DNA from: Candidatus Altiarchaeota archaeon
GTDB taxonomy: Archaea; Altiarchaeota; Altiarchaeia; IMC4; SCGC-AAA252-I15
Length of the DNA stretch: 64,000 bases
Direction: 5' to 3'
Assembly (NCBI GenBank): GCA_043800255.1
Contig: JAZDNF010000009.1
Location: 224,001 to 288,000, forward strand
In this document: piece after piece, positions 1 to 64,000 of the stretch
How positions within the stretch are numbered: the stretch's first letter is position 1
Layout: each line of letters opens with the position of its first letter
Translations under genes and position numbers: made by a program
Notes under the pieces: model-generated
Database searches by the model: none
The model's input: the letters and a program-made list of their open reading frames with translations, nothing else
What the model was told of the DNA's origin: nothing

Positions 1-268
1 TCAAATCCGAAATCTTGTCCTGGCTGAGCCCAATGTCAGGCCTTGGCAACCCTGCCAGATAGTAGACTCTGTCCAGTATCACAGGAGCCTCGGAACCGTA
101 CTGCTTGTAGACGTCATCCTCCGGCAGGAACACGGGATTCTCGACCTCATCGAAGCCCAGGCCGACGAAGACCTCCCTCACCTTCTGCACAAGGTCGTGT
201 ATAGGGTGAGTGCTGCCCTTAGAGCCATTAACCTTCTCCCGGCCTCCGGAAACGCTCTTTGCAGCCAT
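1..268 (-). CDS. sepS: O-phosphoseryl-tRNA(Cys) synthetase SepRS, 5' part (runs off window start)
   Basis: Manual translation from ATG at 268: ...KGSTHPIHDLVQKVREVFVGLGFDEVENPVFLPEDDVYKQYGSEAPVILDRVYYLAGLPRPDIGL, matching the SepRS signature HP...GF.E..NP...YKQ.G.EA..LDR..YLAGLPRPD.G. Confidence 0.88.
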   Translation of the reverse strand, partial: MAAKSVSGGREKVNGSKGSTHPIHDLVQKVREVFVGLGFDEVENPVFLPEDDVYKQYGSEAPVILDRVYYLAGLPRPDIGLSQDKISDL

Positions 269-310
269 GACTAATAGTATATAATTTCTGACTCCTTAAA
301 TTAAGTACCC

Positions 311-1525
311 ATGAACGTGGAAAAGCAGAATGACAAGAGGCCGGAGGCTAACATACCGCTGAGGCAGGTAAGCAAGGACAAGAAATTGATAAGGTACATG
401 TCAGCAGATGCTTTTTTCGCGCCGGAGAGCTCCTTCAAAGCCGGGGAATACTGTGTTGACAACTGCGTAATGGTCGCCCCCTACGCCAAAATCAGGGGAG
501 GCATCGTGGATATCGGAGACTACAGCAACATACAGGACCACGTCATCGTCGGCTCGGACAGCACAGAGACTGCTGTGATAGGGAAGAACGTCTCGCTTGC
601 ACATCAGGCCAAGATCCTAGGAACGCACATACACATAGGAGACGGGACGCTCATAGACATGAAGGCCGAACTCGACGAGGCAACGGTCGGCAACAATTGC
701 GTCATAGAGCCGGGGGCGGTTCTCAGGGGAGTATACATCGAGGACGGGATGTACGTGAAAGCCAAGACCAATATTGACGGCGACATGGGTCTCAGAGATG
801 CTATCAGGAAAGGACTGGCAGGGTTCATCAGAGACGAGCCAGACTACCCCTACAAGAACCTGAACGCGCGCGTAGTCCACGTCAACAAGGAACTGGCGAG
901 AGGATACAACAGACTGAAAGAGGAGGGAGCTGACCTCTCGACGCCCGTGCTCCAGAACCCTAAAGTAGGATGGACCACGCACAGGGTGAGCATGCCAGTG
1001 GCGAAGGCGGTCGCTGAACGTGGAGTGAAGATAATAGGGCCTGCCATGCTGGAAGGCGATGTCGAGTTCGGAGAAGGCTCTGTCATCAGGGTTGACGAGG
1101 GAGGGATAGAGGAGGGCACGCCCATATCGATAGGAGACGGGACTGTAACAGGCAGGAACTTTGTGGCTCATGCGCTGGAGACAAGCAAAAAAGGCAATCT
1201 TATCGAGAAGAACACAGTCGAAGTGGGCGGCAGGAGATACTCCATATTCATCGGCGAGGACGTTACAATGAGGGATGACGTCCAAATCCATGGGCCGGCC
1301 GCCGTCTTATACGGATGCGAGTTAGGGCATAACGTCCTCATCTTCAAAGGCTTCCTGGAGGAGGGCGTCAGAGTCGGCAGGGACTCATTGATCATGGCAA
1401 GGGTCGGAAAGAACAGCGTCATAGGTGATGACGTTTTTGTCGGAGTTGATGTCCCCCTCGCCACCAAAATACCTTCAGGAGCCAGGATAAGAACAGTTAA
1501 GGACTTGGAAAAACTCAGAGGCTGA
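311..1525 (+). CDS. Tandem two-domain gamma-class carbonic anhydrase (Cam-like, left-handed beta-helix)
   Basis: Hexapeptide repeats; Cam-like motifs SNIQD, VSLAHQ and VVHVNKELARGY in domain 1; IRVDEG, HALE and QIHGPAAV in domain 2. Confidence 0.82.
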   Translation: MNVEKQNDKRPEANIPLRQVSKDKKLIRYMSADAFFAPESSFKAGEYCVDNCVMVAPYAKIRGGIVDIGDYSNIQDHVIVGSDSTETAVIGKNVSLAHQAKILGTHIHIGDGTLIDMKAELDEATVGNNCVIEPGAVLRGVYIEDGMYVKAKTNIDGDMGLRDAIRKGLAGFIRDEPDYPYKNLNARVVHVNKELARGYNRLKEEGADLSTPVLQNPKVGWTTHRVSMPVAKAVAERGVKIIGPAMLEGDVEFGEGSVIRVDEGGIEEGTPISIGDGTVTGRNFVAHALETSKKGNLIEKNTVEVGGRRYSIFIGEDVTMRDDVQIHGPAAVLYGCELGHNVLIFKGFLEEGVRVGRDSLIMARVGKNSVIGDDVFVGVDVPLATKIPSGARIRTVKDLEKLRG

Positions 1526-2675
1526 GCTTCTTGTCGCACATGGGCGTCAGCGTCCTGACAAGCTCGTCCGCCTCCTTCTTCTCCGTTGCGAGTATGACGC
1601 CTCCCATGTTGTCAAGCCTCATCTTGTTTATCATGAAATGTATGAACTCCTTGACCGATTTGTCGTTGTTGTATATCAGAAGGCTTGACACGGAATCCAG
1701 GAGCACGAACTTCGGCGGCGGCATCCTCACCAGGACCTTGTCGGCGTACATGCCTATCTCCTCCAGGGACGAGGGATTCTCGACGAAGACCGTGTTCCCC
1801 TCCTTGGATGCTGACTTGCCTGCCATGTGGGATATGCAGTCGATGAAGACGATATTGTCAGTGGGGATGCCGTTGTTTTTCATGATCTTCGATATCTGCT
1901 CGAACGGGCTGCTCAGGCTGATGTAGATTCCGTTCTCCTTCCGGTCAACCAGCAGTATCTTGAGCAGCGCAGGTATTACCGTGCTCATATCATCCGACTT
2001 CGAGGACACGAGGACTATGGACTCGTTGGGTAGGCCGCTGAAGCCGGCTGAGACGTTCTCATACATCATCTGAGCCGACTCAGTTACGGTTGCCTCGCCC
2101 TCAACCGGAGCTCCGACAGACTGTTCAGCGCCGGTTTTCGTCATCTCGGTCCTCAAGCTCTCAACCGTCTGGATGAACTTTGTCACATCCGAAGTCAGGG
2201 GAGTGGATATCTTGATGGGGCTCTTGTCCCTGAGGGTTATCTTGAGCACTCCCTTGGTGGACTGTATGAACTTAAGGAGGTTCTGCAAGCCGTAGCCGAC
2301 CACGACCAGGATGGCTAAAAGCACTATCTCGTCAAAGGGCGGGCTGGGAAGCTCAGGCAGGTAGTTTCCTGCGAAATTCTTCAGTATGTCCACGAGGACG
2401 GTCTTGCCTGCAAGAGGCGACAGCGTGTAAAGGTAGCCGGCAATGGCTATGAATATCACCCCCCGTATGAAACGGTTCCAGTTGTAGGGAGTGTAATGTC
2501 CGAGAGAGAATATGTCAGAGTATCTGACCTCCGAGAACGATTTGGGAAACTTTTTCAGGCAGATGAGCCTCTTGTTTGTCGCGGCGATGTCATAGCCGCT
2601 GAATGAGAACTCAGATATGATGCGCTCCCCCTTTGACAGGAAATCGCTCCACTTTCCCTTTGCGTTTCCGTTCAT
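1515..2675 (-). CDS. Membrane protein with C-terminal degenerate KaiC/RecA-like domain
   Basis: Two hydrophobic segments in the N-half; C-half has GIYISL, FIDCIS and VLLDSVSSLLIY RecA-fold motifs but no intact Walker A; directly downstream of the KaiC-like ATPase. Confidence 0.65.
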   Translation of the reverse strand: MNGNAKGKWSDFLSKGERIISEFSFSGYDIAATNKRLICLKKFPKSFSEVRYSDIFSLGHYTPYNWNRFIRGVIFIAIAGYLYTLSPLAGKTVLVDILKNFAGNYLPELPSPPFDEIVLLAILVVVGYGLQNLLKFIQSTKGVLKITLRDKSPIKISTPLTSDVTKFIQTVESLRTEMTKTGAEQSVGAPVEGEATVTESAQMMYENVSAGFSGLPNESIVLVSSKSDDMSTVIPALLKILLVDRKENGIYISLSSPFEQISKIMKNNGIPTDNIVFIDCISHMAGKSASKEGNTVFVENPSSLEEIGMYADKVLVRMPPPKFVLLDSVSSLLIYNNDKSVKEFIHFMINKMRLDNMGGVILATEKKEADELVRTLTPMCDKKLSL

Positions 2676-2681
2676 CTTTAC

Positions 2682-3395
2682 CTATTCCACCCCGGCCTTA
2701 AAGAAAGGTATGAGGTTTATCCCATCAGAGGTTATCTTCATGATGTGCTTGTTCCTCGAATGGTTGAGGCCTCTCATCTTGATGACCTGGAACGACCTTA
2801 TCAGGTCTCCCTTGCGCTCGAACTCCGAGAGGAAGAAGAGGCCGTCGGCGATGAACTCCTCAACCCCGAACACGGAGTACATGAACTTCTGGGGGGGTAT
2901 CTCCGAGATGATGAATATCGTGCAATCCAGGAGGGATAGCCTAATCCCGAGCTCGAAGATGAAGTCCCTTATCTTCTTGTCGTCTTTGATGGCCTGCGCG
3001 ATTGACGTGATAGAGTCCAACACCACCCTCTTCGAGGAGGTCTCCTCTACCATGGAGCATATCATCGTTATTATGCCGTTGACGTTCTGGAGCTCCAGGC
3101 CCTTCAGCCGTGAGTCCTCGTTTATGTCCAGAACCCGTATCTTGTTGGTGTCGACGAACTTCGGCTCATAGAACTTGAAGCCGCTGATGTTCTTGAGGAA
3201 CTTTTCCTTGGACTCTGAAAGCGAGATGTAGAGGCCGTTCTCGTTCTTCTTCGCACCCCTGAACAGGAATTCGGTGCCCAGTATCGTCTTCCCGGTCCCG
3301 CTGCTGCCGGAGATCATGACGATATGGCCGCGAGGGATTCCGCCCCCGAGAATAGCGTCCAGACCCTGTATGCCAGTTTCAACAAAATCAGCCAT
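2682..3395 (-). CDS. KaiC/RAD55-family single-domain ATPase
   Basis: TGIQGLDAILGGG, Walker A GSSGTGKT, VVLDS, KMRG. Confidence 0.9.
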   Translation of the reverse strand: MADFVETGIQGLDAILGGGIPRGHIVMISGSSGTGKTILGTEFLFRGAKKNENGLYISLSESKEKFLKNISGFKFYEPKFVDTNKIRVLDINEDSRLKGLELQNVNGIITMICSMVEETSSKRVVLDSITSIAQAIKDDKKIRDFIFELGIRLSLLDCTIFIISEIPPQKFMYSVFGVEEFIADGLFFLSEFERKGDLIRSFQVIKMRGLNHSRNKHIMKITSDGINLIPFFKAGVE

Positions 3396-3457
3396 GTTAG
3401 AGTACGGTTATACATCTGCTTCTACTTTTAAATATATTCCATAAGAATACTAGTATC

Positions 3458-4180
3458 ATGGAACTGGAATTCGGCGACAGAACTTTCGAGCCTAACACCC
3501 GGACGCTGAATGACATGCTTCCGGTGCTCTTGGACAGGATAAAACTGGGGAAATCGGAGGAAATCCTCTATTATATGTTCACCGACGTCAGCAGGAACGA
3601 GGCCGAGCACAGGAGGATGGTGGAAGCCAGCCTGAAGTATGACATAACCGTAATCCTCCCAAAGAACCTGGGGAGGGAGTACGTAAAGACCCTGGGGCAC
3701 TATCATCCGCAGATCCTAGGCACAGACCTGAGTTACCCTGAACTATATCAGGTGTTAGAAGGCGAAGCCCATTTCATACTACAGAGGCTTGAGAAGGGCA
3801 TAGTAGCCGACGCCGTTGCAGTTAAGGCATTGAGGGGGCAGTGCGTTCTGATTCCTCCGAACTACGGGCACGTCACAGTCAACCCCACAGGCCGCCAGAT
3901 CAGGATAGCTAACTGGGTCTTCAGGGACTTCGCATCGGTCTACAAGGATTACAAGGACAAACACGGCGCAGCCTACTATGAGCTGTCTGACGGAAAGTTC
4001 GTAGAGAACGAATCTTATACCAGACTGCCCAAGCTAAGGTTCTCGGAACCTGTTGACAAGAAGCTCTTAGGGCTGGGGAAGGACGATGACATGTACGTCC
4101 TCGTCGAAGACCTTAGAAGGCTGGAGTTCCTGAAGAAGCCTCAAGACTATGGGGAACTCTTCGAGAAGACGTTGAATTAG
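3458..4180 (+). CDS. Cupin-type archaeal glucose-6-phosphate isomerase
   Basis: YDITVI, KTLGHYH, YPELY and IPPNYGHVTVN cupin metal motifs. Confidence 0.85.
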   Translation: MELEFGDRTFEPNTRTLNDMLPVLLDRIKLGKSEEILYYMFTDVSRNEAEHRRMVEASLKYDITVILPKNLGREYVKTLGHYHPQILGTDLSYPELYQVLEGEAHFILQRLEKGIVADAVAVKALRGQCVLIPPNYGHVTVNPTGRQIRIANWVFRDFASVYKDYKDKHGAAYYELSDGKFVENESYTRLPKLRFSEPVDKKLLGLGKDDDMYVLVEDLRRLEFLKKPQDYGELFEKTLN

Positions 4181-4183
4181 AGA

Positions 4184-5593
4184 TCAGCCTTTGGTCACGC
4201 CCAGCGGCACGACCCTCGCAACCGCCTCAGATATGCCTGAAAGCTCGACGCTTTTCACGACCTCTGTGATGTCCTTATAGGCTTCGGGAACCTCTTCTGC
4301 TAGGACCTTCGGAGATGTCGCCCGTATTATCGTGCCCTTGGACTCCAGCATCCTCCTGATCTGGTCTCCTCTGAAGGAGTGCAGGGCCTTGGCTCTGGAC
4401 ATCACCCTGCCTGCACCGTGGCAGACGCTGCCAAATGTCTCCTTCATCGCCGTCTCGGTGCCGACCAGAACATATGATGCCCTTCCCATGTCGCCTGGCA
4501 CGATGACAGGCTGGCCCACGTCACGGTAGGACTTGGGTATCTCAGGCCTGCCGGCTGGGAAAGCCCGGGTCGCGCCCTTCCTGTGGACGCACACCTTTCC
4601 AAAACCATCATGCTCTTCGAATTTAGCGATATTGTGGCAGACATCGTATACGACGCTGACCTCGCAGCCCTTGAAAATTTTCTCCAGCGTCTCCCTAACC
4701 CACTGCGTTATAACCTGCCTGTTGGCGAATGCGTAATTGACGGCGCAGTACATTGCAGCCACATAATCCTTAGCCTCCTTGGACTTAAGGGGCGCGCAGG
4801 CGAGCTCGGCGTCAGGCAGCCGTATTCCATACTTTCTGGACGCCTCCAGCATGACCTTTATGTAATCGTCTGCCACCTGGTAACCGAGGCCTCTGCTCCC
4901 GCAGTGGACCATAAGCGTTATCTGACCCTCCGAGTCCAGACCGAACTTTTTTGCAACGTCTGGCTTGAGTATCTGGTCCACCCTCTGCACCTCGAGGAAA
5001 TGGTTCCCTGAGCCCAGGGTTCCGAGCTGGGGCTTGCCTCTCTGCCTCGCCCTCATGCTTACTTTGCTTATGTCAGCACCCTGGATGCAGCCGTTCTCCT
5101 CTATGTATTTGAGGTCTTCCTCGAGGCCGTGGCCTTCCTCCACAGCCCACTTCGCCCCGTAAGTGCACGCCCTCTCAAGGACCTTATCCTCCACCCTGAG
5201 CTTCGACTTCGAACCCAAACCGGAGGGGATGTTAGTGAACAGGCTCTCCACAAGCTCCTTCAGCCTGGGCTTGACGTCCTCATAGGTGAGGTTCGTCCTC
5301 AACAGCCTGACGCCGCAGTTGATGTCATAGCCGACTCCGCCGGGGCTTATTATCCCATCCTCAAGGCTGAACGCCGCCACCCCGCCGATTGGAAAACCGT
5401 AGCCGTAGTGGGCGTCGGGCATCGCCATGCTCGCCTCCAGTATGCCAGGCAATCGCCCGACGTTCGCAACCTGTTTGAACACGCCCTCCTCAATCTCGTT
5501 GAAAAGTTTTTCAGTGGCATAGACTCTGCCTGGGACGCTCATCCCCTCCTCCCTGAACTCCCACACGCCGGGCCTGACAGTTTTGGCTTTCAT
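4184..5593 (-). CDS. rtcB: RNA-splicing ligase RtcB
   Basis: MPDAHYGYGFPIGGV, DINCG, GNHFLE, HNIAK, HRKGATRAF, CHGAGR. Confidence 0.97.
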   Translation of the reverse strand: MKAKTVRPGVWEFREEGMSVPGRVYATEKLFNEIEEGVFKQVANVGRLPGILEASMAMPDAHYGYGFPIGGVAAFSLEDGIISPGGVGYDINCGVRLLRTNLTYEDVKPRLKELVESLFTNIPSGLGSKSKLRVEDKVLERACTYGAKWAVEEGHGLEEDLKYIEENGCIQGADISKVSMRARQRGKPQLGTLGSGNHFLEVQRVDQILKPDVAKKFGLDSEGQITLMVHCGSRGLGYQVADDYIKVMLEASRKYGIRLPDAELACAPLKSKEAKDYVAAMYCAVNYAFANRQVITQWVRETLEKIFKGCEVSVVYDVCHNIAKFEEHDGFGKVCVHRKGATRAFPAGRPEIPKSYRDVGQPVIVPGDMGRASYVLVGTETAMKETFGSVCHGAGRVMSRAKALHSFRGDQIRRMLESKGTIIRATSPKVLAEEVPEAYKDITEVVKSVELSGISEAVARVVPLGVTKG

Positions 5594-6521
5594 CTAGTCT
5601 TTCCGCCCATTCTGCCAGGCTTCTCCAGTATGCCTGGCATCGTGGCAGAGTCGGGCCTCCCGGCCTTTTCACCCCAGTCGATTATCTCCTTGGCCGCGGC
5701 TGCAAACCATGAGGAATATTGTATTCTCATTTTGTCGTCTATGAATGTCTCTATCCTGTTGTTCACATTTCCGAGCTGTTTCTCGGTCAGTTCACCGGGA
5801 TCAAAGCCATTTTTTTCATGTTGCGCATATATCTCAAAAACTCAGACGCATGCTCATGAAAATTTTTACCATCAAAACCCTCTCTCTTAAAATTCCAACG
5901 GTAGTATACTGTTTTCTCAAGCTTTTCCTGCGAAGATTCAACTTGCATGTAGCTTTCTGGCATTCTCATTTCGTCGATTTTACAGGGCATTCCAAGCGCC
6001 TGCCTATCAGCCAGCATATGGACGACCTCTCCAGGCCTGTACAGCGGATTATTTCCTTGGGCATACTTCTCGTTTGTTGATATCAGAATCCGCATTCTAG
6101 TCTCCCTCTCCAACTTATCTCTTACAGACTCCGTTCCTCCGCCCAGATCCCTGTCTCTCGGTACCTGTTTGGCTAACAGGAGCTGGATATCGCCTCCAGC
6201 TTCTTTGAATTCAGACAACACTTTGAGTGCGCCAACGTATGCACGCCCTTTCATCAGCTCTTCCAGTGCTTTTTCTACCAGCTCCCTATCGCCTTCTTCT
6301 ATTCGTGGATTCATGCCAAGAACTTTCATGCTCAAAAGAGTTGGCACAAAGAAGCCGGATACGACTGCAATAGGCTCAATATGCCCTGTCACATTCCCCC
6401 GGGATTTATCATTAGCATCGACCAACCAGCTCTCTCTGTCGCGCAGCGTTTTCAGATTCCTCTCGAATCTCTGCCGCTCGGTCTCCTTTGGGACTGGCTT
6501 CCGTTCTTTCTCGATGTTCAT
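5590..6521 (-). CDS. Orphan protein, probably interrupted by a frameshift at an A7 run (annotated ORF 5787-6521; -1 frame continues to 5590)
   Basis: 244-aa ORF; the -1 frame after ATGAAAAAAATGG stays open for 73 codons and ends in a TGA overlapping the rtcB ATG. Confidence 0.55.
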
Positions 6522-6560
6522 CTCAGGTATATATTCTTTCCATGCCGTGATTATTATATC

Positions 6561-7298
6561 ATGGCAAGGGACGCGTTAAAGGTGAGGCCCAGAGCAGCCG
6601 CCCAGGTTAAGGAGGATATGAACCCAGGAGCCAGGCTGAGCAGCATAGCGCCGCTCAAAGTCGGCGAAATCCCCAGGATAGAGGAGGACAGGAGGATGAC
6701 GCTGCTGCATGAGGCAGCTCTCCTGGAGAACCAGCTGAGGGATGAACTGGATAGGACGGGGATGAGACCTGATGAGAAGATAAAACTGCTGGAGGGGATG
6801 ACAGAGCTCACCCTCAGGAAAGCGGGAGTAGACCTCAAACAGGGCCAGCCTAACGACGAGAAGACCATCAGCCAGATAAGGGAGGACGTCTTCCAGAACG
6901 CTGCTGAAGTCTACAGGTCAGCCGATGAACTGTACAGTCCAGTGCTTGAGCGCATCAGGGAGATGGATGAGCTAACCGCAGAAAACATTTCCAGGATATT
7001 ATACACTGAACGCCTGAGAAGGCATGAGATGATCGAGGAAAAGAAGGCTGATGATAAGGCAGGCGGCGAAAGAATCAGGGAGGCAAGAGACGACACCATA
7101 GCTGATGAGATGATAGACTCAACCTTGAACATAGTCTCAGAAGGCCTTGATGGATTGAATCCTGAAGCGAGGGATTTCGCAAGAAGGGAAACGAATAAGA
7201 GGGTGAAGGAGTCACGGCAGAAGGGTGACAGGGTAACGCCTGAGACCATCTACGGCCTCTGGAGAACGATAGCAGCTGAGGCGAAAAAGGCTGCCTGA
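6561..7298 (+). CDS. Hypothetical helical, charged protein
   Basis: Likely start MARDALKV at 6561, because the longer ORF overlaps the divergent gene; 5 bp gap to the next gene. Confidence 0.6.
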   Translation: MARDALKVRPRAAAQVKEDMNPGARLSSIAPLKVGEIPRIEEDRRMTLLHEAALLENQLRDELDRTGMRPDEKIKLLEGMTELTLRKAGVDLKQGQPNDEKTISQIREDVFQNAAEVYRSADELYSPVLERIREMDELTAENISRILYTERLRRHEMIEEKKADDKAGGERIREARDDTIADEMIDSTLNIVSEGLDGLNPEARDFARRETNKRVKESRQKGDRVTPETIYGLWRTIAAEAKKAA

Positions 7299-7303
7299 AC
7301 GAG

Positions 7304-8776
7304 ATGAACATACTGAAGAGAGCGCCCAAGGCTGACGTTGAACCGCTGGAAGACGTCAAAGCCCCGAACGGCCTCAGATTGCCCGAGCTTCTGCGCAGAA
7401 GGCTGAAAGAGCTTGAAGACGAACCTGGAGAGGGGGACACGCTCCTCGATATCGTATCACAGTCCAAAAGGGAGGGTGAGATTAACAGCAGGCGCGACCT
7501 GCTGAAAAAAGAATTCAGAGGCCTGGGCCTCAGCGAGAGAGAAGCATTCGACCTGTCGATAACATCGCTGAAAATCAGCCTGCTGATGGAGAGGCTAGGA
7601 TTAAGGCGTCTCGATTTCATGAAGCTGACAAAGGAGGAGCTCGACATTTTGGAGAAGAATCCGGGCCAGGGGGATAGACTGCTGAAAGACGCTCTGAAGT
7701 CCGATAGAAAAGCCGAAGTGTCAGGCAGGCGGGAGAGGATAGAACACAATCTCATGTCGCTGGGTTTCAGCCCCAGGGAAGCACCAACCCTGGCTGAGAG
7801 GAACGTCAAGATAAGCCTCATAATGGAAAAGAATCTGGGAGAACTGGAGAAGGCATCAGGCAGGGACGGGGAGGAGATGCTCGACAAGCTGCCGAAGAGC
7901 TCGGTTAATCGCATGGAGGAACGCAGGGACGGGATAAAGGCGTCACTGTCCCTTCTGGGATTTGACAGGCAGACCATCATGGACCTGTCGTTCACCACCA
8001 TGAAGACCGAACTGCTCACAGAGTACATGGAACTGAAACACGAGCAGAGGAGGAAGCTGCTGGGTTACGCCGCAACAGGAGCTGTCGCAGGCGTTGGGGC
8101 CCTCCTCTTTTCGAAGTATATGCGAGAGGAAGAATCAGAGCCTGCTAAACCGACTAAGATGGAAGCCAAGGAAACGTCTGAGCCAAAGGTCAAACCTTAC
8201 TGGGGCCAGACCAAGTACACTGAAGAGGAAGTTTGGAGCGGCTTCGAAAAAGAGCGGGAATTCATCGAAACATTCTGCAGGAAGAATCAAGTCAACCCGG
8301 TCTCGCTGATGAAATACGCTAAGGATTTTAAAGTTGACCCGCTCCTGGTGCTGGCGACTATGAGAACGGAATCGAACTTCAAACCTGATGCGATATCAAA
8401 GGCGGGGGCCAGGGGTATCATGCAGGTCATGGACGCTACAGCAAAGGAGTGGTGGACGAAACACGGCTACAATGTCGAAGAACTTGACCCGCACAATCAG
8501 GACCACTGCATGCGCATCGGCGCCGGAACACTGAGCTGGGCTCTCCAGGACATAAGATGGATAGAAGAGCTGCCTGACGAGCGCGAGAGACTGAGGTTTG
8601 CGCTTGCAGTGTACAACGCAGGCTATGGTAACGTCAGAGAGGCCGTCAATAATGCGGGAGGCAGAGTAGATTATGCTGCTGCACATAGGTACTTCCCAAA
8701 GCAGGAGACAAAAGACTACGTCCCAAAGGTGCTTGGATTCTACGACAGATACAGAAGAGAGGCTGGAATGGCTTAG
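7304..8776 (+). CDS. Membrane-anchored lytic transglycosylase (SLT family) with N-terminal helical repeats
   Basis: VDPLLVLATMRTESNF (catalytic Glu), GARGIMQVM, AVYNAG, ETKDYVPKV; TM segment after QRRKLLG. Confidence 0.88.
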   Translation: MNILKRAPKADVEPLEDVKAPNGLRLPELLRRRLKELEDEPGEGDTLLDIVSQSKREGEINSRRDLLKKEFRGLGLSEREAFDLSITSLKISLLMERLGLRRLDFMKLTKEELDILEKNPGQGDRLLKDALKSDRKAEVSGRRERIEHNLMSLGFSPREAPTLAERNVKISLIMEKNLGELEKASGRDGEEMLDKLPKSSVNRMEERRDGIKASLSLLGFDRQTIMDLSFTTMKTELLTEYMELKHEQRRKLLGYAATGAVAGVGALLFSKYMREEESEPAKPTKMEAKETSEPKVKPYWGQTKYTEEEVWSGFEKEREFIETFCRKNQVNPVSLMKYAKDFKVDPLLVLATMRTESNFKPDAISKAGARGIMQVMDATAKEWWTKHGYNVEELDPHNQDHCMRIGAGTLSWALQDIRWIEELPDERERLRFALAVYNAGYGNVREAVNNAGGRVDYAAAHRYFPKQETKDYVPKVLGFYDRYRREAGMA

Positions 8777-9357
8777 CGGACGTCCGCCCGCATGTTCTTC
8801 TCAAGCTTCTTCAGTTTCGCATTCCCTTTCTCGAACTTGCTGTTTGCGGTTTTCAGAAGAAACCGTAGATAGCCTTCAGGCGCCAGCATGGAACCGTCAA
8901 CCATAACAGGCGCCTGGATTTTCTCTGTGGAACATATCTCGACCATAAACCGCCCCTCCTTCAGGCTTTGAACCCCGACCCTCTTGAAACCAGATTGCTT
9001 CCCAATCTTTAGGAGCAGACGCGCGCCATCCAACGTCCTGCAGACAACGTGGATGACAGCAGGCTCGTATATGAACCATACAACGCCTTTCTCTGACTTC
9101 AGCGCGCTCCTGACTTCTCCAACTTTCACCTTCCTGTGCCACTTCCCCAGCAGCCTGTCCTTCTCCTTAGAGCCAGCATCCTCCAACAGGGTTATCCTGC
9201 CCGCACAGCTTGAGGTGGTATAGAAGTCGTCAAGCGCGTTCACGTAATCCAGGAGGGGAATCAGAGCCTTGTCCACGTCCCCCTCGTGGAGCGCTGCCTT
9301 GTACTCTGACAGCGCATGCTCCTTCTGCATGAGAAAGCTTCTGCTATTTTTATCCAC
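8773..9357 (-). CDS. taw3: tRNA wybutosine-pathway methyltransferase Taw3/Tyw3
   Basis: FYTTSSCAGRI, KWH, IHVVC, SGFK motifs. Confidence 0.9.
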   Translation of the reverse strand: MDKNSRSFLMQKEHALSEYKAALHEGDVDKALIPLLDYVNALDDFYTTSSCAGRITLLEDAGSKEKDRLLGKWHRKVKVGEVRSALKSEKGVVWFIYEPAVIHVVCRTLDGARLLLKIGKQSGFKRVGVQSLKEGRFMVEICSTEKIQAPVMVDGSMLAPEGYLRFLLKTANSKFEKGNAKLKKLEKNMRADVR

Positions 9358-9368
9358 GATATCATATT

Positions 9369-10247
9369 TTGTACATGGAGGGTAAAGAGTTCGAGCGGAA
9401 AGCGTCCGTAATAATAGTCCTCACCATAGTGGCTTTCGCAGTTGGCTACTATGTCATCAACCCGGACACGAGCTACAAGCATAATGAGAGGATTGCCGGC
9501 GTGAGCGTGAAATCTAACATCCCCCTGGAAGACCTCTCAGGATGGGATGACATCGGCCTCCTGAAATCCGACGACCTCGCCATACTGGCCTGCAACTTCG
9601 AGCTCTCGGCAGTCTCTGGAACGCCCGTCTCAAGGGAGTATATTGTAAACGTCGAGAAGGGCGAGCAGGGAGTCTACGTCGAGAACAGGGCAAACGCTTA
9701 CATCAGAGGCATGAACTCTTCAGAACTCCTAGACGCATGCCACGTGTTCGCATGCCTGATAAGCAACGTCTCATGCTCTGACAAATTCCTGGACATAGAC
9801 ACCATATTCTGGAACACGAACGCCATCAACGTAATAATAGACGGCAACATCAGCGGACCGGGCACGAGAGCATACGCTGAACTCCTGGGGCCGATAGCCT
9901 TCTACCAGGCCCAGCATGCTGACATCAACAGGGATGGGATATTCCAGAATGAGGAAATCCTAGAAAACGACGTCTTCATAATCGCGTACATAAGGGAGGG
10001 CGACGTCTGCGCGATACAGCCGATGACCAACGCAATCCAGAAGGTGAACGCATCAAACGAGACTGTCGACTGCGACCTCGTCAAACCCGCGATTGTCCTG
10101 GAGGAGTCGCCAGCGAACGAGATACGAATCATAGGAGACAATACAGTATACCTGTACGGCAATGCAGAGAGACTGCACGCTGAGGCGATAATAATCGGGG
10201 ACATAATAGCGCCAGCCTGGAACCTCAGATTCCACGGGGTAGAATAG
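9369..10247 (+). CDS. Secreted or membrane-anchored hypothetical protein with an EF-hand-like loop
   Basis: N-terminal TM segment; DINRDGIFQNEE loop; several Cys and N-x-S/T sequons. Confidence 0.6.
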   Translation: MYMEGKEFERKASVIIVLTIVAFAVGYYVINPDTSYKHNERIAGVSVKSNIPLEDLSGWDDIGLLKSDDLAILACNFELSAVSGTPVSREYIVNVEKGEQGVYVENRANAYIRGMNSSELLDACHVFACLISNVSCSDKFLDIDTIFWNTNAINVIIDGNISGPGTRAYAELLGPIAFYQAQHADINRDGIFQNEEILENDVFIIAYIREGDVCAIQPMTNAIQKVNASNETVDCDLVKPAIVLEESPANEIRIIGDNTVYLYGNAERLHAEAIIIGDIIAPAWNLRFHGVE

Positions 10248-10250
10248 AGC

Positions 10251-10445
10251 CTACTTGAATTTTTTCTTTGATGAGGGTTTCCCCTCGATACCCCAGTGCT
10301 CTCTTGGAACCTCGTTCAGGAGGACGAAAACAGCCTTCGCCGGTGCGCCGGTCGTCTTGCAGACGGCCTCAGTAACGTCCCCTATGAGAGCCTCCTTCTG
10401 CTCGAATGTGAGGCCCTCCCACAGGTCTATCTTCACTATTGGCAT
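10251..10445 (-). CDS. 4-oxalocrotonate tautomerase family protein
   Basis: Catalytic Pro at the N-terminus (MPIVKI), EQKEALI, WGIEG. Confidence 0.9.
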   Translation of the reverse strand: MPIVKIDLWEGLTFEQKEALIGDVTEAVCKTTGAPAKAVFVLLNEVPREHWGIEGKPSSKKKFK

Positions 10446-10489
10446 GAAAGTTCACCTGTTATTTTATTCCGCCGCCATAGTTAAATAGG

Positions 10490-11458
10490 ATGGGAGTAAA
10501 TCTCAGGGACATAATACCCCAGAGGAGCCTCGAGTTCGAAGAGCTTAGGGGGAAGGTCATCGCAGTAGACGCATTGAACAGCCTCTACCAGTTTCTGGCG
10601 TCCATACGGCAGGCTGACGGCACGCCGCTAATGGACTCAAACGGGAATGTGACTTCCCACCTGTCAGGCCTCTTCTACAGGACAGGCAGGCTGCTCAAGC
10701 TCGGGATCAAACCGATTTACGTCTTCGACGGGAAGCCGCCTTCCATAAAGAGGGGGGAAATAGACAGGAGAATGCAGTTGAAGAGGGAGGCTCAGATGGA
10801 GTGGGAGAGGGCCAAGGTCGAGGGTAGGATCGAAGACGCGAAGAAGTTCGCTAAGAGGACCTCGAAACTGACAGATGAGATGAAGGAGGACTCGAAGAAG
10901 CTTCTGGGATGCATGGGAGTCCCCTACGTTCAGGCGCCCTCCGAGGGGGAGGCGCAATGCGCTCACATGGTCACACGGGGAGATGCCTGGGGTGTCGGCA
11001 GCCAGGACTATGATTCCATACTCTTGGGCGCTCCGAAGCTGGTGAAGGGCCTGACCCTGAGCGGGACCCTGGAGCTTTCCCTCATCGAGCTGGAGGATGC
11101 GCTGAAGCAGAACGGGATAACGAGGGAACAGCTTATAGACGTCGCGATACTCGTGGGGACGGACTTCAACGACGGCGTCAGGGGCATCGGCCCCAAGAAG
11201 GGCCTCAAGATGGTGAAAGAGGGCAGGTTGGGGGAACTCGACCTTGACTTTGACATCGACGTCGTCAGAAAAATCTTCCTCAATCCTGATATTTCAGACG
11301 ACTACAGTATAGAGTGGAACAGCGTTGACGTCGACGGACTTGTGAGGATACTGTCCGAGAAGCATGACTTCTCCGAGGAGAGGGTCAGAAAAACCGCGAA
11401 TGAGATGACAGAATCGAGAAAGGAGATGTCCCAGCAAAACCTTGACAAATGGTTCTAA
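10490..11458 (+). CDS. fen: Flap endonuclease 1
   Basis: AVDALNSLYQFL, VFDGKPP, SEGEAQ, SQDYD, GTDFN, C-terminal PIP box QQNLDKWF. Confidence 0.97.
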   Translation: MGVNLRDIIPQRSLEFEELRGKVIAVDALNSLYQFLASIRQADGTPLMDSNGNVTSHLSGLFYRTGRLLKLGIKPIYVFDGKPPSIKRGEIDRRMQLKREAQMEWERAKVEGRIEDAKKFAKRTSKLTDEMKEDSKKLLGCMGVPYVQAPSEGEAQCAHMVTRGDAWGVGSQDYDSILLGAPKLVKGLTLSGTLELSLIELEDALKQNGITREQLIDVAILVGTDFNDGVRGIGPKKGLKMVKEGRLGELDLDFDIDVVRKIFLNPDISDDYSIEWNSVDVDGLVRILSEKHDFSEERVRKTANEMTESRKEMSQQNLDKWF

Positions 11459-12216
11459 TCCTTAGGCAGAACCGTTACGTTGACGCTCTCGTTGCCTAAG
11501 CTGTCTCTGATGCTCTTCTCCAGGCTCTTCCGCCTGCTCTCGGCCATGTCAACGTCCTTGTAACACTGATTTCTGACGTCGGAGTCGGAGATGAGATTGC
11601 ACACTTGCGGGTCAAACTTCTTGGGTGCAACGACCAGATAGCATTGGTCTATCACGCGGGTGGAGTTTATCTTCCCGCAGTCGAGGACCTTCTGGTAGCA
11701 CCAGTCCCTGCCGTTCTGGTTCTCTATCAGGGCGCAATAATTGGAGTCCGTGTTTATTATCGCCAGGCATCTGAACTTGGAGCTGTTGGCGTTGATGCTC
11801 TCGCATGTCTCGTTCCTCTTCTCATAGATGGCTGCCGAGAAGTAGCACTCGTCCCTCTTGACCTCCTCGGATATCCTCAGGCAGATTCTCGAGTTCTTCA
11901 GCTTCTGCGCCAGGAACTTGAAGCACTCGTCAGCCTCGTACGTGTTCTTCACCTGAGTGCACGTTGACGGGTTGTCAGTTACGAACGCGACCTCCCTGAT
12001 GCAGTTGTCCCTCCACAGGTCTACCGACACATCATCGCATACGCTCACGTTGCCGGTTTCAGAGGCATAGTCTATCAGGCACTTGTCCTTGTCAGGCTGG
12101 CCGAGGGTCTCACACGGTTTCAGCGTTGTTGTGGTCGACGCCGGCGTGCCTTCGTTGCAGCCTGCGGTCAGCACGACACCAACCATGATGATGACAAGAC
12201 ATGTGTTAAATTTCAT
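11455..12216 (-). CDS. Lipoprotein-like Cys-rich repeat protein
   Basis: LTAGC lipobox, Thr linker, about 8 repeats of D-x-C-Y/F...C-x-x-I. Confidence 0.75.
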   Translation of the reverse strand: MKFNTCLVIIMVGVVLTAGCNEGTPASTTTTLKPCETLGQPDKDKCLIDYASETGNVSVCDDVSVDLWRDNCIREVAFVTDNPSTCTQVKNTYEADECFKFLAQKLKNSRICLRISEEVKRDECYFSAAIYEKRNETCESINANSSKFRCLAIINTDSNYCALIENQNGRDWCYQKVLDCGKINSTRVIDQCYLVVAPKKFDPQVCNLISDSDVRNQCYKDVDMAESRRKSLEKSIRDSLGNESVNVTVLPKD

Positions 12217-12253
12217 CCTAAGAATATTGCAAAATCAGCATAAAAGCAAAAAA

Positions 12254-12703
12254 CTAGCCTCCCCTGCAGAAGTTCAAGGCGAACTCCCCGCAGCCCTCCC
12301 TGCCGCTTGCAACGGACGGCGCGCAGTTCGGGTCGACGCATATCCCACCAGAGTTTCGTACTAGGCCCTTCTGGCATTCTCCGCTGTTGCGGCAGGCTTC
12401 CTCGCCCAAGCCGCCGCAGACTGTCGTCGTCGGCCTCACTGACGTCGTAGTGGGGACTGACGTCATCACATACACTGTTGAAGTTGACACTATAGAAGTC
12501 GATGTCGATGTCACGCTGGTTGACGTAGTGTACGTCCTAACCTGGGATTGGGGGTCGTTCTCGGCCTTGGATGCGACATAGGCTGCGACGCTGACCGCCA
12601 CTCCAACGCTGCCCATCAGGAATACAACCAGCAGGATCAGTATCAGGGTGACATTCCCGCTCTTTTGCTCTTTCTTGGTCTTCTTTTTAGCCTGCAGGGT
12701 CAT
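12254..12703 (-). CDS. Single-TM protein with Thr/Ser stalk and small Cys-rich C-terminal domain
   Basis: Basic N-terminus, TM helix, TTSTS-rich linker, 7 Cys in the last about 55 aa. Confidence 0.65.
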   Translation of the reverse strand: MTLQAKKKTKKEQKSGNVTLILILLVVFLMGSVGVAVSVAAYVASKAENDPQSQVRTYTTSTSVTSTSTSIVSTSTVYVMTSVPTTTSVRPTTTVCGGLGEEACRNSGECQKGLVRNSGGICVDPNCAPSVASGREGCGEFALNFCRGG

Positions 12704-12763
12704 GACGGAGTATATTATACACTGGATTTATATAAAAAGTGGGGTGACCTGGAGGAAAGCGCC

Positions 12764-12994
12764 TTACAGCTTAAGAGCCGCTTTTATGGCTTTCTCGTCG
12801 AATCCGACGATGATCTTGCCGCCGATTTCGAAGACTGGCACGCCCATCTGGCCTGACTTTTTGACCATCTCCCTGGCCTTCTCCTGGTTGGAGCCGACGT
12901 CTATGTCCTCGAATTTGACGTTGTTCGCCTTCAGAAACTCCTTCGCCTTTTTGCACCACGGGCATGTCGGCGTCGAGTACACTTTAACGTCCAT
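12764..12994 (-). CDS. Glutaredoxin (NrdH-like)
   Basis: Start MDVKVYS at 12994; CPWC; GQMGVPV; GFD. Confidence 0.92.
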   Translation of the reverse strand: MDVKVYSTPTCPWCKKAKEFLKANNVKFEDIDVGSNQEKAREMVKKSGQMGVPVFEIGGKIIVGFDEKAIKAALKL

Positions 12995-13039
12995 CGTCCA
13001 ATAATACGAACACTGGTATAAAAATCGTGAAACCGAATA

Positions 13040-14122
13040 TTGAACATGATCCTGTCGATTGCCGCTTTCCTTGCAGGCCTGATACTCCTCGTGAAAGGCA
13101 GCGACTTTCTGGTGGAGTCTGCGACGAGGATAGCGCACTATCTTGGCGTGTCTGACCTGGTCATAGGTCTGACATTGGTTGCTGTCGGAACCTCGCTGCC
13201 GGAGCTGGGCTCCTCTATCGCAGCTGTGTTGAAAGGCAACCCAGGCATAGCGACAGGCAACATTGTTGGAAGCAACATAGCTAATATTGGTCTGATCTTG
13301 GGCCTGACCGCTTCGCTCAGAGGATTGAGCATACGGCCTGAAATGTTCAAGCGCGACGGCATTATAATGGTAGGCATTACAGTATTGTTTTTGGTCTTCG
13401 CGCTTGATGGCACCATTAATACGGTGGAGGGGATGATGCTGCTCCTGATGTTTTCAGCATACACTCTCTTCCTTTTCGAGTATAAACCCAGGTTCGAGAG
13501 ATTTTATAGATTCAAGAAATATTTTGGAGAATATTTCAAATTCAAAAACCTGTCGCACCGTATGAGGATCATCGACAGAATCAGTGACAGGATCCCAGAC
13601 GACCTGATCAGGGGGGTGTTGAATCCTAGGACATACCACAGGGTTACCATGAGAGTGTTGAGGAATGTGAAGGAGGGCATCGTAAGAGAGCTTTGTATTA
13701 TGATGATAGGCAGTCTGGCGGTGTTGATTGGTGCAGATTATCTGGTAAACGGTGCTGTGGAGATTGCCAACTACTTTGGAGTTCCAGACGTGATAATTGG
13801 GCTTACAATCGTCGCGATGGGGACTTCACTCCCGGAGCTTATGGTCTCGCTGAGTTCAGTGAAGAAGGGGTATGATAACCTTCTTGTGGGTAACCTGATA
13901 GGGAGCAACATAGGGAACATGACGTTGATAGGCGGCCTGTCAGCCGTCCTCGCGGGCTTGCCTATCGACAACCTGACGATGCGTTACACGCTGCCCGCAA
14001 TGCTGGCTTTTGCCGTTGTGTGCGTAGTATTCCTGAGAAGCGGCGAGAGGGTAACGAGAGTTGAAGGTGCCCTGCTGCTGGTAGGGTATGCTGTCTTTAT
14101 GGGTTCTGTTTTGTCTGCGTGA
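13040..14122 (+). CDS. Calcium/sodium antiporter (YrbG/CaCA family)
   Basis: Two GTSLPE alpha-repeats and GN(I/L)(V/I)GSNI motifs. Confidence 0.93.
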   Translation: MNMILSIAAFLAGLILLVKGSDFLVESATRIAHYLGVSDLVIGLTLVAVGTSLPELGSSIAAVLKGNPGIATGNIVGSNIANIGLILGLTASLRGLSIRPEMFKRDGIIMVGITVLFLVFALDGTINTVEGMMLLLMFSAYTLFLFEYKPRFERFYRFKKYFGEYFKFKNLSHRMRIIDRISDRIPDDLIRGVLNPRTYHRVTMRVLRNVKEGIVRELCIMMIGSLAVLIGADYLVNGAVEIANYFGVPDVIIGLTIVAMGTSLPELMVSLSSVKKGYDNLLVGNLIGSNIGNMTLIGGLSAVLAGLPIDNLTMRYTLPAMLAFAVVCVVFLRSGERVTRVEGALLLVGYAVFMGSVLSA

Positions 14123-15362
14123 ACCTGTGGATTATGAGGCCTGAGAGCGCCTTGGGATAGAAGTAGGTTGACTTCTGGGGCATCCTCTCCCCTTTGTCAG
14201 CGACCTTCCTGATTTCGTTCATCTTTGTCGGCCTCAAAAAGAAGGCGACCTCGTAATCGCCTCCATCAACGTGCTTGAATGCCTTCCGTGTGTCCTTCGC
14301 GAACGCTATCCTCCTCTCGCTCTCGCTGTCAGACCGTATCCCGAACGCCTTGTCGATGATCAGCCGGTTGAATACTGTGACATCAAGCTGGTTCCACTCC
14401 TCTGATCTGTCCTTGACGAACGCCTTCTTCAGCGGTTCTGGTTTAGGCTTTAGTATGCTGTAGCCTTTATCGTGGTACATGCCGTAGACGTTATCAGCCT
14501 TCTCGTTCTCCAGCCGCTGGAAGAACTTGCCGGCATCGCATGCTTCCATCGTAAAATACGTGGACAGTTTCTGCATCTGCTCCTCGGTCACTTCCCGTAT
14601 CACCCTGTGCGCAGGCAGCACAGTAAGGTCGTCGTCCATGTTCAGGAGGAGCATCATGATATAGCCATCTGAGCTCTCAGGATGCCTTTCATAGTATCTG
14701 AGCGCTGTGGTGTACCTGTGGTGGCCGTCTGCGATGTATATTCTCTTGTCTTTGAGAAAGTCTTTGAGCCTTTTGATCCTGGCATCATCATCCACCTTCC
14801 AGAGGGTGTGTTCGACGCCGTCGCCGTCCTTCACCTTAATGAAAGGCTCTCCCACACTCTCCTGCAGCATCCTCTTTGTCTTGAGTTCTGGGTCGGAGTA
14901 GGCTGACATTATGGGGCTCGTGTCAGCATGGCACGCTTTTATCAGATTGTACCTGTCTTCCATCTGCTTGGGCAGCGTCTTCTCGTGGGGGAGCACTATC
15001 TTCTTCTCGAACGGCTCCAGCTTCACAAGCGCTATGAAGCCGAGGTTGCTCTTCCTTTTGCCGTTGGCTAGAGCGTATTCCATCTCGTAGGCGTAGAATG
15101 ACCGCTTGTCATCCTCCATCAGTATTGCGTCAGCAATCAGCTTTCTCATGAAGTCGGCTGCCCTGGTGTACCTGTTGTCTTTGCCGCTGTCGCCTTTGAG
15201 GACCTTTCCCAGTATCAGGCGGATGACGTTGTATTCCGAACTCCGGTAGTATTCTTCCTGGCCTTCGGGAGATATGACGTCATGTGGCGGCGCAATGACC
15301 TTCTCCAGTTCGACCTTCTCTGGGTTGTAGTACCATCCTTTGAATGGTTTCACGTCAGCCAT
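14097..15362 (-). CDS. DUF1015 family protein
   Basis: Start MADVKPFKG at 15362; APPHDVI, PHEKT, IADGHHRY, MPQKSTYFYPK. Confidence 0.9.
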   Translation of the reverse strand: MADVKPFKGWYYNPEKVELEKVIAPPHDVISPEGQEEYYRSSEYNVIRLILGKVLKGDSGKDNRYTRAADFMRKLIADAILMEDDKRSFYAYEMEYALANGKRKSNLGFIALVKLEPFEKKIVLPHEKTLPKQMEDRYNLIKACHADTSPIMSAYSDPELKTKRMLQESVGEPFIKVKDGDGVEHTLWKVDDDARIKRLKDFLKDKRIYIADGHHRYTTALRYYERHPESSDGYIMMLLLNMDDDLTVLPAHRVIREVTEEQMQKLSTYFTMEACDAGKFFQRLENEKADNVYGMYHDKGYSILKPKPEPLKKAFVKDRSEEWNQLDVTVFNRLIIDKAFGIRSDSESERRIAFAKDTRKAFKHVDGGDYEVAFFLRPTKMNEIRKVADKGERMPQKSTYFYPKALSGLIIHRFTQTKQNP

Positions 15363-15407
15363 GAAGTTAAAAACATAGAACAACAGAATAAATACTATAC
15401 CAGAAAG

Positions 15408-15884
15408 ATGAGGGATGTCAGGGTTTTCAAAGTGGGGGAGAAGAACTCCCTGTGCAGCTGGCACAGGATACGGAATCCGCTGAGGGTGACCTTCAACTTT
15501 ATCGTCATATCCATTGCCCGGATACTGCCCAGCCTGACGCTCAAGAGGACGCTCCTAAGGCTTACGGGCATGAGAATAGGAAAGGACGTCTCAATCGGCC
15601 TTTACGCGATGTTCGACATATTCTTCCCGGAGTTGATAACCTTGGGCGACAACAGCGTGCTGGGTTACAATTGCACCATATTATGCCATGAGTTCCTCGT
15701 CGATGAGTACCGTATCGGAGAGGTCGTCATCGGCAGGAACGTGATGGTCGGCGCCAACACCACAGTCCTGCCTGGAGTAACCGTCGGAGACGGCGCAGTA
15801 GTATCGGCCTGCTCCCTCGTCAACAAGGACGTCGAAGCAGGCGACTCTGTAGGAGGAGTTCCTATCCAGATGATAAGGAGATGA
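15408..15884 (+). CDS. Hexapeptide-repeat acyltransferase (YvoF-like)
   Basis: MFDIFFPELITLG, GYNCTILCHE, GANTTVLPGV, GGVP. Confidence 0.85.
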   Translation: MRDVRVFKVGEKNSLCSWHRIRNPLRVTFNFIVISIARILPSLTLKRTLLRLTGMRIGKDVSIGLYAMFDIFFPELITLGDNSVLGYNCTILCHEFLVDEYRIGEVVIGRNVMVGANTTVLPGVTVGDGAVVSACSLVNKDVEAGDSVGGVPIQMIRR

Positions 15885-16462
15885 TAAAATTCAACAAGAC
15901 CCTGTTCTGGCTGATTGTGTGCGCTAACCTTGGGGGCGCCCTCTTCGGGTTCACAGCCTACTATGGGGGCCAGCTTAAGGACACACCAACGTTGCTACGA
16001 ATTTTCGTTCCAGACTGCCCTTTCTACGCCCTCCTCTTCGGCATATGCTTGGGACTGCTCCACTTCCGCGTGAAGAACGACCTGCTCTACTATCTCATAT
16101 CAGTTGGCGCAGTAAAGTACGGCTTCTGGACCGTCTTCGTGCTCATCAGGTATTCCGACTTCTACTTTCAACCTGGTCTGAAGCTCATGTACGCCCTGAT
16201 ATTCTTGGGGCACATCGGCTTGTTCCTGGAGCCGGTAATGCTCTTAGGGAGGGTCAAAGTGGGGTGGCATTTCATATTCCCAGCCCTGCTCTGGTATCTG
16301 CTGAACGATTATGTCGACTATGTTTTTGGAACCTATCCGCCGCTTCCGTCAGACAGCCTCGCGTTCATGTTTCCCGCGTCAGCGCTCATGTCAGTTTTCT
16401 TCTCGCTTGCAGTCTACATAATCTACGGCAGATTCAGGGAGAAGGCTGTCAGCTGGGATTGA
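15881..16462 (+). CDS. DUF1405 membrane protein
   Basis: NLGGALFG, FVPDCP, KYGFWT, NDYVDY; multiple TM helices. Confidence 0.8.
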   Translation: MIKFNKTLFWLIVCANLGGALFGFTAYYGGQLKDTPTLLRIFVPDCPFYALLFGICLGLLHFRVKNDLLYYLISVGAVKYGFWTVFVLIRYSDFYFQPGLKLMYALIFLGHIGLFLEPVMLLGRVKVGWHFIFPALLWYLLNDYVDYVFGTYPPLPSDSLAFMFPASALMSVFFSLAVYIIYGRFREKAVSWD

Positions 16463-16463
16463 C

Positions 16464-17420
16464 TCACTTGAAGTGGTCGTATCCGCCGCCCAATGGGATT
16501 ATCCTCTTGTCGAGTATGAGCAGCTTCTCCTTCTTGGAGGTTATCCTCCCGATCACGGTTATCGGCAGCTTCGCCTTAATCTTCTTCAGGTCTTCCTCTG
16601 GGATTGTGAACACGAGCTCGAAGTCTTCTCCGCCTCTGAGGGCGTACTCCACCGGGTCAGCTCCAAGCTGGGAGGCCGCCTCGACCGTCTTCTCTGAGAC
16701 GGGAATCTTCTCCTTGTAGACTTCAACCCCCACTTTGCTCTCATCGCATATGTGCCCCAAATCGGGGGCGAGGCCGTCTGAGACGTCTATCATCGCGTTG
16801 CAGTATTTTGATATCTCTCTAGCCTCGTCCAGCCTTGCCTTCGGCTCCAGATGGGCCAGAGTGTATCCTTTTTTGCCGGCCTTGAGAAGCTCTAAGCCTG
16901 CTGTCGACTTCCCGAGGTCTCCTGTGACGCATACAAGGTCTCCGGCTTTGGCGTCAGACCTCAACGAGAGTCTGCTCTTCTCGACTTCGCCGGTCATTGT
17001 AATGTTAATCACGACCTTTTCGCCGTGTGTGGTGTCCCCCCCTATTATCCTGACGCCATATTTCTTGCACACCCAGTTCATCCCCTTGTACAGTTCGTCC
17101 ACGAATTCGACCGTCGTCTGTGGCGTGAGGCACAATGATATCAGCATGTACTTCGGCAGCCCGCCCATGGCAGCTATGTCCGACACGTTCACCTCGACCG
17201 CCTTCATGCCAACCTGGTAGGGAGTGTGCCATCTCAATGAGAAGTGGTCTTCTTCTACGAGCATGTCAGTCGTCAGCAGCAGATATTTTGCACCCCTGCC
17301 TTTCAGCACCGCGCAGTCGTCGCCTACGCCCACGACGACATTATCGTCGGTGAACCTCCGCGTCTCCCGGTCAATCAGCTTGAATTCGCCGCCGATGTCC
17401 CTGATCTTCAGCTTATCCAC
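16464..17420 (-). CDS. thiL: Thiamine-monophosphate kinase
   Basis: GEF, GDDCA, TTDMLVE..HF, NVSDIAAMGG, GGDT, DVSDGL, GGEDFEL; probable GTG start at 17420. Confidence 0.95.
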   Translation of the reverse strand: MDKLKIRDIGGEFKLIDRETRRFTDDNVVVGVGDDCAVLKGRGAKYLLLTTDMLVEEDHFSLRWHTPYQVGMKAVEVNVSDIAAMGGLPKYMLISLCLTPQTTVEFVDELYKGMNWVCKKYGVRIIGGDTTHGEKVVINITMTGEVEKSRLSLRSDAKAGDLVCVTGDLGKSTAGLELLKAGKKGYTLAHLEPKARLDEAREISKYCNAMIDVSDGLAPDLGHICDESKVGVEVYKEKIPVSEKTVEAASQLGADPVEYALRGGEDFELVFTIPEEDLKKIKAKLPITVIGRITSKKEKLLILDKRIIPLGGGYDHFK

Positions 17421-18364
17421 CTCTTCGTCTTGAACTCGTAGCCTTCCCTCCTCCCTTTGGAAAGCCACTCTACTATTTCTATGTTCTGCGTATTAAGCTT
17501 ACCGTCCAGGAGGTTCAGAATCTTCTCGAAGTTTTTTCCCCTGACATCGTATGCTTCGACGCCCATGATCCTGGTAGTGCCTTTCAACCTGACAATCTGG
17601 CCTTGGGGGAATTTGCCGGTCTGCTGAGCCTCAATCAGCCATCCCATGACCGTGTCCTCCGCGTCCTCCGGGATGAAGCCGCTCTCATACCCTAATGCCT
17701 TTGAGAATGCGTTCACAATCTTTTCAGCGCCCTCGCTGGCGCTGCTTACCCTCAGTCTCTTCCAGTCCCAATCAAGTATTATCTCAGACGAGCTTAGAGC
17801 ATAGCTGACAGTTCTGACATCCTCCCTGAAGACTCCTCTCCCTGTGTGCCTGACGACGAGCAGAATATTATCCCCGCCCTTTTGGACGTCAGCCAGGAAC
17901 GCGTCCCTCCTGAACTCCCTGAGCAGCGCGGTCTTGAGCGCGTTTTTCATCTTCTCCATCGGCTTCCTCTCGAACCTCGCCTTCTCCTTCCGCTCCCAGA
18001 ACTTCCATTTTCTGGTGTTCTCCGCCCTGGCGAGCGTGTGCGCCCTTGCCAGGGCTTCAGGCTTCCTCAGCCATATCTTCAATGCTATGGCCTCCCTGCC
18101 GTCGCCTGAGCGGACCATCACGCCAACCTCGGACGCTAGCCCCTCCAGCCGCCTCAGGGTGAGTCCCTCCCTGAGGTACAATACGTTCACAAGCTCCTCG
18201 CACAGTTTCGGCTTTAACAGGATATGCTCAACCAGCTGCTCCCGGCTCTTTGTGGGAATGCTTATCCTCTTCCCCTGGAGGAAGCGTTCCAAATCCATGA
18301 GCCGGTAGATTTCAAGCCTTCTCCTGACCTCGCTCCGCGGCAGGTCCAACGACAATTCCATCAT
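17408..18364 (-). CDS. Hypothetical basic protein
   Basis: 318-aa ORF co-oriented with and overlapping the thiL start; no recognised motif. Confidence 0.6.
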   Translation of the reverse strand: MMELSLDLPRSEVRRRLEIYRLMDLERFLQGKRISIPTKSREQLVEHILLKPKLCEELVNVLYLREGLTLRRLEGLASEVGVMVRSGDGREAIALKIWLRKPEALARAHTLARAENTRKWKFWERKEKARFERKPMEKMKNALKTALLREFRRDAFLADVQKGGDNILLVVRHTGRGVFREDVRTVSYALSSSEIILDWDWKRLRVSSASEGAEKIVNAFSKALGYESGFIPEDAEDTVMGWLIEAQQTGKFPQGQIVRLKGTTRIMGVEAYDVRGKNFEKILNLLDGKLNTQNIEIVEWLSKGRREGYEFKTKRWIS

Positions 18365-18404
18365 AAGAAATTCTCTTTTAATTTCTTAAAAGCAATAAAA
18401 GAAC

Positions 18405-19040
18405 GTGGACAAGTACACGAAGCCTAACCTGGGGAGCTCATGCCTGCTCACAATCGACGTCCAAAACGATTTCTCCCTCCCAGGGGCAGTCTGCGAGATA
18501 AAGGGTACGTATGATGTCATCCCGAACATCGTCAGGCTGCTGGAGGCTTACAGGCTGGCGGGGAAGCCGATAATACACGTTGTCAGGTTATACAAGGGAG
18601 AGGGGAGCAACGTCGACCCCTGCAGGAGGGCGAAAGTGGAGGAGGGTTTGAACGTTGTCAGGCCTGGCAGCGTCGGCGCTGAATTGGCAGACGCGCTGAA
18701 GCCGTCTCCTGACGTCAGACTGGACGCAGATAAACTGTTGGAGGGGAGGGTCCAAGAGATTGCAGAAAATGAGTTCATAATCTACAAGCCCAGGTGGGGT
18801 GCGTTCTATAATACGCCGCTGGAGAAGAAGCTGCGGGAGCTTGATGTCGACACCCTCGTATTCTGCGGATGCAATTTCCCGAACTGCCCGAGGACTTCCA
18901 TCTACGAGGCCAGCGAGCGGGACTTCAGGCTGGTACTCATCGGAGACGCCGTCTCGCAGCTTTATGACAGGGGAGTTGAGGAGCTGAAAAGAATCGGCGT
19001 GGAAGTGCTGAACACCAAAGAATTTCTGCGGATGCTCTAG
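18405..19040 (+). CDS. Isochorismatase-family cysteine hydrolase
   Basis: IDVQNDF, YKPRWGAF, FPNCPR (Asp-Lys-Cys triad). Confidence 0.9.
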   Translation: MDKYTKPNLGSSCLLTIDVQNDFSLPGAVCEIKGTYDVIPNIVRLLEAYRLAGKPIIHVVRLYKGEGSNVDPCRRAKVEEGLNVVRPGSVGAELADALKPSPDVRLDADKLLEGRVQEIAENEFIIYKPRWGAFYNTPLEKKLRELDVDTLVFCGCNFPNCPRTSIYEASERDFRLVLIGDAVSQLYDRGVEELKRIGVEVLNTKEFLRML

Positions 19041-19044
19041 CAGC

Positions 19045-20253
19045 TCAGTCTTTCTGTTTCAGTATCGCGATGGTGTAGTCTTTGTTCAGGTGTTCTGTCG
19101 TCGTTTTTTTGAGGTCTTCGAGTGTGACTTCCCTCACTTTTTTGACGTAGTCTTCTGTCGTTTCGAGTTGTGCTGCTGTGTTCAAGTATCTGAGGGTGCT
19201 TGCCCTTCGCAGGGTGTCCTCGTTCTGCAGCAGGAATGAGCCTTGCACGTAGTCTTTAGCGCTTTCCAGCTGTTTTTCGTTCACTGTCTTGATTCTCTCA
19301 AGGCATTCCCGGATTACAGTCTCGACCTCCGGGAGATTGGCCTTCTGGGTGCTGACGTTTGAGAAGAATATGCCGTAGTTCACTCCAGCACTGTGTTCGA
19401 CTCCGACGTCGTATGCGAGGCCTCTTTTGGTTCTCAGTTCGTCCATGAGCCAGCCGCTCATCCCCCTGCCGAGGATAGCCTCCACCAGGTCGAGGGCGTA
19501 GGAATCTGGGTCGGAGCGCGGGACGGTGTCGTATCCGAATATCATGTACGATTGTCCGGTGTCCTTCTCCTCAACGAGCCGGTAGGGTCTCCTCGCTTTC
19601 ACGGGTTTGACGGATTCGCTCCTGCCGGTTCCTGGCTGCATCCGCTCATATGCTTTTCTGACGACAGGCAGCGGGTCTCCGACGTCGCCGACTACTGACA
19701 CTACCATATTCTCGGGGACGTAATGTTTTTGATAGTATCCGATGATATCCTCCCGTGTTATGCCGGATACCGTTTCGATGCTTCCGACAGGCGGGCTCCC
19801 CAGCTGATGATCGGGGTACAATGCCTTCTTGAAGAGCAGTAGCTGGTAGAACCGGGGGTTGTCATGTATCAGCTTTATCTCGTCCAGTATCACGTGGCGT
19901 TCTTTTTCAAACGTCTCCTCCTTTAGGAGGGGGTTTGTCATCAGGTCGGAGAGGACGTCCACTGCGAGGGTGAAATACTTTTTCGGTATTTTCACGAAGT
20001 AGGATGTCGATTCGTAGGATGTTTCGGCGTTCAGCTCGCCTCCGACGCTCTCTATCTCATAGGATATCCTCCTGGCGTCAGGCCTCTTTTTGGTGCCCTC
20101 GAAGAGCATGTGCTCTATGTAGTGGGAGATTCCTGACAGCGCCTTCGGCTCGTTTATGGATCCAACAGAAACCGACGCCTCAACCGAGACGGAGTCAGTA
20201 TTGCGCTTATCGTATAAGACGGTCAGCCCGTTTTCAAGTATGTTCTTCTCCAT
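19045..20253 (-). CDS. M16 (pitrilysin/insulinase) family zinc peptidase
   Basis: Inverted zincin HYIEHMLFEGT, GGELNA, LRTKRGLAY. Confidence 0.93.
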   Translation of the reverse strand: MEKNILENGLTVLYDKRNTDSVSVEASVSVGSINEPKALSGISHYIEHMLFEGTKKRPDARRISYEIESVGGELNAETSYESTSYFVKIPKKYFTLAVDVLSDLMTNPLLKEETFEKERHVILDEIKLIHDNPRFYQLLLFKKALYPDHQLGSPPVGSIETVSGITREDIIGYYQKHYVPENMVVSVVGDVGDPLPVVRKAYERMQPGTGRSESVKPVKARRPYRLVEEKDTGQSYMIFGYDTVPRSDPDSYALDLVEAILGRGMSGWLMDELRTKRGLAYDVGVEHSAGVNYGIFFSNVSTQKANLPEVETVIRECLERIKTVNEKQLESAKDYVQGSFLLQNEDTLRRASTLRYLNTAAQLETTEDYVKKVREVTLEDLKKTTTEHLNKDYTIAILKQKD

Positions 20254-20293
20254 CTGATGTAGCTTTTTAAAATATTATCATATAAGTTAATCT

Positions 20294-20521
20294 ATGGATT
20301 TAAGCCTGCTTTTTGGCGTTGAGTTCACGCTCGAGTTGTTCATCATCATCCTGGAGCTGGTTGTCCTGATAGTGATCCTAGCGCATCTTAAGATGATGAA
20401 GAACGAGAACAAGCTGCTTCATGAGGCGGTCAAACTGCTTAAACAGGACATAAAAGAACTGCATGAGGCCCACAAGGAGCTGCACAAGAAAGTGGACAGA
20501 ATCCACAACAAGATGAAGTAG
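20294..20521 (+). CDS. Small single-TM protein with coiled-coil tail
   Basis: Hydrophobic N-half followed by heptad LHEAVKLL...LHEAHKEL. Confidence 0.65.
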   Translation: MDLSLLFGVEFTLELFIIILELVVLIVILAHLKMMKNENKLLHEAVKLLKQDIKELHEAHKELHKKVDRIHNKMK

Positions 20522-20617
20522 GTGTCATAAGACGTTATTCCGGCCCTAACTCTTATCCCCTCCCTGCGAACAAGCTTCTGACAGCCATTCTTTTTCTGTG
20601 ATGCATTATATTAAATT

Positions 20618-22579
20618 ATGGTCAGAGAGAGGATACGAGGGAGTAAGCTCACACCCCCAACACTCGATTCCAGTGAACTGATGCCGGTCAGAGGGGGTAA
20701 GGACACTACAAAATCACATAAGGGGCTCCTGTTAGACTTCGTCGGAGAATGCTCCTGGCACCCTGAGGAGAAGGAGAGGCTCATCGCAGTGTTGGATGAT
20801 GATGCCCTGAATTCAAAGGACGTTCCCAGATTCCTAGACCAAGCTAACCGAACCATAGGCTACTACAAGAAGGGGATAGACTATCTCACCAGACAGGCTG
20901 GAGAGGAGGAGATTATAGACTTGGATTTGATGAGATTGGGATTTGCGCACTCCCTGAACGGAACACTCCGGGATTTCAAATTCTACTCCGATGCTGAGAA
21001 AAAAACACTAAGGCCTGAATTGCAGATGATGAAGTCACTTCTTGAGAAAGCCCATCCAGGACGGAGTCAGGATTACGTAAACAATTGGATCGGAGGGATT
21101 GATCTGACCCATAATGGGCTGCCATACGAACCGGGTGTGGAAAGGCATGGCGAGCTTAGGTGGCGTTATGTAACAAGATTGGACGCCGCCGCGAGCGTTC
21201 TGTTGGACGACACGATACTCGACCGTCTCATAAAGACGGATGAGATAAAGGAGGGCCATGATAGCCCACCCCATAATCTCAGAAAGGAAATTACAGAATG
21301 CATATACCGGACTATGAAACCCGAAGATTCCCAGAAGGTGAAGGAGTTGGCACAGCGGGAGAAACAATTGTCAGATAAAATCAAGAGCGACCCGAGTGAT
21401 GATCTATTGGGGCAGATAAGGGAGGCTGAAAAGCTCAGAACCCAGATAACCGCGAAAGCGGACAACGAGAGAGAGGAAAAGCTGAAAGAACTTAGGAAGT
21501 CGATTATCGAAAATTATCAGAGCGTGTTAGAGCTTCCGAAAGATTTCAGCGATAACCCTGAGAAGAAGGAGGAGTACGCAGAGTACGTAACTGATAGGGT
21601 CATAACAAGGGTGAGGAACCTGAACAAGATGCGCCGCATGATGCGCGACCTAAAGGATTGCATCAACGAATCGCCTGACCTCACAAAGGAGGAGGAGCTG
21701 AGCAGAATCAAAACAGACGTTTCGCGTATAATACAGGTTGAGGCGGACTCCAGGAAGAGCATTGAAGGCAAACTCGATGTGCACAATATCGCACCAGCCG
21801 AGTCCAGGACCATACTAATGGAGGTCCGCACAAAGATAGGGAACATGGAGGACTCCAGGTCAAAGGAAAGGAAGCCCGGCTCTTATGACAACATCCGCAC
21901 TCACACTTCCGATGACATGTTCAAGTGGCTTGAGGGTTTAGGAGCCTCTGACGAATGCTTGAGCGTCGGCTACCTCTGGCATGAGAGCCACTCTTGCACG
22001 CCCGAGATGCTATTCTCGGCGACTACAACAACGCTCCTGCTCGAAGGCCAGCAGAGGGGGGTTGAGGCCAGCCTCACAGGCCGGCTTATGCCTGCCATAG
22101 TCGAAGGAAAAATTGAGCCAGTGCTGTTCAGGCAGAAGATGCGCGCGAAGACAGACGACAACCACCGTTACTTCCTGAACGACGCCTTTATCAAGTATGC
22201 CATACTCTCAGGGGCGACGAAGATAGCAGCCCATTCTGGAACAATAGGCGACCCTTTCTCGCTGAAGTTCAATCACAACCTCTTTGAAAAGCCTTTTGTC
22301 GTAGAATATGATGGCGCATCAGGGGAGAAAATCAGGGAGAGAGTGACCTTGACAACCCGCCAGGAGAGGAAAACCACGCTGAAGTTCATAGAGCCTGTGG
22401 GTAGGGCGTCTGAGGGCGTTCTTCACACACACGAGAAAAAGGAGAGATACACCAAAAAGGAGACCATCGAGGGCGTGGAAACCGGCGTCTTCAGCTACCC
22501 GGATGACCTACAACCGGAGAAGGGCAGATATAAGCAGAACATGTGGATTGTAGACATCAGCAGGGAGAGGATACAGTAG
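20618..22579 (+). CDS. Large orphan protein (coiled-coil middle, alpha/beta C-terminus)
   Basis: 653-aa ORF followed by a T-run; no recognised family. Confidence 0.65.
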   Translation: MVRERIRGSKLTPPTLDSSELMPVRGGKDTTKSHKGLLLDFVGECSWHPEEKERLIAVLDDDALNSKDVPRFLDQANRTIGYYKKGIDYLTRQAGEEEIIDLDLMRLGFAHSLNGTLRDFKFYSDAEKKTLRPELQMMKSLLEKAHPGRSQDYVNNWIGGIDLTHNGLPYEPGVERHGELRWRYVTRLDAAASVLLDDTILDRLIKTDEIKEGHDSPPHNLRKEITECIYRTMKPEDSQKVKELAQREKQLSDKIKSDPSDDLLGQIREAEKLRTQITAKADNEREEKLKELRKSIIENYQSVLELPKDFSDNPEKKEEYAEYVTDRVITRVRNLNKMRRMMRDLKDCINESPDLTKEEELSRIKTDVSRIIQVEADSRKSIEGKLDVHNIAPAESRTILMEVRTKIGNMEDSRSKERKPGSYDNIRTHTSDDMFKWLEGLGASDECLSVGYLWHESHSCTPEMLFSATTTTLLLEGQQRGVEASLTGRLMPAIVEGKIEPVLFRQKMRAKTDDNHRYFLNDAFIKYAILSGATKIAAHSGTIGDPFSLKFNHNLFEKPFVVEYDGASGEKIRERVTLTTRQERKTTLKFIEPVGRASEGVLHTHEKKERYTKKETIEGVETGVFSYPDDLQPEKGRYKQNMWIVDISRERIQ

Positions 22580-22615
22580 GATTTTTTTATTAACCGCTAT
22601 TAGTAATTTAATACT

Positions 22616-23446
22616 ATGAGAGGTTGGTGGGTTGTTTTTTTGGTCTTTTTTGCCGCTGCAGCTGACTCGCAGGTTTTCGGAGAGGGTAATGTTATCGTCT
22701 CCGATAATGGCGATGCCCTAGTACTATTGGACTTGTTCGGCAACGGGACTGTGAACGTTCCCACGCCCCTTGATGTAGAGTCTCCTAAGGTGAGAGGGGC
22801 CTTGTATGTCAGCGCATCCAACGGCATAGACGTCTCATTTGACGGCGAGGCTACCGTCGCTTATATGACGCAGCTTCTCACGTCAAAGGACGGTGATGTC
22901 TGGAGTTTCTGGGCGGAGTTGCCTGAGATTCCCATAGGAGTCACGGTCTCATTCCCTGCTAATGCTAGGGTCATCTCAACAGAGCCAACGGCCTTCGTAG
23001 AGCAGGGTGACGATTCAGTGAACGTCATGTGGATTAGCATATCGTCTGAGAACATCTCGGCAGATTACAAGCTCTCGTTCGATGAGCCTGTAACTGCCGC
23101 AGCGCAGCCAGATAGAGGGGGAGTGAATCCTTTCTTGTATGCTGCAGCCCTGTTTGCATTTATCTTTATCTACCTTTACATGAGCCGGCGGAAGTCGGGC
23201 ATAGTACTGTCAAAAGGCAAGAGGAATGTGATGAAAACGCTGACCGGGAACGAGTACAAGATCGTCACATTGTTGCTTGAGAGCAGGGAGGGTCTGAAGA
23301 GGTCAGAGTTGGAGAGGAAGTCAGGCATCGCCAAGTCCTCGCTGGCTTCCGCCCTGTACAATCTGGAGCAGAAGAACATATTAGGAGTTGATAAGACGGA
23401 GGAAATGCACTATGTGGAACTCACAGAGTGGTTCAAGAGCCTCTAG
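22616..23446 (+). CDS. Membrane-anchored transcriptional regulator (signal peptide, extracellular beta-domain, TM, winged HTH)
   Basis: Signal peptide; TM FLYAAALFAFIFIYLYM; C-terminal LTGNEYKIV...RSELERKSGIAKSSLASALYNLEQK wHTH. Confidence 0.8.
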   Translation: MRGWWVVFLVFFAAAADSQVFGEGNVIVSDNGDALVLLDLFGNGTVNVPTPLDVESPKVRGALYVSASNGIDVSFDGEATVAYMTQLLTSKDGDVWSFWAELPEIPIGVTVSFPANARVISTEPTAFVEQGDDSVNVMWISISSENISADYKLSFDEPVTAAAQPDRGGVNPFLYAAALFAFIFIYLYMSRRKSGIVLSKGKRNVMKTLTGNEYKIVTLLLESREGLKRSELERKSGIAKSSLASALYNLEQKNILGVDKTEEMHYVELTEWFKSL

Positions 23447-23504
23447 TTCAGGCCTGTTCAGGTTTGTTCGCACTCCTCTTTATATGGAGTTCATGCGATA
23501 TTCA
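23446..23504 (+). promoter_or_regulatory. Phased GTTCA repeats around a TATA box
   Basis: GTTCA at 23446 and 23456, GTTCG at 23466, TTTATAT at 23479, GTTCA at 23489, ATTCA at 23500. Confidence 0.6.
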
Positions 23505-23518
23505 TTCGGTGATAGGAT

Positions 23519-24487
23519 ATGAAATTTAAGAACATTATGATTTTGCTGGCTGTGACAGTGTTACTGTCCACCATATCGTACGCGAAAGATGATAACAATC
23601 TGGGGAAAATGACCGGCATCGGGCCAAAATTAGACGATGACGACGATGATTCAGATAAACCCGTTAGAGAGGATATGCGGGAAAAGGATAAAAGCATGTC
23701 AGACGAGGAGGATGAGTACGACGATGACATGCGGGGTATAGACGATGACGAGAATGAGACGGACGATGATGACGAGAACGACTCAGATGACGATGCATTA
23801 GAACTGGACGACGAGAACGAGACAGACCACCGCAGACTGGAGGAGAAGAAGGGACAATCCAAGAACAAAACACGTTACCGTGAAGGAGAAAACGAAACCG
23901 ATGATAATGAGGGGGATGAATCCATGGGCCAGATTATTTCCTCCATGAATCAGGCGAGGAGGGAGCAGTTCCGTCTCATGAAGGAGGAGATGAGGCAGAT
24001 CGGCTATCATGGGCCGGTGGACGATTTCGCGGTGGCTTTCAACAGGCAACTTAATCAGCTTCGGTTACAAGTGAGGGAGCGCATCAACTCCTCTGAGGAT
24101 TCGAACCTCACCGCATCAGTTATGCGAGAGGTCGCCCGCAGGGAGCTGGCTCGCATCAGGGAGGAGAAGCTGGCCGGCTTGAATGTCAGCGACAATGATA
24201 CCTTGGAGGCGCTACAAAACATATCAGATTCGGAGGAGAACTTCACAGACGAGATTCATAGCATGAACCACCGGTTCAGGTTCATGGTGAATGAGGTTGC
24301 ATGGAACGGCACAGTCGAGGAGAAGCAGCAGCTGAGGGAGAGAATCAGGAACTATGCGCAGGAGCGGAAAACAACCATCAGACTGCTGAGAGACGCCCTC
24401 AAGTTCAGGTATGAGACCGCCAGAGACCTGCTGAAGGAGAACAGGACGTTGGACGAAATACTGGAAAACCTGTCAGAGTCGGACTAG
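23519..24487 (+). CDS. Secreted, extremely acidic (D/E-rich) protein with helical C-terminus
   Basis: Signal peptide; poly-Asp and repeated ENETD units. Confidence 0.75.
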   Translation: MKFKNIMILLAVTVLLSTISYAKDDNNLGKMTGIGPKLDDDDDDSDKPVREDMREKDKSMSDEEDEYDDDMRGIDDDENETDDDDENDSDDDALELDDENETDHRRLEEKKGQSKNKTRYREGENETDDNEGDESMGQIISSMNQARREQFRLMKEEMRQIGYHGPVDDFAVAFNRQLNQLRLQVRERINSSEDSNLTASVMREVARRELARIREEKLAGLNVSDNDTLEALQNISDSEENFTDEIHSMNHRFRFMVNEVAWNGTVEEKQQLRERIRNYAQERKTTIRLLRDALKFRYETARDLLKENRTLDEILENLSESD

Positions 24488-24549
24488 TCCGATGGTTTCG
24501 GTTCCAGTCAGGTTGTCCATTTTTTTACATGTAATCCCCTAAGGGTTAT

Positions 24550-26151
24550 ATGCGAATCAGTTATCGCACTGGAGGGGGCAGCGGAAGCCAGCCTGAAAAG
24601 GTAAACGTCCCAGCAGACTATGATTCAATCCTTAGACGGGTTAATGAACGTATTCTGGGCCCGTCAAATGTTCAAACGTTTTTCAAACAATACTATCAGA
24701 CTGCTCCCAGCAGGGTTGACGTGCTCTACGGTTTAATGCGCAAAGCGGATGGGACCAACACGAGCGGACCTGAGAGGAAGCCGCTGAACATTGGAATCGC
24801 ATTATTGGAAGGCCGCCCGAGTTGGAGGTCCAATGTAGACGCCAACGGCGCGAAAAAGCTGCTTGAGAAGGTGGCGCAGAGGTTTGACCTGGTTAATCTC
24901 AAAGATAATGGCTACAGCATTGATGAAATAAAGGCTGTGGAAGCAGTTGTCGCGTCCGAGTTGGGCGTTGACGCAATGCAGGACACTCAGAGATGCGGTC
25001 TCCCTTCGCCTATGGGTTTAATCCAACCAGTGCAAGAACATGCAGCAAAGAAGAGAGTTGATCTATCCAGGAACTCCCGCCCCAGGGTATCGCGCCCGGT
25101 AGTCTCAAAGGAGCCTACAGATTATGAAGCCGTTGCCGATGCAGTGTCAAAGCGCGTTATCAGCCCGTCTGATGTCACCCACTTCTTTAGGGAGCATTTC
25201 AACACCGCCCCCGGCAGGGATGAAATCAATGACAGGTTTCTCAGCCAGGAGGGCAGGGCCCGCAGGAAGCCGGTGAGTATCGCGATGGCTCTGATCAAAG
25301 CCCATCCCAGATGGGCTGCCGGCAAGAAGCCGGAGGAGATGAAGAGCGTCCTGGAGAACATGTCATGGATGACCGACCTCGTCGACATTCGGGATGAGAA
25401 GTGCACAGTCGATGAGGTGAAGGCCGTCGAAGCCGCGCTCCTGTCTGAGTTGGGCGACGTCGATTCTGCGCAGATTGTCGATGATAGGCCTTCCATAAAA
25501 CCTGTCGAAGGTTTCAGCAGGCCTGAACTGAGTGAGAGGCGGCAGCTTCTGGCTGTGAGCAGGTCGCATGGTCTGACCAAAATGGTAGGCGACGGGTTTT
25601 TCATGTTTAAGAGGGCGAGTATGATGGCCAACCCAGAGGATGCTGCCAACAAGCTGGTGAATGACATACTGAACCCGTCCATACTGGACATGGTTCCAGG
25701 AATCTCTGATGTCTTTTTCAAATCCAACGATGAGAGTAAAGAGTCCGCGAGGGCGCGCATCAGCGAGGCAGGCATCCGAACGTTCAAAGCTTTTGCCCCC
25801 CAGGTAAGGGTCGCGATACTGGACGCCATAGAGTCCGATATTGACACGAGGATGAGGGATGAGACGAGGAATGACGCGATCCAGGTGTGCGCTAACATGC
25901 TCGACGAGCTGCCTCCGAGGGCCTGCGCGGAGACGTTCACGGAGATGGAGGCTGTGAAGGGTTCGCTGATGCTGGAAGTCATGAAACCTGAAAACGCGGC
26001 GAAAGCGGTTGAAAGACTTCTGAAAAGCGACAACCCGGCCTTCGTTCACAAGGGCTTCAGCCTGATGAACTACCTGCACAAGGATTCTGGAGACAAGATC
26101 AGAAAGAGGTTGAGCAGGGCTTCGCAGAATCAATTAGATGGTGAAACCTAA
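24550..26151 (+). CDS. Orphan protein with tandem duplicated N-terminal domain and MgtE-N/FliG-like helical C-terminus
   Basis: DYDSILRRVNERILGPSNV...RKPLNIGIALL repeated as DYEAVADAVSKRVISPSDV...RKPVSIAMALI. Confidence 0.6.
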   Translation: MRISYRTGGGSGSQPEKVNVPADYDSILRRVNERILGPSNVQTFFKQYYQTAPSRVDVLYGLMRKADGTNTSGPERKPLNIGIALLEGRPSWRSNVDANGAKKLLEKVAQRFDLVNLKDNGYSIDEIKAVEAVVASELGVDAMQDTQRCGLPSPMGLIQPVQEHAAKKRVDLSRNSRPRVSRPVVSKEPTDYEAVADAVSKRVISPSDVTHFFREHFNTAPGRDEINDRFLSQEGRARRKPVSIAMALIKAHPRWAAGKKPEEMKSVLENMSWMTDLVDIRDEKCTVDEVKAVEAALLSELGDVDSAQIVDDRPSIKPVEGFSRPELSERRQLLAVSRSHGLTKMVGDGFFMFKRASMMANPEDAANKLVNDILNPSILDMVPGISDVFFKSNDESKESARARISEAGIRTFKAFAPQVRVAILDAIESDIDTRMRDETRNDAIQVCANMLDELPPRACAETFTEMEAVKGSLMLEVMKPENAAKAVERLLKSDNPAFVHKGFSLMNYLHKDSGDKIRKRLSRASQNQLDGET

Positions 26152-26174
26152 CTTACGAGAACCCTGCAGATGAG

Positions 26175-26230
26175 GTTTCAGTTTATGTTACAGCTGTTTC
26201 AACAGAGGATAACGTCTGTTTCAACTATGT
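26175..26230 (+). promoter_or_regulatory. GTTTCA triple-repeat operator/promoter, copy 1
   Basis: GTTTCA at 26175, 26196 and 26218 (21 and 22 bp spacing); 53/56 nt identical to 29939-29994. Confidence 0.8.
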
Positions 26231-26267
26231 ATTTTTATCAGTAAATTGAATATTCTGAGGTGAGTTT

Positions 26268-26549
26268 ATGGTAAATGAGACTATTGCAGAAGTTGGAGGA
26301 CGAGTTGCCAGGAACATGACATTTCGCGGCGAACCGTCAGGCTGGAGGGAGCCAGTATTAGGGTTCATTCCAGCGCCACTGTTGTGGAATATCATCGTTG
26401 TCGGCGTTGTTGCCTTGATATTCTGGTGGCTTCTCCGGGGCTCGCAGAAGCACGGTGATACTCCCATGGATCTGCTTAAGAAGAGGTATGTGTCAGGCGA
26501 GATAGACAGGAAGACGTATCTGCAGATGAAGGAAGACATAAAAGATTGA
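26268..26549 (+). CDS. SHOCT-domain membrane protein
   Basis: One TM helix, then DLLKKRYVSGEIDRKTYLQMK; SD GAGGTGA. Confidence 0.85.
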   Translation: MVNETIAEVGGRVARNMTFRGEPSGWREPVLGFIPAPLLWNIIVVGVVALIFWWLLRGSQKHGDTPMDLLKKRYVSGEIDRKTYLQMKEDIKD

Positions 26550-26962
26550 GGATGGAAGTTTCCGAGACTCGGCTTGCGGTCGCCATTAGTTCAGTGTTCC
26601 TACTGGGTATACTGCTTTCCATCCTCAACGGCTATTATGTCGAGGATACTGGTTCTCCGATACCGCTCCTGACGTATGGTGTGGCTGCTGGCGGGATGGT
26701 GGTCGGAGCCCTTATCATACTGTTGTTCCAGTGGAGGATAAGTCAGGCGCAGATTGCGAGCATACTGAAGATACTGCCTGACGATGAGAGAGCAATCGTC
26801 GAACTGCTCCTCAAAGAGAGGAAGATGGAACAGACCTATCTTGTGGCAGAGAGCGGGCTGTCGAAGGTCAAAGTCTCCAGAGTATTGATGAAACTCGAAC
26901 AGAGGAGGATAATCGAAAAAAAGCCTCTGGGGAATACCAACCTTATTAAACTCACAATCTAG
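26546..26962 (+). CDS. Two-TM membrane-anchored winged-HTH regulator
   Basis: Two TM helices, then LPDDERAIV...QTYLVAESGLSKVKVSRVLMKLE...GNTNLI. Confidence 0.8.
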   Translation: MRMEVSETRLAVAISSVFLLGILLSILNGYYVEDTGSPIPLLTYGVAAGGMVVGALIILLFQWRISQAQIASILKILPDDERAIVELLLKERKMEQTYLVAESGLSKVKVSRVLMKLEQRRIIEKKPLGNTNLIKLTI

Positions 26963-26970
26963 ATTGTTAC

Positions 26971-27774
26971 ATGGAAAATTCAGCTGATGCCGCTATTTCT
27001 GTCAGTAATCTAACGAAAAAGTTCGGAGAACTTGTTGCAGTAGACGATATCTCTTTCGAAGTCAAGGCTGGCGACGTCTTCGCGTTCCTGGGGCCGAACG
27101 GCGCAGGCAAGTCTACCACGATTAAGATGCTGACGACGCTGTTGAATCCCACATCAGGCACCATGCGCGTCAACGGCTTCGACTGCCGCGTCCATAACAT
27201 AGAAGTCCGAAAATCCTTCGGCATCGTGTTCCAGGACCAGAGCATCGACGAGGAGCTGACAGCCTATGAGAACATGGAATTCCACGGGGTCATATATGGG
27301 GTGCCGAAGGGTCTGCGCGGGGAGCGGATTAGGAAGGCGCTGGAAATGGTGGAATTGTGGGACAGGCGGGATGATTTGGTGAAAAAGTATTCTGGGGGCA
27401 TGAAGAGGAGGCTGGAGATCGCACGGGGGCTCATACATCATCCGAAGATACTGTTCCTGGACGAGCCTACCCTGGGTTTGGACCCGCAGACTAGGAATAG
27501 GATATGGGAGCACATTAGGCAATTGAACGACGAGGAGGGTATGACGATATTCTTCACCACCCATTACATGACGGAGGCTGAGAACGTCGCCGACGATGTC
27601 GCGATAATAGACTATGGTAGGATTATCGGCAGGGGTTCCGTCGATGAGATTAAAAAATTGACTGGAACATCATCATTGGAGGATGCCTTCCTCAATCTGA
27701 CCGGACTGTCTATAAGGGAGGAGAACGCGTCGTCTCTTGACAGGATGCGCAGGATGAGGGGCATGGGAAGATGA
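26971..27774 (+). CDS. ABC-2 (DrrA-like) exporter ATP-binding subunit
   Basis: GPNGAGKST, YSGGMKRRLEIARG, LFLDEPT. Confidence 0.95.
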   Translation: MENSADAAISVSNLTKKFGELVAVDDISFEVKAGDVFAFLGPNGAGKSTTIKMLTTLLNPTSGTMRVNGFDCRVHNIEVRKSFGIVFQDQSIDEELTAYENMEFHGVIYGVPKGLRGERIRKALEMVELWDRRDDLVKKYSGGMKRRLEIARGLIHHPKILFLDEPTLGLDPQTRNRIWEHIRQLNDEEGMTIFFTTHYMTEAENVADDVAIIDYGRIIGRGSVDEIKKLTGTSSLEDAFLNLTGLSIREENASSLDRMRRMRGMGR

Positions 27775-28520
27775 TAGAAGTCATATATGTCATGTGGTTG
27801 AGGCAGTTGAAGAGGTACTGGCGTTCCAAGTCGAGGCTGATAGGCTCGCTGGGGCAGTCTGTTCTCTTTCTGGTCGCGTTGGGCTTCGGCTTCAACCCCG
27901 TGTTCGAGAGGGCCGGCGGGGGCAATTACATCCAGTTCCTGTCCCCGGGGATTATCGCGATGAGCATCCTATTCACTTCCATGTTCACAGGCATAGAGGT
28001 CGTCTGGGACAGGAAGTTCGGCTTCCTGAAGGAGACCCTCGTCGCCCCGATTTCGAGGACGCATATCATGTTGGGGAGGACTTTGGGCGGCGCGACAATC
28101 GCGGTGGCGCAGGGCCTCGTAGTCTTCCTGTTGACATTGCTTGTCGGCTTCAGGCCTTCGGACATGGCTTCGATAGTCCCCGCCATCCTGTTCATGTCAT
28201 TGATAGCCTTGCTGATGACCGCCTTGGGCACCGCGATAGCGTCCAGGATCGATGACATGCACGCCTTCCCGATGGTAATGAATTTCCTTATTATGCCGAT
28301 GTTCTTCCTGTCGGGGGCCTTGTTCCCCTTGGAGGATCTGCCTCCCACCCTCGACCTGCTCGTAAAGCTCAATCCACTATCCTATGGCGTGGACGGCCTG
28401 AGGGGCACATTGACGGGGCAGAGCGGATTCAGCCTCCCGCTTGACCTGACAGTGCTGGCCGTCCTGACTTTAGTCGTGAACTTTGTTGGAGGCTACCTCT
28501 TCTCAAAAATCGAGCTCTGA
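27771..28520 (+). CDS. ABC-2 exporter permease (DrrB-like)
   Basis: Six TM helices, FGFLKETLVAP, FLSGALFP, NPLSYGVD. Confidence 0.92.
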   Translation: MIEVIYVMWLRQLKRYWRSKSRLIGSLGQSVLFLVALGFGFNPVFERAGGGNYIQFLSPGIIAMSILFTSMFTGIEVVWDRKFGFLKETLVAPISRTHIMLGRTLGGATIAVAQGLVVFLLTLLVGFRPSDMASIVPAILFMSLIALLMTALGTAIASRIDDMHAFPMVMNFLIMPMFFLSGALFPLEDLPPTLDLLVKLNPLSYGVDGLRGTLTGQSGFSLPLDLTVLAVLTLVVNFVGGYLFSKIEL

Positions 28521-28528
28521 GAGGGATA

Positions 28529-28813
28529 TCACTCGTTTACTTCCTCTTTGACCTCTTCTTTCCCTGCAGCCAATCCTTCAACCTGCTGTTTGTCCCTGTT
28601 CAGTAGCAGAGTCTGGAATTCTCCAACATGCGTCTTCTCCTCTTTAGCAACATCTAGGAGAATCGCTCTTATGTTCCCGTCCTGTGCCAGCGCAGCCATC
28701 TGCTCGTACAGGTTCACCGCATCCAACTCCGCTATTATAGCGGTTCTCAGTATCTGCCTGTCAACATCCTCCTTATCAACATCCCCAAGGATTACAGGTA
28801 TCTTAGACAACAT
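28529..28813 (-). CDS. Stand-alone encapsulin-cargo-type ferritin-like protein (rubrerythrin/EncFtn-like)
   Basis: Start MLSKIP at 28813 after SD GGAGGTGA; LRTAIIAELDAVNLYEQMA...VAKEEKTHVGEF. Confidence 0.85.
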   Translation of the reverse strand: MLSKIPVILGDVDKEDVDRQILRTAIIAELDAVNLYEQMAALAQDGNIRAILLDVAKEEKTHVGEFQTLLLNRDKQQVEGLAAGKEEVKEEVNE

Positions 28814-28878
28814 ATCAATCACCTCCAAACACCTATTGTGACTGCTGATAAAAATAGCTTCTGCACATTTATCAGCTT

Positions 28879-29091
28879 CTATATCAGAAGAGGGATGATT
28901 AGTAGGTTCCAGCCGGCGGCAAGACTTGTCTCGTATTCGACGGTGGGGGTTATTCCCTTTACCGCCGAATAGGAGAGGTTGCTCACACGGATTACGCTGC
29001 CGTCGTCTATGCAGGTTATGCCCGACGAGGTGACGCCTGTGCTGTTGCCGAGGCATGACGCGAAGTCTGTTTCCACTGTGGCGTTGCACAA
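28879..29091 (-). pseudogene. Probable 3' remnant of a surface-protein gene
   Basis: Cys/Thr/Ser-rich fragment ending SLAAGWNLLIIPLL, resembling the L-x-x-GWNL-I-S-P surface-protein motif; no signal peptide or convincing start. Confidence 0.4.
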
Positions 29092-29182
29092 GAGGAACGG
29101 CGGCGGAAGAGACAGGAACGGCCGAGTCTCACTCGCCGCGCTAAACGGGAAATAATCAGGGCCCCCAGTGATTTTCCGCCGT

Positions 29183-29231
29183 GTTTCAGTTTTTCTTTCG
29201 GGTGTTTCACCCGATCATAATGTCTGTTTCA
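29183..29231 (+). promoter_or_regulatory. GTTTCA triple-repeat operator/promoter, copy 2
   Basis: GTTTCA at 29183, 29204 and 29226 (21 and 22 bp spacing) with divergent spacers. Confidence 0.8.
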
Positions 29232-29260
29232 CCCTAGAGTGTAGGGAGGTGATTTACGAG

Positions 29261-29728
29261 ATGGAAAGGAAGATTGGGATTGTTGCCTTGATGGCCTTGC
29301 TGGCTTTTGGGCTGGTCGTGGCCGTCAACGCGACAGACGATGCGGAAGATGCTGGCAAGAGAGGTTTCCTCCACCGCGGACCCTGCATGGGAGAAAAGCA
29401 GGGCATGAACGCTACCGCGCTCTTAGAAGGCCTCGGATTGTCTGAGAATGCAACGCCTGATGAGGTGAGGGAGGCGCTCTGGCAGAAGAGGCTTGAAGGG
29501 TTAGGCCTTGGTGAGGAGTCTACTGTGGGCGAGTTCCACGCTGCCGTGAAAGCCGAAATGCAGGAGAGGCGTCAGGAGATGCTGGAGAAACTTGGGCTAG
29601 GCGAAGACGCCACACCCGAGGAAATCCGGGAAGCTAGGAAAGCCTACTGCAAGGAAAACCCGGATGACTGCCCGAAAAGGATGAGAGGAGGCTTCGGACG
29701 CGGCATGATGGAAGGTTTTAGGATGTAG
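29261..29728 (+). CDS. Secreted helical Met/Gly/Arg-rich protein (Spy/CpxP/ZraP-like composition)
   Basis: SD GGAGGTGA; signal peptide; three LE(G/K)LGL repeats; tail RMRGGFGRGMM. Confidence 0.7.
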   Translation: MERKIGIVALMALLAFGLVVAVNATDDAEDAGKRGFLHRGPCMGEKQGMNATALLEGLGLSENATPDEVREALWQKRLEGLGLGEESTVGEFHAAVKAEMQERRQEMLEKLGLGEDATPEEIREARKAYCKENPDDCPKRMRGGFGRGMMEGFRM

Positions 29729-29736
29729 GTAACCTC

Positions 29737-29811
29737 GTGGGCGTTTCCAGCGCCATCTGGCGGCACAAAAACCAATGGGATTGATTTAGCGCGCCAGGCT
29801 GGAAACCCCAC
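29737..29811 (+). other. Long intergenic stem-loop
   Basis: GTGGGCGTTTCCAGC pairs with GCTGGAAACCCCAC; inner CTGGCG pairs with CGCCAG. Confidence 0.6.
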
Positions 29812-29822
29812 AACATGTTAAC

Positions 29823-29930
29823 ATGGATTATGAGACGATAACCCTGTGGGGTTTGATACTGTATGGGGTCTGGATATTCGTTGATTACAGGATTAGGAGA
29901 TTAGGTATACAACGCAGAAGTAACGTCTAA
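29823..29930 (+). CDS. Putative 35-aa single-TM microprotein
   Basis: Manual translation MDYETITLWGLILYGVWIFVDYRIRRLGIQRRSNV; hydrophobic core followed by an Arg-rich tail. Confidence 0.4.
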   Translation: MDYETITLWGLILYGVWIFVDYRIRRLGIQRRSNV

Positions 29931-29938
29931 AGTGAGGT

Positions 29939-29994
29939 GTTTCAGTTTCTGTTACAAGTGTTTCAACAGAGGATAACGTCTGTTTCAACTATGT
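29939..29994 (+). promoter_or_regulatory. GTTTCA triple-repeat operator/promoter, copy 3
   Basis: GTTTCA at 29939, 29960 and 29982; near-identical to 26175-26230. Confidence 0.8.
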
Positions 29995-30015
29995 TCTTAG
30001 AAAGGAGGTGCTATT

Positions 30016-30438
30016 TTGGAAAAGAAATTGATAACTCTATTGGGCGTTTTTGTCCTAGTGGCAGGATGCCTTAACCTTGATGATAAAAGCCAAGATGAGC
30101 CTGAAGCGGAGGTGAACGCATTAAGAGAGCACGTCCAGGAGGTCGTTAGAGAGCAACTGAAACCGGAGGAGAATAATCTGCCGGATAATGCCACCCAGGA
30201 GAGGATAATAGAAACCATGCGCGAACGCAGGGGAAACATCAGCCTAGAAAATGGCACCGCCTGGAGGGACATGGGAGGGAGTGTGTTTGAAGGGCGAAAC
30301 CTCACGGACGAGGAAAAGCAGAAACTTATAGAAGAGTTCATGAACAAGGATAATAAAAGTCAAGGTATGCGCGGCAGTCATGAACGACCTGAGGGTATGC
30401 CAGGTCCGATGTCTGATAAAATAATGAAGGAGGAATAA
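30016..30438 (+). CDS. Lipoprotein-like hypothetical protein
   Basis: SD AGGAGGTG, TTG start, LVAGC lipobox, Met/Gly-rich tail. Confidence 0.7.
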   Translation: MEKKLITLLGVFVLVAGCLNLDDKSQDEPEAEVNALREHVQEVVREQLKPEENNLPDNATQERIIETMRERRGNISLENGTAWRDMGGSVFEGRNLTDEEKQKLIEEFMNKDNKSQGMRGSHERPEGMPGPMSDKIMKEE

Positions 30439-30439
30439 G

Positions 30440-32227
30440 ATGAAGAGGAACGGTTTAGTAATGGCATTGATCGTCTTTTGTATTGTATTATCAGTCAGCG
30501 TATCGGCTGCAACAACGTCTACGAGCTCTTCCACATCCATCGAGCCGACGAACATTGTCGTGGATTTTGACTCGACGTCTTTTGACTCGAGCCTGAGCCC
30601 GGGCGACAGCGGGATAATGAACCTGGTCATAAAGAACACAGGAGGATACAGGGCCGATACCTTGCAGGTCTACATTCCGAGCTCGGCGACAGTTAACGCC
30701 GACAAAAGATTTTATGTGGGCCGGCTGGATGCCGGAGGGTCGAAGACCCTCCCTGTCGTGATAAGGGTAGAAAATAATGCGAAGACAGGATTGACTGCGG
30801 TCAACATTCACATAACATATAACGGCTATAAGGCAGATGGAAGTCAGGAGAACAACCTGCTTACAAAATGGGATGTTCCGCTGAGAATCTACGGAAAACC
30901 ATTATTCCAGCTGACTCCGACGAAGACTACATATTATAAGGACAACCTTGATGAGCTGACCCTTGAGGGGACATTGCTAGCATCGGTGAAGGACTTGGAG
31001 TCCACGTTATCATCAAGCTGTCTTACGATCATAGGCTCGTCAAAGAAATACCTGGGCAACCTCAAGGCCAATGAAAAGTTCAACATATCCTACCAGATCA
31101 AGCCATCTGCAGAGGGGGCCTGCACTGCATCAACGTGGATTGAGTACACTGACGAGTCCGGGAGCACGGCGTCGAGGAACATAACAGTCGGGTTGAACAT
31201 CGAAAGCGCTGGTGTGGATTTCAAAGTTTTGAACGTCAGCTACAAGCCAACCGGGCCTGGAGAGACCGTAAACGTTAAGGTGGCGCTGAAGAACGTCGGG
31301 GAAGCGGACGCCAAGGACACCACCTTGAGCCTCACCCTATCCGAGCCATTCGTTCCAGTGGATACTGCAGAAAAATATGTCGGCACCGTGGAAGGCGGCG
31401 AAACCTTTGAAACAGGATTCGACATAGCTGTCGCATGGGACGCAGAGATACAACCCTACTCGATACCTTTGAACATAACCTACAAGGTCGGCGGCACCTC
31501 ATACAGCGTGAAAAAAGACATCGGCATAGACGTTTCAGGGCAGATAATCCTTGAGGTCATAAACGTCCAACAGGCAACCAGGTCGCTTCAGATAGAGGTT
31601 GCGAACATTGGCACAAGGACCGCGGAAGGCGTGAAGGCCATACTCACAACCCAGGAAACGGAGAACAGAACATTTGCCCGCCAGCAGACAACGGGAGCTG
31701 GCACCCAGCAGAGACAGACAGCAAATCCGCTGAACATGCTGACTGGGCGAGGAGTGCGTACAGGAGGCCAGCAGCAGGCGCAGAACCGTTCCACAATCTC
31801 CCAGACTGGCGGAACCCAGCAGATGGTGGAGTACAAGTCTGACATCAAGCCGACAAAGCAGACGACCTTCACTTTTGAGACCACAGTCTCAGGACCGATA
31901 ACCCTGACGCTTGAGTACACTGGCTTGAACAATGAGAGGGTGACGCAGACAGAAGTCTTGTCCGTCGGCGGGACGATGTCTGCCGGCACTTTTACAGGCG
32001 CACAGCAGACCAGCGGAACAAGCACGACAGCTAGGATAGTCTACGCGGCAATCGCCTTACTGCTGATTTGGACAATCTACAGGCGATACAAGCGTGAGAA
32101 GATTATACCCGGATCTGTCAGAAAGCGCATCCCTAAGCAGACGATGGAAAAGGTTGACATATTAGGGGAAAAAATAAACCATGCGCTCGGCAGATTGAGT
32201 AAAAAATTCAGCAGAATAAAGGGATAA
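30440..32227 (+). CDS. COG1361 S-layer-domain family protein (ABC-associated)
   Basis: Signal peptide; Ig-like repeats with PG...L.(I/L)KN.G motifs; Q/T/G low-complexity insert; C-terminal TM. Confidence 0.8.
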   Translation: MKRNGLVMALIVFCIVLSVSVSAATTSTSSSTSIEPTNIVVDFDSTSFDSSLSPGDSGIMNLVIKNTGGYRADTLQVYIPSSATVNADKRFYVGRLDAGGSKTLPVVIRVENNAKTGLTAVNIHITYNGYKADGSQENNLLTKWDVPLRIYGKPLFQLTPTKTTYYKDNLDELTLEGTLLASVKDLESTLSSSCLTIIGSSKKYLGNLKANEKFNISYQIKPSAEGACTASTWIEYTDESGSTASRNITVGLNIESAGVDFKVLNVSYKPTGPGETVNVKVALKNVGEADAKDTTLSLTLSEPFVPVDTAEKYVGTVEGGETFETGFDIAVAWDAEIQPYSIPLNITYKVGGTSYSVKKDIGIDVSGQIILEVINVQQATRSLQIEVANIGTRTAEGVKAILTTQETENRTFARQQTTGAGTQQRQTANPLNMLTGRGVRTGGQQQAQNRSTISQTGGTQQMVEYKSDIKPTKQTTFTFETTVSGPITLTLEYTGLNNERVTQTEVLSVGGTMSAGTFTGAQQTSGTSTTARIVYAAIALLLIWTIYRRYKREKIIPGSVRKRIPKQTMEKVDILGEKINHALGRLSKKFSRIKG

Positions 32228-32228
32228 G

Positions 32229-33416
32229 ATGCTGGACATAGCTTTTAAGAACGTCTTCCGCCAGAAGGCGAGGAGTCTTCTCACCGTCTTAGGCATCGCC
32301 ATGGGCATCGGATTGATACTCATGCTCGGAGCCATAGGCGAGGGACTTAACAGGCAGATCAAACAGTCTTTCGGAGACATAGCCGCAGTGGTTGACGTGA
32401 GGGCGTTCGACAGCGAGGATGGCATAACGGACGACATGATAGAGGATGTCAGGGACATCGAGGGAGTCACCGACGTCATACCCATTGGAGAGTATCGGAT
32501 TACGAGGGGGGGAAACAGGGGCTTCGGAGGGATGATGTTCATGAGGGCGGGAGGCGGGTCGTCCTCGAACATAGCATTCACAGCCCTAAATCCTGAGGAC
32601 CAGGATTACCTGATTGGCGAAAAAATACTTGAAGAGGAAGGCCGCAAGCTAGACACCTCAGACGACGGCCAATATGTCGTCCTATTAGGGCATACCACTG
32701 CCGAAAACCAGTTTCTGAATGTCGGCGACGAGATAGAGTACCAGCGCAGAGTAGACAACGGCGATGAAGAGGATGAGACTGAAAGCTTCTACTTCGAGGT
32801 TATCGGAATACTGGAGGAGACTGGAGACTCGAACATAGACGAAGCGGCCTATGTGCCACTCTCAACGATGCAGGATCTGGAGGACGATGACACGATAACG
32901 CAGCTCAAGGTTAAGATAGACGACATCAACAACGTGGAGACGATAACGCAGAGCATAGACGACCTCTCGGATGAACTGAGGGCTATGTCGCCGCTGGAGA
33001 TGGTGCGCCAGCTGGAGTCAACACTGGGGACGATAACGATGGCAGTCTACGGCATCGGCGCAGTATCCATCATAGTCGGCGGCATCGGAATAATGAACAC
33101 GATGATAATGAGCGTCATGGAGAGAAGGAGGGAGATTGGCGTGATGAAGGCCATCGGCGCGACAACGAGTAACATACTAACCCAGGTTCTGGAAGAATCC
33201 GCGCTGCTGAGCCTGGTAGGGGGCTTCGCCGGGCTGGCATTAGGTTACACGTCAATAATGCTCGTAAAGACTTACACGAGTTTCACGCCGGTATTGACGC
33301 TCAAATTAATCGTGTTGGGTTTCTTGTTCTCGCTGATATTGGGTATGGGCGCCGGCCTCTATCCTGCATGGTCTGCCTCTAAACTGGACCCGATCGAGGT
33401 GCTAAGGTATGAGTGA
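32229..33416 (+). CDS. MacB/FtsX-like ABC permease
   Basis: RSLLTVLGIAMGI, VGGIGIMNTMIMSVMERRREIGVMKAIGA, DPIEVLRYE. Confidence 0.93.
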   Translation: MLDIAFKNVFRQKARSLLTVLGIAMGIGLILMLGAIGEGLNRQIKQSFGDIAAVVDVRAFDSEDGITDDMIEDVRDIEGVTDVIPIGEYRITRGGNRGFGGMMFMRAGGGSSSNIAFTALNPEDQDYLIGEKILEEEGRKLDTSDDGQYVVLLGHTTAENQFLNVGDEIEYQRRVDNGDEEDETESFYFEVIGILEETGDSNIDEAAYVPLSTMQDLEDDDTITQLKVKIDDINNVETITQSIDDLSDELRAMSPLEMVRQLESTLGTITMAVYGIGAVSIIVGGIGIMNTMIMSVMERRREIGVMKAIGATTSNILTQVLEESALLSLVGGFAGLALGYTSIMLVKTYTSFTPVLTLKLIVLGFLFSLILGMGAGLYPAWSASKLDPIEVLRYE

Positions 33417-34086
33417 CGGCCAGATACTCTGCAAGGACCTGATGAAAGTCTACAATCCGGGGCAGCCTAACGAGTGCCGGGCAGTGAATGGTATCAATCT
33501 TTCAATCGAACTGGGAGAATATGCCAGCATCATCGGCCCGTCAGGCTCTGGCAAATCCACCGTCCTCAACCTTATCAGCTGTCTTGACACTCCGACTGAG
33601 GGGGAAGTCTACATCGAGGGTGTTGGTATAAGTTCCCTTAACGGGTTCGAGAAGGCAAAACTCAGGAGGGAGAAGCTCGGCTTCGTGTTCCAGCAGTTCA
33701 ACCTGATCAGGAACATGACAGCGTTCGAGAATGTCGAACTGGCCATGCGCTTTAAGGGCACTCCCGCGAAGGAGCGCAAGGAGAGGGTGACAGGGTTATT
33801 ATCCATCGTGGGCTTAGAGCACAAAGGAGATAACAAGCCTGCCGAGCTCAGCGGCGGCGAGCAGCAGCGAGTAGCTATTGCAAGGTCTTTGGCTAATGAC
33901 CCGAAAATTATACTGGCAGACGAGCCTACAGGCAACCTGGACACGAAAACCGGGGAAAAGATTATGGCGCTGCTGACCCGACTCAACAGGGAGGAGAACA
34001 AAACCCTTATTATCGTCACCCACGACCAGAGAATCGCCAAACAAGCAAACCGCACCATAAGAATCGTGGACGGAAAGATAGCCTAA
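33409..34086 (+). CDS. LolD/MacB-type ABC ATP-binding protein
   Basis: GPSGSGKST, LSGGEQQRVAIAR, ADEPTGNLD. Confidence 0.95.
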   Translation: MSDGQILCKDLMKVYNPGQPNECRAVNGINLSIELGEYASIIGPSGSGKSTVLNLISCLDTPTEGEVYIEGVGISSLNGFEKAKLRREKLGFVFQQFNLIRNMTAFENVELAMRFKGTPAKERKERVTGLLSIVGLEHKGDNKPAELSGGEQQRVAIARSLANDPKIILADEPTGNLDTKTGEKIMALLTRLNREENKTLIIVTHDQRIAKQANRTIRIVDGKIA

Positions 34087-34108
34087 AAGTTAGTACAATT
34101 AAACGGGT

Positions 34109-34441
34109 TTAGTCTTTCGGCCTCCATTGGTATACTTCATCATGGTGCAACGAACACCATTGTGTTCGTGCATGCGAATTCCAGAGGAATTCGCCATGGT
34201 CGTAGTAGTGGACGTCGACTATTTTGTTTTCGTGGTCGATTTTGAAGATTAGGACGAAGTGGGTGTCGATGTGCACTCGATTGAATGTTTGCAGCGGTTT
34301 CCGCAGATACTTGTATTTGTGGAACGGGTTCCGCCTGATCTCCGCAATCTTCTTGTCGATTATTCTGAGCTGTCCTGTGTTCTTCTTCGCCAGTTTCCTG
34401 AATATTCTGTCAGCCTCAGGTTTAACGCTCAAGGAGTACAT
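34109..34441 (-). CDS. RelE/YafQ-family toxin carrying an in-frame palindromic insertion
   Basis: KKIAEIRRNP, YKYLRKPL, RVHIDTHFVLIFKI; C-terminal DH...HDEVY split by 17 extra residues. Confidence 0.85.
   Translation of the reverse strand: MYSLSVKPEADRIFRKLAKKNTGQLRIIDKKIAEIRRNPFHKYKYLRKPLQTFNRVHIDTHFVLIFKIDHENKIVDVHYYDHGEFLWNSHARTQWCSLHHDEVYQWRPKD
34141..34199. repeat. Double-hairpin (REP/RPE-like) element flanked by CATGG direct repeats
   Basis: TGCAACGAACAC-CATT-GTGTTCGTGCA and GCGAATTCC-AGA-GGAATTCGC lying between CATGG at 34141 and CATGG at 34195. Confidence 0.7.
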
Positions 34442-34443
34442 CC

Positions 34444-34677
34444 TCAGCTTAGACCGTATCTCTTGGCAAAGTCGTCGACGCGGATGCTTTTCTGCCTGCT
34501 TATCGACCTAATCTTTTCGACAAATTCGGGTTTAAGTTCAGGTTCGCTCTCGTACTCTATAAATTCATTCACTATATGCTCTATAGCTTCACCTTTGTTT
34601 TTCAGACCGTACCTAGCCTTAACAATATTCAACACCCTGTTCGTATTCTCGCCTATCTGAACCAGCGCATTAACCAT
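34444..34677 (-). CDS. DUF2683-family antitoxin
   Basis: MVNALVQI...NRVLNIVKARYGLKNK..AI, ELKPEF; immediately upstream of the toxin. Confidence 0.82.
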   Translation of the reverse strand: MVNALVQIGENTNRVLNIVKARYGLKNKGEAIEHIVNEFIEYESEPELKPEFVEKIRSISRQKSIRVDDFAKRYGLS

Positions 34678-34687
34678 CTTATAACAC

Positions 34688-34702
34688 CTAAGTAATACTT
34701 AG
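34688..34702. promoter_or_regulatory. Perfect inverted repeat, likely TA autoregulatory operator
   Basis: CTAAGTA-A-TACTTAG between the TATA-like sequence and the antitoxin start. Confidence 0.6.
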
Positions 34703-34771
34703 TATAACTAATATATAAATGAACTAGAGGATTAACCAACCTGCCGGCTCCGAGACCGTTAGCAGACTATG

Positions 34772-35389
34772 TCAGAGGCCAAATCTTTGGTTGACCTTCC
34801 GCACTGCTTCAGAGATGTCTTCTTGTGAGAGTATGGCTGATATCATTGCCACGGAGTCTGCGCCGGCATCGATGACTTCCTGCAAATTTTCCATTATGAT
34901 ACCGCCGATGGCGACACAGGGCACCGCGACAACTTTCTTCACTTCCCTTATGAGCTCGACTCCCGCGGGTTCTCCTGCGTCAGATTTTGTCGATGTCGAA
35001 AAGACAGGGCTCATGCCCAGGTAGTCGGCTCCCCTGCGCTCGGCGTCCCGGGCTTCTCTGACATTATGAACTGTTACTCCGATAACGCTCTCTCGGCCTA
35101 ACAGCCGCCTTGCGATCTCGATTGGCATGTCATCCTGGCCCAGGTGGACGCCGTCCGCTCCAACTGCTAGTGCAATGTCAACCCTATCGTTTACCAGAAA
35201 TAGCACGCCAGCTTCCCGCGTAATATCCCTCAGATTTTCAGCCACCCGTAGCATCTCCCCTGCAGGAAGTTCCTTCTCACGGTACTGGACGACCTTTACG
35301 CCGCCTTTTACGGCGTCCTCGACAGTGGATTCGACAGACTTCTTCGACAGCTTCCGGTCTGTTATAAAGTAGAGGCCTCTCAGATTCAT
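34772..35389 (-). CDS. thiE: Thiamine-phosphate synthase
   Basis: LYFITD, VQYREK, VNDRVDIA, GVHLGQDD, STSTK, AIGGI. Confidence 0.95.
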   Translation of the reverse strand: MNLRGLYFITDRKLSKKSVESTVEDAVKGGVKVVQYREKELPAGEMLRVAENLRDITREAGVLFLVNDRVDIALAVGADGVHLGQDDMPIEIARRLLGRESVIGVTVHNVREARDAERRGADYLGMSPVFSTSTKSDAGEPAGVELIREVKKVVAVPCVAIGGIIMENLQEVIDAGADSVAMISAILSQEDISEAVRKVNQRFGL

Positions 35390-36192
35390 GCTAGTGTTAT
35401 CTTCTGCATTTTTCTCAGCTTGTCTCTGTCAAGATTATAAATCTCGTCGTAGAACATCTCCTTGTAGGAGCCAGGGCCTCTGGCTTTTTCTGAGGCTAAT
35501 TCCCCGGCTATGCCGAAGAACGAGAGCGCGGCAGCGGAAGCTAATGTGTAATCCTTTTCAACGGCTGCGAATGCTCCTATCACTGAGGCGACCATGCAGC
35601 CTGTCCCCACTATGGAGCCCATCATGTCGTGGCCGTTGTCTATCAAGTAGGTTTTCCTGCCGTCGGAGACCGCATCCTGCTTGCCGGTTATGACGACAAC
35701 ATTCTCGATTTTTTTTGCAAGCGTCTTCGCAATCTCCTTCGAGCTCTTGCCTGCTGAGATGGCTTCCACGCCCCTGGTCTCGGCCTTAATTCCGGCCAAT
35801 GTCGCTATCTCAGAGCTGTTACCCTTGAGTATGTCAACCTGCAATTCGTCCAGCAGCCTCTTGGCGCTGTCGGTCCTCAGGTCTGTCGCCCCGACACCCA
35901 CGGCATCCAATACTATGGGATGCCCCAGTTCGTTAGACTTCTTCCCTGCGAGTATCATGCTTTCAATAAGTTTTGGAGTGAGAGTCCCGATGTTCAGGAC
36001 AAGCGCTCCCGCAATGGAGGTCATCTGCTCGACTTCCTCCTTAGCGTGAGCCATAACCGGGAGAGCGCCGACCGCCCTCACGATGTTCGCGCAATCGTAG
36101 ATTGTAACCCAGTTGGTGATGTGGTGGACGAGCGGCTTCTGCTTTCTTATCCTCTCGTGCAATCCTCCGATGTCGATCTTCTCAGCCACCAT
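35386..36192 (-). CDS. thiM: Hydroxyethylthiazole kinase
   Basis: PLVHHITNWV, GALPVMA, LNIGTL, KGNSSEI, VGTGCM. Confidence 0.95.
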   Translation of the reverse strand: MVAEKIDIGGLHERIRKQKPLVHHITNWVTIYDCANIVRAVGALPVMAHAKEEVEQMTSIAGALVLNIGTLTPKLIESMILAGKKSNELGHPIVLDAVGVGATDLRTDSAKRLLDELQVDILKGNSSEIATLAGIKAETRGVEAISAGKSSKEIAKTLAKKIENVVVITGKQDAVSDGRKTYLIDNGHDMMGSIVGTGCMVASVIGAFAAVEKDYTLASAAALSFFGIAGELASEKARGPGSYKEMFYDEIYNLDRDKLRKMQKITLA

Positions 36193-36358
36193 ATATCACC
36201 TGGATTACCTCAAGCCGGTCTTTTCCAGTGACCTTCTCGCTCTCCGGCGCGAGTGTCCCGTTCTTCGCCACAACAACAGTCTCCCTGTTGATGCCGAGCT
36301 TCTGCAGCACGTCTGCTATAGTCCTACAACCTTTATAGTCTTTGCAGTCGACTCTCAT
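36182..36358 (-). CDS. ThiS/SAMP-like ubiquitin-fold sulfur carrier (58 aa, missed by the ORF track)
   Basis: Manual translation MRVDCKDYKGCRTIADVLQKLGINRETVVVAKNG...DRLEVIQVIYGG*; ATGA overlap with the ftr stop. Confidence 0.85.
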   Translation of the reverse strand: MRVDCKDYKGCRTIADVLQKLGINRETVVVAKNGTLAPESEKVTGKDRLEVIQVIYGG

Positions 36359-37260
36359 GGCTTATAATCTAGCAGTTCTCTTAAAAATATCCTGTGTTTC
36401 CCGAGTTTTCCGCCGAAGTTGCCTGCTGAGATCGCGATTAGGCCGGCAACTTTTGTTGATGCTTCTGCCGCAGCCTTCATAGCCTCCTTGACGGAGTCCA
36501 AACTAATGCCGTTTATCACAATCTCAGGGATGGACTCCACATCCCCCGGCACCTTCGAATCTTTTAGTCGCTCCCTGAGCGTCGGACAGTAGGGGTGGTT
36601 GGTCGTCGGGCCGATGTGCTCATATTTTCCCCCAGCCTTGGAGCCTGCGGAGCAGCCCTCCCTGAATGACAGGACAACACCTTCCACCTTTTTCACAGCC
36701 TCCTCAGCTTTGTCCAAAACCTTAAGAGCAGTTTTCTCGCTGTTGCAATAAAACCATAAGTTGCCGCCCATTATGCCCTCAGAGTACCCCAAATTTTTCT
36801 CAATCCTGAAGGAGCCCATCATCACCGGGATGTTTATCATCTCCCTCCCAAGGTAGCCTTCAACAGACTCATAGCCGTCGCCGCAGTGGCCGATAGCATG
36901 CAACGTGTCTAACTTTTTAGCAGAGTCCAACAGGTTGAACACTAAAGTTGTCGGAACCACCAGCACGCCCTGCCTTATCCTCTTAGAGACCTCATACTCC
37001 AGCCCCTTGACATCGCCTTCCCCTTTTGAGACCCAGTACTGGACTATGGCGCCAGGCCTGCCGTCCGGGGTCTCAGTCTTCCTTACGAACTTTTCAATCC
37101 CCCCCTCAGACTCCCCGAAAACGCAGCACGGCAGCGCGGTGGAATCATAAGCAGCCCTCTTCAGCCGCTTCTCATCCTCAGCAGTGATGAGAACCCTGCA
37201 GTACAGGCCGTCAAAAGCCTCGCAAAAAGTATCCTCAACCCGCACACCCTTGTAAATCAA
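36355..37260 (-). CDS. ftr: Formylmethanofuran--tetrahydromethanopterin formyltransferase (Ftr family)
   Basis: VEDTFCEAF, TPDGRPG, TTNHPYCPTLR, EIVING, ISAGNFGGKLG. Confidence 0.88.
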   Translation of the reverse strand: MIYKGVRVEDTFCEAFDGLYCRVLITAEDEKRLKRAAYDSTALPCCVFGESEGGIEKFVRKTETPDGRPGAIVQYWVSKGEGDVKGLEYEVSKRIRQGVLVVPTTLVFNLLDSAKKLDTLHAIGHCGDGYESVEGYLGREMINIPVMMGSFRIEKNLGYSEGIMGGNLWFYCNSEKTALKVLDKAEEAVKKVEGVVLSFREGCSAGSKAGGKYEHIGPTTNHPYCPTLRERLKDSKVPGDVESIPEIVINGISLDSVKEAMKAAAEASTKVAGLIAISAGNFGGKLGKHRIFLRELLDYKP

Positions 37261-37283
37261 AACACACCACCTTAGGTTAGTCG

Positions 37284-39266
37284 TTATTTGAATCCGTATT
37301 TGTCTAGGATTTTGTCTACTACGTCCTTGGAGTCGGGCTCCATGACCGCCACATTATAATAACGGTCGAACGCATCCTTCTGACTTTGCTCAGGAAACCT
37401 CTGAAAATACCGTATGCAATTTATTGTAGCCCCCAAATCCATCGGCCGAGGCAAAACACCCTCCCGAAACGCGAACCTGAAATCATTAGCAGCATTAACA
37501 ACACGCTCCATGGTTTCCACGTCCACATCAGGCCCGAACTTTCTCAAAATCTTCAACTCAGACTCTCTCCCAGGATAATCCACATTAAACACCGCAAAAC
37601 GCCTCAAAAAAGCAATATTCATATCCTGCGTACCCTCATAATTATCAGGATTCATCGTCGCAAAAACCCCGAAACCCTCCTTCGCCTTAACAACCTCGCC
37701 AGAAGGCAACGTAACCCGCTTAGCAGCCAAAATATTATTCAACGACGCCAAAACACCAGGCTCCGGCATATTAGTCTCATCCAAAATAACCTTAAAACCA
37801 TGACGCATAGCAACAATCAACGGACTATCCTCATCAACAGTCTGCCCATTAAAACCACGCCTAACCAACAAATCCTTCTCACGCGTACCCTCCGACAAAC
37901 TCAAAACAGTACACGGCCAATTCAACAAACGACACAAATTCTGAACAATATCAGTCTTACCCGTGCCAGTATCACCCACCAACAAAACATTATTACCCAA
38001 CAACATCTCCTCCAACATATCCTCCTCCAAACCCACCTGCTCCACAACAGGCTCCAACACCACAACAGGAACAAACTTAGAACCAACCTCATCCACCACA
38101 CCACGACGAGCAGAAACACCACCAACAGTCACCATGTCACCAACAACCCTAACCACAGGCTCCGAAACAACAACAGACCCCTGCTCTCTAGACTTGACGG
38201 TAAGCGTAGCAGACGACTTAGCAGACTGGGCAGGTGGTCGACCTGAAGGTTGACGAGGCCGCCCTGACGGCGTAGCAGACGGCTTAGCGGGCCGGACAGG
38301 TTGCGACGGCTGCTGAACAGCGAGCGGATAGTCGGCAATATGGTCTTCCAACAGATTCGTGAAGTCTTTAAATTTCAAGCTTGAGAGGTTTTTCGCCCTC
38401 AACAGCTTCTCCATCAGGATAACATCAGCCCGCATAGGAGTTAACAGTTTGATCAACTTCGGGTCAGACGTCAGTTTGCTGATCTCATCCTCAGCGGTCT
38501 TCTCAGACTCCTCCGTCATTTTCAGAGGGATGAACCTCCTCCAGGGTTCCCGCATCCTAGGCACCCGCTTATATCCTGCCCCGTCATACAGCAACGCAGG
38601 CCCATATCCTAGAGCGTCGAATGCCGCAGTCAGGGTCCTGTGGCTGTGGATTAAATCTGAAAAGGGGAGCAAGTCTCCAACGACCTTATCTTCCATATCA
38701 TATTCCTTCTTGACTAATAATCTTTTAATGAAATCGAGTCTCGTATGCTCCGGTATTTTTGGCAGCTCGTCTATTGGTCTGACTGGCACATCCAACTTCA
38801 TAGCCTTGTCCATGTCGTCGGGTGAGACTTCACCCGTCCAAAGCTTCCCGACCCGGATCAGCTTACGCTTGCCGATTCCCAGATCCTCTTTCGACTCATA
38901 GTACACCTGCCGGGGAAAATAATACTCCCGTGAGTCAGGATCAGTCTCATGCGTATGGTCTTTTTTCAACAGATTCTTAACAGGCGATGCCACTACGAGA
39001 CCACTAGCCATAGTAACAACAGTCGCTCCAAAAAAAAGCATACCCTCAGCTGCATGAAGACCGCCCGAATGCTGAGCACTTTCCATAAACGGTGCAACTC
39101 CGACTAGAGAGACCGCACCAGCGATGGAAACCGGAATAGCAGCCAGCTTATGTCTCTGACTTCTTCGAGTGAGCAGCCCCTTTTTCAACTCTTCTACTTC
39201 AAAGGGGACTGGAAGCTCCTCATCGCCCTTGTGACCTCCGCCCTTGCCTGCGACTTTCACAGCCAT
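37284..39266 (-). CDS. Membrane-anchored protein with C-terminal MoxR/CbbQ-like AAA+ domain
   Basis: Two N-terminal TM helices, Pro/Ser linker, Walker A GDTGTGKT, Walker B VILDE, FATMNP, AFLRRF. Confidence 0.8.
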   Translation of the reverse strand: MAVKVAGKGGGHKGDEELPVPFEVEELKKGLLTRRSQRHKLAAIPVSIAGAVSLVGVAPFMESAQHSGGLHAAEGMLFFGATVVTMASGLVVASPVKNLLKKDHTHETDPDSREYYFPRQVYYESKEDLGIGKRKLIRVGKLWTGEVSPDDMDKAMKLDVPVRPIDELPKIPEHTRLDFIKRLLVKKEYDMEDKVVGDLLPFSDLIHSHRTLTAAFDALGYGPALLYDGAGYKRVPRMREPWRRFIPLKMTEESEKTAEDEISKLTSDPKLIKLLTPMRADVILMEKLLRAKNLSSLKFKDFTNLLEDHIADYPLAVQQPSQPVRPAKPSATPSGRPRQPSGRPPAQSAKSSATLTVKSREQGSVVVSEPVVRVVGDMVTVGGVSARRGVVDEVGSKFVPVVVLEPVVEQVGLEEDMLEEMLLGNNVLLVGDTGTGKTDIVQNLCRLLNWPCTVLSLSEGTREKDLLVRRGFNGQTVDEDSPLIVAMRHGFKVILDETNMPEPGVLASLNNILAAKRVTLPSGEVVKAKEGFGVFATMNPDNYEGTQDMNIAFLRRFAVFNVDYPGRESELKILRKFGPDVDVETMERVVNAANDFRFAFREGVLPRPMDLGATINCIRYFQRFPEQSQKDAFDRYYNVAVMEPDSKDVVDKILDKYGFK

Positions 39267-39267
39267 T

Positions 39268-39591
39268 TTAAATTTCCGATACCAATGTCTCAACCAGTAT
39301 ACGATTCAAGACGTCGATAGCCTTGGAAGCATCCTCCTCTGACAGCTTCAGCTCCTTCTCCCCTTTTGGAACATACTCCATGAAATTCAGATCGCCATCC
39401 TGAGCATACAAGCCAAGGCGCTTGGAAGGATTCTTGCCATAGATTTTTATCAAATCCCTGTCAGAATCAATCCTATCAACCAAAGCGCGTATAACATCAA
39501 AACCGATGCCCGTAAACCTATTACTCTCTGTTGCCTTGCCGTTCATCTTAGCTTTTTCCATGATATTGTCAGAGCCCTGACCATTGTTCAT
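39268..39591 (-). CDS. Hypothetical protein
   Basis: 107-aa ORF ending 1 bp before the AAA gene start. Confidence 0.55.
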   Translation of the reverse strand: MNNGQGSDNIMEKAKMNGKATESNRFTGIGFDVIRALVDRIDSDRDLIKIYGKNPSKRLGLYAQDGDLNFMEYVPKGEKELKLSEEDASKAIDVLNRILVETLVSEI

Positions 39592-39624
39592 ATATAGAGA
39601 GAGGATAGAATATATACCCTACAA

Positions 39625-40632
39625 ATGGACTCCCTAATCGATAAAAAGATCGTTGACAGCATGTACGCTGACGGTCTACTTTACGCGAAGTTTGGGGACT
39701 ATGAGAAGAGGCTTCACAATTTTGAAGTCTTTAAGGTGCCGTTGAATGCAGAATTCACGTGCCCGAATTGGGACGGCAGGCTGAGCAAGCAGGGATGCGT
39801 GTACTGCCCGGACTTCGCGAGGCAGTTCACCTACGAGAGCTTCAGGAGGGTCATAGGGAAGACCATGAACGAGCAGCTGAAGGACCAGATACTATATTAT
39901 AAGAAGAGGGGCGCCGGAGAGAAGGCCTTAGTTTATATTGCCTTCGGCACTAACACGTATGCTCCCATAAAGGAGCTGGAAAGGATATTCGAGACCGCGC
40001 TGAAACCGAAGGACGTCATCGGACTGTCAATCGGCACGAGGCCGGACTGCCTCCCGCCTGAAGTCCTTAACCTGTTAGGAGAGTACGTGAAAGACGGGAA
40101 GGAAATCTGGCTCGAACTCGGACAGCAATCAGTCCACTATCACACAGACGAGAGGATAAACAGGCAGCACGGATTCGGCGAATGCATAAAGGCAGTAAAC
40201 GAAGCGCACAAACGGGGGATATACTCGCTCATCTTCATCATCATGGGACTCCCATATGAGACGCCATCAGAGATGCGCGAGACCGCGAAAGTGGTCTCAG
40301 CACTGGGAGCTGACGCCGTGAAACTGTACCCCCTGCTGGTGATGAAGAAGACACGGCTGGCTGCAGAATACAAACAGGGAACCTACAGGCCCATAAGCAG
40401 ATTAGAGTATATCACAGCGGTTGCAGATTTCCTAGAGCATGCGAGCCCCTACGTACTCATACAGAGAGTCAGCAAAGACTGCGGCCTCGACGGGAAAGTA
40501 GTGCCAAGCTGGAACACCCACAGGTTCCTAGTAGGCCCAGAAGTGGAGAAGACGCTGATGATACGAGGAACGAAGCAGGGAGCAAAACACAAACTCGGGC
40601 TAACAGTAGAAGAGCTGACGCCGCTAGCCTAG
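39625..40632 (+). CDS. TIGR01212 (YhcC-like) radical SAM protein
   Basis: FTCPNWDG...GCVYC, TNTYAP, IGTRPDC, ELGQQS. Confidence 0.9.
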   Translation: MDSLIDKKIVDSMYADGLLYAKFGDYEKRLHNFEVFKVPLNAEFTCPNWDGRLSKQGCVYCPDFARQFTYESFRRVIGKTMNEQLKDQILYYKKRGAGEKALVYIAFGTNTYAPIKELERIFETALKPKDVIGLSIGTRPDCLPPEVLNLLGEYVKDGKEIWLELGQQSVHYHTDERINRQHGFGECIKAVNEAHKRGIYSLIFIIMGLPYETPSEMRETAKVVSALGADAVKLYPLLVMKKTRLAAEYKQGTYRPISRLEYITAVADFLEHASPYVLIQRVSKDCGLDGKVVPSWNTHRFLVGPEVEKTLMIRGTKQGAKHKLGLTVEELTPLA

Positions 40633-41543
40633 AGAAAATAGTAACTTGAATCGCCTTTGATTTCGAGGAACTCCGCGGTCTTGACGATCCTCCGGGGCTT
40701 CATAAGAGCTGAGGTCTGAGTGTTGGATGTTGACGTCAGAATAACGTCTCCGAATTTTTTCGCGGAATTCTTCACTCTGACGACTTTTTCAGGGTCTCTG
40801 ATGAGCGCTAGGACGGAATTGCCGGAATAGGAGGTGGTAACCGCACCAGCCTCAAGCATCTTGGCGGTGACCTCCCTAGCAGTCTCGGAACCGTGCAATA
40901 ATGCGTTCATGTTCATTGCAGAATACAGGTTCCCCTTCAACGCCTCATCCCATGCCAGCTGGACCTCGTTCCTGAAGAGTGCTGACTTCCCTGCTTTTTT
41001 GAGAGTACAAGCCACAACAGAAAAACCCTCGTTCTCCCCCCTGCGGAGCACTTCCAGCTTCCTGTCATCTGTTATGAAGAACCCGCCGAAGAGGCTGCAA
41101 CAGACCCTGGAAAAGTCCAGTCCCTGTTTTGAGAGCTCTCTGGCAAGTTCAATCCGGTCAACCACCGTACCATCAATCACGTAGAACTGCTCCTTCAAGT
41201 ACTTGTCAACCTTCAACTCCATCACAGACCCGCGCTCCCTTGCCAAGGCACCGGTGACGGCAACAGCAGAGGCGACAGCGATTGATTCCTCGAAACCTAG
41301 ACCAGCTTCTTTCGGAATCTCGGAACTGAAGGACAAGCGGGCGCCAGACTTCTTCCCACAGTAATCTAGAACGACCTTGGCAGCCTTTCTGACGGCAGCC
41401 GGAAGGCTCTTCGGCGTTATGGTCTTGGTTTTCGTCAGCTCGCAGCCGGCCTTAGACCCTAGAGTGATTGCAAAAGACGCTCCCCTGCCAATGGAAGAGG
41501 AGTCGACCAACAGCGCAGACCCGTTTGAAACAGCCTCTAACAT
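40629..41543 (-). CDS. Archaeal shikimate-kinase-like GHMP protein (degenerate ATP loop)
   Basis: GRGASFAI, SEIPKEAGLG, SLFGGFFITD, AMNMNAL. Confidence 0.6.
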   Translation of the reverse strand: MLEAVSNGSALLVDSSSIGRGASFAITLGSKAGCELTKTKTITPKSLPAAVRKAAKVVLDYCGKKSGARLSFSSEIPKEAGLGFEESIAVASAVAVTGALARERGSVMELKVDKYLKEQFYVIDGTVVDRIELARELSKQGLDFSRVCCSLFGGFFITDDRKLEVLRRGENEGFSVVACTLKKAGKSALFRNEVQLAWDEALKGNLYSAMNMNALLHGSETAREVTAKMLEAGAVTTSYSGNSVLALIRDPEKVVRVKNSAKKFGDVILTSTSNTQTSALMKPRRIVKTAEFLEIKGDSSYYFL

Positions 41544-41760
41544 CCTAAGATTATGGAAGCATAAGGTTTATATAGGATGACTCCCCAAAGTTAAGTCTTG
41601 ATTTTTTGATAACGGAAATTGAAAGTCAACTACACGTTTTTCGTGGTGGGAGTACTTTTCCTCGTGGCAGCAACAGCCTTCGCAGTCAGCATCTGAGACT
41701 ATGAGGGCTGGACAGAGGCATAAGCAGATTATTTAAGTCACGACCTAATTTTATAATCTG

Positions 41761-42501
41761 ATGGAACCTGCAGAATTCTGCGAGCGGTTGAATGAGAGCG
41801 TCCAAGACGACTGCCTCATCACGTTAATCTGCAACTGCTCGATCGAGTACTGGGGCAGGAGCAGGTCGAAGGTCGGTGATGGTGAAAGGATCATTCTGAT
41901 AAAACCTGACAGCACGCTGATAGTGCACTCCCCCTCAGGCTTCAAACCATTGAACTGGATGTCGCCGCCAACCGACACCGTAGCCTCCCTCACAGGCGGA
42001 CAGGTTGAGATCTTCTCCCAGAGGACGAAGAAACCCTACGAGGAGATGAAAATCAGGATAAACCATGTTAAGGACTTCCAACTCTACGGCGGCCTCAGGG
42101 ATGGCGAGAAGCTGGAGCTAACGCACACGGAGGCTGACATGAGAGACTATCTGGAAGACCACCCCGAGAAAATCGACGCGAACTTCCAGTTGAAGAGCGT
42201 TGAATTCCAGACTCCGGTCGGATTCTTCGACCTCTATGGGAAACTGGAGGGGAAGTACACGATAGTAGAGCTGAAAGCCGAGCGCGCCGGACTCCCAGCA
42301 GTGTTCCAACTGAAAAGATACAGGGACTGGCTGCGCGAACACGTCGACAAAGAGGGAGAAGGCATACTCATCGCTCCGGGAATAACGCCCAACGCACTCC
42401 AACTCCTGAGGAGAGAGAAATTGATGTTCAAAAAGTTCTCAAGAAGCCAGGTAGAAAAGCGGAAAAAGCCGAACAAGACGTTAGACAGTTGGATGGATTA
42501 G
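41761..42501 (+). CDS. nucS: Mismatch-specific endonuclease NucS/EndoMS
   Basis: YWGRSRS, IKPDSTLIVH, KPLNW, VELK, QLKRY, PIP-like TLDSWM. Confidence 0.93.
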   Translation: MEPAEFCERLNESVQDDCLITLICNCSIEYWGRSRSKVGDGERIILIKPDSTLIVHSPSGFKPLNWMSPPTDTVASLTGGQVEIFSQRTKKPYEEMKIRINHVKDFQLYGGLRDGEKLELTHTEADMRDYLEDHPEKIDANFQLKSVEFQTPVGFFDLYGKLEGKYTIVELKAERAGLPAVFQLKRYRDWLREHVDKEGEGILIAPGITPNALQLLRREKLMFKKFSRSQVEKRKKPNKTLDSWMD

Positions 42502-43718
42502 ATGACGTATATGCTGCGCAGCATGTAAAGGCCGAGACCCACTAGCAGAAGGCCCAAAGCGAGACGCATCTTCTTCTTCTCGGACTGCCTCCAGGCTTCA
42601 AGCCGCTCAGCCCCGAAGCCGAAGTAGACCGCAATGAAGATTACAATTAGAGGCATCACGAACATCAGATTGTAGAGCAGAAGATAGGGTATACCAGCGC
42701 TCAAAGTCATGGAATCTGACATCATCGCAAGAATCGCAAGATAGACGCCGCCAGTGCACGGCAGCTCGAACATGGCAACCAAGAAGCCGAGGACGACAGC
42801 CGCCGGAGCAGTCATCTTAACAGCCCACCTCTCCAGAGTCCCCTTCTTCGATTCCGGGATGGCAAGCGATATGCCCTTACCATACCAGAAATAATCCTTC
42901 AGGTTCACCATGCCAGCAATTATCGCCACAGCAGCAGCAACCTTATAGAATAAAGACGTGAAACCCGTGAACTGCAAAGCCCCCAGCAATCCGACACCAG
43001 CAAGGAAGTAGACTACGTAGACTGTTACAATGTAAGTCGAACCGACCGTTAGCATCTTCTTTTTTGACCTGGCAATCGTCGTAAGATACGTTAGCAGGAA
43101 AATCAAGACAGCGAATGCGCAGGGGTTTATGCCATCCACAATGCCAGTCAATATTACAAGAGGCGTCGTGACTTTCACAGTCCTCTCAGGGTTCACCTGC
43201 CGTGGATCATATTTGTCGGCGTGGCAGCCCAGCCTGCTGTCGAACGGGCAGACGCTCTCGCCCGGCCTCTCGCTCATTATAGCAGCCTCAAGATTGTCAC
43301 TGATGCCCTGCAAGCCCATGTAATAGTCGTCTCCGATGATTACCAACGGAATCCCCCGCTTATCCTGGGGTATGCCAACCCGCTCAGTGTACTCCGTATA
43401 AAGGTCATAGTTGCTCTTATTGTGGTACAACTCAAGCCAGTGGACGTGTATCCTGTCAGAGTACTTGGACGCCATATCTTCGATGAACGGTTTTATTTGA
43501 GCGCACTTCGGGCACCCGTCACCGTAGAAGTAGACGACACATGTGGTATTGGCGGGATACAGGGATGAGTGCTCGCTGGCAAAGAAACTTGAGTTATCCT
43601 CTAGAAGGCAGGCCTCCTCTCCAACCGAACACACATCAGACTCTGCCGACGCAGTTACTATGAGTATAGAACATAAGGTTACGAAGAGCACTGCTTTAAC
43701 ATTCATTTTTTCTGACAT
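42498..43718 (-). CDS. Thioredoxin plus CcdA/DsbD-type membrane redox protein
   Basis: Signal peptide, CPKC, DGINPCAF, ELPCTGG. Confidence 0.88.
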   Translation of the reverse strand: MSEKMNVKAVLFVTLCSILIVTASAESDVCSVGEEACLLEDNSSFFASEHSSLYPANTTCVVYFYGDGCPKCAQIKPFIEDMASKYSDRIHVHWLELYHNKSNYDLYTEYTERVGIPQDKRGIPLVIIGDDYYMGLQGISDNLEAAIMSERPGESVCPFDSRLGCHADKYDPRQVNPERTVKVTTPLVILTGIVDGINPCAFAVLIFLLTYLTTIARSKKKMLTVGSTYIVTVYVVYFLAGVGLLGALQFTGFTSLFYKVAAAVAIIAGMVNLKDYFWYGKGISLAIPESKKGTLERWAVKMTAPAAVVLGFLVAMFELPCTGGVYLAILAMMSDSMTLSAGIPYLLLYNLMFVMPLIVIFIAVYFGFGAERLEAWRQSEKKKMRLALGLLLVGLGLYMLRSIYVI

Positions 43719-44377
43719 CAGCTTATGATAAAGTCCACAACGTAGAGTTTACCGCTTGCCAGGTCAGCCTTAGTCTGCTTCAGCCGCGTTCCCTCGACGT
43801 TGACGATAATGTCGTAGGTTCCGCCCGACTTTACGGTTGCCTTATAGTAGCCGTTCCTGTCAGTCTTGTCCCAGTTGACCGGCACGCTCATGTTGCTGAC
43901 ATCGAACACCTCAACAAGCGAACCGTAGTACCCTTTGCCTGTGTTCTTGTTCACAATCTGGCCGCTTATTATGGTAGACGTCTCATTGACCGTGACATTG
44001 ATAGTCTCTAAACAGAACTGCTTCCTGAAGTCGGCGTTTATGGCACCGCAGAGGCTGACGTTGCCTGTTGTTATCGCAATCCCGAGATAGCAGAGCTCCC
44101 TCTGAAGGGGGCTGAAAGACTCGCATTTGGCATATACTGGCGCGTCTAATGTCGTGGGAGTCTCATCCTCGTCATCCTCCGAGAGGGTTGTTGATGCTGC
44201 ATTTACCGTAGTCGGCTCCTCCAGAGTGCTCACAGTAGACGGTTGTGATATGTTCGAACCGCCATCCAGGCACCCTGACGCCAACACCAGACTAACAACC
44301 AATAAAAGAATGACCTGTTTATGCATCGTACTAGTAAGAATGGATTCCATAGAATAAAAACATTCAGGTAACCGCAA
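43718..44377 (-). CDS. Lipoprotein-like protein with Cys repeat and carboxypeptidase-regulatory-like beta-domain
   Basis: LASGC lipobox, RELCY...SLC, ISGQIVN...TDRNGYY; start may be the later MHKQ. Confidence 0.65.
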   Translation of the reverse strand: MRLPECFYSMESILTSTMHKQVILLLVVSLVLASGCLDGGSNISQPSTVSTLEEPTTVNAASTTLSEDDEDETPTTLDAPVYAKCESFSPLQRELCYLGIAITTGNVSLCGAINADFRKQFCLETINVTVNETSTIISGQIVNKNTGKGYYGSLVEVFDVSNMSVPVNWDKTDRNGYYKATVKSGGTYDIIVNVEGTRLKQTKADLASGKLYVVDFIIS

Positions 44378-44792
44378 TGTTATCGCCTGCTCTGATGTTC
44401 CCGGAGGTTAACGCGACGGCGAATACGCCCCTGGAAGGCATGATGCAGTCGCCAGTCTTTTCCCTGATGCTGCAGCCGCTATGGCATTCCTTCCCAATCT
44501 GGGATACCTCAAGCTCGACAGCCCCGACCCTGAGCTTTGAGCCGACACGCAGGCTTCCCAGATCAACGCCTGCGGTGAGAATGTTCTCCGCGAAGTCTCC
44601 TGGCTTCACGCCAGCCTTGATGAATCTTTCACCAACATCCTCGGAAGCCAGAAGGGATATCTGCCTCCTCCCTGTTCCGGCATGGACATCGCCTTCGATG
44701 CCAAGGCCCTTGGTTACTCTGACACTCTTTAGAGGATTCTTAGCCTCGCTCTTATTCTTGCCAACGCAGACTGCGACAACCCTGCCGCTCAT
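44364..44792 (-). CDS. MOSC-domain protein
   Basis: GIEGDVHAG, RQISLL, FAENI, QIGKECH..C, CIMP. Confidence 0.92.
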   Translation of the reverse strand: MSGRVVAVCVGKNKSEAKNPLKSVRVTKGLGIEGDVHAGTGRRQISLLASEDVGERFIKAGVKPGDFAENILTAGVDLGSLRVGSKLRVGAVELEVSQIGKECHSGCSIREKTGDCIMPSRGVFAVALTSGNIRAGDNIAVT

Positions 44793-46024
44793 AAGAGGTT
44801 CACCTCCACAGGAGAACCCTTTTTTATCTTCGAAACATCGGCTTCCATTACGATGTAGCCGTCAGCATCAGATAACGAGGTTATCGCGTTGGAGCCCTTG
44901 AACGTTGGAATAACATAGGAGGCTCCCCCCCTCGCCTCCAACCTGACAGGGAGGAAGTACTTCAGTCTTTTCTTGAAGATGAAATCCTTGGCCATTCTGG
45001 CGCACAGCCTCCGTCTGCTCCAGGAGGACTTCATTGATGCCATAATGTAGGGCAGCACAAGAGCGTTCAACACTATGAGAGCAGAGGTCGGGTTGCCTGG
45101 AAGCCCAATCACAGGTTTCCCATTTACCTTTCCGAAGAGGACTGGCTTGCCAGGCCGTATTGCAATGCCGTGGAATATCACCCTGCCAAGCTCTCTCACA
45201 ACGTCTGGCACAATATCCTCCTCCCCGACAGATGAGCCGCCGGAGACGATTACAAGGTCGGAAGTTTTCAGGGCTGAGGTGAGTTTCATCCTAAGAGGGT
45301 GTTGAACGTCACGGCATACCCCCAAGTCGACAGCATCACATCCGTGTCCTGTCAGGAGGGCTCCGATGGAGAGATTGTTGGTGCCGTAGATTTTTCCGGC
45401 AGATAGAGGCTTCCCAATGTCGACTATCTCATTGCCTGTCGCAATCAATGCGATTTTAGGCTTCCTGCAGACTCGGACAGATTCCAACCCGATTGAAGCG
45501 AGAAGGCCGACACCGTAGGCGTCTATGACGGAGCCTCTACTGATGACTGCTGTCCTCTTCCGAATGTCAGATCCTGCAGTTATGATGTGATACCCCTTAC
45601 CAGTTCCCTCGAAGACCGTAACTTTCTTGCCCTTCCTGAGCGTGTTCTCGACTATCACCACAGAGTCGGCTCCAGAGGGTATAGGAGCGCCGGTCGCTAT
45701 CTCAATGCACTCTCCCCTCTTCAGCCTCTTCCTGGAGACCTGCCCCGCGCGGACGACGTCAACGCAATCCAGTGCCTTGGGACTAGACTTGGATGCGCTC
45801 CTGACGTCAGAGTATCTGACAGCGTAACCGTCCATCGCAGACTTCCTGAACCCTGGGACGTTGATTCTTGACTTAACCGTTTCGGCAAGCACCCTCCCCA
45901 AAGAATCCTCCAATCTTACTCTTTCAGTGCCAACCAGCATCTGATGCCTTCCCATCCTCCTCTGCGCTTCCTCGAAGGATATGAGATTTTTGAACCCGCC
46001 TCTGCTCACTTTCTGACCTCCCAC
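44789..46024 (-). CDS. moeA: Molybdopterin molybdotransferase
   Basis: SAMDGYAV, IATGAPIP, SGGSSVG, RPGKP, LPGNP. Confidence 0.95.
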   Translation of the reverse strand: MGGQKVSRGGFKNLISFEEAQRRMGRHQMLVGTERVRLEDSLGRVLAETVKSRINVPGFRKSAMDGYAVRYSDVRSASKSSPKALDCVDVVRAGQVSRKRLKRGECIEIATGAPIPSGADSVVIVENTLRKGKKVTVFEGTGKGYHIITAGSDIRKRTAVISRGSVIDAYGVGLLASIGLESVRVCRKPKIALIATGNEIVDIGKPLSAGKIYGTNNLSIGALLTGHGCDAVDLGVCRDVQHPLRMKLTSALKTSDLVIVSGGSSVGEEDIVPDVVRELGRVIFHGIAIRPGKPVLFGKVNGKPVIGLPGNPTSALIVLNALVLPYIMASMKSSWSRRRLCARMAKDFIFKKRLKYFLPVRLEARGGASYVIPTFKGSNAITSLSDADGYIVMEADVSKIKKGSPVEVNLL

Positions 46025-46491
46025 AGGATGTGCCCCAGTTCGGGAAGGATGACCTTCTCAAGGCCTGTCCGGACGGCGTTCCTTGAACCTGGAAGGCAGA
46101 AGACAAGCTTGTCCCCTATGGAGCCTGCGAATGCCCTGGACAGCAGAGACTTGGTGCCGACTTCCTTGTAGCTCACATGCCTGAACAGCTCGCCGAAGCC
46201 GGGCAGCTGCTTCTCCAACAGGGGAATGACAGCCTCAGGCGTGTTATCTCTCCTTGATATTCCGGTGCCGCCAGTCGTTATTATCACATCTGTGTCCCCG
46301 CCAGCCAGCTCCATTACCGTTTTCCCGATTGTCTCAGCATCATCCCGTATGACCTCGTACGCTGAGATGGTATGACCTGCCTTCTCCAAAAGTTCTATGA
46401 TAATCTTGCCGGACTCGTCATCCTCCTTCGTCCTCGTGTCGCTGATGGTGATGACGCACGCCCGAATATTCTTGACCTTGTGGTCGTGCAT
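46006..46491 (-). CDS. moaB: Molybdopterin adenylyltransferase MoaB/MogA
   Basis: ITISD, DESG, TTGGTG, PGFGELFR, LSRA, LPGS. Confidence 0.93.
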   Translation of the reverse strand: MHDHKVKNIRACVITISDTRTKEDDESGKIIIELLEKAGHTISAYEVIRDDAETIGKTVMELAGGDTDVIITTGGTGISRRDNTPEAVIPLLEKQLPGFGELFRHVSYKEVGTKSLLSRAFAGSIGDKLVFCLPGSRNAVRTGLEKVILPELGHILWEVRK

Positions 46492-46492
46492 C

Positions 46493-46918
46493 CTATCCCT
46501 TCCTCTTTTCAGTGACCCTGACATCGTATATCAAAGTGTCAGGGTACTGTCCTGTTGAGTCCTTCTCAAGGTATTTGACCATGTCCCAGACGGTGCACAA
46601 TGCTGCTGTAACCCCTACGAGAGCCTCCATCTCGACCCCGGTCTTTGCATGGGCTGAAACAGTGACCCTGGCAAGAGCATGATCTCCGCCAGTCTCTAAC
46701 TCCACCTTCGCATAATCCAATGGGATGTTATGGCAGTGGGGTATCGTCTCGGAAGTCCTCTTGAGAGCGGAGAGCGCCGCAACCTCTGCGACAGAGTAGA
46801 CGTCGCCCTTTTTGACGCTCTTGTTCCTGATGGACTCCAGGGTCTCCTTCTTCAGCCTGATCTTGCCCTCCGCAACCGCCTTCCGAGGGATAGCCTTCTT
46901 ACCGGATACGTCTATCAT
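46493..46918 (-). CDS. moaC: Cyclic pyranopterin monophosphate synthase
   Basis: MIDVSGK, IPHCH, TGVEMEAL, WDMVK. Confidence 0.95.
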   Translation of the reverse strand: MIDVSGKKAIPRKAVAEGKIRLKKETLESIRNKSVKKGDVYSVAEVAALSALKRTSETIPHCHNIPLDYAKVELETGGDHALARVTVSAHAKTGVEMEALVGVTAALCTVWDMVKYLEKDSTGQYPDTLIYDVRVTEKRKG

Positions 46919-47781
46919 CTGCCATCACATCCGATGACCCTTGAGTCTAACGCTTTTTCCAGAGACCGGGTAAAGTCCCCTCCGACAGGGATGTGGCCGC
47001 CGAAAATCCGCAGGCACGGTTTTATCCTGCCGTCTGATGTGAGCCTAATCTTGTTGCAGTCGACGCAGAACTCCCTGCAGTTCGGCCTCACAACCTCCAC
47101 TATCAGATCGTCAAGGTAGTATTGCATTCGCGACTTGGACCGCCTCTCCACTATGAGGGTGGCACGGCTTTTCAGGCTCTCTTCCACGCCCTCAAGAGGG
47201 TAGTAGTGCCTAGTGTAGAAGTCTGCGTCGGTGTTTATCAGCTCTATCAGCTGGAGTATGACGCCCTGGCTTCTTGCGAATTCCATCATCTCTGGGATCT
47301 CATGCTCGTTTATGCCGCGCAGGACTACCATGTTCAGTTTTATCGGCTCAAGCCCTGCCAGCTTGGCTGCCTTCAGGCCTTCCCTGATGGTGCTAGCATT
47401 CTTCAGCAGGAGAGGCGATGACATAGAATCGCATCCTATGTTCACCCTCTTGAGGCCTGCCTCCCTGACAGCCCTTGCCTTGCCGGCCAGCAGCAGGCCG
47501 TTCGTAGTCATGGAAACTTCATCTATGCCTTCCAGTTCCGATATGCCGTTCACGATCCCAACGATGTCTTCCCTTAGGAGGGGCTCGCCGCCCGTTATTT
47601 TTACCCTCCTGACGCCAGCCTCTGCGAAGTGCCGTGCAAGGATTATGATTTCTTCGGTTGCCATCTGCCTGCCGGGGTTTACCTCGCCCTCCCGGTGGCA
47701 GTAGGCGCAGTCAAGGTTGCACTCCTGGGTCACCGAGATCCTGAGTTCCTCTATTTTTCTGCCGTAGCCGTCTATCATCAT
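46915..47781 (-). CDS. moaA: GTP 3',8-cyclase
   Basis: DGYGR, CNLDCAYCH, TGGEP, FCVDCNKIRLTSDG..KPC. Confidence 0.95.
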   Translation of the reverse strand: MMIDGYGRKIEELRISVTQECNLDCAYCHREGEVNPGRQMATEEIIILARHFAEAGVRRVKITGGEPLLREDIVGIVNGISELEGIDEVSMTTNGLLLAGKARAVREAGLKRVNIGCDSMSSPLLLKNASTIREGLKAAKLAGLEPIKLNMVVLRGINEHEIPEMMEFARSQGVILQLIELINTDADFYTRHYYPLEGVEESLKSRATLIVERRSKSRMQYYLDDLIVEVVRPNCREFCVDCNKIRLTSDGRIKPCLRIFGGHIPVGGDFTRSLEKALDSRVIGCDGR

Positions 47782-47782
47782 G

Positions 47783-47839
47783 CGTTGTATTTAATAGAAT
47801 ACAACGGTATATATACGTTATATCAGAAACAATATAACG
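47783..47839. promoter_or_regulatory. Two ModE-type palindromic operators flanking a symmetric TATA
   Basis: CGTTGTAT-N8-ATACAACG (47783-47806), GTATATATAC, CGTTATAT-N8-ATATAACG (47816-47839). Confidence 0.85.
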
Positions 47840-47842
47840 AAG

Positions 47843-48025
47843 ATGACAAAGAAGCACATCAGGAAGGCAGTTGGGTACAGGGTATACTCGATTCTGATAA
47901 TGGCAATAGTCTCCTACGTACTAACAGGCTCTATAATAAAGATGACAGCGATGACCACCATAGTAGAGGCTGTCAAGGCCGTACAGTACTATTTCTTTGA
48001 GATCGTATGGCACAGGCTCGCGTAG
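47843..48025 (+). CDS. DUF2061-like small membrane protein
   Basis: KAVGYRV...LTGS...YYFFEIVW pattern; two short TM helices. Confidence 0.7.
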   Translation: MTKKHIRKAVGYRVYSILIMAIVSYVLTGSIIKMTAMTTIVEAVKAVQYYFFEIVWHRLA

Positions 48026-48360
48026 CTAGGATGAAGGTCGGGTTCAAGCTTTGGCTGGAGAACAGCAGAGGAGAGCCGGTCTTCGGCAGAGGAAAGCTCA
48101 GGATCCTGGAGACCATAGAAAAGCACAAGTCGATGAACAAGGCCAGCCGGGAGCTGGGAATGTCCTACATGCACCTCATGGAAAAGGTAAAACACATGGA
48201 ATCCAGGCTGGGATTGAAGCTCGTAAGGGCGAATAGGGGAGGCAGAGGCGGCGGAGGGGCTGAGCTGACGCCGAAAGCCAAAGACCTGATAAAAAAGTAC
48301 GAAAAATTCTCTGGAAAAGCGACTAAGAGCATAGAATCAGGATTCAATAGGACATTCTGA
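48007..48360 (+). CDS. ModE-family regulator, DNA-binding domain only
   Basis: KLWLE, FGRGKLRILETI, SMNKASRELGMSY, RGGRGGGGAELT; start may be 48031. Confidence 0.88.
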   Translation: MAQARVARMKVGFKLWLENSRGEPVFGRGKLRILETIEKHKSMNKASRELGMSYMHLMEKVKHMESRLGLKLVRANRGGRGGGGAELTPKAKDLIKKYEKFSGKATKSIESGFNRTF

Positions 48361-48390
48361 ACACCCTAAGGCCTGCCGCATTACCGGCAG

Positions 48391-48753
48391 TTAGTGGCAG
48401 CTGGGCTTCGGGCCGGTTGACCATGCAGGAACTTGGTACATGCTTGTCGTCGGAAGTGTAGTGGTGATTATTGACGTTGTAGGACGCAAAGACGTCGTTA
48501 GTGTGGTCGGTGTTGTCGTCTGGCTTACGCCTGCATCCGGGGATGTCTCAACTAGTGCTGACAAGGACGTTGTCGGGGTTGTTGTAGGCTCTACAGGTTG
48601 TTCGGTCGCCGCAGATTGCTCGTTGGATATCAGGTAGACTGCCGAGACGCCCGCAATTAACAACGCGACCGTCAGAAGCAGCAGGATTGCCGCAAGAGCG
48701 GGCAAAACGTTCGACTGTCTTCCCCTGCATGCCCTGATTGCTCTTAGACCCAT
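48391..48753 (-). CDS. Single-TM protein with Thr-rich stalk
   Basis: Probable start MGLRAI at 48753; TM helix, TTTPT-rich region, C-terminal SCH. Confidence 0.55.
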   Translation of the reverse strand: MGLRAIRACRGRQSNVLPALAAILLLLTVALLIAGVSAVYLISNEQSAATEQPVEPTTTPTTSLSALVETSPDAGVSQTTTPTTLTTSLRPTTSIITTTLPTTSMYQVPAWSTGPKPSCH

Positions 48754-48769
48754 TGTATGTCCCGTAAAT

Positions 48770-49603
48770 TCAGTCCTCTGCCACTGGCATGTAATGCAAC
48801 ATGTCCAAGAACGTGTCTGTTGGCTCAAGCACTCCGACAACCACGGCGTCTGCGCCGAAGAAGCCGTTTAACCTGTCGCCCACGTTGGCGAACAGCTTCT
48901 CTTCCCGCATCATATCAGCCTCGGTTGCGCCAAGTATCAAAGGCAGATAGTTCCTGTTCTCTGTGACCTGGAGATTAAGGTGGCCGACGTTGAAAGTCGC
49001 AACAGTTTTGTTCATCGTCTGCGATTTAAATTCTTGAAGACCGCCTTCGGCGAAGGTTACGTTCGCAGGCCAGTTCGCATTTTCCGACTTTACATAGTAG
49101 AAGAACTTCGGCATCTTCTCGTCTGTCAGCCTGACGTCTATCTGTTCCCCATCGAACTGGTTGAACTTTTCGCTGGAGAGGATGTGCATCATATCAACCG
49201 CCGAATCTGTCTTCTTCAGCATCCCGCTGACCCGCATGTCCTGGCCCAGGAAGCCCTCCAAAACGTAACCCCACAGGATGTCGGATGTCGTTACGTTCTT
49301 ACCGTCTGTCATTGATTTCGCCTCCTCGAAGCCCAATACCATCGAATCATCCTCTGGGACAGGAGACCCCATCAGCGTCTGATACCCTGCCAGTCTGCTC
49401 GGAGGTATGTACGCTAGAAGCTCAGGGTCGCCATCGTCAAATGATAGTTTGAACCCTGCTTCGCTGAACAACCTCGGGCTGACGCCAACGTCCTGCGTGA
49501 AATAACCCTGCGTGTACAGCACCCCGCTCACAGAAGCTGCCAGGATTGCCGTGAATAGTATGCTAAACTTGTTCTCCGTTATAAATTTTTTTTCTGCCAT
49601 CAT
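48770..49603 (-). CDS. Membrane-anchored protein with a duplicated DM(M/L)H-containing domain
   Basis: N-terminal TM; LG..EA..M...GF.G.D..V.G.L..TD...DM.H present twice. Confidence 0.7.
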   Translation of the reverse strand: MMAEKKFITENKFSILFTAILAASVSGVLYTQGYFTQDVGVSPRLFSEAGFKLSFDDGDPELLAYIPPSRLAGYQTLMGSPVPEDDSMVLGFEEAKSMTDGKNVTTSDILWGYVLEGFLGQDMRVSGMLKKTDSAVDMMHILSSEKFNQFDGEQIDVRLTDEKMPKFFYYVKSENANWPANVTFAEGGLQEFKSQTMNKTVATFNVGHLNLQVTENRNYLPLILGATEADMMREEKLFANVGDRLNGFFGADAVVVGVLEPTDTFLDMLHYMPVAED

Positions 49604-49633
49604 ATCACCTCAACGAACATTCTGATAACCCTG

Positions 49634-51817
49634 TTAAAGCCTCCTGTATTTCAGCGTCAGGGAGTTGGTTACGACCGATACCGAGCTTAACGCCATGGCC
49701 CCGCCGGCGATTATCGGGTTCAGGAGCCATCCTGTGAAGGGGTAGAATACTCCGGCCGCAATCGGTATGCCTATTACGTTGTAAATCAACGCCCAGAACA
49801 TGTTCTGCTTTATCTTGCCCATCGTTGCCTTGCTCAGCCTGAAGGCTTTGACGACGTCAAGGGGGTTGTTTTTCATGAGCACTATGTTCCCAGATTCCAT
49901 CGCAACGTCTGTGCCTGACGCCATCACTATGCCGACGTCAGCCTGCGCCAATGCGGGGGCGTCGTTTATCCCGTCGCCGACCATCGCAACCTTTCTGCCC
50001 CTCGCCTGAAGGTCTCGCACATAGTTTACCTTGTCCTCAGGAAGAACTTCAGAGAAGACGGTCTTTATGCCGACCATTTTTCCGACAGCTTCCGCAGTCC
50101 TCTTGTTGTCGCCTGTTATCATGTACACGTCAATGCCGAGTTTGGTCAATTCCGCCACCGCACCCTTCGCCGTGTCTTTCAGCGTGTCAGCTATCGCGAT
50201 CAACGCCGCCGGGACGTCGTCCACTGCCAGTATCACGACAGTCTTCCCCTCGTCTTCAAGTTTAGTCAGACTGCCTTCAAAGGTTGAAAAGTTTATCCCT
50301 TTTGAGGATATGAGCTTCCTGTTCCCTAGGAGGACGTTCCTGCCCTCTACTTTTGCGGAGACGCCGTGGCCTGGCACAGCCTTGAAGTCCGAGATGTCAG
50401 CCAGCATGATGCCCTTCTCGTTCACATAGTCCAATACGGCTTCAGCCAGAGGATGCTCTGAACTGCGTTCGATGCTGCCTGCGAACTTCAGCGCATCATC
50501 TTCGTTAAGTTCATTCAGGATAACAACGTCTGTCACAGAGGGTGTTCCCTTGGTTATCGTTCCTGTTTTGTCGAACACCAGCGCGTTTATCTTGCGGGTT
50601 GTCTCAAGAGCCTCCCCGCTTTTTATCAGTATCCCTGCGCCGGCTCCCTTCCCTATGCCGACCATTATTGCGGTAGGAGTTGCAAGGCCTAACGCGCACG
50701 GGCAGGATATGACAAGCACTGAGACTGCTATGACAAGCGCGAAGGCGAATGTCTTGCCGATGATGAGATACCACACCCCAAACGAGAGCAATGCTATCAG
50801 TATCACGGCAGGGACGAAGTAGCTTGAGATTACGTCAGCGAAACGCTGTATTGGAGCCTTCGAGCCCTGCGCGTCCTCAACCAGCTTTATTATGTGCGCC
50901 AGAGTGGTGTCCGCCCCCACCTTTGTCGCCCTGAACTGGAAGCTCCCGTGCTTGTTGATTGTTGAGCCTATGACGCTGCTGCCGACCGTTTTTTCGACTG
51001 GTATGCTCTCGCCAGTTATCATGGACTCGTCTATGCTGCTCCCGCCGGAGATTATGACACCGTCCACGGGAATCTTCTCCCCCGGCTTAACAAGCAGTAT
51101 GTCGCCAACCTTCACCTGCTCGACAGGTATGACAACTTCCTTGCCGTCTCTGATTACTGTCGCAGTCTTCGGGCTTAAATCCATGAGCTTCCTTATTGCC
51201 TCGCTCGTCTTCCCCTTGGCTTTGGCTTCCAAGTATTTGCCCACAAGCACGAAGGTTATCAGAACAGCCGCAGTCTCAAAGTACTGGTCCATCATCGGGT
51301 TCACAAGCATGACCGCCACGCTGTAAAAATATGCAGCCGACGTTCCAACTGCTATCAGGGTGTCCATGTTGCTTGTCCTGTTCTTGAGCGCAGCCCAAGC
51401 CCCGCTGTAGAACCTGGCCCCTGATATGAACTGGACAGGAGTCGCAAGAAGGAATAGGAGGTATATGGCATAGGGCACGTCCTCCATGAAGACCATCCCA
51501 ATCAACGCTGCCGGTACGGATAGCATCAGGCTGAATGCGAGCAGCTGCTTCATGCGCGTCAGCTCTCCCTTCTTCTCCAGCTCATCAAAGGACTTGTCAG
51601 CCTCTGTCGAAACCCTTGCACTGTAGCCTCTGTTTTTCACAGCATTGATCAAAACCTGGACTGACGTCTTCGACTCGTCAAATTCTACGACAGCCTTCTC
51701 GGTGCTCAGATTGACGTTCGCGCTGACAACGCCGTCGGTCTTCATCAATGCCTTTTCCAGAACTGTGACACAGCTCGCGCAGTGCATCCCCGTAATGTTC
51801 AACGTGGTCTTTTTCAT
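49634..51817 (-). CDS. copA: Cu(+)-exporting P1B-type ATPase
   Basis: GMHCASC HMA domain, TGES, CPC, DKTGT, SEHP, GDGIND, YN, MALSS. Confidence 0.95.
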
Positions 51818-52308
51818 CCTTGGAAGAACCTTTTTCCAGCCTCCAGGTCCGATTGTTCTATTAAGACATATTGCCCTGAAACTTTATGAGGTAAATCGCT
51901 TGGCCAGCAGCCTCCCCCACGGTTTTCAGTGCCCAGACTGTCTATGCTGAAGTGTCGTCCACACTTGTTGCATACCGCATCATCGCCTGACTGCCTGTAA
52001 CCTAAGCTTCCGCCGCATATTTCACAGGCGTCAAACGCTGTCCTGACCTTACCGTCGCTGCCTAACACGGCCATGTACCTTACTGCAGTCCCGCCTGAAT
52101 TGTAGGTGTACTTTTTTACAGTAGTTGATATTTCGGTTAGGGGAATTCTGACAACCGTGTCAGGAACATCGCCGCCAACGGCTGCAATGCTGCTGTTGAC
52201 TGCATCATCCTGTGTGACCGCCCCCCGGAACCCTATAGCGTAAACTGCTCCGACCAGCAGTACAACTGCCAGTATCAGATAGCCGTTATTCTTGTTCATT
52301 CTGTTCAC
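51814..52308 (-). CDS. DUF2318 (membrane Fe-S-like) protein
   Basis: [22 protein letters not shown]. Confidence 0.85.
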
Positions 52309-52942
52309 CTAGTTCTCCGTCTATGATGTCTGCAAACACGTCGTATGGCTGTGCGCCAACGATTTTCTTTCCTTTGATGAAGAATGTCGGCGTCCCGCTA
52401 ACGCCCAGTCTCTTGCCCTCCGCAAGGTTCTTTTTCACAACATCCTTCTTTGCGCCGGAATCAAGGCACCTGCTGAAATTGTCCGCATCAAGATTCAGCT
52501 CGCCTGCTATGCTCTTTAAAACGTCAGCTTCTCCTATGTCCCTGCCGTTCGCATAATCCTCAAACAGTCTGTCATGGTACTCCCAGAACAGTCCCTGGTC
52601 TCTGGCGCACTCTGACGCCTCAGCCGCCCTGTCGGATCCCGCATGGAACGTCAAGGGAAAATGCTTGAAGACTATCTCGATCCTGCCATCGTATTCGTCC
52701 CTGAGCTGCTCGACAGTCTCTGCCGCTTTCCCGCAGTAGGGGCACTTGAAGTCGCTGTATTCTATGACCTGCAGAATGTTAGACTCGCTGCCAAGCGATT
52801 CTGTCGGCAGAACTTCCGGAGCGGACTGCCCTGCAGTAAATTTGTAAGCCAGCACGACAGCAACCGCTAAAAGGGCAAACGCAAGCGCGTGTTTTCCTTT
52901 AAGCCTACTAGGACTGACGCTATTGTTTTTGTTTTTAGTCAT
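52286..52942 (-). CDS. DsbA/BdbD-family thiol-disulfide oxidoreductase
   Basis: EYSDFKCPYC, KHFPL, GVSGTPTFF, GAQP; ATGA overlap at 52939-52942. Confidence 0.9.
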   Translation of the reverse strand: MTKNKNNSVSPSRLKGKHALAFALLAVAVVLAYKFTAGQSAPEVLPTESLGSESNILQVIEYSDFKCPYCGKAAETVEQLRDEYDGRIEIVFKHFPLTFHAGSDRAAEASECARDQGLFWEYHDRLFEDYANGRDIGEADVLKSIAGELNLDADNFSRCLDSGAKKDVVKKNLAEGKRLGVSGTPTFFIKGKKIVGAQPYDVFADIIDGELGEQNEQE

Positions 52943-54405
52943 CTTCCGCCTCCGCAGCCGCAGCCTCCGCCGCATGAACCGCCCCGGGGAACCTGCACGC
53001 TGGCAAGCTCCGTCTGAACCTGCGCCGCATCCTGGATGTTGACATCATCTTTGACGATGAATACTCCAGGTATCATGCCCATCCAGCAGCTCCAGGGTAT
53101 TGTGCCCGCTTCTGTTGGAGTGAACTCTATGGTCTGCAGGCCGGGTTTTATGTCAAACCTTAAACCAAGTTTTGGAACCTGTATGGCCCTGTTGCAGTTG
53201 GTAATCTCTATGCCGTTTATAACCCATTTGACCGGAACGCCCTTCTTCAGTATGAACTTGTCCGGCACCCACCCATAGCTGGTGACGTTCATCTGAATCT
53301 CCTGGTAGCCGTCTTTTAGCGTTACCTGAGAACTTCCGCCAGCCGGGACCGATGCCGCGTCCTTCGCGGAGACTGACATGAAAAGCGTGTTCGCATCATA
53401 TCCTGAGCCTGTCAGCGCAAGACCGCGGTTTACCATTATAAGTCCCAGTATGACAACCACAACGCCTGACAACTTCAGTATCTTGTGAGTAAACTGGGAG
53501 CTTACCATCGAGGATACGATTCCGAAGCCCAGCAGAACCGGCAGCGTCCCAAGACCGAACGCCATCAGGTACAGGGCGCCCCAGTATGGTGACCCTGACG
53601 CTGCTGCGAATATGTAAACAGCCTGCAGCGGACCGCAAGCCAGCATGAGGCCGTTCAATAATCCTATGGCAAGCGGACTGCGCGATTTTTCTGATTTCCT
53701 CTCGATGAACTTTTCCAGGGGAGATGGCATCTTAAGCCTGAATCTCCTGAACCACCTGAACAGGTTGAGCATGTTCAGGCCGAACATGATAAGGAAAATC
53801 CCTGCAAGTATTCCTGCAGCTCCCCGCATCACCGGCGTGAACGTTATAAACGAGCCCAAAAGGCCGAAAAATCCTCCCAACAGGGTATATGATGCTGTTT
53901 TGCCGAAACCGTAGGAGAGATGCGCCCTGAGATCCGAGCCAACCCTCCCCTGCGATGCATTTTTTGCGGTATAGGATATCACAAATCCGCCGCACATTGC
54001 AATGCAGTGGAATCCTGTCAGCAACCCTACCAGGAATAGAAGCCCAAGTGATGCGTCTTGGCCTATTGTCGGAAAGGAAAAGTCGGATTTTTTTTCAAGC
54101 TCGGAGTATGCGAACAGCGCGATGAGAACCAGCCCAAGCGTTAACGATATGAACCGGTAATCAACAGTTCTCGGCTGCTTCTCCCTGCCTTTCAATCTGC
54201 AATTGTATCCTTTAGCCTCGATTTTTTTCAGGATTCTTCCCTTGTCAGTGATATTCGGATCATACGTTACCTCGCCCTTGCCTGTCGCATAATCAATCCT
54301 GGCTTCCTTAACCCCATATTCGGACAATGCAGCCTTTGCTATGATCTTCTCGCAGCTCTGGCATTCCATGTCGTCTGTCTGAAAGTTGAATTTTGATTCT
54401 GCCAT
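52939..54405 (-). CDS. HMA, DsbD_2/TauE-like membrane and cupredoxin-like fusion protein
   Basis: MECQSC, GFHCIAMCG, ACGPLQ, WSCWMGM, tail GGSCGGGCGCGG. Confidence 0.85.
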   Translation of the reverse strand: MAESKFNFQTDDMECQSCEKIIAKAALSEYGVKEARIDYATGKGEVTYDPNITDKGRILKKIEAKGYNCRLKGREKQPRTVDYRFISLTLGLVLIALFAYSELEKKSDFSFPTIGQDASLGLLFLVGLLTGFHCIAMCGGFVISYTAKNASQGRVGSDLRAHLSYGFGKTASYTLLGGFFGLLGSFITFTPVMRGAAGILAGIFLIMFGLNMLNLFRWFRRFRLKMPSPLEKFIERKSEKSRSPLAIGLLNGLMLACGPLQAVYIFAAASGSPYWGALYLMAFGLGTLPVLLGFGIVSSMVSSQFTHKILKLSGVVVVILGLIMVNRGLALTGSGYDANTLFMSVSAKDAASVPAGGSSQVTLKDGYQEIQMNVTSYGWVPDKFILKKGVPVKWVINGIEITNCNRAIQVPKLGLRFDIKPGLQTIEFTPTEAGTIPWSCWMGMIPGVFIVKDDVNIQDAAQVQTELASVQVPRGGSCGGGCGCGGGR

Positions 54406-54410
54406 TTTTC

Positions 54411-54614
54411 TTATCCTACTGTGTACCCCAGCTCCCGCACAGCTTCCTTCAGCTTTTCAGCAGGAACCGAATCCGCGCATTCGATGTGCACCGCCCCGCT
54501 GGTGTGGTCTGCCGTTACCTTGGTAACTCCCGGCATTTCCAACAGAGTGTCAGCTATAAGTATGCCGCAGCTCTTGCAGTGCATGCCTTTGACATTGAGG
54601 TCAATCTTGACCAT
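54411..54614 (-). CDS. CopZ-like heavy-metal chaperone
   Basis: VKGMHCKSC...ELGY. Confidence 0.9.
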   Translation of the reverse strand: MVKIDLNVKGMHCKSCGILIADTLLEMPGVTKVTADHTSGAVHIECADSVPAEKLKEAVRELGYTVG

Positions 54615-54628
54615 GGAATCTTATTGTA

Positions 54629-54666
54629 TGAAACCGACTATTAGCAGATGGGTGAAACCAGTTTCA
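54629..54666 (-). promoter_or_regulatory. GTTTCA-type sites upstream of the copper operon
   Basis: TGAAAC at 54629 and 54653 (GTTTCA on the - strand) plus inverted GTTTCA at 54661. Confidence 0.6.
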
Positions 54667-54667
54667 G

Positions 54668-55150
54668 TCACTTGAGAACGACTATGTTGGTAGGGCCTCT
54701 TCGCTTTCTCTCGATAAGCTGCAGGGATTCCAGCTTGTCCAATGTCCGGGTTGCCTTGACTTTTGACATTCCGAGCTTTTCCACGATCTCGCTCTGGAAC
54801 ATGGCGCCGTCAGAGTCCATCAAAAGTCTGTAGATGTCGCGTTCAGTCCCCCTTAATTTGCCCAGTTTTTCGGACCATGCCTCCTTCCCTGAAGGTTTCT
54901 CAAACGGCCCACCGCCTTTGAAGAAGAGGATGAGACCTATCAGCATCGTGATTACTACGGCAAAGATCCCCACGTAGACCGTCGGAGGTATCTTGAACTC
55001 CTGCATCGTGCAGACGTCACCGCATGTGCAGGATGATGCCGCCTGCGAACTAAGTGAGTCGATGAACATGAAGATCATCAGGGCAAACACCAGAGCCATC
55101 AGTGTGAGAACCGCCCCAACCGCCTTGAATGTGAGTTTTACTGGCTTCAT
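54668..55150 (-). CDS. Two-TM membrane-anchored winged-HTH regulator with an extracellular CxCxxxC loop
   Basis: TM-SCTCGDVCTM-TM, then ERDIYRLL...QSEIVEKLGMSKVKATRTLDKLE...GPTNIV. Confidence 0.82.
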   Translation of the reverse strand: MKPVKLTFKAVGAVLTLMALVFALMIFMFIDSLSSQAASSCTCGDVCTMQEFKIPPTVYVGIFAVVITMLIGLILFFKGGGPFEKPSGKEAWSEKLGKLRGTERDIYRLLMDSDGAMFQSEIVEKLGMSKVKATRTLDKLESLQLIERKRRGPTNIVVLK

Positions 55151-55216
55151 TTCCGGATTATTATAAGTTAACCATCGTTAATAAACTGATAGTATCCAAC
55201 GGCACAGTAACCCCCA

Positions 55217-56071
55217 TCATATCACCTTGTGAATCCTGTCGATGTTCCTGTAGGCTAATGCCACAAACAGCAGGTAAAGCGCATAGGAGGCGGCCTCCAG
55301 GAGAGACGGGTTCCCGTTGTATCCTAATAGGTCCTTAGCCAGTCCGCCGATTAGGCCGTTCTCGTGCAATAGAGGATAGCTTCCATCAGGGTTCTGCGGG
55401 GGATTCACATCCCACAAATGCTCGATATATGTTGGCAGGACGCCTGCCTCCTGAAGCTCGTGGACGCCGTGCGCGACAAGGCCTGCCGCGAAAAGCACCA
55501 AGACGATGCTCGTGGCCTGGAAGAACTTCCTGACGTCCAGCTTCCTGGCCTGGACGAAGATGATGAACCCCAACGCCAATGCGAGGATTATTCCAAGGAA
55601 TCCGCCCACAATCCTGTCGTATGCGGTCGCCTCCCCTGCAAGCGAGCTGGCTCCCAGGAAGATTACGGTCTCCACGCCCTCCCTGAGGACGGAGACGAAC
55701 ACTAAGGCAAAGAGTCCGAGCCTGTGGCCCTCTGATATTTCATGGCCGACCTTCTGCTCTATCTCCTCCCTTATGTGAGTCTGCCTCATCATCCACAATA
55801 TCATGGTGGTCAGAAGCAGCGCAGCGAACAGCATCACGACGCCCTCGAATATTTCCTCGCTCCGACCTGAGAAACCGCCTGCCAGAGTATTGAAGCCATA
55901 CGCAGCGATTATGCTGCCAACGACTGCCGACACAATCGCAAGGTAGATCACAGAATTGTATTTTGATTGTTTCGTGCGCTCAAGGTAAGCTAGCACTATC
56001 CCTATGACCAGCGCCGCCTCAAGCGTCTCCCTGAAGGTTATGATCAACTCCGATAGCATGTCAGATATCAA
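55217..56071 (-). CDS. FTR1-family iron permease
   Basis: RETLE and REGVE (RExxE) motifs, HELQEAG, LLGY. Confidence 0.92.
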   Translation of the reverse strand: MISDMLSELIITFRETLEAALVIGIVLAYLERTKQSKYNSVIYLAIVSAVVGSIIAAYGFNTLAGGFSGRSEEIFEGVVMLFAALLLTTMILWMMRQTHIREEIEQKVGHEISEGHRLGLFALVFVSVLREGVETVIFLGASSLAGEATAYDRIVGGFLGIILALALGFIIFVQARKLDVRKFFQATSIVLVLFAAGLVAHGVHELQEAGVLPTYIEHLWDVNPPQNPDGSYPLLHENGLIGGLAKDLLGYNGNPSLLEAASYALYLLFVALAYRNIDRIHKVI

Positions 56072-56118
56072 TACATGCTAAAGCATATAAATGGTAGTAG
56101 GTAACCAGGCCGTAACCA

Positions 56119-56781
56119 TCAGTATGCCAGGTACAGCCTGAGGAAATAGGCGCCTGCCAGCATCAGGAAAAAGGATGATAATGTCTCCACTTTTCTGATA
56201 TTGTTCCTGAGCCAGCCTATCCTGTCGAGAGAGTAGGCCGATGATATGCCCAACGCAAGTATTGGAAGCCCCAAGCTTATCGAGAACAATGCCATGAGAG
56301 CCAATCCCTGGAGGTAAGTGACCTTGGACGCGAGGACAGGCATTATCCCAGTGACAAGGAACGGGGCGCTGCAAGGCGTTATCATGGTGCCGAAACCCAG
56401 CCCTGAGATGAATGCCCCCCCTCTGCCGGAGTAGTTGAACGTGTTGAAGATTACGGCAGTCCTCTTCAGCGTTCTCAGGCGGAACAGCGTGTCCAGCGCG
56501 AAATAGAATGACAGCACTGCCGCAACCAGGAAGAGGATGGTTTTCTTCTCGTCGATGCTCTCAGCCAGGCTCCAGCCGTATGCCATTATTAGTATGGCAA
56601 GAAGAGAGTAGAACAGCATATAAGCCAGGATGAGGCCCCCGGCGAAGAGCAATACTGACGCCCGTCTCCTATCGGAGTTCCTGGAGAGTATGTTGAACAG
56701 TATCGGATAGGTCGGGAGGAGGCAGGATGTCGTACCGGCGAGAAGGCCTGAGGTGACGGCGATGACCGCGAGGTCTATCAT
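56119..56781 (-). CDS. CcdA/DsbD-type membrane electron transporter
   Basis: SCLLPTYP and TPCSAP; six TM helices. Confidence 0.8.
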   Translation of the reverse strand: MIDLAVIAVTSGLLAGTTSCLLPTYPILFNILSRNSDRRRASVLLFAGGLILAYMLFYSLLAILIMAYGWSLAESIDEKKTILFLVAAVLSFYFALDTLFRLRTLKRTAVIFNTFNYSGRGGAFISGLGFGTMITPCSAPFLVTGIMPVLASKVTYLQGLALMALFSISLGLPILALGISSAYSLDRIGWLRNNIRKVETLSSFFLMLAGAYFLRLYLAY

Positions 56782-57470
56782 AACGGTTCACCGAACTTCG
56801 GCTTGAACTTGTCGATCGGGCAGGCCAGTATCGTGGACTCGTTGAAGCATCTCATCTGAAGGCTTTCGTCAGACACCTTTTTGCAGCTTGCTGATGCGAG
56901 AGGGTTCTTCTGGACGTACTCGAAATAGCAGGCATCCCTCAAGGAGGGGGTTACGACCTTCGAACACAGTTCCACGGTGTACGTCTCGACCGCGAGCTTC
57001 ATCATGCACCAGTCCCTGCCCTCCTGGTTCTCTATGCCGCTGCATGAGTCAGGGTTGCCTATCGTCTTGGCAAGGCATCTTGTCCTGGAAGCGTTCGATT
57101 GCACGCTGTCGCACAGGGTAGAGTTGCGGGTGTCAATCGAGACTGAATAGATGCAACCGTCCCTGTAATCTGGGTCGTCTATCTGGGAGCAGAACATGAT
57201 GTCACTGTTGTCGAGAGCGAACTTGGTAAGGCATTCCGACCTCCCAAGGGCGTTTGGCGACAGCATGCACAGTCCGCTGACATTATTGTCCACAGCAGCC
57301 TGCCTGAAGCAGTTGCCTTTCAAGTAAGGGTCATCATAGCCTTTGCATTCCACTATCTGGGGATATTCGAGGGATAAAGACCGAAGCTCCTTACTTTCTC
57401 GGGGGTAGTACAAGACCGCCAGCAGCGCCGCTGCGAGAATCGCCATCAGTATGATGTGTTTTTTTCTCAT
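56778..57470 (-). CDS. Membrane-anchored Cys-rich repeat protein
   Basis: N-terminal TM; repeats RD.C...A.....C; shares IENQ.GRDWC with 11455-12216. Confidence 0.72.
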   Translation of the reverse strand: MRKKHIILMAILAAALLAVLYYPRESKELRSLSLEYPQIVECKGYDDPYLKGNCFRQAAVDNNVSGLCMLSPNALGRSECLTKFALDNSDIMFCSQIDDPDYRDGCIYSVSIDTRNSTLCDSVQSNASRTRCLAKTIGNPDSCSGIENQEGRDWCMMKLAVETYTVELCSKVVTPSLRDACYFEYVQKNPLASASCKKVSDESLQMRCFNESTILACPIDKFKPKFGEPL

Positions 57471-57500
57471 GCTATCCTCTGGTTCACTTATTGTCTTATA

Positions 57501-58343
57501 TTAATTTATGTCGCACGATGGCGACGCTTTCTGTATCATGGTCTCAATCTGGGATGATGGCACAAAACCTGAAGTCTGGAAAAAGCCGCTTTGGCCCTGT
57601 ATTTCCATGACAGGCGTGGTAGTCTGGCCGAATTTGCCGGCGAGCTCCTCGTTGTACTTCCACAGGCTTATGACCTCGTAGAGGATGCAGTCCCTGTTCG
57701 GGCTGACTATGTCAGAGACCGTGGGGCGCATGACCCTGCATATCGAACATGACGGCAGGTCATAGAATCTCAGGTTCACGCGGCCCTTCCTGATGTTAAT
57801 ATCCCTCTCAGAGTCCTCGAGCTTCCTCCTCACGTATATCGAAAGGCCGTACTCTGAATCCCAAACGCTTAGATCCATCTCAGAATCCTCGAAGCCGATC
57901 TTCTTTGCCGTCAGAGTGTAGTCCCCGCCCTCCACAGGACCGAAGACTAGCTTTCCGGCAGAGTCGGTCCTCCCTTTAAGTTCCTCATCAACGTAGACTT
58001 CAACGCCTTCCACATCACGGCCGGATGCGTCTGACGCCGACAGGACAGCAGTGTCGCCGTCGTACAGCCTTAAAGTGTCAGAGTCGTCCGGGTTGTAGGC
58101 GGAGGGGATGATATTAAGTGACAGGCTCGCCTTTGGGACAGTCGTCGTTGGGATGGATGAGACCGTAGTCTCGAGCGTTGTCGACGAGACCGTCGTCGGA
58201 ACCGATAATGTTGTCGAAGTTGATGTGATAATGGCCTGGCCCTCGCTTCCGCCCCCCGCTATGAGAAACCCTATGCCTACGACGGCTACGGCGACAATCA
58301 GCAGCAGACCTGCAGACAGGACAAGCACCATGTTCTTATTCAT
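57501..58343 (-). CDS. Membrane-anchored protein with Thr stalk, PEGA-like and thioredoxin-like domains
   Basis: VEVYVD...GRTD, CSIC, TTPV. Confidence 0.7.
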   Translation of the reverse strand: MNKNMVLVLSAGLLLIVAVAVVGIGFLIAGGGSEGQAIITSTSTTLSVPTTVSSTTLETTVSSIPTTTVPKASLSLNIIPSAYNPDDSDTLRLYDGDTAVLSASDASGRDVEGVEVYVDEELKGRTDSAGKLVFGPVEGGDYTLTAKKIGFEDSEMDLSVWDSEYGLSIYVRRKLEDSERDINIRKGRVNLRFYDLPSCSICRVMRPTVSDIVSPNRDCILYEVISLWKYNEELAGKFGQTTTPVMEIQGQSGFFQTSGFVPSSQIETMIQKASPSCDIN

Positions 58344-58344
58344 T

Positions 58345-58692
58345 TTAGCAGCAGTACAGTTCTTTCGGCTTCTCGCCTTTCTTCAGATTCCCGAATGGGT
58401 TCCCGTACTTTCTGATGTTCTCTATCATCTTCCTGTTGGCTTTAGTCTCCTCTCCCCTCTTGTTGAGGCGGCTTCTGGCCTTGAGGATGTCGTCCGCGAA
58501 TCCCAGGCCCATAGGGCACCTCTCCTTGCACGCCCTGCAGAGGGTGCACATGTACGCCAGGGGAGTGTCTTTGCCTGCTTTCATCAGCTGCGCCTTGCCT
58601 CTGGGACCCTTCGACTCGTCCAAGGTTATCCTGTAGATTCTGCAATTTGCCTTGCACAGCCCGCAGAGTGAGCACTGGTCTAGGTCTGACAT
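58345..58692 (-). CDS. 4Fe-4S dicluster protein (GlcF/GlpC N-terminal-like)
   Basis: CSLCGLCKANC, GPRGK, CTLCRACKERCP, GNPFG. Confidence 0.88.
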   Translation of the reverse strand: MSDLDQCSLCGLCKANCRIYRITLDESKGPRGKAQLMKAGKDTPLAYMCTLCRACKERCPMGLGFADDILKARSRLNKRGEETKANRKMIENIRKYGNPFGNLKKGEKPKELYCC

Positions 58693-59861
58693 ATTTTCCC
58701 CCTGTTGAAGACTCCGTCCGGGTCGTATTTTTTCTTCAGCTTTTTTATCCTCTCGACCAGCTCCTTCGGCGCGTATTCCCTCTTGGTTATTCCAATGCCG
58801 TGCTCTCCTGAGACCACGCCGCCCATTTTTTCTACCAGCAGGAACATCTCCCTTATCTTATCCTCCTGCCCTTTCCTGAATCTCGGGTGAATTATTCCAA
58901 CGCTTATGTGGCCGAAAGAGGGGACACCATGGTTATCAAGCCACATCAGGAACTCTTGTATCCTCTCCAATGGAATCTTCGGATCCTCTTTGACATCATA
59001 CCCTTTTGAGCTGAGTATCGCTCCGACGCCCTCGCGTTCTTCCCATATCCTGTCGACCTCACTGCCGTCATTGATCTTGCCGGCATCTGATGAGAACTCT
59101 GCGTAGAGTGTGTAATTTTTTCCTACGCCTGTAAGGTCTGCGGCAATCTTGGATACGTATTCTACTGCAAGCACATCCTCCCTCTTCCGGTACTTGCTGG
59201 CTTCTGCGGTCAACGAGCTGATATCATCGCATTCGAATACTGATATGCTCCTCTTAGGGATAGCGTCAGCCAGTCTGAGTTTGGCCTTGGTGATCACTGC
59301 AACGCATCCTTCTGTCCCAACAATCTCCTTGACGGCTTTAGCGTCCAGCGTCCGGATTTCCCCGCGACCGTCGACAACCTCGAGCGATAGAATCCATTCT
59401 CCTGTCCTGCCGTACCTTAGCGCACGCTCTCCCACGGCGTCTGTGGATATCATGCCGCCTATGGTGCAGACCCTCCTGGAGGCCGGGATAACAGGGAAGA
59501 ACAGCCTCTTCTCCTTCAGTCTCAGGTTCAGGTCGTCGAGGATGACTCCAGGTTCCACTAGGGCGTACTTCCCGCCATCGCTGACTTCCAGTACCCTGTC
59601 CATCCTGGACATGTCGAGGACTATCGAATTCCCGGGTATCACTCCGCCTACGAGGCTCGTTCCCCCGCCCCTCGCCACTATGTCAGTCCCGAGTTTGAGC
59701 GCCAGTTTCACGATGTCGCTCACCTGCGCCGCGCTCCGAGGCCAGACCACAATCCGAGCCTCTCCCTGGAGCTGGGACGCGTCCTGAGAGTACACCAGCC
59801 TCTCGACCTCGCCTTCAGACACATTCTCCTTCCCGACTATCTTCTCCAGCTCTGCCTTCAC
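58680..59861 (-). CDS. FAD-linked oxidoreductase (GlcD/D-lactate dehydrogenase family)
   Basis: RGGGTSLVGG, CTIGGM, GTEG, SGEHGIG, DPDGVFNRGK; probable GTG start at 59861. Confidence 0.9.
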   Translation of the reverse strand: MKAELEKIVGKENVSEGEVERLVYSQDASQLQGEARIVVWPRSAAQVSDIVKLALKLGTDIVARGGGTSLVGGVIPGNSIVLDMSRMDRVLEVSDGGKYALVEPGVILDDLNLRLKEKRLFFPVIPASRRVCTIGGMISTDAVGERALRYGRTGEWILSLEVVDGRGEIRTLDAKAVKEIVGTEGCVAVITKAKLRLADAIPKRSISVFECDDISSLTAEASKYRKREDVLAVEYVSKIAADLTGVGKNYTLYAEFSSDAGKINDGSEVDRIWEEREGVGAILSSKGYDVKEDPKIPLERIQEFLMWLDNHGVPSFGHISVGIIHPRFRKGQEDKIREMFLLVEKMGGVVSGEHGIGITKREYAPKELVERIKKLKKKYDPDGVFNRGKICQT

Positions 59862-60541
59862 ATTAGCACCTCGCTGAATTCCAGAACCTCTATGTTGGTT
59901 GAGTTGTCTTTCAGGTGCTTGTAGCACAGGGGGCATGGCGTTACCAGCCTCTCAGTCTTAACCCTGCTCAACAGGTCTTTCGCTATCCTGTCTGACATCT
60001 CAGGATAGTTCGTCTTGACGCCGGCGCCTCCGCCGCAGCATAATCCGTTCTCGCGGCAGTTGTCCAGCTCCACGACCCCGAACCCCACTTTTTTCAGTAT
60101 GTTCCTGGGCTCGTTGTAGATTCCCGAATGGCGGCCGAGGTGGCAGGGGTCGTGATAGGTTATCTTGCCGGATTTTTTCGCCTTCAGCCTGTCAATCCTC
60201 CTGTTCAGCGTCTGAGTTACATGCTCGACCTTCAATCCCATGTCAGACAGCACCCTGTAGCAGGCGGGACAGTTGGTTATTATCCTGGAGACGCTGTACT
60301 TTTTGAGGATGCTGAGAGTCTTGTCGCATAGTATGTTGAAGTCCTCCTCGTAGCCTGCGTTCTTGACTGGGCTGCCGCAGCAGTTGAACTCAGGCAGCAC
60401 TATGAAGTCCACGCCGACCTGCCTCAGCAGAGTCTCATAGTTCTTCTCAATCTCCGGCAGGACGTAATGCGTGAGGCAGCCTGGATAGTAGAGGGTGTTC
60501 CCGAAGTCCAGCCTCTCGAACAAACCCTTAAACATACGCAT
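59858..60541 (-). CDS. CCG-domain Fe-S protein (GlcF/HdrB-like)
   Basis: YPGC, CCGSP, CPAC, YHDPCHLGR, CCGGG, CPLC. Confidence 0.9.
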   Translation of the reverse strand: MRMFKGLFERLDFGNTLYYPGCLTHYVLPEIEKNYETLLRQVGVDFIVLPEFNCCGSPVKNAGYEEDFNILCDKTLSILKKYSVSRIITNCPACYRVLSDMGLKVEHVTQTLNRRIDRLKAKKSGKITYHDPCHLGRHSGIYNEPRNILKKVGFGVVELDNCRENGLCCGGGAGVKTNYPEMSDRIAKDLLSRVKTERLVTPCPLCYKHLKDNSTNIEVLEFSEVLM

Positions 60542-60638
60542 AATATAACAACATTGGTATAAAAAAGTGTGGTGATGCGTCCAACTAATCTGTCGGAGCG
60601 GTATTTATACTCAGGACTCTTGATATTGGATAGTACCA

Positions 60639-61382
60639 ATGGAACTTCAGAAGAAAGCGGTTAAGGGTGCTGCTGGCGGCAGCATGATAGGCGACAGCCA
60701 GCTGAAGAGGCTGGGGGAGTTTGGCTTGGAGGAACAGGCCAAGAGATTGCATTTGGATGCTGTAATCGCCAAAAAATTCAACTCAACCCTCGACAGTATT
60801 AAAAATCCGGATGATATGAGAAGGTTTTTTGACCGCGTTCTCCTGGCTTCGACGCTGCAGGAGGAGGGACGAACACTGGAGATAGACCATGAGGCCATGG
60901 AACTCGCTGAAAAGATAGTCAGCTCATCCAAGATGATGGTTGTCCCGCCTGCGGAGGCAGTGGTTGCGGCAGCGTCTGAGGTGGCTAGAACCAGAGGAGA
61001 TGAGTATTCTGCAGCTGACATACTAGGAGAGACTGTGAAAAACCCTAATGTAGTGTATCCTATTCCGCAAACGGTAAGCCAAGCGTTTGGCCTGAAGAAG
61101 GCGGATACTGTGGGTGAAACCAGTCTGGAGAAGATTGCGAATAAGATATACGCTGGACTACGCTATCTTGTAACAGGCAACTATAGCTCAGACAGGCTGG
61201 AGTATGACATCACCGGCGGAAATCTGGTCAAGTACGTGATTGACAATGCCCTCGCTCCAGACGCCGTGGACAAGGAACTCAGGAGGCACAGACATAATCA
61301 AGACATAACAAAACTTCTTGAGAGAATAGCTGAAGGTGAGAATCCTGTTGAGATGAAACTGAAGAGGGTTACGGTCACGTGA
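60639..61382 (+). CDS. Hypothetical protein
   Basis: 247-aa ORF; no recognised motif. Confidence 0.6.
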   Translation: MELQKKAVKGAAGGSMIGDSQLKRLGEFGLEEQAKRLHLDAVIAKKFNSTLDSIKNPDDMRRFFDRVLLASTLQEEGRTLEIDHEAMELAEKIVSSSKMMVVPPAEAVVAAASEVARTRGDEYSAADILGETVKNPNVVYPIPQTVSQAFGLKKADTVGETSLEKIANKIYAGLRYLVTGNYSSDRLEYDITGGNLVKYVIDNALAPDAVDKELRRHRHNQDITKLLERIAEGENPVEMKLKRVTVT

Positions 61383-61495
61383 AGAACGTCGTATGTAATC
61401 CGACCCTGTCATTTACAATACTGATTGGAAACGTATTTCTGCACATCCCCCCGCAGTATCTAGCGCCTATAATTATCTGAAAGACGTTATCTTTA

Positions 61496-63127
61496 GTGAT
61501 GACCGTCAAGACGAAGGGGATTGTCGTAGTGGGCAAAGAGCGCGTTGACGCCGCCCTCAAGGCCCAGGGAGACGAGCTTCCGGGAGTTATGAGCGACATC
61601 ATCAGAGGCAGGCGCAGGCGGAAGGATTCTGCAGCAGGCTCAATCACGACTGACATTCCAGCCCGCCTTTTTGAGATGACCGAATCAGGAGTCCTGAATG
61701 AGGTAACATGGGGGAGAAAAACAATCACAGGGCTTAATGTCGGGGAAAAGTTAGGCGAACCGTCGAAGAAAATTTATCCCATAGATTTGGGGGAGCGCAG
61801 GGGGGAGATAGAAGTCCAGACAACCGGACGCACCGGCACAGTAACGTTGTCAGGCCCTGAGGGAGAGGAGAAGTTCGAATTGGTAGAGGACATGCGTTCA
61901 ACGAGGGGCGACGAGCTCGAGGAGGATAACAAACGCCTTAGAGAAGACTTAAAGACTGCGGCCGAACTGAACGACCCGACTAAAAGCTTGGATGCGATGA
62001 ACAGGACCCTACTCGACGCAGTTAACAGACTTGTTGGATCTGAAGCATCGACTTTATTCCTTGTCGGAAGCGAGTTCCTCACGGCTGAGAAAAAAGAGTT
62101 GGAACGGTTCACGCTTGCTGACCGACAGATAAGGGCAGCGACCGTGGAGAGTGCCATCGTAAAATCGATCATAAGCGGGAGAACCGCCCGCGTTGACGAG
62201 GGTTCGATGACAGAGGAGGACAGAAAACTCCTTGGGAAAAAACCAAGCTCACTGTTTGTGATACCGATTGCCAAGGGAGCTGCGGACAAGAGGCAGGTTA
62301 TGGGAGCCCTGGTAGTCGAAGGGTCGAAAAAGGACCAGTTATCGTCGGCGGATATGTCATCCATAGAGTACCTCGCAAACCATGCCGCAAGCGAGGTGTT
62401 CTCCGAAAGACTCAACCAGGTGGACGCGATTACGAACCTCGTGCCAAGAGGGCTTTTCGACAGGATATATGAGTCTCTGATTGGAAGAGCCGTCACAGAG
62501 AGGGTTAACTTGACGGTGGGAGTCACTGACGTTGACCGTTTCAGCCAGGTCTCCAACAACATCGACCACGCCAGAGGTTCGGAGGTTATAAAGCAGATAG
62601 GCACAGTGATAAAATCTAACATTTCGAACGAGAGGCTGGCGGGAGCGTTCGGCGGAGACGAGATGAGGATACTTTTCAGGGAGTCGAAGGAGGAGAGCCT
62701 GAAACAAGCTGATAAGATTCGCAGTGCGATTGAAGCGCACAGCTTCTATTTCACGTTACATCCTGAGGAGAAAGACATTGTTTTGAAAAAAACATCAAGT
62801 CTAAAGTCCGATGAGGAGGTCATCAGGATGGAACATGAGGATGGGAAAGACGTGATAATAGTGCCTAAGGGGTCTGAAGTGTTGGAAAACGAGGATGGCA
62901 GTAGGATAATAAACCTCCCCCCGGGAACGTTTACGGTGAGTATTGGACTGGCAACATTGAGAGACGATGTTAATGAGCCCATCCAGGTCACACCGGGAAC
63001 CTTGACAGACACCAGGCGGAAACTGACAAACATCGCAGACAAACAACTGAAAGCCGCTAAGAAGGCCGGAAAAAACTGCGTAAAGGCGATAGGCAGCGGC
63101 GCGATTAGGGCGGGCGATAAAATCTGA
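61496..63127 (+). CDS. GAF plus GGDEF (diguanylate-cyclase-like) protein
   Basis: GAF features (STLFL, IPI, MGALVV), DAITNL, DVDRF, FGGDEM at 62651, TVSIGLA, ADKQLKAAKKAGKN. Confidence 0.85.
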   Translation: MMTVKTKGIVVVGKERVDAALKAQGDELPGVMSDIIRGRRRRKDSAAGSITTDIPARLFEMTESGVLNEVTWGRKTITGLNVGEKLGEPSKKIYPIDLGERRGEIEVQTTGRTGTVTLSGPEGEEKFELVEDMRSTRGDELEEDNKRLREDLKTAAELNDPTKSLDAMNRTLLDAVNRLVGSEASTLFLVGSEFLTAEKKELERFTLADRQIRAATVESAIVKSIISGRTARVDEGSMTEEDRKLLGKKPSSLFVIPIAKGAADKRQVMGALVVEGSKKDQLSSADMSSIEYLANHAASEVFSERLNQVDAITNLVPRGLFDRIYESLIGRAVTERVNLTVGVTDVDRFSQVSNNIDHARGSEVIKQIGTVIKSNISNERLAGAFGGDEMRILFRESKEESLKQADKIRSAIEAHSFYFTLHPEEKDIVLKKTSSLKSDEEVIRMEHEDGKDVIIVPKGSEVLENEDGSRIINLPPGTFTVSIGLATLRDDVNEPIQVTPGTLTDTRRKLTNIADKQLKAAKKAGKNCVKAIGSGAIRAGDKI

Positions 63128-63132
63128 GGATG

Positions 63133-63687
63133 TTATTTGGTCTTGGGAAACGGTTTCGGCGGTTCGGGGCGGGCTGGCTTTTCCTGTCCGAGCTCGTCTA
63201 TGACCTTCAACAGTAAGTCTTGGTTGGACTCTTTCATTATGCTGTCAACTGATAGGACATACAGTTTCTTGAGCTCTGATATGTGGCCTCTCTCTGTTTG
63301 CAGCACGTGGAAGTAGTTATCCAACTCCTTGAGGCTTCTGAAGCCGTATACCACTATGTGGGTTACGTCGCCTTCAGATACTCTGTAGACGTTTGTCAGG
63401 TGGGGGCCCTTTATCCTGTCCCTGATGTCAGCCTCCTCCAGCCTGCTCCATTCTCCGGACTTGAACCTGAACTTCGCAACAGCGAAAACCTCTATCCCTA
63501 GCCTCTGGTAGTCTACGATTGTTGAGTATCCTTTTATCAGGCCTGTGCTCTCAAGCTTCTTCTGGATTTTTCCGACGGCCTGGGGCGTTATCCCGAGTTT
63601 TTTGGCTATTTCGCTGCAGGGCATCCTGCCGTCCTTTATGAAGTATTTGAGGGTTTTTTTCTCGTTTTCAGACAGTTTTGGTTTCAT
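63133..63687 (-). CDS. Lrp/AsnC-family transcriptional regulator
   Basis: DGRMPCSEIAKKLGITPQAV...LESTGLIKGYSTIVDYQRLG. Confidence 0.9.
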   Translation of the reverse strand: MKPKLSENEKKTLKYFIKDGRMPCSEIAKKLGITPQAVGKIQKKLESTGLIKGYSTIVDYQRLGIEVFAVAKFRFKSGEWSRLEEADIRDRIKGPHLTNVYRVSEGDVTHIVVYGFRSLKELDNYFHVLQTERGHISELKKLYVLSVDSIMKESNQDLLLKVIDELGQEKPARPEPPKPFPKTK

Positions 63688-63821
63688 ATTGTAACTTATT
63701 CTGCTTTTGAGTTTAAATATTTAAATGAGGATGTCTATAGATAAGGTATCCTAAACCGATAGGAATTTGAGGATATGACCAATAGTTGAGGATTCCTACA
63801 AAAAAAATAGAGGGTGATAAG

Positions 63822-64000
63822 ATGAACTTGAGAAGACCGAATTCGAACGAGGCATTGGGGACAGCCAACAGATCAAGGGACGTTGTCCCTATGTCAGGCA
63901 TATGCACGCGGTGCATGGACGACTGCAAAGGGAACTGCGACCTGTTCAAAGCATCATTCAGGGGCAGGGAACTGCTGTACCCAGGACCCTACGGATGCGT
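63822..64000 (+). CDS. FMN-binding glutamate synthase family protein, 5' part (runs off window end)
   Basis: Manual translation MNLRRPNSNEALGTANRSRDVVPMSGICTRCMDDCKGNCDLFKASFRGRELLYPGPYG; SD GAGGGTGA. Confidence 0.75.
   Translation, partial: MNLRRPNSNEALGTANRSRDVVPMSGICTRCMDDCKGNCDLFKASFRGRELLYPGPYGC

Follow-up and report, generated by a model that had tools for sequence, protein, structure and literature searches.

The window (the whole stretch of DNA analysed, 64,000 nucleotides) comes from the Altiarchaeota MAG of an uncultivated groundwater-type archaeon, and it carries a resident gene (7304..8776, + strand) for a 490-aa protein made up of a repeat domain, a predicted anchor, a linker and an SLT domain. 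This product is probably a single-pass membrane protein, with its N-terminus inside and its C-terminus outside, and would act at the envelope by cutting the peptidoglycan of bacteria encountered there.

Results

The SLT domain looks catalytically intact

Pfam SLT (PF01464) matched aa 337-454 of the protein with 69.3 bits (cut-off, 21.3 bits; E = 2.7e-19), and Pfam, NCBIfam, PDB and PHROG alignments placed a family-1 lytic transglycosylase catalytic domain at aa 336-485 (8309..8758, + strand). The family-1 motifs are defined as G-L/I-M-Q (motif II), A/V-Y-N-x-G (motif III) and E-T-x-x-Y-V (motif IV). The original prediction that all SLT motifs (TES, GIMQ, YNAG and ETKDYV) are present was borne out when the domain was aligned to solved Slt70-type enzymes. 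Motif I consists of E356-S357 in TES, with RTES facing RQES of LtgA in the PDB alignment, and the catalytic Glu356 is encoded by codon 8369-8371. Motif II (GIMQ, G371-Q374), motif III (YNAG, Y437-G440, within VYNAG 436-440) and motif IV (ETKDYV, E468-V473) were likewise in register with LtgA. LtgA (5mpq) and Slt70 (1qsa) aligned to the SLT domain over ~145 residues with E values of ~1e-9, and all of the closest solved relatives (17 of 17 PDB matches) were murein enzymes. The SLT part also resembled endolysins and tail lysins among the PHROG families (E ≤ 2e-24), a similarity limited to this domain of the 490-aa protein. The catalytic motifs were invariant across three homologues at 43-47% identity (alignment A3). 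Judged from its sequence, the domain looks intact and is that of a lytic transglycosylase of the Slt70 type (family 1, GH23).

The catalytic domain is preceded by a clade-specific pre-domain (8201..8308, + strand; aa 300-335; ..KY.E.EVW.GFE..R..IE..C.KN.VNPV..) that is shared with the homologues P0007 and P0008 (alignment A3), and a scan of genome contigs found its sequence patterns in one other species genome only. A linker that is charged and rich in Lys, Glu and Pro by composition (8114..8200, + strand; aa 271-299) separates this pre-domain from the hydrophobic segment described below.

The SLT gene is a resident chromosomal gene

The gene lies mid-way along a 358-kb contig and was originally placed between rtcB and taw3. 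These flanks were confirmed, namely rtcB (4184..5593, - strand; Pfam RtcB, E = 1.2e-174, and synteny) and taw3 (TYW3; 8773..9357, - strand; Pfam, NCBIfam, synteny and junction-bridging contigs), the latter convergent with the SLT gene, with a 4-nt overlap between the two. Two orphans, orfU and orfV, also lie in the interval. The RtcB-Taw3-orf9369-FEN1 block is kept across the family and was conserved in 10 of 10 loci that hold both rtcB and taw3 (13 loci fetched). The neighbours of the SLT gene are rtcB, taw3, FEN1, GPI and KaiC, and the window also holds an H4MPT C1-pathway gene (FTR) and cofactor-biosynthesis genes. Codon usage of the SLT gene was typical of the genome: among 724 long ORFs its RSCU distance ranked at the 30th percentile, and its GC3 was 0.645 (mean, 0.630).

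Independent contigs of a related strain, ~92-97% identical, bridge both junctions of the SLT gene. Four runs of one study were listed, none of them with RNA, and in some runs parts of the stretch lack contig cover. The entire ORF is kept in this strain, and its indels are compensating or multiples of three: those at 7518/7521 cancel each other, and the linker carries a net +3-nt insertion at 8137/8140. Seven of the eight listed substitutions within the ORF fall at third codon positions, six of these in the N-terminal part, and between 7357 and 7394 third positions take 6 of 7 listed substitutions. The conserved synteny, the typical codon usage and the contigs across both junctions uphold the earlier view that contamination is unlikely and mark the locus as genuinely archaeal and chromosomal. 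The SLT gene is a resident, ameliorated chromosomal gene of the archaeon.

The ORF list and sequence identify orfU (6561..7298, + strand) as a charged orphan of 245 aa whose stop lies 5 nt upstream of the SLT start, which makes co-transcription probable. It had been proposed as a possible partner of the enzyme. However, in 7 of 10 relatives without an SLT gene at this locus, the space between rtcB and taw3 is taken by an ORF in the corresponding position, so that a dedicated partnership of orfU is not supported. Relatives have positional equivalents that end in ..AA. No family match to orfU was found in Pfam, NCBIfam or PHROG, and orfV and orf9369 also had no PHROG match. Between rtcB and orfU lies the orphan orfV (5787..6521, - strand), carried by a strain-variable 928-bp segment (5589..6516) with a TTCAT direct repeat at its borders; one contig of run X1 connects 5588 directly to 6517.

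A single predicted anchor separates the two halves of the protein

The sole strongly hydrophobic stretch of the protein is aa 252-270 (8057..8113, + strand; 19-residue Kyte-Doolittle mean, 1.63), a Gly/Ala-rich helix predicted to be a single membrane anchor, in which 11 of 19 residues are Gly, Ala, Ser or Thr. As first described, the internal QRRKLLG (aa 248-254, with 247 residues ahead of it) stands immediately before this stretch. Its basic residues R249-R250-K251 (8048..8056, + strand) form a flank that reads as twin-arginine-like, with a weak match to TIGR02811 Tat-target (E = 0.008); it is not an N-terminal twin-arginine leader and would become one only if translation began at Met242. TatC (PF00902) was present in 14 of 20 other family genomes and was not found in the host genome (G000, 93% complete), so that a Tat route is unsupported. 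The charges flanking the anchor are balanced, with four Lys/Arg in the 15 residues to either side, and hence indecisive for orientation.

The close homologues G010/P0008 and P0007 also have a hydrophobic segment in this position, and their known sequence begins with it or shortly before it; the N-termini of both are uncertain, and the G010 ORF is open at the 5′ end of its contig. An export leader at the N-terminus was probably the ancestor of the anchor, with the repeat domain fused to it later. We infer that the N-terminal half (250 residues, highly charged and signal-less) is cytoplasmic and that the C-terminus lies outside. The best-studied member of the Altiarchaeales, Ca. Altiarchaeum hamiconexum, is reported to have a double membrane, so the SLT domain may face an inter-membrane space and surface display is uncertain. 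With two membranes, an inner-membrane tether of ~30 residues might never reach a bacterial wall.

The N-terminal half comprises three repeats

The three LG(L/F)S.REA helical repeats reported previously were recovered as parts of larger repeats of ~65-79 aa, which repeat statistics and alignment A2 place at 7412..7618 (repeat 1; aa 37-105), 7649..7855 (repeat 2; aa 116-184) and 7844..8047 (repeat 3; aa 181-248), all on the + strand. Pairwise local alignment gave z-scores of 17.9 for repeats 1 and 2, 8.6 for repeats 1 and 3, and 6.2 for repeats 2 and 3, and the observed score was reached by 0 of 500 shuffles per pair. When AlphaFold2 was given the three-repeat alignment, repeat 1 was modelled as a three-helix unit with a pLDDT of 90.6; a full-length model made without an alignment (pLDDT 42.1) is usable for secondary structure only. 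Residues 37-248 thus comprise a three-helix module, predicted with confidence and present three times in tandem, for which the searches below detected no relatives.

The N-terminal half showed no TPR or other Pfam match above cut-off, and the repeat module did not match DNA-binding, kinase or other signalling families. Repeat 3 gave a weak, sub-threshold match to Pfam PG_binding_2 (18.8 bits; cut-off, 21.1 bits) that was absent for repeats 1 and 2 and from the PDB profile search; if real, it would place the repeats outside the cell. The best match of that profile search was DBF4 (E = 0.25), Foldseek returned nothing at E ≤ 0.001 (best, 1.3), and VIA-align reached a best Z of 6.3 with generic helical pieces, its 50 listed rows including no PG-binding domain. 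A PG-binding domain (E ≤ 1e-6) was found in none of 73 larger SLT relatives scanned, which were picked from 150 matches listed. In a collection of 5.8 billion proteins, relatives of the N-terminal domain were limited to the protein itself at near lengths and to 0 of 1,165 candidates at shorter lengths. Likewise, none of the 150 matches listed by HMMER from 1.84 billion proteins aligns before residue 226 (9,779 further matches), and the ESM Atlas gave no usable feature match for this domain, with TM-scores <0.3 for every structure. tblastn of the host genome detected no paralogue of the N-terminal domain, and the three-repeat module is absent from other SLT proteins of the same archaeal class. 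An origin of the repeats from the neighbouring gap-ORF family was considered and rejected: hhalign against eight gap ORFs gave a probability of 0.5% (E = 0.12), single-sequence hhalign gave 0.15%, and when the N-terminal half was compared with orfU by BLASTP, E values were 4.7 or higher.

SLT proteins of the class and murein-related genes of the host

Of 61 class genomes, 15 encode an SLT domain, and 2 of 21 family genomes encode a member of the clade to which the present protein belongs. The protein of G049 combines Amidase_3, four PKD domains and SLT, and that of G004 combines Amidase_2 and SLT; such fusions to peptidoglycan amidases point to peptidoglycan as the real substrate in the class. 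All six SLT proteins of family f5 have hydrophobic, signal-peptide-like N-termini, and in three of these relatives SLT is fused to a T4SS-pilin domain. The fetched flanks of the pilin fusions held no conjugation genes; 8 of 11 ORFs had no Pfam match, and the others encode a nitroreductase and glycosyltransferases. RRxFL-type leaders were found on SLT proteins of G055, G056, G015 and G022, and the G015 protein, whose N-terminal leader is SRRQFL and whose genome has TatC, is a detectable distant relative of the present protein (E = 9e-9). A quick IQ-TREE analysis (160 rows, 148 columns; careful search unfinished), from which G015 and G004 were omitted for their short Pfam matches and P0008 as a duplicate of G010, placed G000 in an unresolved polytomy beside G010 + P0007 and the SLT proteins of the class in at least three separate places.

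The premise that the host has no peptidoglycan of its own was sustained, as no peptidoglycan polymerases were seen in its 93%-complete genome (SEDS, 0; GT51, 0). A single Mur-ligase-fold match was found, from a family that also matches the controls Methanocaldococcus jannaschii and Haloferax volcanii. With no such polymerases seen, the enzyme most likely acts on a foreign substrate. Scavenging, which had been among the uses suggested for the enzyme, gained no genomic support: AnmK, GH3/NagZ, Amidase_2 and Amidase_3 were not found in the same genome, nor were muropeptide salvage genes, other wall hydrolases or partner genes indicating antagonism or product uptake.

Discussion

In the mechanism that we consider probable, the N-terminal half would stay in the cytoplasm, the hydrophobic helix would anchor the protein in the membrane, and the charged linker of ~30 residues would hold the catalytic domain outside the cytoplasmic membrane. 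Glu356 would cleave MurNAc-beta-1,4-GlcNAc bonds of encountered bacterial peptidoglycan, leaving 1,6-anhydro-MurNAc ends. The purpose would likely be to weaken or grip neighbouring bacterial walls, in antagonism or contact, rather than to feed, and the repeat domain may serve, from the cell interior, as a tether or a regulator of the enzyme.

It is unlikely that the enzyme instead remodels an inter-membrane GlcNAc-type glycan of the archaeon itself, with the cytoplasmic repeats coupling it to growth or division. A short tether fits a confined compartment such as the double membrane reported for Ca. Altiarchaeum hamiconexum would offer, and the gene is chromosomal, old and set among housekeeping genes. 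However, SEDS and GT51 were not found in the 93%-complete genome, only one Mur-ligase-fold gene was, the SLT proteins of relatives carry peptidoglycan amidase domains, and so patchy a gene, both in its own clade and as any SLT gene in the class, would be odd for a core envelope function. The extension of this idea to Altiarchaeota inner-membrane-anchored SLT enzymes in general, acting on their own inter-membrane glycan with repeats linked to the growth or division apparatus, is very unlikely; if true, it would give the membrane-bound lytic transglycosylases of bacteria a counterpart in archaea and hint at a murein-like layer outside Methanobacteria and Methanopyri. A sensor or regulated lysin, in which the outside SLT domain binds or cleaves wall fragments while the repeats relay a signal or receive one that frees the anchor, is quite unlikely. 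A soluble domain, an anchor and an outside domain in this order are typical of one-component transmembrane signalling, the repeat module is predicted to be well folded and is under purifying selection, and for release of an anchor with this Gly, Ala, Ser and Thr content the comparison is with signal-arrest-release endolysins. Yet the module matches no signalling family, and with all catalytic motifs intact a non-enzymatic role is not demanded.

Translation might also, or mainly, start at Met242, yielding a 249-aa product with the leader MELKHEQRRKLLG and the hydrophobic region for twin-arginine or Sec-type export; we regard this as quite doubtful, and equally the corollary that the upstream 241 codons are a fused or separately used reading frame. 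Met242 is followed by RRK and the hydrophobic region, P0007 and, per NCBI annotation, P0008 start at the hydrophobic segment, and the distant relative in G015 pairs a leader with TatC. In contrast, no stop codon separates the upstream part from the Met242 part, the third-position substitutions and the compensating indels of the related strain show the upstream frame to be conserved, the host lacks a detected TatC, and the G010 protein may also be longer, its ORF being open at the contig end. Descent from a mobile element, leaving either a VirB1-like T4SS/conjugation lysin or a phage endolysin or tail lysin without a present host role, is highly improbable. The PHROG resemblance of the SLT part, the T4SS-pilin fusions in f5 and the strain-variable orfV segment nearby would fit such an origin, but the gene sits in a housekeeping block of conserved synteny with no linkage to type IV secretion genes and no prophage or viral gene context, orfU, orfV and orf9369 have no PHROG match, codon usage is typical, the related strain keeps the gene in frame, and the fetched flanks of the f5 fusions lack conjugation genes. 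A further reading, in which the enzyme acts on chitin, chito-oligosaccharides or some other beta-1,4-GlcNAc polymer instead of peptidoglycan, is scarcely to be expected. Some GH23 enzymes are chitinases, and the fold cannot separate these substrates from sequence alone, a caveat that Strock et al. (2025; PMC12352652) also raise for LysM-containing proteins. Nevertheless, the closest solved relatives are without exception murein enzymes, the motifs together are those expected of a family-1 lytic transglycosylase, and GH3 was not found in the host genome.

The surprise implied by the original prediction was overstated, since peptidoglycan hydrolases that archaea direct against bacteria, SLT enzymes among them, have been published (PMC8204110, PMC9723730 and PMC12352652). 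Archaeal wall-cutting enzymes are thus on record for DPANN and haloarchaea, and what is new is the lineage, Altiarchaeota, and the architecture with its orphan three-helix repeat domain. If the protein is active on murein as we propose, archaeal targeting of bacterial walls would extend from DPANN episymbionts and haloarchaea to Altiarchaeota, abundant subsurface carbon fixers of which some are enmeshed with filamentous bacteria. The occurrence of SLT domains, sometimes with murein amidases, in a quarter of the class genomes suggests that interaction with bacterial walls may be a recurrent trait. A repeat module fused across the membrane to a known enzyme also offers a handle on how archaea position or control an extracytoplasmic lysin. 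Current views are not overturned; of value are the lineage and the architecture, together with a clean candidate that can be put to the test.

Slt70 of E. coli and LtgA of Neisseria meningitidis are soluble periplasmic enzymes with a large superhelical N-terminal ring on the active-site side. These family 1A enzymes have the same ES, G-x-M-Q, Y-N-A-G and E-T-x-D-Y-V motifs as the Altiarchaeota protein, which differs in carrying an unrelated three-repeat module across a membrane helix and in belonging to a host without murein of its own. Slt70-like relatives combine TPR and SLT, whereas the superhelical or TPR-like N-terminal domains of subfamily 1A were not found here. Small bacterial proteins such as P0014 (186 aa) have an N-terminal hydrophobic anchor followed directly by SLT, and fusions with the order CoaE-anchor-SLT-SLT, such as P0009, illustrate that one natural protein can combine a cytoplasmic domain with an anchor and SLT domains outside. 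Sequence identity with these bacterial proteins is only ~30-40%, and the cytoplasmic domain of the Altiarchaeota protein is an orphan repeat and not an enzyme. The other SLT proteins of the class (G049, G004, G015 and f5) are likewise exported SLT domains in differing architectures.

For SLT/GH23 proteins of archaea, binding or degradation of the walls of bacteria has been proposed as a role (2021, PMC8204110; Vigneron et al. 2022, PMC9723730). The hosts in those papers are of DPANN episymbiont type, and their proteins, up to 3,000 aa long, lie entirely outside the cell, whereas the Altiarchaeota protein has 490 aa and is predicted to be bitopic. The survey by Strock et al. (2025; PMC12352652) required a wall-binding plus a catalytic domain; the Altiarchaeota protein has no wall-binding domain above threshold, and Altiarchaeota names are absent from the main text and the 12 supplement files searched of that paper. 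The paper also reports that modular M23 peptidoglycan hydrolases of Halogranum salarium kill a Bacillota bacterium (PMC12352652). Those systems and the Altiarchaeota protein would share the same concept, a murein-less archaeon that exports a murein-cleaving enzyme.

Results

Residues 337-454 of the 490-aa protein encoded at 7304..8776 (+), between rtcB and taw3, scored 69.3 bits for the Pfam SLT domain (cut-off 21.3). In NCBIfam the protein matched Slt, MltC, MltF, MltD and EmtA, all murein transglycosylases, only in part, at the level of the domain. All 17 matches in a PDB sequence search were murein enzymes, the top ones being LtgA (5mpq) and Slt70 (1qsa) with E about 1e-9. In the LtgA alignment, the family motifs were in register with E356-S357, G371-Q374, Y437-G440 and E468-V473, so that the catalytic apparatus looks intact, in agreement with the original prediction of an intact lytic transglycosylase carrying the SLT motifs. 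The predicted enzyme is probably functional. Related-strain contigs from four coded groundwater-metagenome runs of one study (X1-X4) span the entire ORF with roughly 92-97% identity to the window. Among their indels, -1 at 7518 is offset by +1 at 7521, and those at 8137 and 8140 sum to three added bases. Third codon positions take seven of the eight substitutions listed in the ORF, six of these seven within 7357-7387; these are the best-supported differences, and 208 more exist beyond those listed.

The contig that carries the window (at 224-288 kb) is 358 kb long and belongs to a 1.75-Mb genome with a completeness of 93% and contamination of 1.3%. Genes of the window include those for FTR of the H4MPT C1-pathway, an HdrD-like CCG-domain protein, archaeal-type GPI, NucS, FEN1, RtcB and Taw3. 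A GGDEF diguanylate cyclase domain (E 3e-15), a type uncommon in archaea, is present in a 543-aa ORF at 61496-63127. The codon usage of the SLT gene is ordinary: its RSCU distance ranks at percentile 30 among 724 long ORFs and at percentile 35 among 260 of matched length, with a GC3 of 0.645 versus 0.630 +/- 0.102. GC along the locus is in line with that of the flanks. Related-strain contigs bridge both the junction with the upstream ORF, orfU (X1 record 3, X3 record 17, X4 record 27), and that with taw3 (X1 record 5, X2 record 14, X4 record 29); a chimeric contig is therefore unlikely, and the earlier view that contamination is unlikely was upheld.

We fetched 13 taw3 neighbourhoods of the same family, and the RtcB-Taw3-orf9369-FEN1 block was present in each of the 10 with both rtcB and taw3, the remaining three being short contigs or having no rtcB within the stretch. 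The rtcB-taw3 gap measures 52-83 bp in three genomes, 684-1,068 bp in seven, and 3,180 bp only in the window's own genome. The 292-aa orf9369 (9369-10247) adjoins taw3 in 13/13 loci with 32-42% identity and has no Pfam, NCBIfam or PHROG match; it is a lineage-wide protein.

The stop codon of orfU (6561..7298, +) lies 5 nt upstream of the SLT start, a spacing that makes co-transcription of the two genes likely. The original prediction also proposed orfU as a partner of the enzyme. This proposal was not supported: seven relatives with no SLT gene there carry, in their rtcB-taw3 gap, ORFs that share the position, strand and composition of orfU and its ..AA terminus, and orfU is therefore not a partner specific to the SLT enzyme. 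Such fast-evolving, highly charged ORFs of 200-346 aa, mostly with the ..AA end and on the strand opposite rtcB and taw3, occur in 7/10 family loci (L019, L020, L023-L027) as well as at 6561-7298; their mutual identities are only 12-24%, and they have no family match. On the rtcB side, a strain-variable segment of 928 bp (5589-6516; GC 0.47, with atypical codon usage at the 88th percentile) carries orfV (5787..6521, -), an orphan of 244 aa that has a single hydrophobic helix. The segment is missing from one related-strain contig and present in another run, and is bordered by 5-bp TTCAT direct repeats, within which lie the orfV and rtcB start codons. The AT-rich divergent intergenic stretch at 6526-6559 contains TATATATT and ATTATTATAT, ~26-35 nt upstream of the orfU and orfV starts, which look like a back-to-back pair of putative archaeal TATA boxes for leaderless transcripts.

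In the SLT protein, only a Gly/Ala-rich helix at aa 252-270 is strongly hydrophobic (Kyte-Doolittle 1.63); it directly follows Q-R-R-K. Three repeats lie ahead of it (aa 37-105, 116-184 and 181-248; alignment A2), with pairwise z = 17.9, 8.6 and 6.2 and observed scores reached in 0/500 shuffles, and thus the predicted order of three repeats, QRRK and hydrophobic segment held. A single repeat modelled with the three-repeat alignment gave a three-helix unit (pLDDT 90.6, pTM 0.75). A Lys/Glu/Pro-rich linker (aa 271-299) follows the helix and leads to a pre-domain of ~35 residues common to only two homologues (alignment A3). The available sequences of both, P0007 and P0008 (the latter from genome G010), begin at or close to a hydrophobic segment, after which come the linker and the SLT domain; the G010 frame is cut by the contig edge, and the P0007 segment is short. 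The N-terminal 250 residues, of which 19% are Lys+Arg and 20% Asp+Glu, are highly charged, and inspection of this half revealed no leader. TatC was found neither in the window's genome (93% complete) nor in G010, and is encoded in 14/20 other family genomes; the most plausible reading of RRK is thus a positive-inside flank or a leader relic. The economical model would be an N-in/C-out protein.

At E <= 0.001, 9,929 of 1.84 billion representative proteins match the SLT protein, and in every one of the best 150 the best-matching stretch is the SLT part. Among these 150, the only close relatives are P0007 (231 aa, 45% identity, E 3e-49) and P0008 (333 aa, 47% identity, E 7e-40; same family, different genus), the next match having E 4e-19. 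Pre-domain patterns hit one locus, in G010, among 185,579 species genomes, a set that possibly excludes the window's own. Since Taw3 and RtcB are 41% and 66% identical between G010 and the window's genome, the 47% of the SLT region is within the range of vertically inherited genes. The G010 copy, however, adjoins a primase-like ORF on a separate 2.6-kb contig and is open at the contig 5′ end.

Across the class, PF01464 (SLT) was found in 15/61 genomes, 14 of them above cut-off, in diverse architectures: signal peptide, Amidase_3, four PKD and SLT in G049 (L031:3367-7257, 1,296 aa); DUF6298, PKD and SLT in G048; Amidase_2 and SLT in G004 (L042:3697-5223, 508 aa); SLT fused to a T4SS-pilin domain in G037a, G034 and G031 of family f5; an RRxFL leader and SLT in G055, G056, G015 and G022; and small forms. 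The G049 and G004 proteins count as multi-enzyme wall hydrolases. At E 9e-9 and 8e-5, the Tat-leader protein of G015 is a distant relative. The f5 fusions (L032:4007-6139, L034:2847-4175, L035:3135-4409) have a signal peptide and a VirB2-like PF18895 two-helix hairpin with SLT, and no conjugation ATPase was seen in their fetched flanks. Outside the window, a 755-codon open frame in the same genome (contig C5:71977-74244) encodes a cysteine-rich protein with a two-helix hairpin like the pilin-like part of these fusions (47% over 40 aa). In a quick, poorly resolved domain tree (160 rows, 148 columns, without a completed careful search), the Altiarchaeal label has to change 5 times, with supported branches forcing 3 or more of these changes, and the class therefore contains several SLT lineages.

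Discussion

The gene is a real, resident one for a membrane-anchored family-1 lytic transglycosylase of an Altiarchaeote. In the 93%-complete genome no SEDS or GT51 gene was found, and its one Mur-ligase-fold gene belongs to a family that also matches two control archaea. The predicted target is most likely foreign murein. Of the uses originally suggested, namely scavenging, predation or attachment, scavenging is not supported, as AnmK, GH3, Amidase_2 and Amidase_3 were not found in this 93%-complete genome; nor were PG_binding_1, LysM or a second SLT gene.

Strock et al. (2025, PMC12352652) report archaeal peptidoglycan hydrolases that kill a bacterium and modular hydrolases in 175/3,706 archaeal genomes, with a survey filter that demanded a wall-binding domain; the main text and 12/13 supplement files do not name Altiarchaeota. 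In the papers examined that contain both terms, Altiarchaeota and transglycosylase occurred apart, with no report of such enzymes in this group, and the word peptidoglycan is absent from Bird et al. (2016). Ca. Altiarchaeum hamiconexum is described as having a double membrane and associating with Thiothrix (Probst and Moissl-Eichinger 2015). Large extracellular lytic transglycosylase proteins are described from Woese-, Pace- and other DPANN archaea (Castelle et al. 2021, PMC8204110; Vigneron et al. 2022, PMC9723730). Archaeal wall-cutting enzymes are thus already known as a kind, and the new details are the Altiarchaeal lineage and the orphan, putatively cytoplasmic repeat domain.

Follow-up and report, generated by a model that had tools for sequence, protein, structure and literature searches.

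Genes and promoter elements of the locus

The window analysed here, a stretch of 64,000 nucleotides (contig 7:224001-288000 of an Altiarchaeota archaeon assembly), contains three arrays of the hexamer GTTTCA, each followed by genes for membrane, secreted or export proteins (Table 1).

Table 1. Genes and promoter-operator elements in the window, with positions counted from its first nucleotide
Feature	Position	Strand	Description
P1, regulator operon	26174..26223	+	Exact array 26175-26223; hexamers 26175-26180, 26196-26201, 26218-26223; degenerate GTTACA 26187-26192; TATA-like ATAA core 26209-26212; second TATA-like run TATTTTTATC 26230-26239; putative start about 26235-26238
SHOCT-like gene	26268..26549	+	93 aa; single-pass membrane protein, C-terminal SHOCT-like motif
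Class A transmembrane transcription regulator	26552..26962	+	136 aa, from conserved MEVSE start
DrrA-type ABC ATPase	26971..27774	+	TIGR01188 drrA 317.8 bits (cut-off 312.45); Pfam ABC_tran
ABC-2 (DrrB-type) exporter permease	27771..28520	+	Pfam ABC2_membrane 128.5 bits
P2	29182..29231	+	Exact array 29183-29231; hexamers 29183-29188, 29204-29209, 29226-29231; ATAA core 29217-29220; putative start about 29240-29246; Shine-Dalgarno GGGAGGTGA 29244-29252
Repeat protein	29261..29728	+	155 aa; helical, secreted or membrane-anchored; Cys/Met/Gly-rich tail
P3	29938..29987	+	Exact array 29939-29987; hexamers 29939-29944, 29960-29965, 29982-29987; GTTACA 29951-29956; ATAA core 29973-29976; putative start about 29997-30002; Shine-Dalgarno AAGGAGGTG 30003-30011
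Predicted lipoprotein	30016..30438	+	140 aa; signal peptide ending in lipobox VAGC
CARDB/NEW3-domain surface protein	30440..32227	+	595 aa; N-terminal signal, C-terminal TM anchor
MacB/LolCE-type (FtsX) ABC permease	32229..33416	+	Pfam MacB_PCD 102.3 bits, FtsX 77.3 bits
LolD/MacB-type ABC ATPase	33409..34086	+	Pfam ABC_tran 124.1 bits
Class C paralogue	54668-55150		Recognition helix S-K-V-K-A-T-R

The regulator is the sole DNA-binding protein of the conserved cluster. The open reading frame listing starts it at a TTG codon at 26546; the conserved MEVSE start lies at 26552. By Pfam search, it exceeded the gathering threshold of DUF7343 (PF24034; 46.7 bits against a cut-off of 27.6), as one of three matches over that cut-off in its own genome. 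The AlphaFold2 model (pLDDT 82) has helices at residues 5-33 and 39-72 and a winged helix-turn-helix (wHTH) at 77-134, the predicted architecture being an N-terminal pair of TM helices joined by a loop of some 5-10 residues, then the C-terminal wHTH. Both long hydrophobic helices are conserved in 24 orthologues, which are 68-91% identical and in which the recognition helix and wing are invariant. In the available text of PMC10269533, a transmembrane transcription regulator is defined by a predicted DNA-binding domain and at least one predicted TM region, and the modelled protein has both. MarR/ArsR-type wHTH proteins were the top Foldseek matches (E 4e-4), a likeness at the level of fold only: sequence matches to the MarR_2 (17.4 bits against 27), ArsR (NF033788, 24.9 bits against 55) and Lrs14 models were weak and below the curated cut-offs, and membership of the MarR or ArsR family was rejected.

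The SHOCT-like gene stops 2 nt before the regulator ATG and, throughout the related loci, is the regulator gene's immediate upstream neighbour. Its product matched Pfam SHOCT (PF09851) over profile positions 2-27 of 28 with E 4e-4. The motif is conserved in an alignment of 20 orthologues; as a family assignment, the SHOCT label of the first-pass annotation is borderline, with a score of 20.5 bits against the 27-bit cut-off. The DrrA-type ATPase gene begins 8 nt behind the regulator gene, a spacing that suggests a shared operon. Together with the following permease, which scored just below the drrB cut-off (TIGR01247, 212.9 bits against 223.05), it supplies the two parts of a DrrAB/ABC-2 exporter. 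At the far end of the cluster, a MacB periplasmic core, an FtsX permease and a separate ATPase make up a MacB-type (type VII) ABC transporter; NCBIfam MacB/LolCE matches of the permease were below equivalog cut-offs, as was the TIGR02211 match of the ATPase (242 bits against 307.75).

The 155-aa protein has three LGL-x-E-D/N-A/S-T repeats and was aligned with 16 orthologues. It had been labelled Spy/ZraP-like, for which we found no support: it matched no Pfam family at E <= 0.01, no relevant NCBIfam family and hence no known family, and a PDB profile search gave a best E of at least 0.098 and no Spy, CpxP or ZraP chain at E <= 1. The AlphaFold2 model (pLDDT 75; core residues 50-133 above 90) had no Foldseek match in the PDB at E <= 0.001, and by VIA-align its best Z was 5.3, to helix-loop-helix proteins, with no Spy/CpxP/ZraP chaperone listed. 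The lipoprotein had no tblastn match in 22 related loci. In other genomes, the slot between the array and the CARDB gene holds small lipobox ORFs, as read by eye, and the gene appears to be fast-evolving. The CARDB protein matched Pfam CARDB and NPCBM_assoc. The genes at 22616-26151, which the first-pass annotation had included, carry no array and have no relatives in the 22 related loci searched; they lie outside the regulon.

The GTTTCA arrays and their promoter geometry

The pattern GTTTCA-N15-GTTTCA-N16-GTTTCA was found exactly at 26175, 29183 and 29939, with start-to-start spacings of 21 then 22 bp in all three arrays, and in none of 100 dinucleotide-preserving shuffles, in full agreement with the first description of the locus. 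A genome-wide scan, which the same description had called for, returned only these three copies from the whole 1,747,814-bp assembly and none for the reversed pattern. A weight matrix built on 58 sites from other genomes, with the own genome left out, scored the sites at 26175, 29939 and 29183 at 63.2, 63.1 and 53.7 bits, respectively; nothing else in the genome exceeded 8 bits, and neither did the reversed controls.

Copies 1 and 3 are identical except at 3 of their 49 positions, as would be expected of a recent local duplication of one promoter whose hexamers are under no selection. We find this hardly credible: the 10 differences between copies 1 and 2 all fall within the 31 spacer positions and none within the 18 hexamer positions (chance 0.0054), and hexamers and phasing hold constant across several families (30 genomes), in which the spacers vary freely. 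Selection on the hexamers and their phasing, as proposed earlier, is consistent with these data, with one correction: the first spacer is partly conserved among 61 distinct sites (positions 8-13 TTTnTG, 16-19 ACRG, 21 T). Positions 35-38 (WTAT) and 43 (T) are conserved as well. On the basis of these extra positions, the array is a composite element of roughly 50 bp with a fourth, degenerate hexamer (GYWACR) at positions 13-18.

The sole AT element between sites 2 and 3, reported earlier as GATAAC or CATAAT, reads GGATAAC in copies 1 and 3 and TCATAAT in copy 2. TTTATA/TATATA words are enriched in the upstream regions of the genome and are missing from the three array promoters. Compared with them, this TATA-like box is sub-consensus and weak, as the first-pass annotation had held. 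Of 62 sites, 8 have an ATG 14-15 nt after site 3 with no Shine-Dalgarno sequence before it. From these leaderless ATGs we infer a transcription start there, with the TATA centre about 27 nt before it, which is the canonical archaeal distance. The three sites would then lie at about -63/-58, -42/-37 (abutting the BRE) and -20/-15, and the TATA box at about -32/-25. A second TATA-like word follows site 3 in 9 of the 12 promoters directly upstream of SHOCT genes, and in 2 of 24 and 5 of 18 promoters of the other two classes.

The geometry also bears on whether the conserved 50 nt might be a transcribed RNA element, i.e., a leader, riboswitch or small RNA. Although copy 2 has the potential for a local hairpin (z -2.70), copies 1 and 3 do not share it and are no more stably folded than shuffled sequence (z -0.43 and -0.34), the repeats are direct rather than complementary, and no Rfam family reached threshold anywhere in the window. 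With the leaderless ATGs placing the array upstream of the transcript, such an element is highly improbable.

Conservation of arrays and regulator across Altiarchaeota

At one mismatch or less, 30 of 61 Altiarchaeota genomes carry the array (60 sites), with no match to the reversed control in any of the 61. In the fetched loci, 62 sites were found at two mismatches or less: the repeat protein follows 24 of them, the SHOCT-regulator pair 16 and the (lipoprotein)-CARDB-MacB operon 18, the remaining four lying before other small secreted or membrane proteins. The CARDB orthologues downstream of the array are 43-62% identical.

With regulator orthologues defined at E <= 1e-44, array and regulator were both present in 28 of the 61 genomes and both missing from 30, with two genomes having the array only and one the regulator only, although related genomes are not independent counts. 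The motif thus recurs upstream of orthologues and together with the regulator family, as the first-pass annotation had anticipated, and its choice of the 2-TM wHTH protein as the partner of the array is upheld by this co-distribution. Because array and regulator gene are physically linked, however, co-loss alone is weak evidence.

An array lies within 2.5 kb upstream, on the same strand, of 22 of 29 regulator orthologues and within 100 nt downstream of 17 of them. The other seven have no upstream array in the locus DNA examined; in two genomes (G024 and G045), the regulator operon has its own AT-rich promoter after a hairpin. Autoregulation therefore appears not to be universal among the orthologues. 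Taken together, the data support the three arrays as defining a real, conserved local regulon.

Paralogous regulators and other arrangements of the hexamer

Genomes without the class A regulator were found to encode other membrane-anchored DUF7343 paralogues with the same recognition helix, S-K/R-V-K-x-x-R, beside promoters that carry the same hexamer in a different arrangement. In seven loci (G004, G016, G006, G029, G028, G002 and G007 contig 71), the CARDB-MacB operon has no class A array and is flanked by a divergent 186-224-aa DUF7343 membrane protein (class B; helix S-R-V-K-V/T-H-R), and its promoter has the GTTTCA hexamers arranged differently. The class B promoter pattern was matched exactly in 5 of 61 genomes (control 0), and these loci look like cases in which the regulator was swapped and the operator hexamer kept. 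The class C paralogue of the window is followed by TGAAAC-N2-GTTTCA-N18-GTTTCA, a pattern present in 15 of 61 genomes (control 0); of 12 fetched loci, 7 have the paralogue directly upstream of it. The Pfam DUF7343 threshold is exceeded by the class B and C paralogues, too. Two paralogues of the own genome, at 22616-23446 and on contig 3, have different helices, and no pair of GTTTCA hexamers lies close to either. In another order, regulators 42-48% identical keep helix and wing, with four GTTTCA hexamers at 20-22 bp spacing.

The paralogues raise the question of whether the arrays, as real operators, are bound by something else. The class C paralogue might do so, or a specialised TFB/TBP, or a soluble regulator from another part of the genome; the gene of the 2-TM protein would then be no more than one of those under control. 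The linkage noted above confounds the co-occurrence of array and regulator, and the class C paralogue of the own genome shares the S-K-V-K-x-x-R helix and could in principle bind class A sites. Yet each of the three paralogue classes adjoins its own hexamer arrangement, the class C operator, present in 15 of 61 genomes against 30 of 61 for the class A array, is missing from many array-positive genomes, and the cluster contains no further conserved DNA-binding gene. In two genomes, arrays were found and no class A orthologue was detected; these are only 60% and 75% complete. We consider a different binder improbable.

A model for the regulon and its relation to known systems

The class A regulator probably binds the GTTTCA arrays. 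The reading we favour goes further: the arrays would be composite promoter-operators through which the cluster's own membrane-anchored regulator runs a compact regulon by helping TBP/TFB. We put the chance of this reading at slightly less than even. The N-terminal hairpin of two helices, with its very short outer loop, would hold the regulator in the cytoplasmic membrane, the MarR/ArsR-like winged helix following about ten residues past the membrane. Several copies would bind the hexamers, bracketing the sub-consensus TATA box. Being 21 and 22 bp apart, i.e., two helical turns, the hexamers would share one face of the double helix, as is fitting for a regulator whose access to DNA is limited to the side of the membrane. 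When a signal arises within or at the membrane, relayed maybe via the co-translated SHOCT-like partner or via the exporters, the bound regulator would help TBP and TFB to use the weak TATA box, switching on three operons, i.e., those of the regulator with the DrrAB-type exporter, of the secreted repeat protein, and of the lipoprotein, CARDB protein and MacB-type exporter.

Given binding, activation or a bound switch seems somewhat more probable than not. The same protein acting as a repressor is the unlikelier but serious alternative: in MarR/ArsR style, it would coat the promoter from -63 to -15 at rest, block recruitment of RNA polymerase through the site between TATA box and start, and be released by a membrane signal that derepresses the three operons. 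The hexamer at -20/-15, between TATA box and start, lies in the usual place of archaeal repressor action and counts against activation, and all three operator classes share a site placed 4-6 nt behind the TATA core; on the other hand, two sites lie directly upstream of the BRE, where archaeal activators such as Ptr2 and TFB-RF1 bind. Class A TATA boxes are sub-consensus, above all in the own genome, which argues against repression, whereas the TTTATAT box flanked by class B arrays is near-consensus, as are the boxes of some class C promoters, which argues for it. The nearest folds, MarR and ArsR/SmtB, are mostly repressors, and multi-site coverage of promoters is known from the archaeal repressors MDR1 and LrpA. 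In the other order, however, the TATA-like box comes after the last site, and ToxR, TcpP and CadC are activators. So, according to the available parts of PMC6396743 and PMC3968067, are ArnR/ArnR1 and BcrR, regulators of this kind.

As the first-pass annotation had stated, the window encodes no histidine kinase. The two HisKA genes of the genome (contig 7:162073 and contig 8:222523) both lie elsewhere, and a two-component system of the CpxRA/BaeSR/CusRS type at the locus was rejected. The best receiver-domain matches in the genome are open frames of 122-138 aa. In the Bce modules of Firmicutes (BceRS-BceAB), a two-TM sensor with almost no outer loop induces a coupled MacB/FtsX-type ABC transporter via a histidine kinase and a response regulator. 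The present locus likewise combines a two-TM regulator with almost no outer loop and a MacB/FtsX-type transporter, but sensor and DNA-binding domain would be one protein. MarR and ArsR/SmtB, the best structural matches of the DNA-binding domain, are soluble dimers on palindromes, unlike a membrane-anchored protein on direct repeats two helical turns apart.

Closer parallels are found among one-component systems. ArnR has an N-terminal HTH and C-terminal membrane helices and controls archaellum and pilus genes; BcrR has an HTH type of its own and four TM helices. Like the present regulator, ArnR/ArnR1 of Sulfolobus acidocaldarius are described in the available text of PMC6396743 as membrane-anchored archaeal regulators of few envelope-related promoters that act without a kinase, whereas the present protein has its membrane hairpin at the N-terminus and its wHTH, of the DUF7343 family, at the C-terminus, its putative targets include exporters, and the phylum is different. 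BcrR of Enterococcus faecalis, according to the accessible part of PMC3968067, is a one-component transmembrane regulator without an obvious extracellular domain that induces the adjacent ABC exporter BcrAB, comparable to the DrrAB/ABC-2 exporter in the regulator's own operon here; BcrR is bacterial, its gene forms a separate transcription unit, and the putative operator here is built of three direct repeats, in phase, on either side of an archaeal TATA box. ToxR/ToxS, TcpP/TcpH and CadC are, in the excerpts available (PMC10269533, PMC7496328, PMC5430869), membrane-tethered activators at repeated sites, and ToxR and TcpP each have a small single-pass partner encoded alongside, as the regulator here has the SHOCT-like protein. 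The earlier term ToxR-like is apt only for the way of working. ToxR proteins begin with an OmpR-type wHTH, followed by a single TM helix and a sensor domain in the periplasm, and the present protein, with no Trans_reg_C match at E <= 0.01 by Pfam search, reversed domain order and, in the model, a short loop of a few residues in place of an outer domain, was rejected as a member of that receptor family.

The first-pass annotation had put the regulon forward as a candidate undescribed one. Membrane-anchored regulators as a class have already been described in archaea, as the available text of PMC10269533 and PMC6396743 indicates, and the regulon is of this known kind, with a transmembrane transcription regulator; its family and architecture are undescribed in the literature we read. 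To judge from the sequences compared, the array appears to mark a small gene cluster that is conserved across an order of uncultivated archaea.

Three phased GTTTCA arrays and their conservation

In the window, a search for GTTTCA-N14-17-GTTTCA-N14-17-GTTTCA returned three arrays, in each of which the two spacers measure precisely 15 and 16 nt (P1 to P3 in the table; the hexamers of each are termed sites 1 to 3), and no match was obtained in 100 shuffles. These three were also the only arrays in the assembly, which comprises 17 contigs and 1.75 Mb, is 93% complete and gave no match to the reversed pattern used as a control. With a weight matrix trained on 58 sites from other genomes, P1 scored 63.2, P3 63.1 and P2 53.7 bits, and the rest of the genome never exceeded 8 bits. 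The second copy differs from the first at 10 positions, every one of them in the spacers (chance 0.0054). Since pattern search, shuffles, assembly scan, weight matrix and copy comparison agree, the phased triplets described in the first-pass annotation at 26175, 29183 and 29939 are correct, and the predicted regulon comprises these three promoters and no others in this genome. Counting GTTTCA pairs on the same strand at N12-20 gave eight in the genome (control hexamer, 0): six in the three promoters, one in the class C site described below and one, on contig 17, inside an opposite-strand RHS-like ORF. The last was taken as chance. Rfam at gathering thresholds detected no family in the window, and RNA folding of the three elements gave no shared structure.

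By scanning 61 Altiarchaeota genomes, with the spacer lengths kept constant and at most one mismatch allowed, we found 60 sites in 30 genomes, with the reversed pattern absent from all 61. All array-positive genomes belong to the order of the window's organism; two families outside it gave 0 of 12. Because the search itself selected the hexamer columns, their invariance is not independent evidence; for the predicted element, such evidence is the conservation of unselected columns together with gene context. Over 61 distinct sites the spacers vary freely save for TTTnTG at positions 8-13, ACRG at 16-19, T at 21 and 43 and WTAT at 35-38, and positions 13-18 form a degenerate fourth hexamer, GYWACR.

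To assess gene context, as much as 20 kb of sequence surrounding the sites was taken from 40 loci and compared with the window's proteins. With up to two mismatches allowed, 62 sites were tallied. The gene 3' of the site encoded the 155-aa repeat protein at 24, a SHOCT-like gene followed by the regulator gene lay there at 16, the CARDB-MacB-ATPase operon, often with a small lipobox ORF in front, at 18, and other small secreted or membrane proteins, several of them Cys/His-rich, at four. Small membrane proteins linked to arrays or clusters in three other genomes (L056, L058 and L054 in the table) show either a conserved FITG..K.P / H..LHW.W segment or C-x-YPGNCGRFID-x-D-x-D-x-CD-like Cys/Asp motifs in their tails. 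No relatives of the proteins of 20618-26151 or of the ferritin-like gene were found in 22 related loci, and by this comparison these genes lie outside the conserved unit.

Of the genes in the predicted regulon, the DrrA/ABC-2 pair reaches or comes close to the cut-offs of curated models, the MacB_PCD/FtsX permease and its ATPase give clear family matches, the 595-aa protein has CARDB and NEW3 domains and the 140-aa protein has a lipobox. The 155-aa protein possesses three LGL-x-E-D/N-A/S-T repeats and a Cys/Met/Gly-rich tail, and was modelled with a confident four-helix core without a solved relative. It matched no Pfam, NCBIfam or PDB-profile family, and its protein atlas leads were all under 0.9. 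The Spy/ZraP-like label given to it earlier was not sustained, as Pfam, NCBIfam, PDB sequence-profile, Foldseek and VIA-align searches returned no such chaperone. Just after the ABC ATPase gene lie two adjacent ORFs that resemble a toxin-antitoxin-type pair solely in size and arrangement.

Features of the predicted regulon and related loci (window coordinates unless a locus or contig is named)
Feature	Location	Strand	Description
P1 array	26175-26223	+	
P1 second TATA-like run	26230-26239		TATTTTTATC
P2 array	29183-29231	+	
P3 array	29939-29987	+	
SHOCT-like gene	26268-26549		
Class A regulator	26552-26962	+	136 aa, 2-TM wHTH DUF7343 protein
Repeat protein	29261-29728		155 aa
Ferritin-like gene	28529-28816	-	95-aa EncFtn-like / rubrerythrin-like ferritin-fold protein, opposite strand, between two regulated operons
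Adjacent ORFs	34109-34677	-	110 aa and 77 aa
DUF7343 paralogue	22616-23446	+	276 aa; signal peptide, outer domain of ~170 residues, TM helix, cytoplasmic wHTH
Acidic secreted protein	23519-24487		3' of 22616-23446, followed by a 533-aa protein
Class C regulator	54668-55150	-	160 aa, 2-TM DUF7343, Cys-rich outer loop, helix S-K-V-K-A-T-R
Class C operator	54666..54629	-	TGAAAC-N2-GTTTCA-N18-GTTTCA, directly after class C stop
HMA protein	54411-54614	-	67 aa, 3' of class C operator
HMA + DsbD_2 + cupredoxin-like membrane protein	52939-54405	-	488 aa, after the 67-aa HMA protein
FTR1-type permease	55217-56071	-	Upstream of class C regulator
Fourth membrane-anchored DUF7343 protein	own genome, contig 3 (L035) 1320-2294	-	324 aa, large outer domain
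Large secreted protein	own genome, contig 3 (L035) 1-1137	-	DUF7343 gene 1320-2294 directly upstream
Class B loci	L089 (G004), L090 (G016), L091 (G006), L092 (G028), L093 (G029), L095 (G007), L088 (G002)		
Other-order promoters	L074 10725..10658 (G059); L073 7236..7168 (G053); L075 5393 onward (G054)		Four GTTTCA-type hexamers, 20-22 bp spacing
Small membrane proteins elsewhere	L056 5536-6000 (G036); L058 6098-6367 (G024); L054 upstream of 722 (G032)		Array- or cluster-linked

The class A regulator and its co-distribution with the array

The product of the class A gene passes Pfam DUF7343 with 46.7 bits. Its AlphaFold2 model (pLDDT 82) comprises two helices (residues 5-33 and 39-72) followed by a canonical winged helix (77-134). 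The best structural matches of the model are MarR and ArsR/SmtB proteins, but the protein scores under the cut-offs of the MarR and ArsR families, and its sequence gives marginal matches to solved structures. Among 24 orthologues, which are 68-91% identical, little or no variation is seen in the N-terminus, a short loop (N-G...T-G...P), the FQW membrane exit, the recognition helix (G-L-S-K-V-K-V-S-R) or the wing (L-G-N-T-N-L); the neighbouring SHOCT-like and repeat proteins are less conserved (40-59% and 37-59%, respectively).

The first-pass annotation had called this protein a ToxR-like one-component regulator. It does fall under the definition of transmembrane transcription regulators, but not under that of the ToxR family. 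The former are a described class, with 1,384 counted in 367 of 404 archaeal species in a published census (PMC10269533). ArnR and ArnR1 of Sulfolobus are presented as experimentally studied archaeal membrane-anchored regulators (PMC6396743), and BcrR as a transmembrane one-component regulator from bacteria that controls an ABC exporter and has no obvious outer domain (PMC3968067). In the literature searched we found no mention of DUF7343 and, judged by title and abstract, no paper on membrane transcriptional regulators of Altiarchaeum.

Defining an orthologue as a full-length match with E <= 1e-44 (the matches ranking next, with E values of 7.5e-36 or weaker, came from the other order), we detected the regulator in 29 of the 61 genomes. 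When the two sets were combined by hand, array and regulator co-occurred: both were present in 28 genomes, the array alone in two (G047 and G048, 60% and 75% complete), the regulator alone in one (G017, 54% identity, on a 3-kb contig) and neither in 30. As array and gene are linked, the co-distribution mainly reflects a unit gained or lost as a whole. However, arrays and regulator gene lie on separate contigs in G008, G019, G010, G036 and G050.

Promoter geometry and the sign of control

The sole TATA-like element in the array is WTAT at positions 35-38, which is preceded by an A-rich stretch. At eight of the 62 sites an ATG lacking a Shine-Dalgarno sequence is positioned 14-15 nt past site 3 and, where present, the Shine-Dalgarno sequence starts by eye no earlier than +13 or +14. 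We infer a transcription start about +12 to +15 after site 3, which would leave 26-27 nt between it and the TATA centre, as is canonical for archaea. With that predicted start, the hexamers would lie at about -63/-58, -42/-37 and -20/-15. TATATA, TTTATA and similar words are 6-8-fold enriched in the genome's 470 upstream intergenic regions, as defined with a crude ORF caller (the Shine-Dalgarno-anchored set comprises only 32 regions), and by this k-mer enrichment the GGATAAC and TCATAAT boxes are poor putative TATA elements. Aragorn detected only six tRNA genes in the assembly. A second TATA-like word just after site 3 is found in 9 of 12 promoters immediately preceding SHOCT-regulator operons, as opposed to 2 of 24 and 5 of 18 for the other two promoter groups, and may be a basal promoter of the regulator operon.

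The class A protein probably binds the arrays. In the model its winged helix starts about ten residues after the membrane helix, so that it would reach DNA from one side only. The 21 and 22 bp spacings would place all hexamers on one DNA face, with TBP, in the TATA minor groove about one turn from sites 2 and 3, on the opposite face. An outer loop of few residues would argue for sensing inside the membrane or via a partner, candidates being the exporters and the SHOCT-like protein, whose gene always lies immediately upstream of the regulator gene. As to the signal, Cys/His-rich secreted targets in other genomes hint at metal or thiol stress, and exporters among the targets at membrane-active compounds.

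Given binding, activation or a bound switch seems the likelier mode of control; by analogy, the behaviour of the membrane-anchored regulators ArnR and BcrR would favour activation, as would the weak class A TATA box and sites lying upstream of BRE. These points weigh against pure repression, which nevertheless has a substantial chance of being correct, given the hexamer located between TATA and start, the strong class B TATA boxes and a regulator fold resembling MarR/ArsR.

Further regulator classes and operator syntaxes

Orthologues of the MacB-type permease are present in 35 of the 61 genomes, some of which have neither the array nor the class A regulator. At the class B loci a divergent gene precedes the CARDB-MacB operon (in G007 on contig 71; in a variant form in G002). 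It encodes a protein of 186-224 aa in which some 70-90 residues outside the membrane separate TM1 from TM2, and a DUF7343 domain with the recognition helix S-R-V-K-V/T-H-R follows. In the intergenic region that gene and operon share, a TTTATAT box is surrounded by GTTTCA-N11-GTTTCA-N4-GTTTCA-N17-GTTTCA, and the regulator start codon abuts the first hexamer. The exact three-hexamer core was found once each in 5 of 61 genomes (control, 0). This predicted regulator swap at the CARDB-MacB operon is the strongest argument for the regulator assignment.

The class C protein is probably a metal-responsive membrane-anchored regulator. Its operator is followed after 14 nt by the ATG of the HMA protein. 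The operator pattern occurs at 16 sites in 15 of 61 genomes (control, 0), and a class C paralogue lies directly upstream in 7 of 12 fetched loci. The two own-genome paralogues with other recognition helices, at 22616-23446 and on contig 3, have no GTTTCA pair nearby. The former, whose winged helix shares 30% identity with that of class A (E 9e-7), has no GTTTCA array; neither it nor the acidic secreted and 533-aa proteins have relatives among the 22 related loci.

Regulators from the other order, 42-48% identical, keep the S/N-K-V-K-V/I-S-R helix and L-G-N-T-N wing. Their promoters have a TATA-like word directly after the last hexamer, and this layout, with all sites upstream of that word, would be activator-like. 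As each class pairs a similar helix with GTTTCA, helix and half-site travel together across three paralogue classes and two orders. Taken together, the data support a real, strongly conserved set of predicted cis-elements and a well-supported, predicted regulator assignment.

Implications

We tentatively propose, as possible rather than probable, a family-wide code of Altiarchaeota in which at least three membrane-anchored DUF7343 classes, sharing an S-K/R-V-K-x-x-R helix, would read the same GTTTCA half-site. Promoter choice would be set by operator syntax (number, spacing and orientation) and also by which sensor module is present, be it a short loop, a Cys-rich loop or a 70-90-residue domain, and regulators would be swappable at one target operon with the half-site unchanged. 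Phased sites would let tethered proteins hold the promoter by one face and TBP bind the TATA box from the other.

This analysis provides phylum-wide counts, two further operator classes and the promoter geometry. The regulator family, half-site, three operator syntaxes and full target set are readable from sequence alone in an uncultivated phylum. The system is directly testable, since a 65-residue soluble domain and 50-bp DNA fragments suffice, and it opens the question of how a membrane-fixed protein recognises promoter DNA and communicates with TBP and TFB. Double-membraned archaea are rare and include Ca. Altiarchaeum, and their outer-membrane components are said to be unknown (PMC4500143). 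With two exporters, a lipoprotein and secreted proteins as its targets, the regulon therefore points to candidate envelope-maintenance genes. If the family-wide code is true, DUF7343 regulators, not kinases, would be the main transmembrane route of transcription signalling in a double-membraned archaeal lineage.

Follow-up and report, generated by a model that had tools for sequence, protein, structure and literature searches.

Is the small membrane protein encoded beside a copper-export operon the regulator of that operon, and does the cysteine-bearing tip between its two membrane helices sense copper from outside the cell? We addressed both questions in the window, a stretch of 64,000 nucleotides from the genome of an Altiarchaeota archaeon, and in related loci from other genomes. 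The 160-aa protein is probably a membrane-tethered one-component regulator of the adjacent operon, a putative assignment that we draw from gene content, domain composition and a conserved candidate operator. The best reading of its Cys/His/Met loop is a candidate sensor of copper or of a copper-driven thiol state, and the locus points to a mode of copper-defence control, acting from the membrane, that has not been described.

The domain order of the regulator is an N-terminus inside the cell, TM1, a Cys loop outside, TM2, a cytoplasmic linker and a DUF7343/MarR-like winged helix (Table 1). In the open reading frame, SSCTCGDVCTMQEF stands between two hydrophobic stretches and the C-terminal wHTH includes MSKVKATRTLDKLE; an earlier reading of the sequence alone (the sequence-only reading) had described TM helix, SCTCGDVCTM loop, TM helix and wHTH in 54668-55150, and both the ORF and the Pfam match agree with it. 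DUF7343 (PF24034) matched residues 103-159 with 44.3 bits (cut-off 27.6) in a Pfam scan; MarR (PF01047) reached 26.4 bits against a cut-off of 24.6 with 36 residues covered, and PF12802 scored 26.9 bits, under its cut-off of 27. Close relatives are labelled 'MarR family transcriptional regulator' in public records. The DNA-binding domain is C-terminal, and the OmpR-type (Trans_reg_C) domain was absent among the eight Pfam families that matched at E ≤ 0.01. Neither the TRASH family nor the CsoR-type PF02583 (Trns_repr_metal) was matched in the regulator by the Pfam scan, and no NCBIfam model scored above its cut-off (Lrs14 reached 26.8 bits against 90).

The AlphaFold2 (AF2) model has a mean pLDDT of 92.7, with helices 8-40 and 56-78 as the TM hairpin and the wHTH at residues 102-159; its least confident part is the cytoplasmic linker, some 20 residues long (pLDDT ~70 at residues 81-90). 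Foldseek matches were confined to the wHTH part and were MarR/ArsR/CodY-type regulators, with a best E of 1.4e-3; against the PDB there were no full-length structural relatives at E ≤ 0.001, and the weaker matches covered the wHTH only. The protein departs from the soluble, all-helical MarR dimer in that residues 1-78 are a membrane hairpin and nothing follows the wing. A two-copy complex prediction scored 0.39, against a mark of 0.42, and speaks neither for nor against a dimer. Because the wHTH must be cytoplasmic, we place the loop outside the cell. The N-terminus is predicted to be cytoplasmic on a positive-inside reading, with K2, K5 and K9 preceding TM1; the loop is net negative, and residues 78-101 contain six K/R versus three D/E.

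After the regulator, the minus strand encodes copZ, an HMA-DsbD_2-cupredoxin protein, a DsbA-like protein, an FtrD-like protein and CopA, a same-strand order that agrees with the copZ-to-copA operon of the sequence-only reading. NCBIfam CopZ models match the 67-aa HMA protein, yet under their cut-offs. CopA scored 653.7 bits against TIGR01511 (copper-translocating P-type ATPase; cut-off 397), has CPC, YN and MALSS motifs, which we take to be the marks of a Cu(I)-type P1B-1 ATPase, and is the sole Cu-type P1B ATPase in the assembly by tblastn. The stop of the FtrD-like gene overlaps the copA start. Among 80 related loci, which are the best 80 of at least 532 genome loci, 13 had matches to the FtrD-like gene and 27 gave alignments of at least 300 aa to the HMA-DsbD_2-cupredoxin protein. 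The regulator does not always head the operon: in the window, FTR1, CcdA (a CcdA-type DsbD_TM protein) and two more genes come first, upstream of it on the same strand, and in the closest relatives the regulator is separated from the operator or copZ by 1.6-4 kb of other genes. As for other copper regulators, the CsoR family (PF02583) had no match in this genome, whose assembly is 93% complete, and a TRASH search of it returned one sub-threshold hit alone (22.5 bits versus 27), in a frame that we recognised by eye as, presumably, ribosomal protein L24e.

Table 1. Positions, within the window, of the regulator, its candidate operator and promoter elements, and the copper operon.
Feature	Position	Strand	Basis or remark
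Membrane-tethered wHTH regulator (putative)	54668..55150	-	160-aa ORF
TM1, residues 10-30	55061..55123	-	Sequence, hydropathy scan, AF2 helix 8-40
Loop motif C41-T-C43-G-D-V-C47-T-M49, candidate extracytoplasmic metal/thiol sensor	55004..55030	-	Sequence
TM2, residues 56-77	54920..54985	-	Sequence, AF2 helix 56-78
Cytoplasmic wHTH, residues 102-159, recognition helix SKVKATRTLDKLE	54674..54847	-	Pfam, AF2, Foldseek
14-bp palindrome TGAAAC-NN-GTTTCA, candidate operator	54653..54666	.	Begins 1 nt past the regulator stop codon
TATA-like box TAATAG	54638..54643	-	9 nt past the palindrome
Third half-site GTTTCA	54629..54634	-	18 nt past the palindrome, between TATA-like box and copZ start
CopZ-like HMA metallochaperone, 67 aa, MHCKSC motif	54411..54614	-	Pfam HMA, E 1.3e-12
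HMA + DsbD_2 membrane domain + cupredoxin-like fusion, 488 aa	52939..54405	-	Pfam
DsbA-like thioredoxin-fold protein, 229 aa	52286..52975	-	Pfam DSBA, E 2.5e-28
FtrD-like Cys-rich membrane protein, 164 aa	51814..52308	-	Pfam PF10080, E 4.1e-25
CopA, Cu(I)-type P1B ATPase, 727 aa, N-terminal HMA	49634..51817	-	ORF, TIGR01511

The 53-bp gap between the regulator and copZ holds three copies of GTTTCA, at 54629-54634 (minus), 54653-54658 (minus) and 54661-54666 (plus), in agreement with the sequence-only reading, which had noted two copies on the coding strand 24 bp apart and one inverted copy. GTTTCA occurs 44 times in the whole window versus 31.4 ± 5.7 times in shuffles (0 of 100 shuffles reach 44); at the window's density about 0.04 copies would be expected in the gap, so three copies are not due to chance. 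The meaningful unit is the 14-bp palindrome plus one half-site, which bracket the TATA-like box: the order is palindrome, 9 nt, TATA-like box, 3 nt, third half-site, 14 nt and the copZ ATG, that is, offsets from the palindrome of 9 (TATA-like box), 18 (half-site) and 38 (start codon). The exact palindrome is present as a single copy in the 1.75-Mb genome. In archaeal promoters the distance from TATA box to transcription start follows an established rule; the centre of the TATA-like box lies about 26 nt before the copZ ATG, and the copZ mRNA is predicted to be leaderless. We also considered the palindrome as an RNA hairpin or terminator and rejected this, the 2-nt loop being too short. With such a loop a 6-bp stem forms no stable RNA hairpin, and a site at the DNA level is therefore the natural reading.

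Relatives of the regulator are numerous: 156 of 200 candidate proteins at E ≤ 1e-3, 640 clusters (50% identity) at E ≤ 1e-3 and 238 at E ≤ 1e-10, while in species genomes a pattern match listed 592 stretches, at least 532 of which code for a relative. Their record titles name Altiarchaeota, Micrarchaeia and Nano-, Woese-, Pace-, Aenigmat-, Nanohal-, Iain- and Undinarchaeota. The loop Cys pair is found in all 80 related loci and in 133 of 143 diverse full-length representatives at 50% identity (10 are without it). These counts, like the others taken across relatives, overstate the statistical weight, since the genomes are related and so not independent of one another. An alignment of 149 sequences shows C41 and C47 at least 90% conserved. 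The CxCxxxC loop of the sequence-only reading is confirmed, with the refinement that its outer cysteines are kept family-wide and C43 is particular to the Altiarchaeota-like clade; this position is usually His in relatives labelled Nano-, Woese- or Pacearchaeota, which make up most of the 80 loci, and it is Leu in 28, Cys in 23 and His in 22 of 134 diverse representatives. An additional His, Met or Cys lies within or right after the loop in 107 of the 134, and 27 are without a third soft ligand. Pro directly follows the second Cys in 89, the position after that is occupied by His in 46 and by Met in 25, and His makes up 7.1% of loop residues versus 1.2% protein-wide. Across the family the Cys-Cys spacing varies from 3 to 14 residues, with highly variable residues in between, a pattern that suits a disulfide or loose thiol switch no less than a defined metal site.

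The window has the full feature set, namely a Cys-loop hairpin-wHTH protein, an adjoining TGAAAC-NN-GTTTCA and cop genes downstream. Across the 80 related loci, the Cys loop is present in 80, a palindrome with at most one mismatch near the regulator in 65, and cop genes downstream in 47, in each of which copA is on the same strand within 10 kb of the regulator. Downstream sequence extends for 5 kb or more in 58 loci, of which 41 have copA and 42 some cop gene, and 16 have no cop gene within 10 kb. We put the chance of copA falling within a 10-kb neighbourhood at about 1%, taking one copA per genome of about 1 Mb. The supposed linkage of the regulator to copper genes is thus borne out in other genomes. 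Of the points on which the sequence-only reading could have failed by computation, namely loop Cys conservation, this linkage and the TGAAAC sites, none turned out against it. The first gene after the site (65 ORFs) was HMA-containing in 21 cases, DsbD_2 in 2, FtrD-like in 3 and DsbA/thioredoxin in 4; 28 were without a Pfam match and 3 more had sub-threshold matches alone. Because 31 of 65 first genes are without a solid Pfam match, the regulon is not purely 'cop'. Among Cys-bearing relatives, we make no case for loop type as a predictor of cop linkage, since by eye the same types occur with and without cop genes.

One alternative to a copper-binding loop keeps the same regulator and operator and makes the loop a thiol-disulfide switch: oxidative stress in the envelope, copper-catalysed or of another kind, would oxidise the Cys pair, the operon's DsbA and DsbD_2 would reset it, and its state would set promoter occupancy. 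We consider this unlikely. In its favour, DsbA-like and DsbD_2 proteins are part of the operon and a same-strand gene upstream codes for a CcdA-type DsbD_TM protein; DsbA/thioredoxin comes first after the operator in 4 of 65 cases and is the sole recognisable neighbour in several cop-less loci. A Cys-Cys spacing of 3-14 residues is tolerable for a disulfide, and bacterial ToxR and CadC, which have regulatory periplasmic Cys pairs, offer a precedent. However, 107 of 134 representatives show an enrichment of His, Met or a third Cys at fixed positions (C+2, second Cys +2), for which a plain disulfide has no need. The regulon, moreover, is dominated by HMA proteins and CopA, and the run labels point to anoxic groundwater-type metagenomes, an origin for which Cu(I) and reduced thiols would be expected. 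A look-up of sequencing runs for 51800-55300 listed four DNA runs from a single study, each with a small share of this DNA, and no RNA run.

Relatives without the cysteines bear on a second alternative. Three genomes of the same order encode hairpin-wHTH relatives without loop Cys that have the same palindrome, TATA and half-site design right after the stop; downstream of them lie large secreted proteins, with no cop match by tblastn. Since these relatives have the same palindrome, the operator itself is not copper-specific, and their sharing of the promoter design but not of the cop genes is evidence for the loop as the putative specificity element. In the window, a paralogue at 26546-26962 carries LSKVKVSRVLMKLE, is 44% identical to the regulator over 57 aa, is without loop Cys and has no linkage to cop genes; the near-identity of the two recognition helices (MSKVKATRTLDKLE vs LSKVKVSRVLMKLE) had been noticed in the sequence-only reading and is upheld. 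If the loop Cys were merely structural, as a staple or a Zn site holding the hairpin, the signal would arrive otherwise, for example by way of a Cu-loaded CopZ/HMA partner, the HMA-DsbD_2 protein, cytoplasmic copper at the linker or wHTH, or regulated proteolysis freeing the wHTH. HMA proteins are indeed encoded beside the regulator in many loci, and the low-confidence linker could be a contact or cleavage site. We nevertheless judge a structural role improbable: the cytoplasmic part of the regulator has neither Cys nor His, the Cys-less relatives with their intact operator design and the Cys-less paralogue argue that the hairpin does not need the cysteines, and the presence of Cys tracks a metal/thiol regulon.

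The operator is conserved along with the regulator. Of the 80 loci, 45 contain the exact palindrome (TGAAACNNGTTTCA), giving 45 sites in 1.18 Mb versus about 0.07 expected. Of the 65 sites with at most one mismatch, 40 start between -5 and +120 nt from the regulator stop and 12 overlap the stop. The 45 exact sites have a TATA-like element at +9 in 29 cases, GTTTC at +18 in 33 and a start codon at +37 to +39 in 22. Within the window's phylum, the palindrome is present in 18 of 26 genomes with a regulator-family match versus 3 of 35 without, a control pattern is present in 3 of 61, and in 14 genomes the site lies within 2 kb of the regulator on the same contig. Recognition-helix subtype tracks promoter subtype: the third half-site accompanies 45 of 54 regulators with a KV-K/R recognition helix and 0 of 10 with a KV-G helix, 16 of the 80 loci not being scorable in this comparison. 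That the palindrome is bound by another factor or is non-regulatory, with the membrane wHTH targeting DNA elsewhere, is very improbable, as the three phylum genomes that have the pattern without a regulator-family match, and so speak for it, equal the control background (3/61), the site abuts the regulator stop codon in 40 of 65 loci, the helix subtype co-varies with the promoter subtype, and a palindrome that forms no stable RNA hairpin is naturally a DNA-level site. No GTTTCA was seen in the 66-bp gap upstream of the regulator, and a site lies upstream of the regulator in only 2 of 65 loci; for these reasons we do not claim autoregulation.

Returning to a copper-sensing regulator of the adjacent operon, we propose the following sequence of events. 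The two TM helices are predicted to pair as a hairpin, with C41-x-C43-G-x-x-C47-x-M49 at its tip exposed outside the cell. A regulator dimer, which we infer solely from the palindrome, would bind TGAAAC-NN-GTTTCA, and a further subunit would bind the GTTTCA half-site 18 nt on; the two sites would bracket the TATA-like box, with transcription starting at or next to the copZ ATG. Because one site sits between the TATA box and the start, we regard repression when there is no signal as somewhat likelier than activation. When the Cys/Cys(His)/Cys/Met loop binds Cu(I) outside, the orientation of the TM helices would change, and this would alter the spacing of the two winged helices and release the promoter, turning on copZ, the HMA-DsbD_2-cupredoxin protein, DsbA, the FtrD-like protein and CopA. 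An operator beside the regulator's own gene fits this scheme, because the protein is stuck in the membrane and inserted near its DNA.

More tentatively, at a level of confidence just short of even, the locus may represent a new kind of metal sensor: a 160-residue Cu(I)-reading chain that clamps the TATA box of a leaderless promoter, has its operator at its own stop, serves as the main copper regulator of DPANN archaea and belongs to a family in which tips are swapped. Here the 9-residue Cys/Cys(His)/Cys/Met tip between the membrane helices would read Cu(I) outside, and an operator at the regulator's own stop codon would let the tethered protein be born beside its target. In the wider hairpin-wHTH family, a swapped tip would re-wire the same promoter design to other signals.

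The regulator, with a wHTH and two hydrophobic helices in one chain, falls by its sequence within the class of transmembrane transcription regulators (TTRs), defined by a predicted DNA-binding domain and at least one predicted TM region in one protein (PMC10269533). Like the bacterial TTRs ToxR, TcpP and CadC (PMC10269533), it would be a membrane one-component regulator that senses on the extracytoplasmic side and binds DNA through a cytoplasmic winged helix. In the bacterial proteins an OmpR-type domain at the N-terminus is joined by one TM helix to a large periplasmic domain, whereas the regulator starts with a two-helix hairpin, has no ectodomain beyond a 15-residue tip and ends in a MarR-like wHTH. 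To our knowledge, none of the three is a copper sensor. ArnR and ArnR1 of Sulfolobus acidocaldarius have their HTH at the N-terminus and their TM segments at the C-terminus. These archaeal membrane-bound one-component transcription factors (PMC6396743) differ from the regulator in having archaellum/pili targets, no Cys loop, no metal genes and another operator. MarR and ArsR-SmtB regulators share the wHTH fold (the best Foldseek matches to the regulator wHTH were CodY, MftR, SrnR, pI258 CadC, MarR and CzrA, at E 1.4e-3 to 2e-2); they are soluble dimers, through N-/C-terminal helices or with an alpha-5 metal site, whereas in the regulator a membrane hairpin precedes the wHTH and there are no cytoplasmic ligand residues.

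The bacterial CusS and CopS also detect copper beyond the cytoplasm, with a sensing part that lies between two TM helices, and turn on genes for export. They are histidine kinases with a separate response regulator, whereas here sensing and DNA binding would be combined in one 160-aa chain. The archaeal CopR and CopT are soluble and sense cytoplasmic copper through a C-terminal TRASH domain. Like the regulator, these HTH + TRASH proteins, Pyrococcus furiosus CopR among them, are encoded beside copA/copZ-type genes and concern copper homeostasis (PMC7830388); the regulator is without a TRASH domain by Pfam. The sequence-only reading had called a transmembrane copper sensor new. This holds insofar as we found no description of an archaeal or DPANN membrane-bound copper regulator in the literature searched (subscription journals and the latest weeks being outside its scope), and nothing on DUF7343 or the 14-bp consensus; the TTR class as such was already known, archaea included. 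The main text of the TTR census (PMC10269533) does not mention copper, MarR, DPANN, cysteine or metal; its supplements contain 273 TTRs of the MarR_2 type, and three DPANN phylum names looked for there are absent.

The archaeal copper regulators that we found in the literature are soluble and cytoplasmic; here the signal would come from outside, through one small, kinase-free chain. The locus would offer a minimal model of a membrane-tethered factor controlling an archaeal TBP/TFB promoter. Hundreds of DPANN genomes share this family and its operator, in organisms that are not yet genetically tractable, and the predicted triple of regulator, operator and regulon would give a direct handle on their gene regulation. 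It also points to several unannotated Cys-rich membrane proteins as candidate parts of copper/thiol envelope defence. That Cys-less relatives share the promoter design hints at a family of modular sensors. The window's own genome has three genes with DUF7343, the family to which the regulator belongs.

The regulator is a 160-aa protein in which two hydrophobic helices enclose a loop, ...SSCTCGDVCTMQEF..., followed by a C-terminal winged helix that matches Pfam DUF7343 (44.3 bits versus 27.6) and, more weakly, MarR/TrmB/ArsR-type models. Based on 149 family members, AlphaFold2 gives a confident model (mean pLDDT 92.7) that comprises a helix (residues 8-40), a short structured tip (41-55), a second helix (56-78), a linker of lower confidence, and a canonical winged helix (102-159). 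Foldseek searches against the PDB matched the winged-helix part alone, in CodY, MftR, SrnR, pI258 CadC, MarR, and CzrA, with no match at E <= 0.001 and no full-length relative. Lysines 2, 5, and 9 precede the first transmembrane (TM) helix, the loop is net negative, and a Lys/Arg-rich stretch follows TM2. The DNA-binding domain has to be cytoplasmic, and the Cys tip would therefore lie outside the cell. We read this protein as a putative membrane-tethered one-component regulator.

The sequence-only reading had this regulator controlling copZ to copA. Gene calls and Pfam and NCBI models bore out all of its coordinates and sequence statements, and the copZ to copA extent is right, though three other genes sit in between (see table). 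The ATPase scores above the cut-off of the NCBI copper-translocating model TIGR01511 (653.7 bits; cut-off 397). Several neighbouring genes overlap by a few bases, which is what an operon would show; the stop of the FtrD-like gene overlaps the copA start. The fusion protein and adjacent DsbA resemble a copper-linked envelope thiol-redox module, perhaps comparable to bacterial Scs systems. The 230-aa Cys-rich protein has no Pfam or NCBIfam match; a 27%-identical paralogue lies in the window at 11554-12108 (genome C7:235554-236108).

Genes, sites, and related loci discussed in the text
Feature	Location	Strand	Remark
280-aa protein with CxxC motif	57501-58343	-	same-strand run
Cys-rich protein, 230 aa	56778-57470	-	same-strand run
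CcdA-type DsbD_TM protein	56119-56781	-	same-strand run beyond permease
FTR1/EfeU-like permease	56071-55217	-	directly upstream of regulator, same strand
Regulator, 160 aa	55150-54668	-	
GTTTCA copies	54629, 54653, 54661	-, -, +	
HMA protein, CopZ-like, 67 aa	54614-54411	-	
HMA + DsbD_2 + cupredoxin-like fusion, 488 aa	54405-52939	-	
DsbA-like protein	52975-52286	-	
FtrD-like (PF10080) Cys-rich protein	52308-51814	-	N-terminal TM helix, CEICGG...CNKCG motifs
P1B ATPase, 727 aa	51817-49634	-	
Direct GTTTCA repeat arrays	26175-26223, 29183-29231, 29939-29987		three repeats per array, 21-22 bp apart
Cys-rich family 1 members	L012:10523-11182, L041:3795-4469, L044:10542-11219, L059:5514-6161		and others
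Cys-rich family 2 members	L010:6262-6957, L017:10578-11279, L045:10617-11396, L080:10570-11343, L068:10546-11439		
Cys-less relatives (L084-L086)	G027:C70, G052:C110, G022:C42		

On the coding strand, the TGA stop of the regulator is followed by one base, a perfect 14-bp palindrome (TGAAAC-TG-GTTTCA), 9 nt, TAATAG, 3 nt, a further GTTTCA half-site, 14 nt, and the copZ ATG. We predict that the three GTTTCA copies form one composite operator. The TATA-like box is centred ~26 nt 5' of the ATG, which is the usual archaeal TATA-to-start distance, and a leaderless mRNA is therefore predicted. The exact palindrome occurs once in the whole 1.75-Mb assembly.

Relatives of the regulator are numerous: 156 of 200 candidates in a 90%-clustered collection (E <= 1e-3), 640 clusters in a 50%-clustered library (238 at E <= 1e-10), and at least 532 of at least 592 pattern-matched stretches from one-genome-per-species contigs. 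Public records name them 'MarR family transcriptional regulator', 'uncharacterized membrane protein' or 'hypothetical protein'. For locus comparisons we used the best 80 of the at least 532, whose titles include Altiarchaeota, Micrarchaeia, Nano-, Woese-, Pace-, Aenigmat-, Nanohal-, Iain-, and Undinarchaeota, with methanogen labels on two. The nearest relatives among the matches listed are 44-55% identical and labelled Altiarchaeota, which marks the MAG of the window as Altiarchaeota-like; the family is patchy in its own phylum (26/61 genomes at E <= 1e-10).

We searched these best 80 loci by tblastn with the window's own proteins. In 47/80, the 10 kb downstream include a Cu-type ATPase on the same strand, and copA is upstream or divergent in two more. 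Where at least 5 kb of downstream sequence was available (n = 58), copA was found in 41 loci and some cop gene in 42; where no cop gene was seen despite enough flank (16 loci), the genes are mostly DsbA-like or unannotated. The HMA-DsbD_2-cupredoxin fusion gave alignments of at least 300 aa beside the regulator or copA in 27/80 loci and the FtrD-like protein matched in 13/80; the permease-regulator arrangement recurs in two loci only (L046 and L081). In one close relative (L006:10524-12106), 379-aa and 148-aa genes, which from their sequences we take to be cysteine desulfurase-like and IscU/NifU-like, stand between the regulator and operator/copZ.

The operator is conserved with the regulator. 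The exact palindrome TGAAACNNGTTTCA is present in 45 of the best 80 loci, one per locus, where equal base use would give ~0.07 sites in 1.18 Mb. Allowing at most one mismatch, from 400 nt upstream of the regulator start to 3 kb downstream of its stop, 65/80 loci have a site: 40 begin -5 to +120 nt from the regulator stop, 23 lie further downstream, and 2 lie upstream; in 12 the stop codon provides the first bases of the site. Aligned exact sites give the consensus palindrome - cACAA..g. - TTATAA - ggt - GTTTCAT, with a TATA-like element at +9 in 29/45 (window, 9), GTTTC at +18 in 33/45 (window, 18), and an ORF of at least 45 aa starting at +37 to +39 in 22/45 (window, 38).

We then tallied the first ORF behind 65 sites that have at most one mismatch and a TATA-like element. 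It is HMA-containing in 21, DsbA/thioredoxin in 4, FtrD-like in 3, DsbD_2 in 2, the regulator itself in 2, an ABC ATPase in 1, and a dihydroorotate dehydrogenase in 1, the last probably a chance one-mismatch site; 3 have a sub-threshold Pfam match only and 28 have none. Two Cys-rich families without Pfam matches account for many of these unannotated ORFs: (i) proteins of ~220 aa with one TM helix, the motif C-E-Y-C-C-G-A...A-C-G-C-A-H-S-Y-A-M, and a C-terminal MVGGC, encoded first past the palindrome in the promoter variant that has no third half-site and accompanies regulators of recognition helix KV-G; and (ii) proteins of 200-300 aa that combine an N-terminal CC with the membrane motif GLIPH-x-GCIAF and an IPCPGHAPLI domain, often with a tail rich in Gly and Cys, encoded between operator and copA.

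Does the regulator own the palindrome? Three indirect lines say yes, pointing to a predicted pairing. Related genomes are not independent, and we therefore treat all three as patterns, not probabilities: (i) the palindrome occurs in 18/26 phylum genomes with a regulator-family match versus 3/35 without (control pattern, 3/61), within 2 kb on the regulator's contig in 14; and (ii) the third half-site accompanies 45/54 regulators of recognition helix KV-K/R versus 0/10 of KV-G, a tally that omits 16 of the best 80 loci (no site or unparsed helix). The third line is position, since the placement of the site at the stop codon of the regulator is conserved too.

The loop Cys pair is present in all of the best 80 loci and in 133/143 full-length representatives, and outside the winged helix few columns of a 149-sequence alignment are at least 90% conserved, C41 and C47 among them. 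The loop reads C-x-C-G-D-x-C-x-M in the window's clade and C-[ST]-H-G-x-x-C-x-M in most Nano-, Woese-, and Pacearchaeota, where His, also a soft-metal ligand, stands in for the middle Cys. Among 134 diverse representatives, 107 carry one or more additional His, Met, or Cys in or just after the loop, and in 89 the second Cys is followed by Pro, then by His in 46 or Met in 25; His is enriched about six times in the loop. The signal would most likely be Cu(I), bound outside the cell by the Cys/Cys(His)/Cys/Met tip, the first of the two options (Cu or redox state) proposed initially. The main competing reading is a thiol-disulfide switch driven by copper and maintained by the DsbA and DsbD_2 proteins of the operon. 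Two observations speak against a defined metal site: the distance between the two Cys varies from 3 to 14 residues across representatives, and the third ligand is absent in 27/134.

Relatives that lack the cysteines bear on the role of the tip. Three genomes of the same order encode Cys-less TM-loop-TM-wHTH proteins of 148-163 aa, with the palindrome/TATA-like/GTTTCA design immediately past the stop codon; large secreted proteins (329-754 aa) follow, and tblastn found none of the window's cop proteins at these loci. The window's own paralogue (26546-26962) has no loop Cys and no adjacent cop genes, and one of the direct GTTTCA arrays lies upstream of its operon. The DNA-binding half and half-site are therefore common family-wide, and the Cys tip accompanies the metal/thiol regulon. 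This contrast, correlative and of small n, is the best available support for the tip as sensor. The half-site of the arrays is identical to that of the cop operator, which makes cross-talk between the two regulators conceivable.

We envisage that a dimer would bind the palindrome, abutting the BRE/TATA region, and that a further subunit on the half-site between TATA and start would, with the dimer, bracket the TBP/TFB site. Archaeal sites between TATA and start are typically repressive, and we therefore lean modestly towards repression relieved by the signal over activation. In the assembly (93% complete) there is one Cu-type ATPase, no CsoR-family match, and no TRASH domain that reaches the threshold; a lone weak TRASH match lies in a frame that we take to be ribosomal protein L24e.

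Transmembrane transcription regulators (TTRs) form a known class, with ToxR, CadC, and TcpP in bacteria (PMC10269533) and the membrane-bound ArnR/ArnR1 in archaea (PMC6396743). The TTR census counts 1,384 archaeal TTRs, and its supplements list 273 TTRs of MarR_2 type; its main text does not mention copper, metals, or cysteines, and its supplements contain none of the three DPANN phylum names looked for (PMC10269533). The archaeal copper regulators found in the literature are soluble CopR-type proteins (PMC7830388). In literature on DUF7343, the operator string, and archaeal/DPANN copper membrane regulators, we found no description of a DUF7343 copper-operon regulator or its operator. The window contributes the three-Cys tip variant of the Altiarchaeota, Cys-less relatives in which the promoter design is used again, and a small genome that houses two further membrane-tethered DUF7343 regulators beside this one.

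The third of these DUF7343 proteins (324 aa; L003:1320-2294, minus strand, contig C3 of the same genome) has a signal peptide, a ~190-aa ectodomain, one TM helix, a charged linker, and a C-terminal wHTH, and adjoins a large surface-protein-like gene. Its layout differs from the other two, so this small genome has three membrane-tethered wHTH proteins of three topologies.
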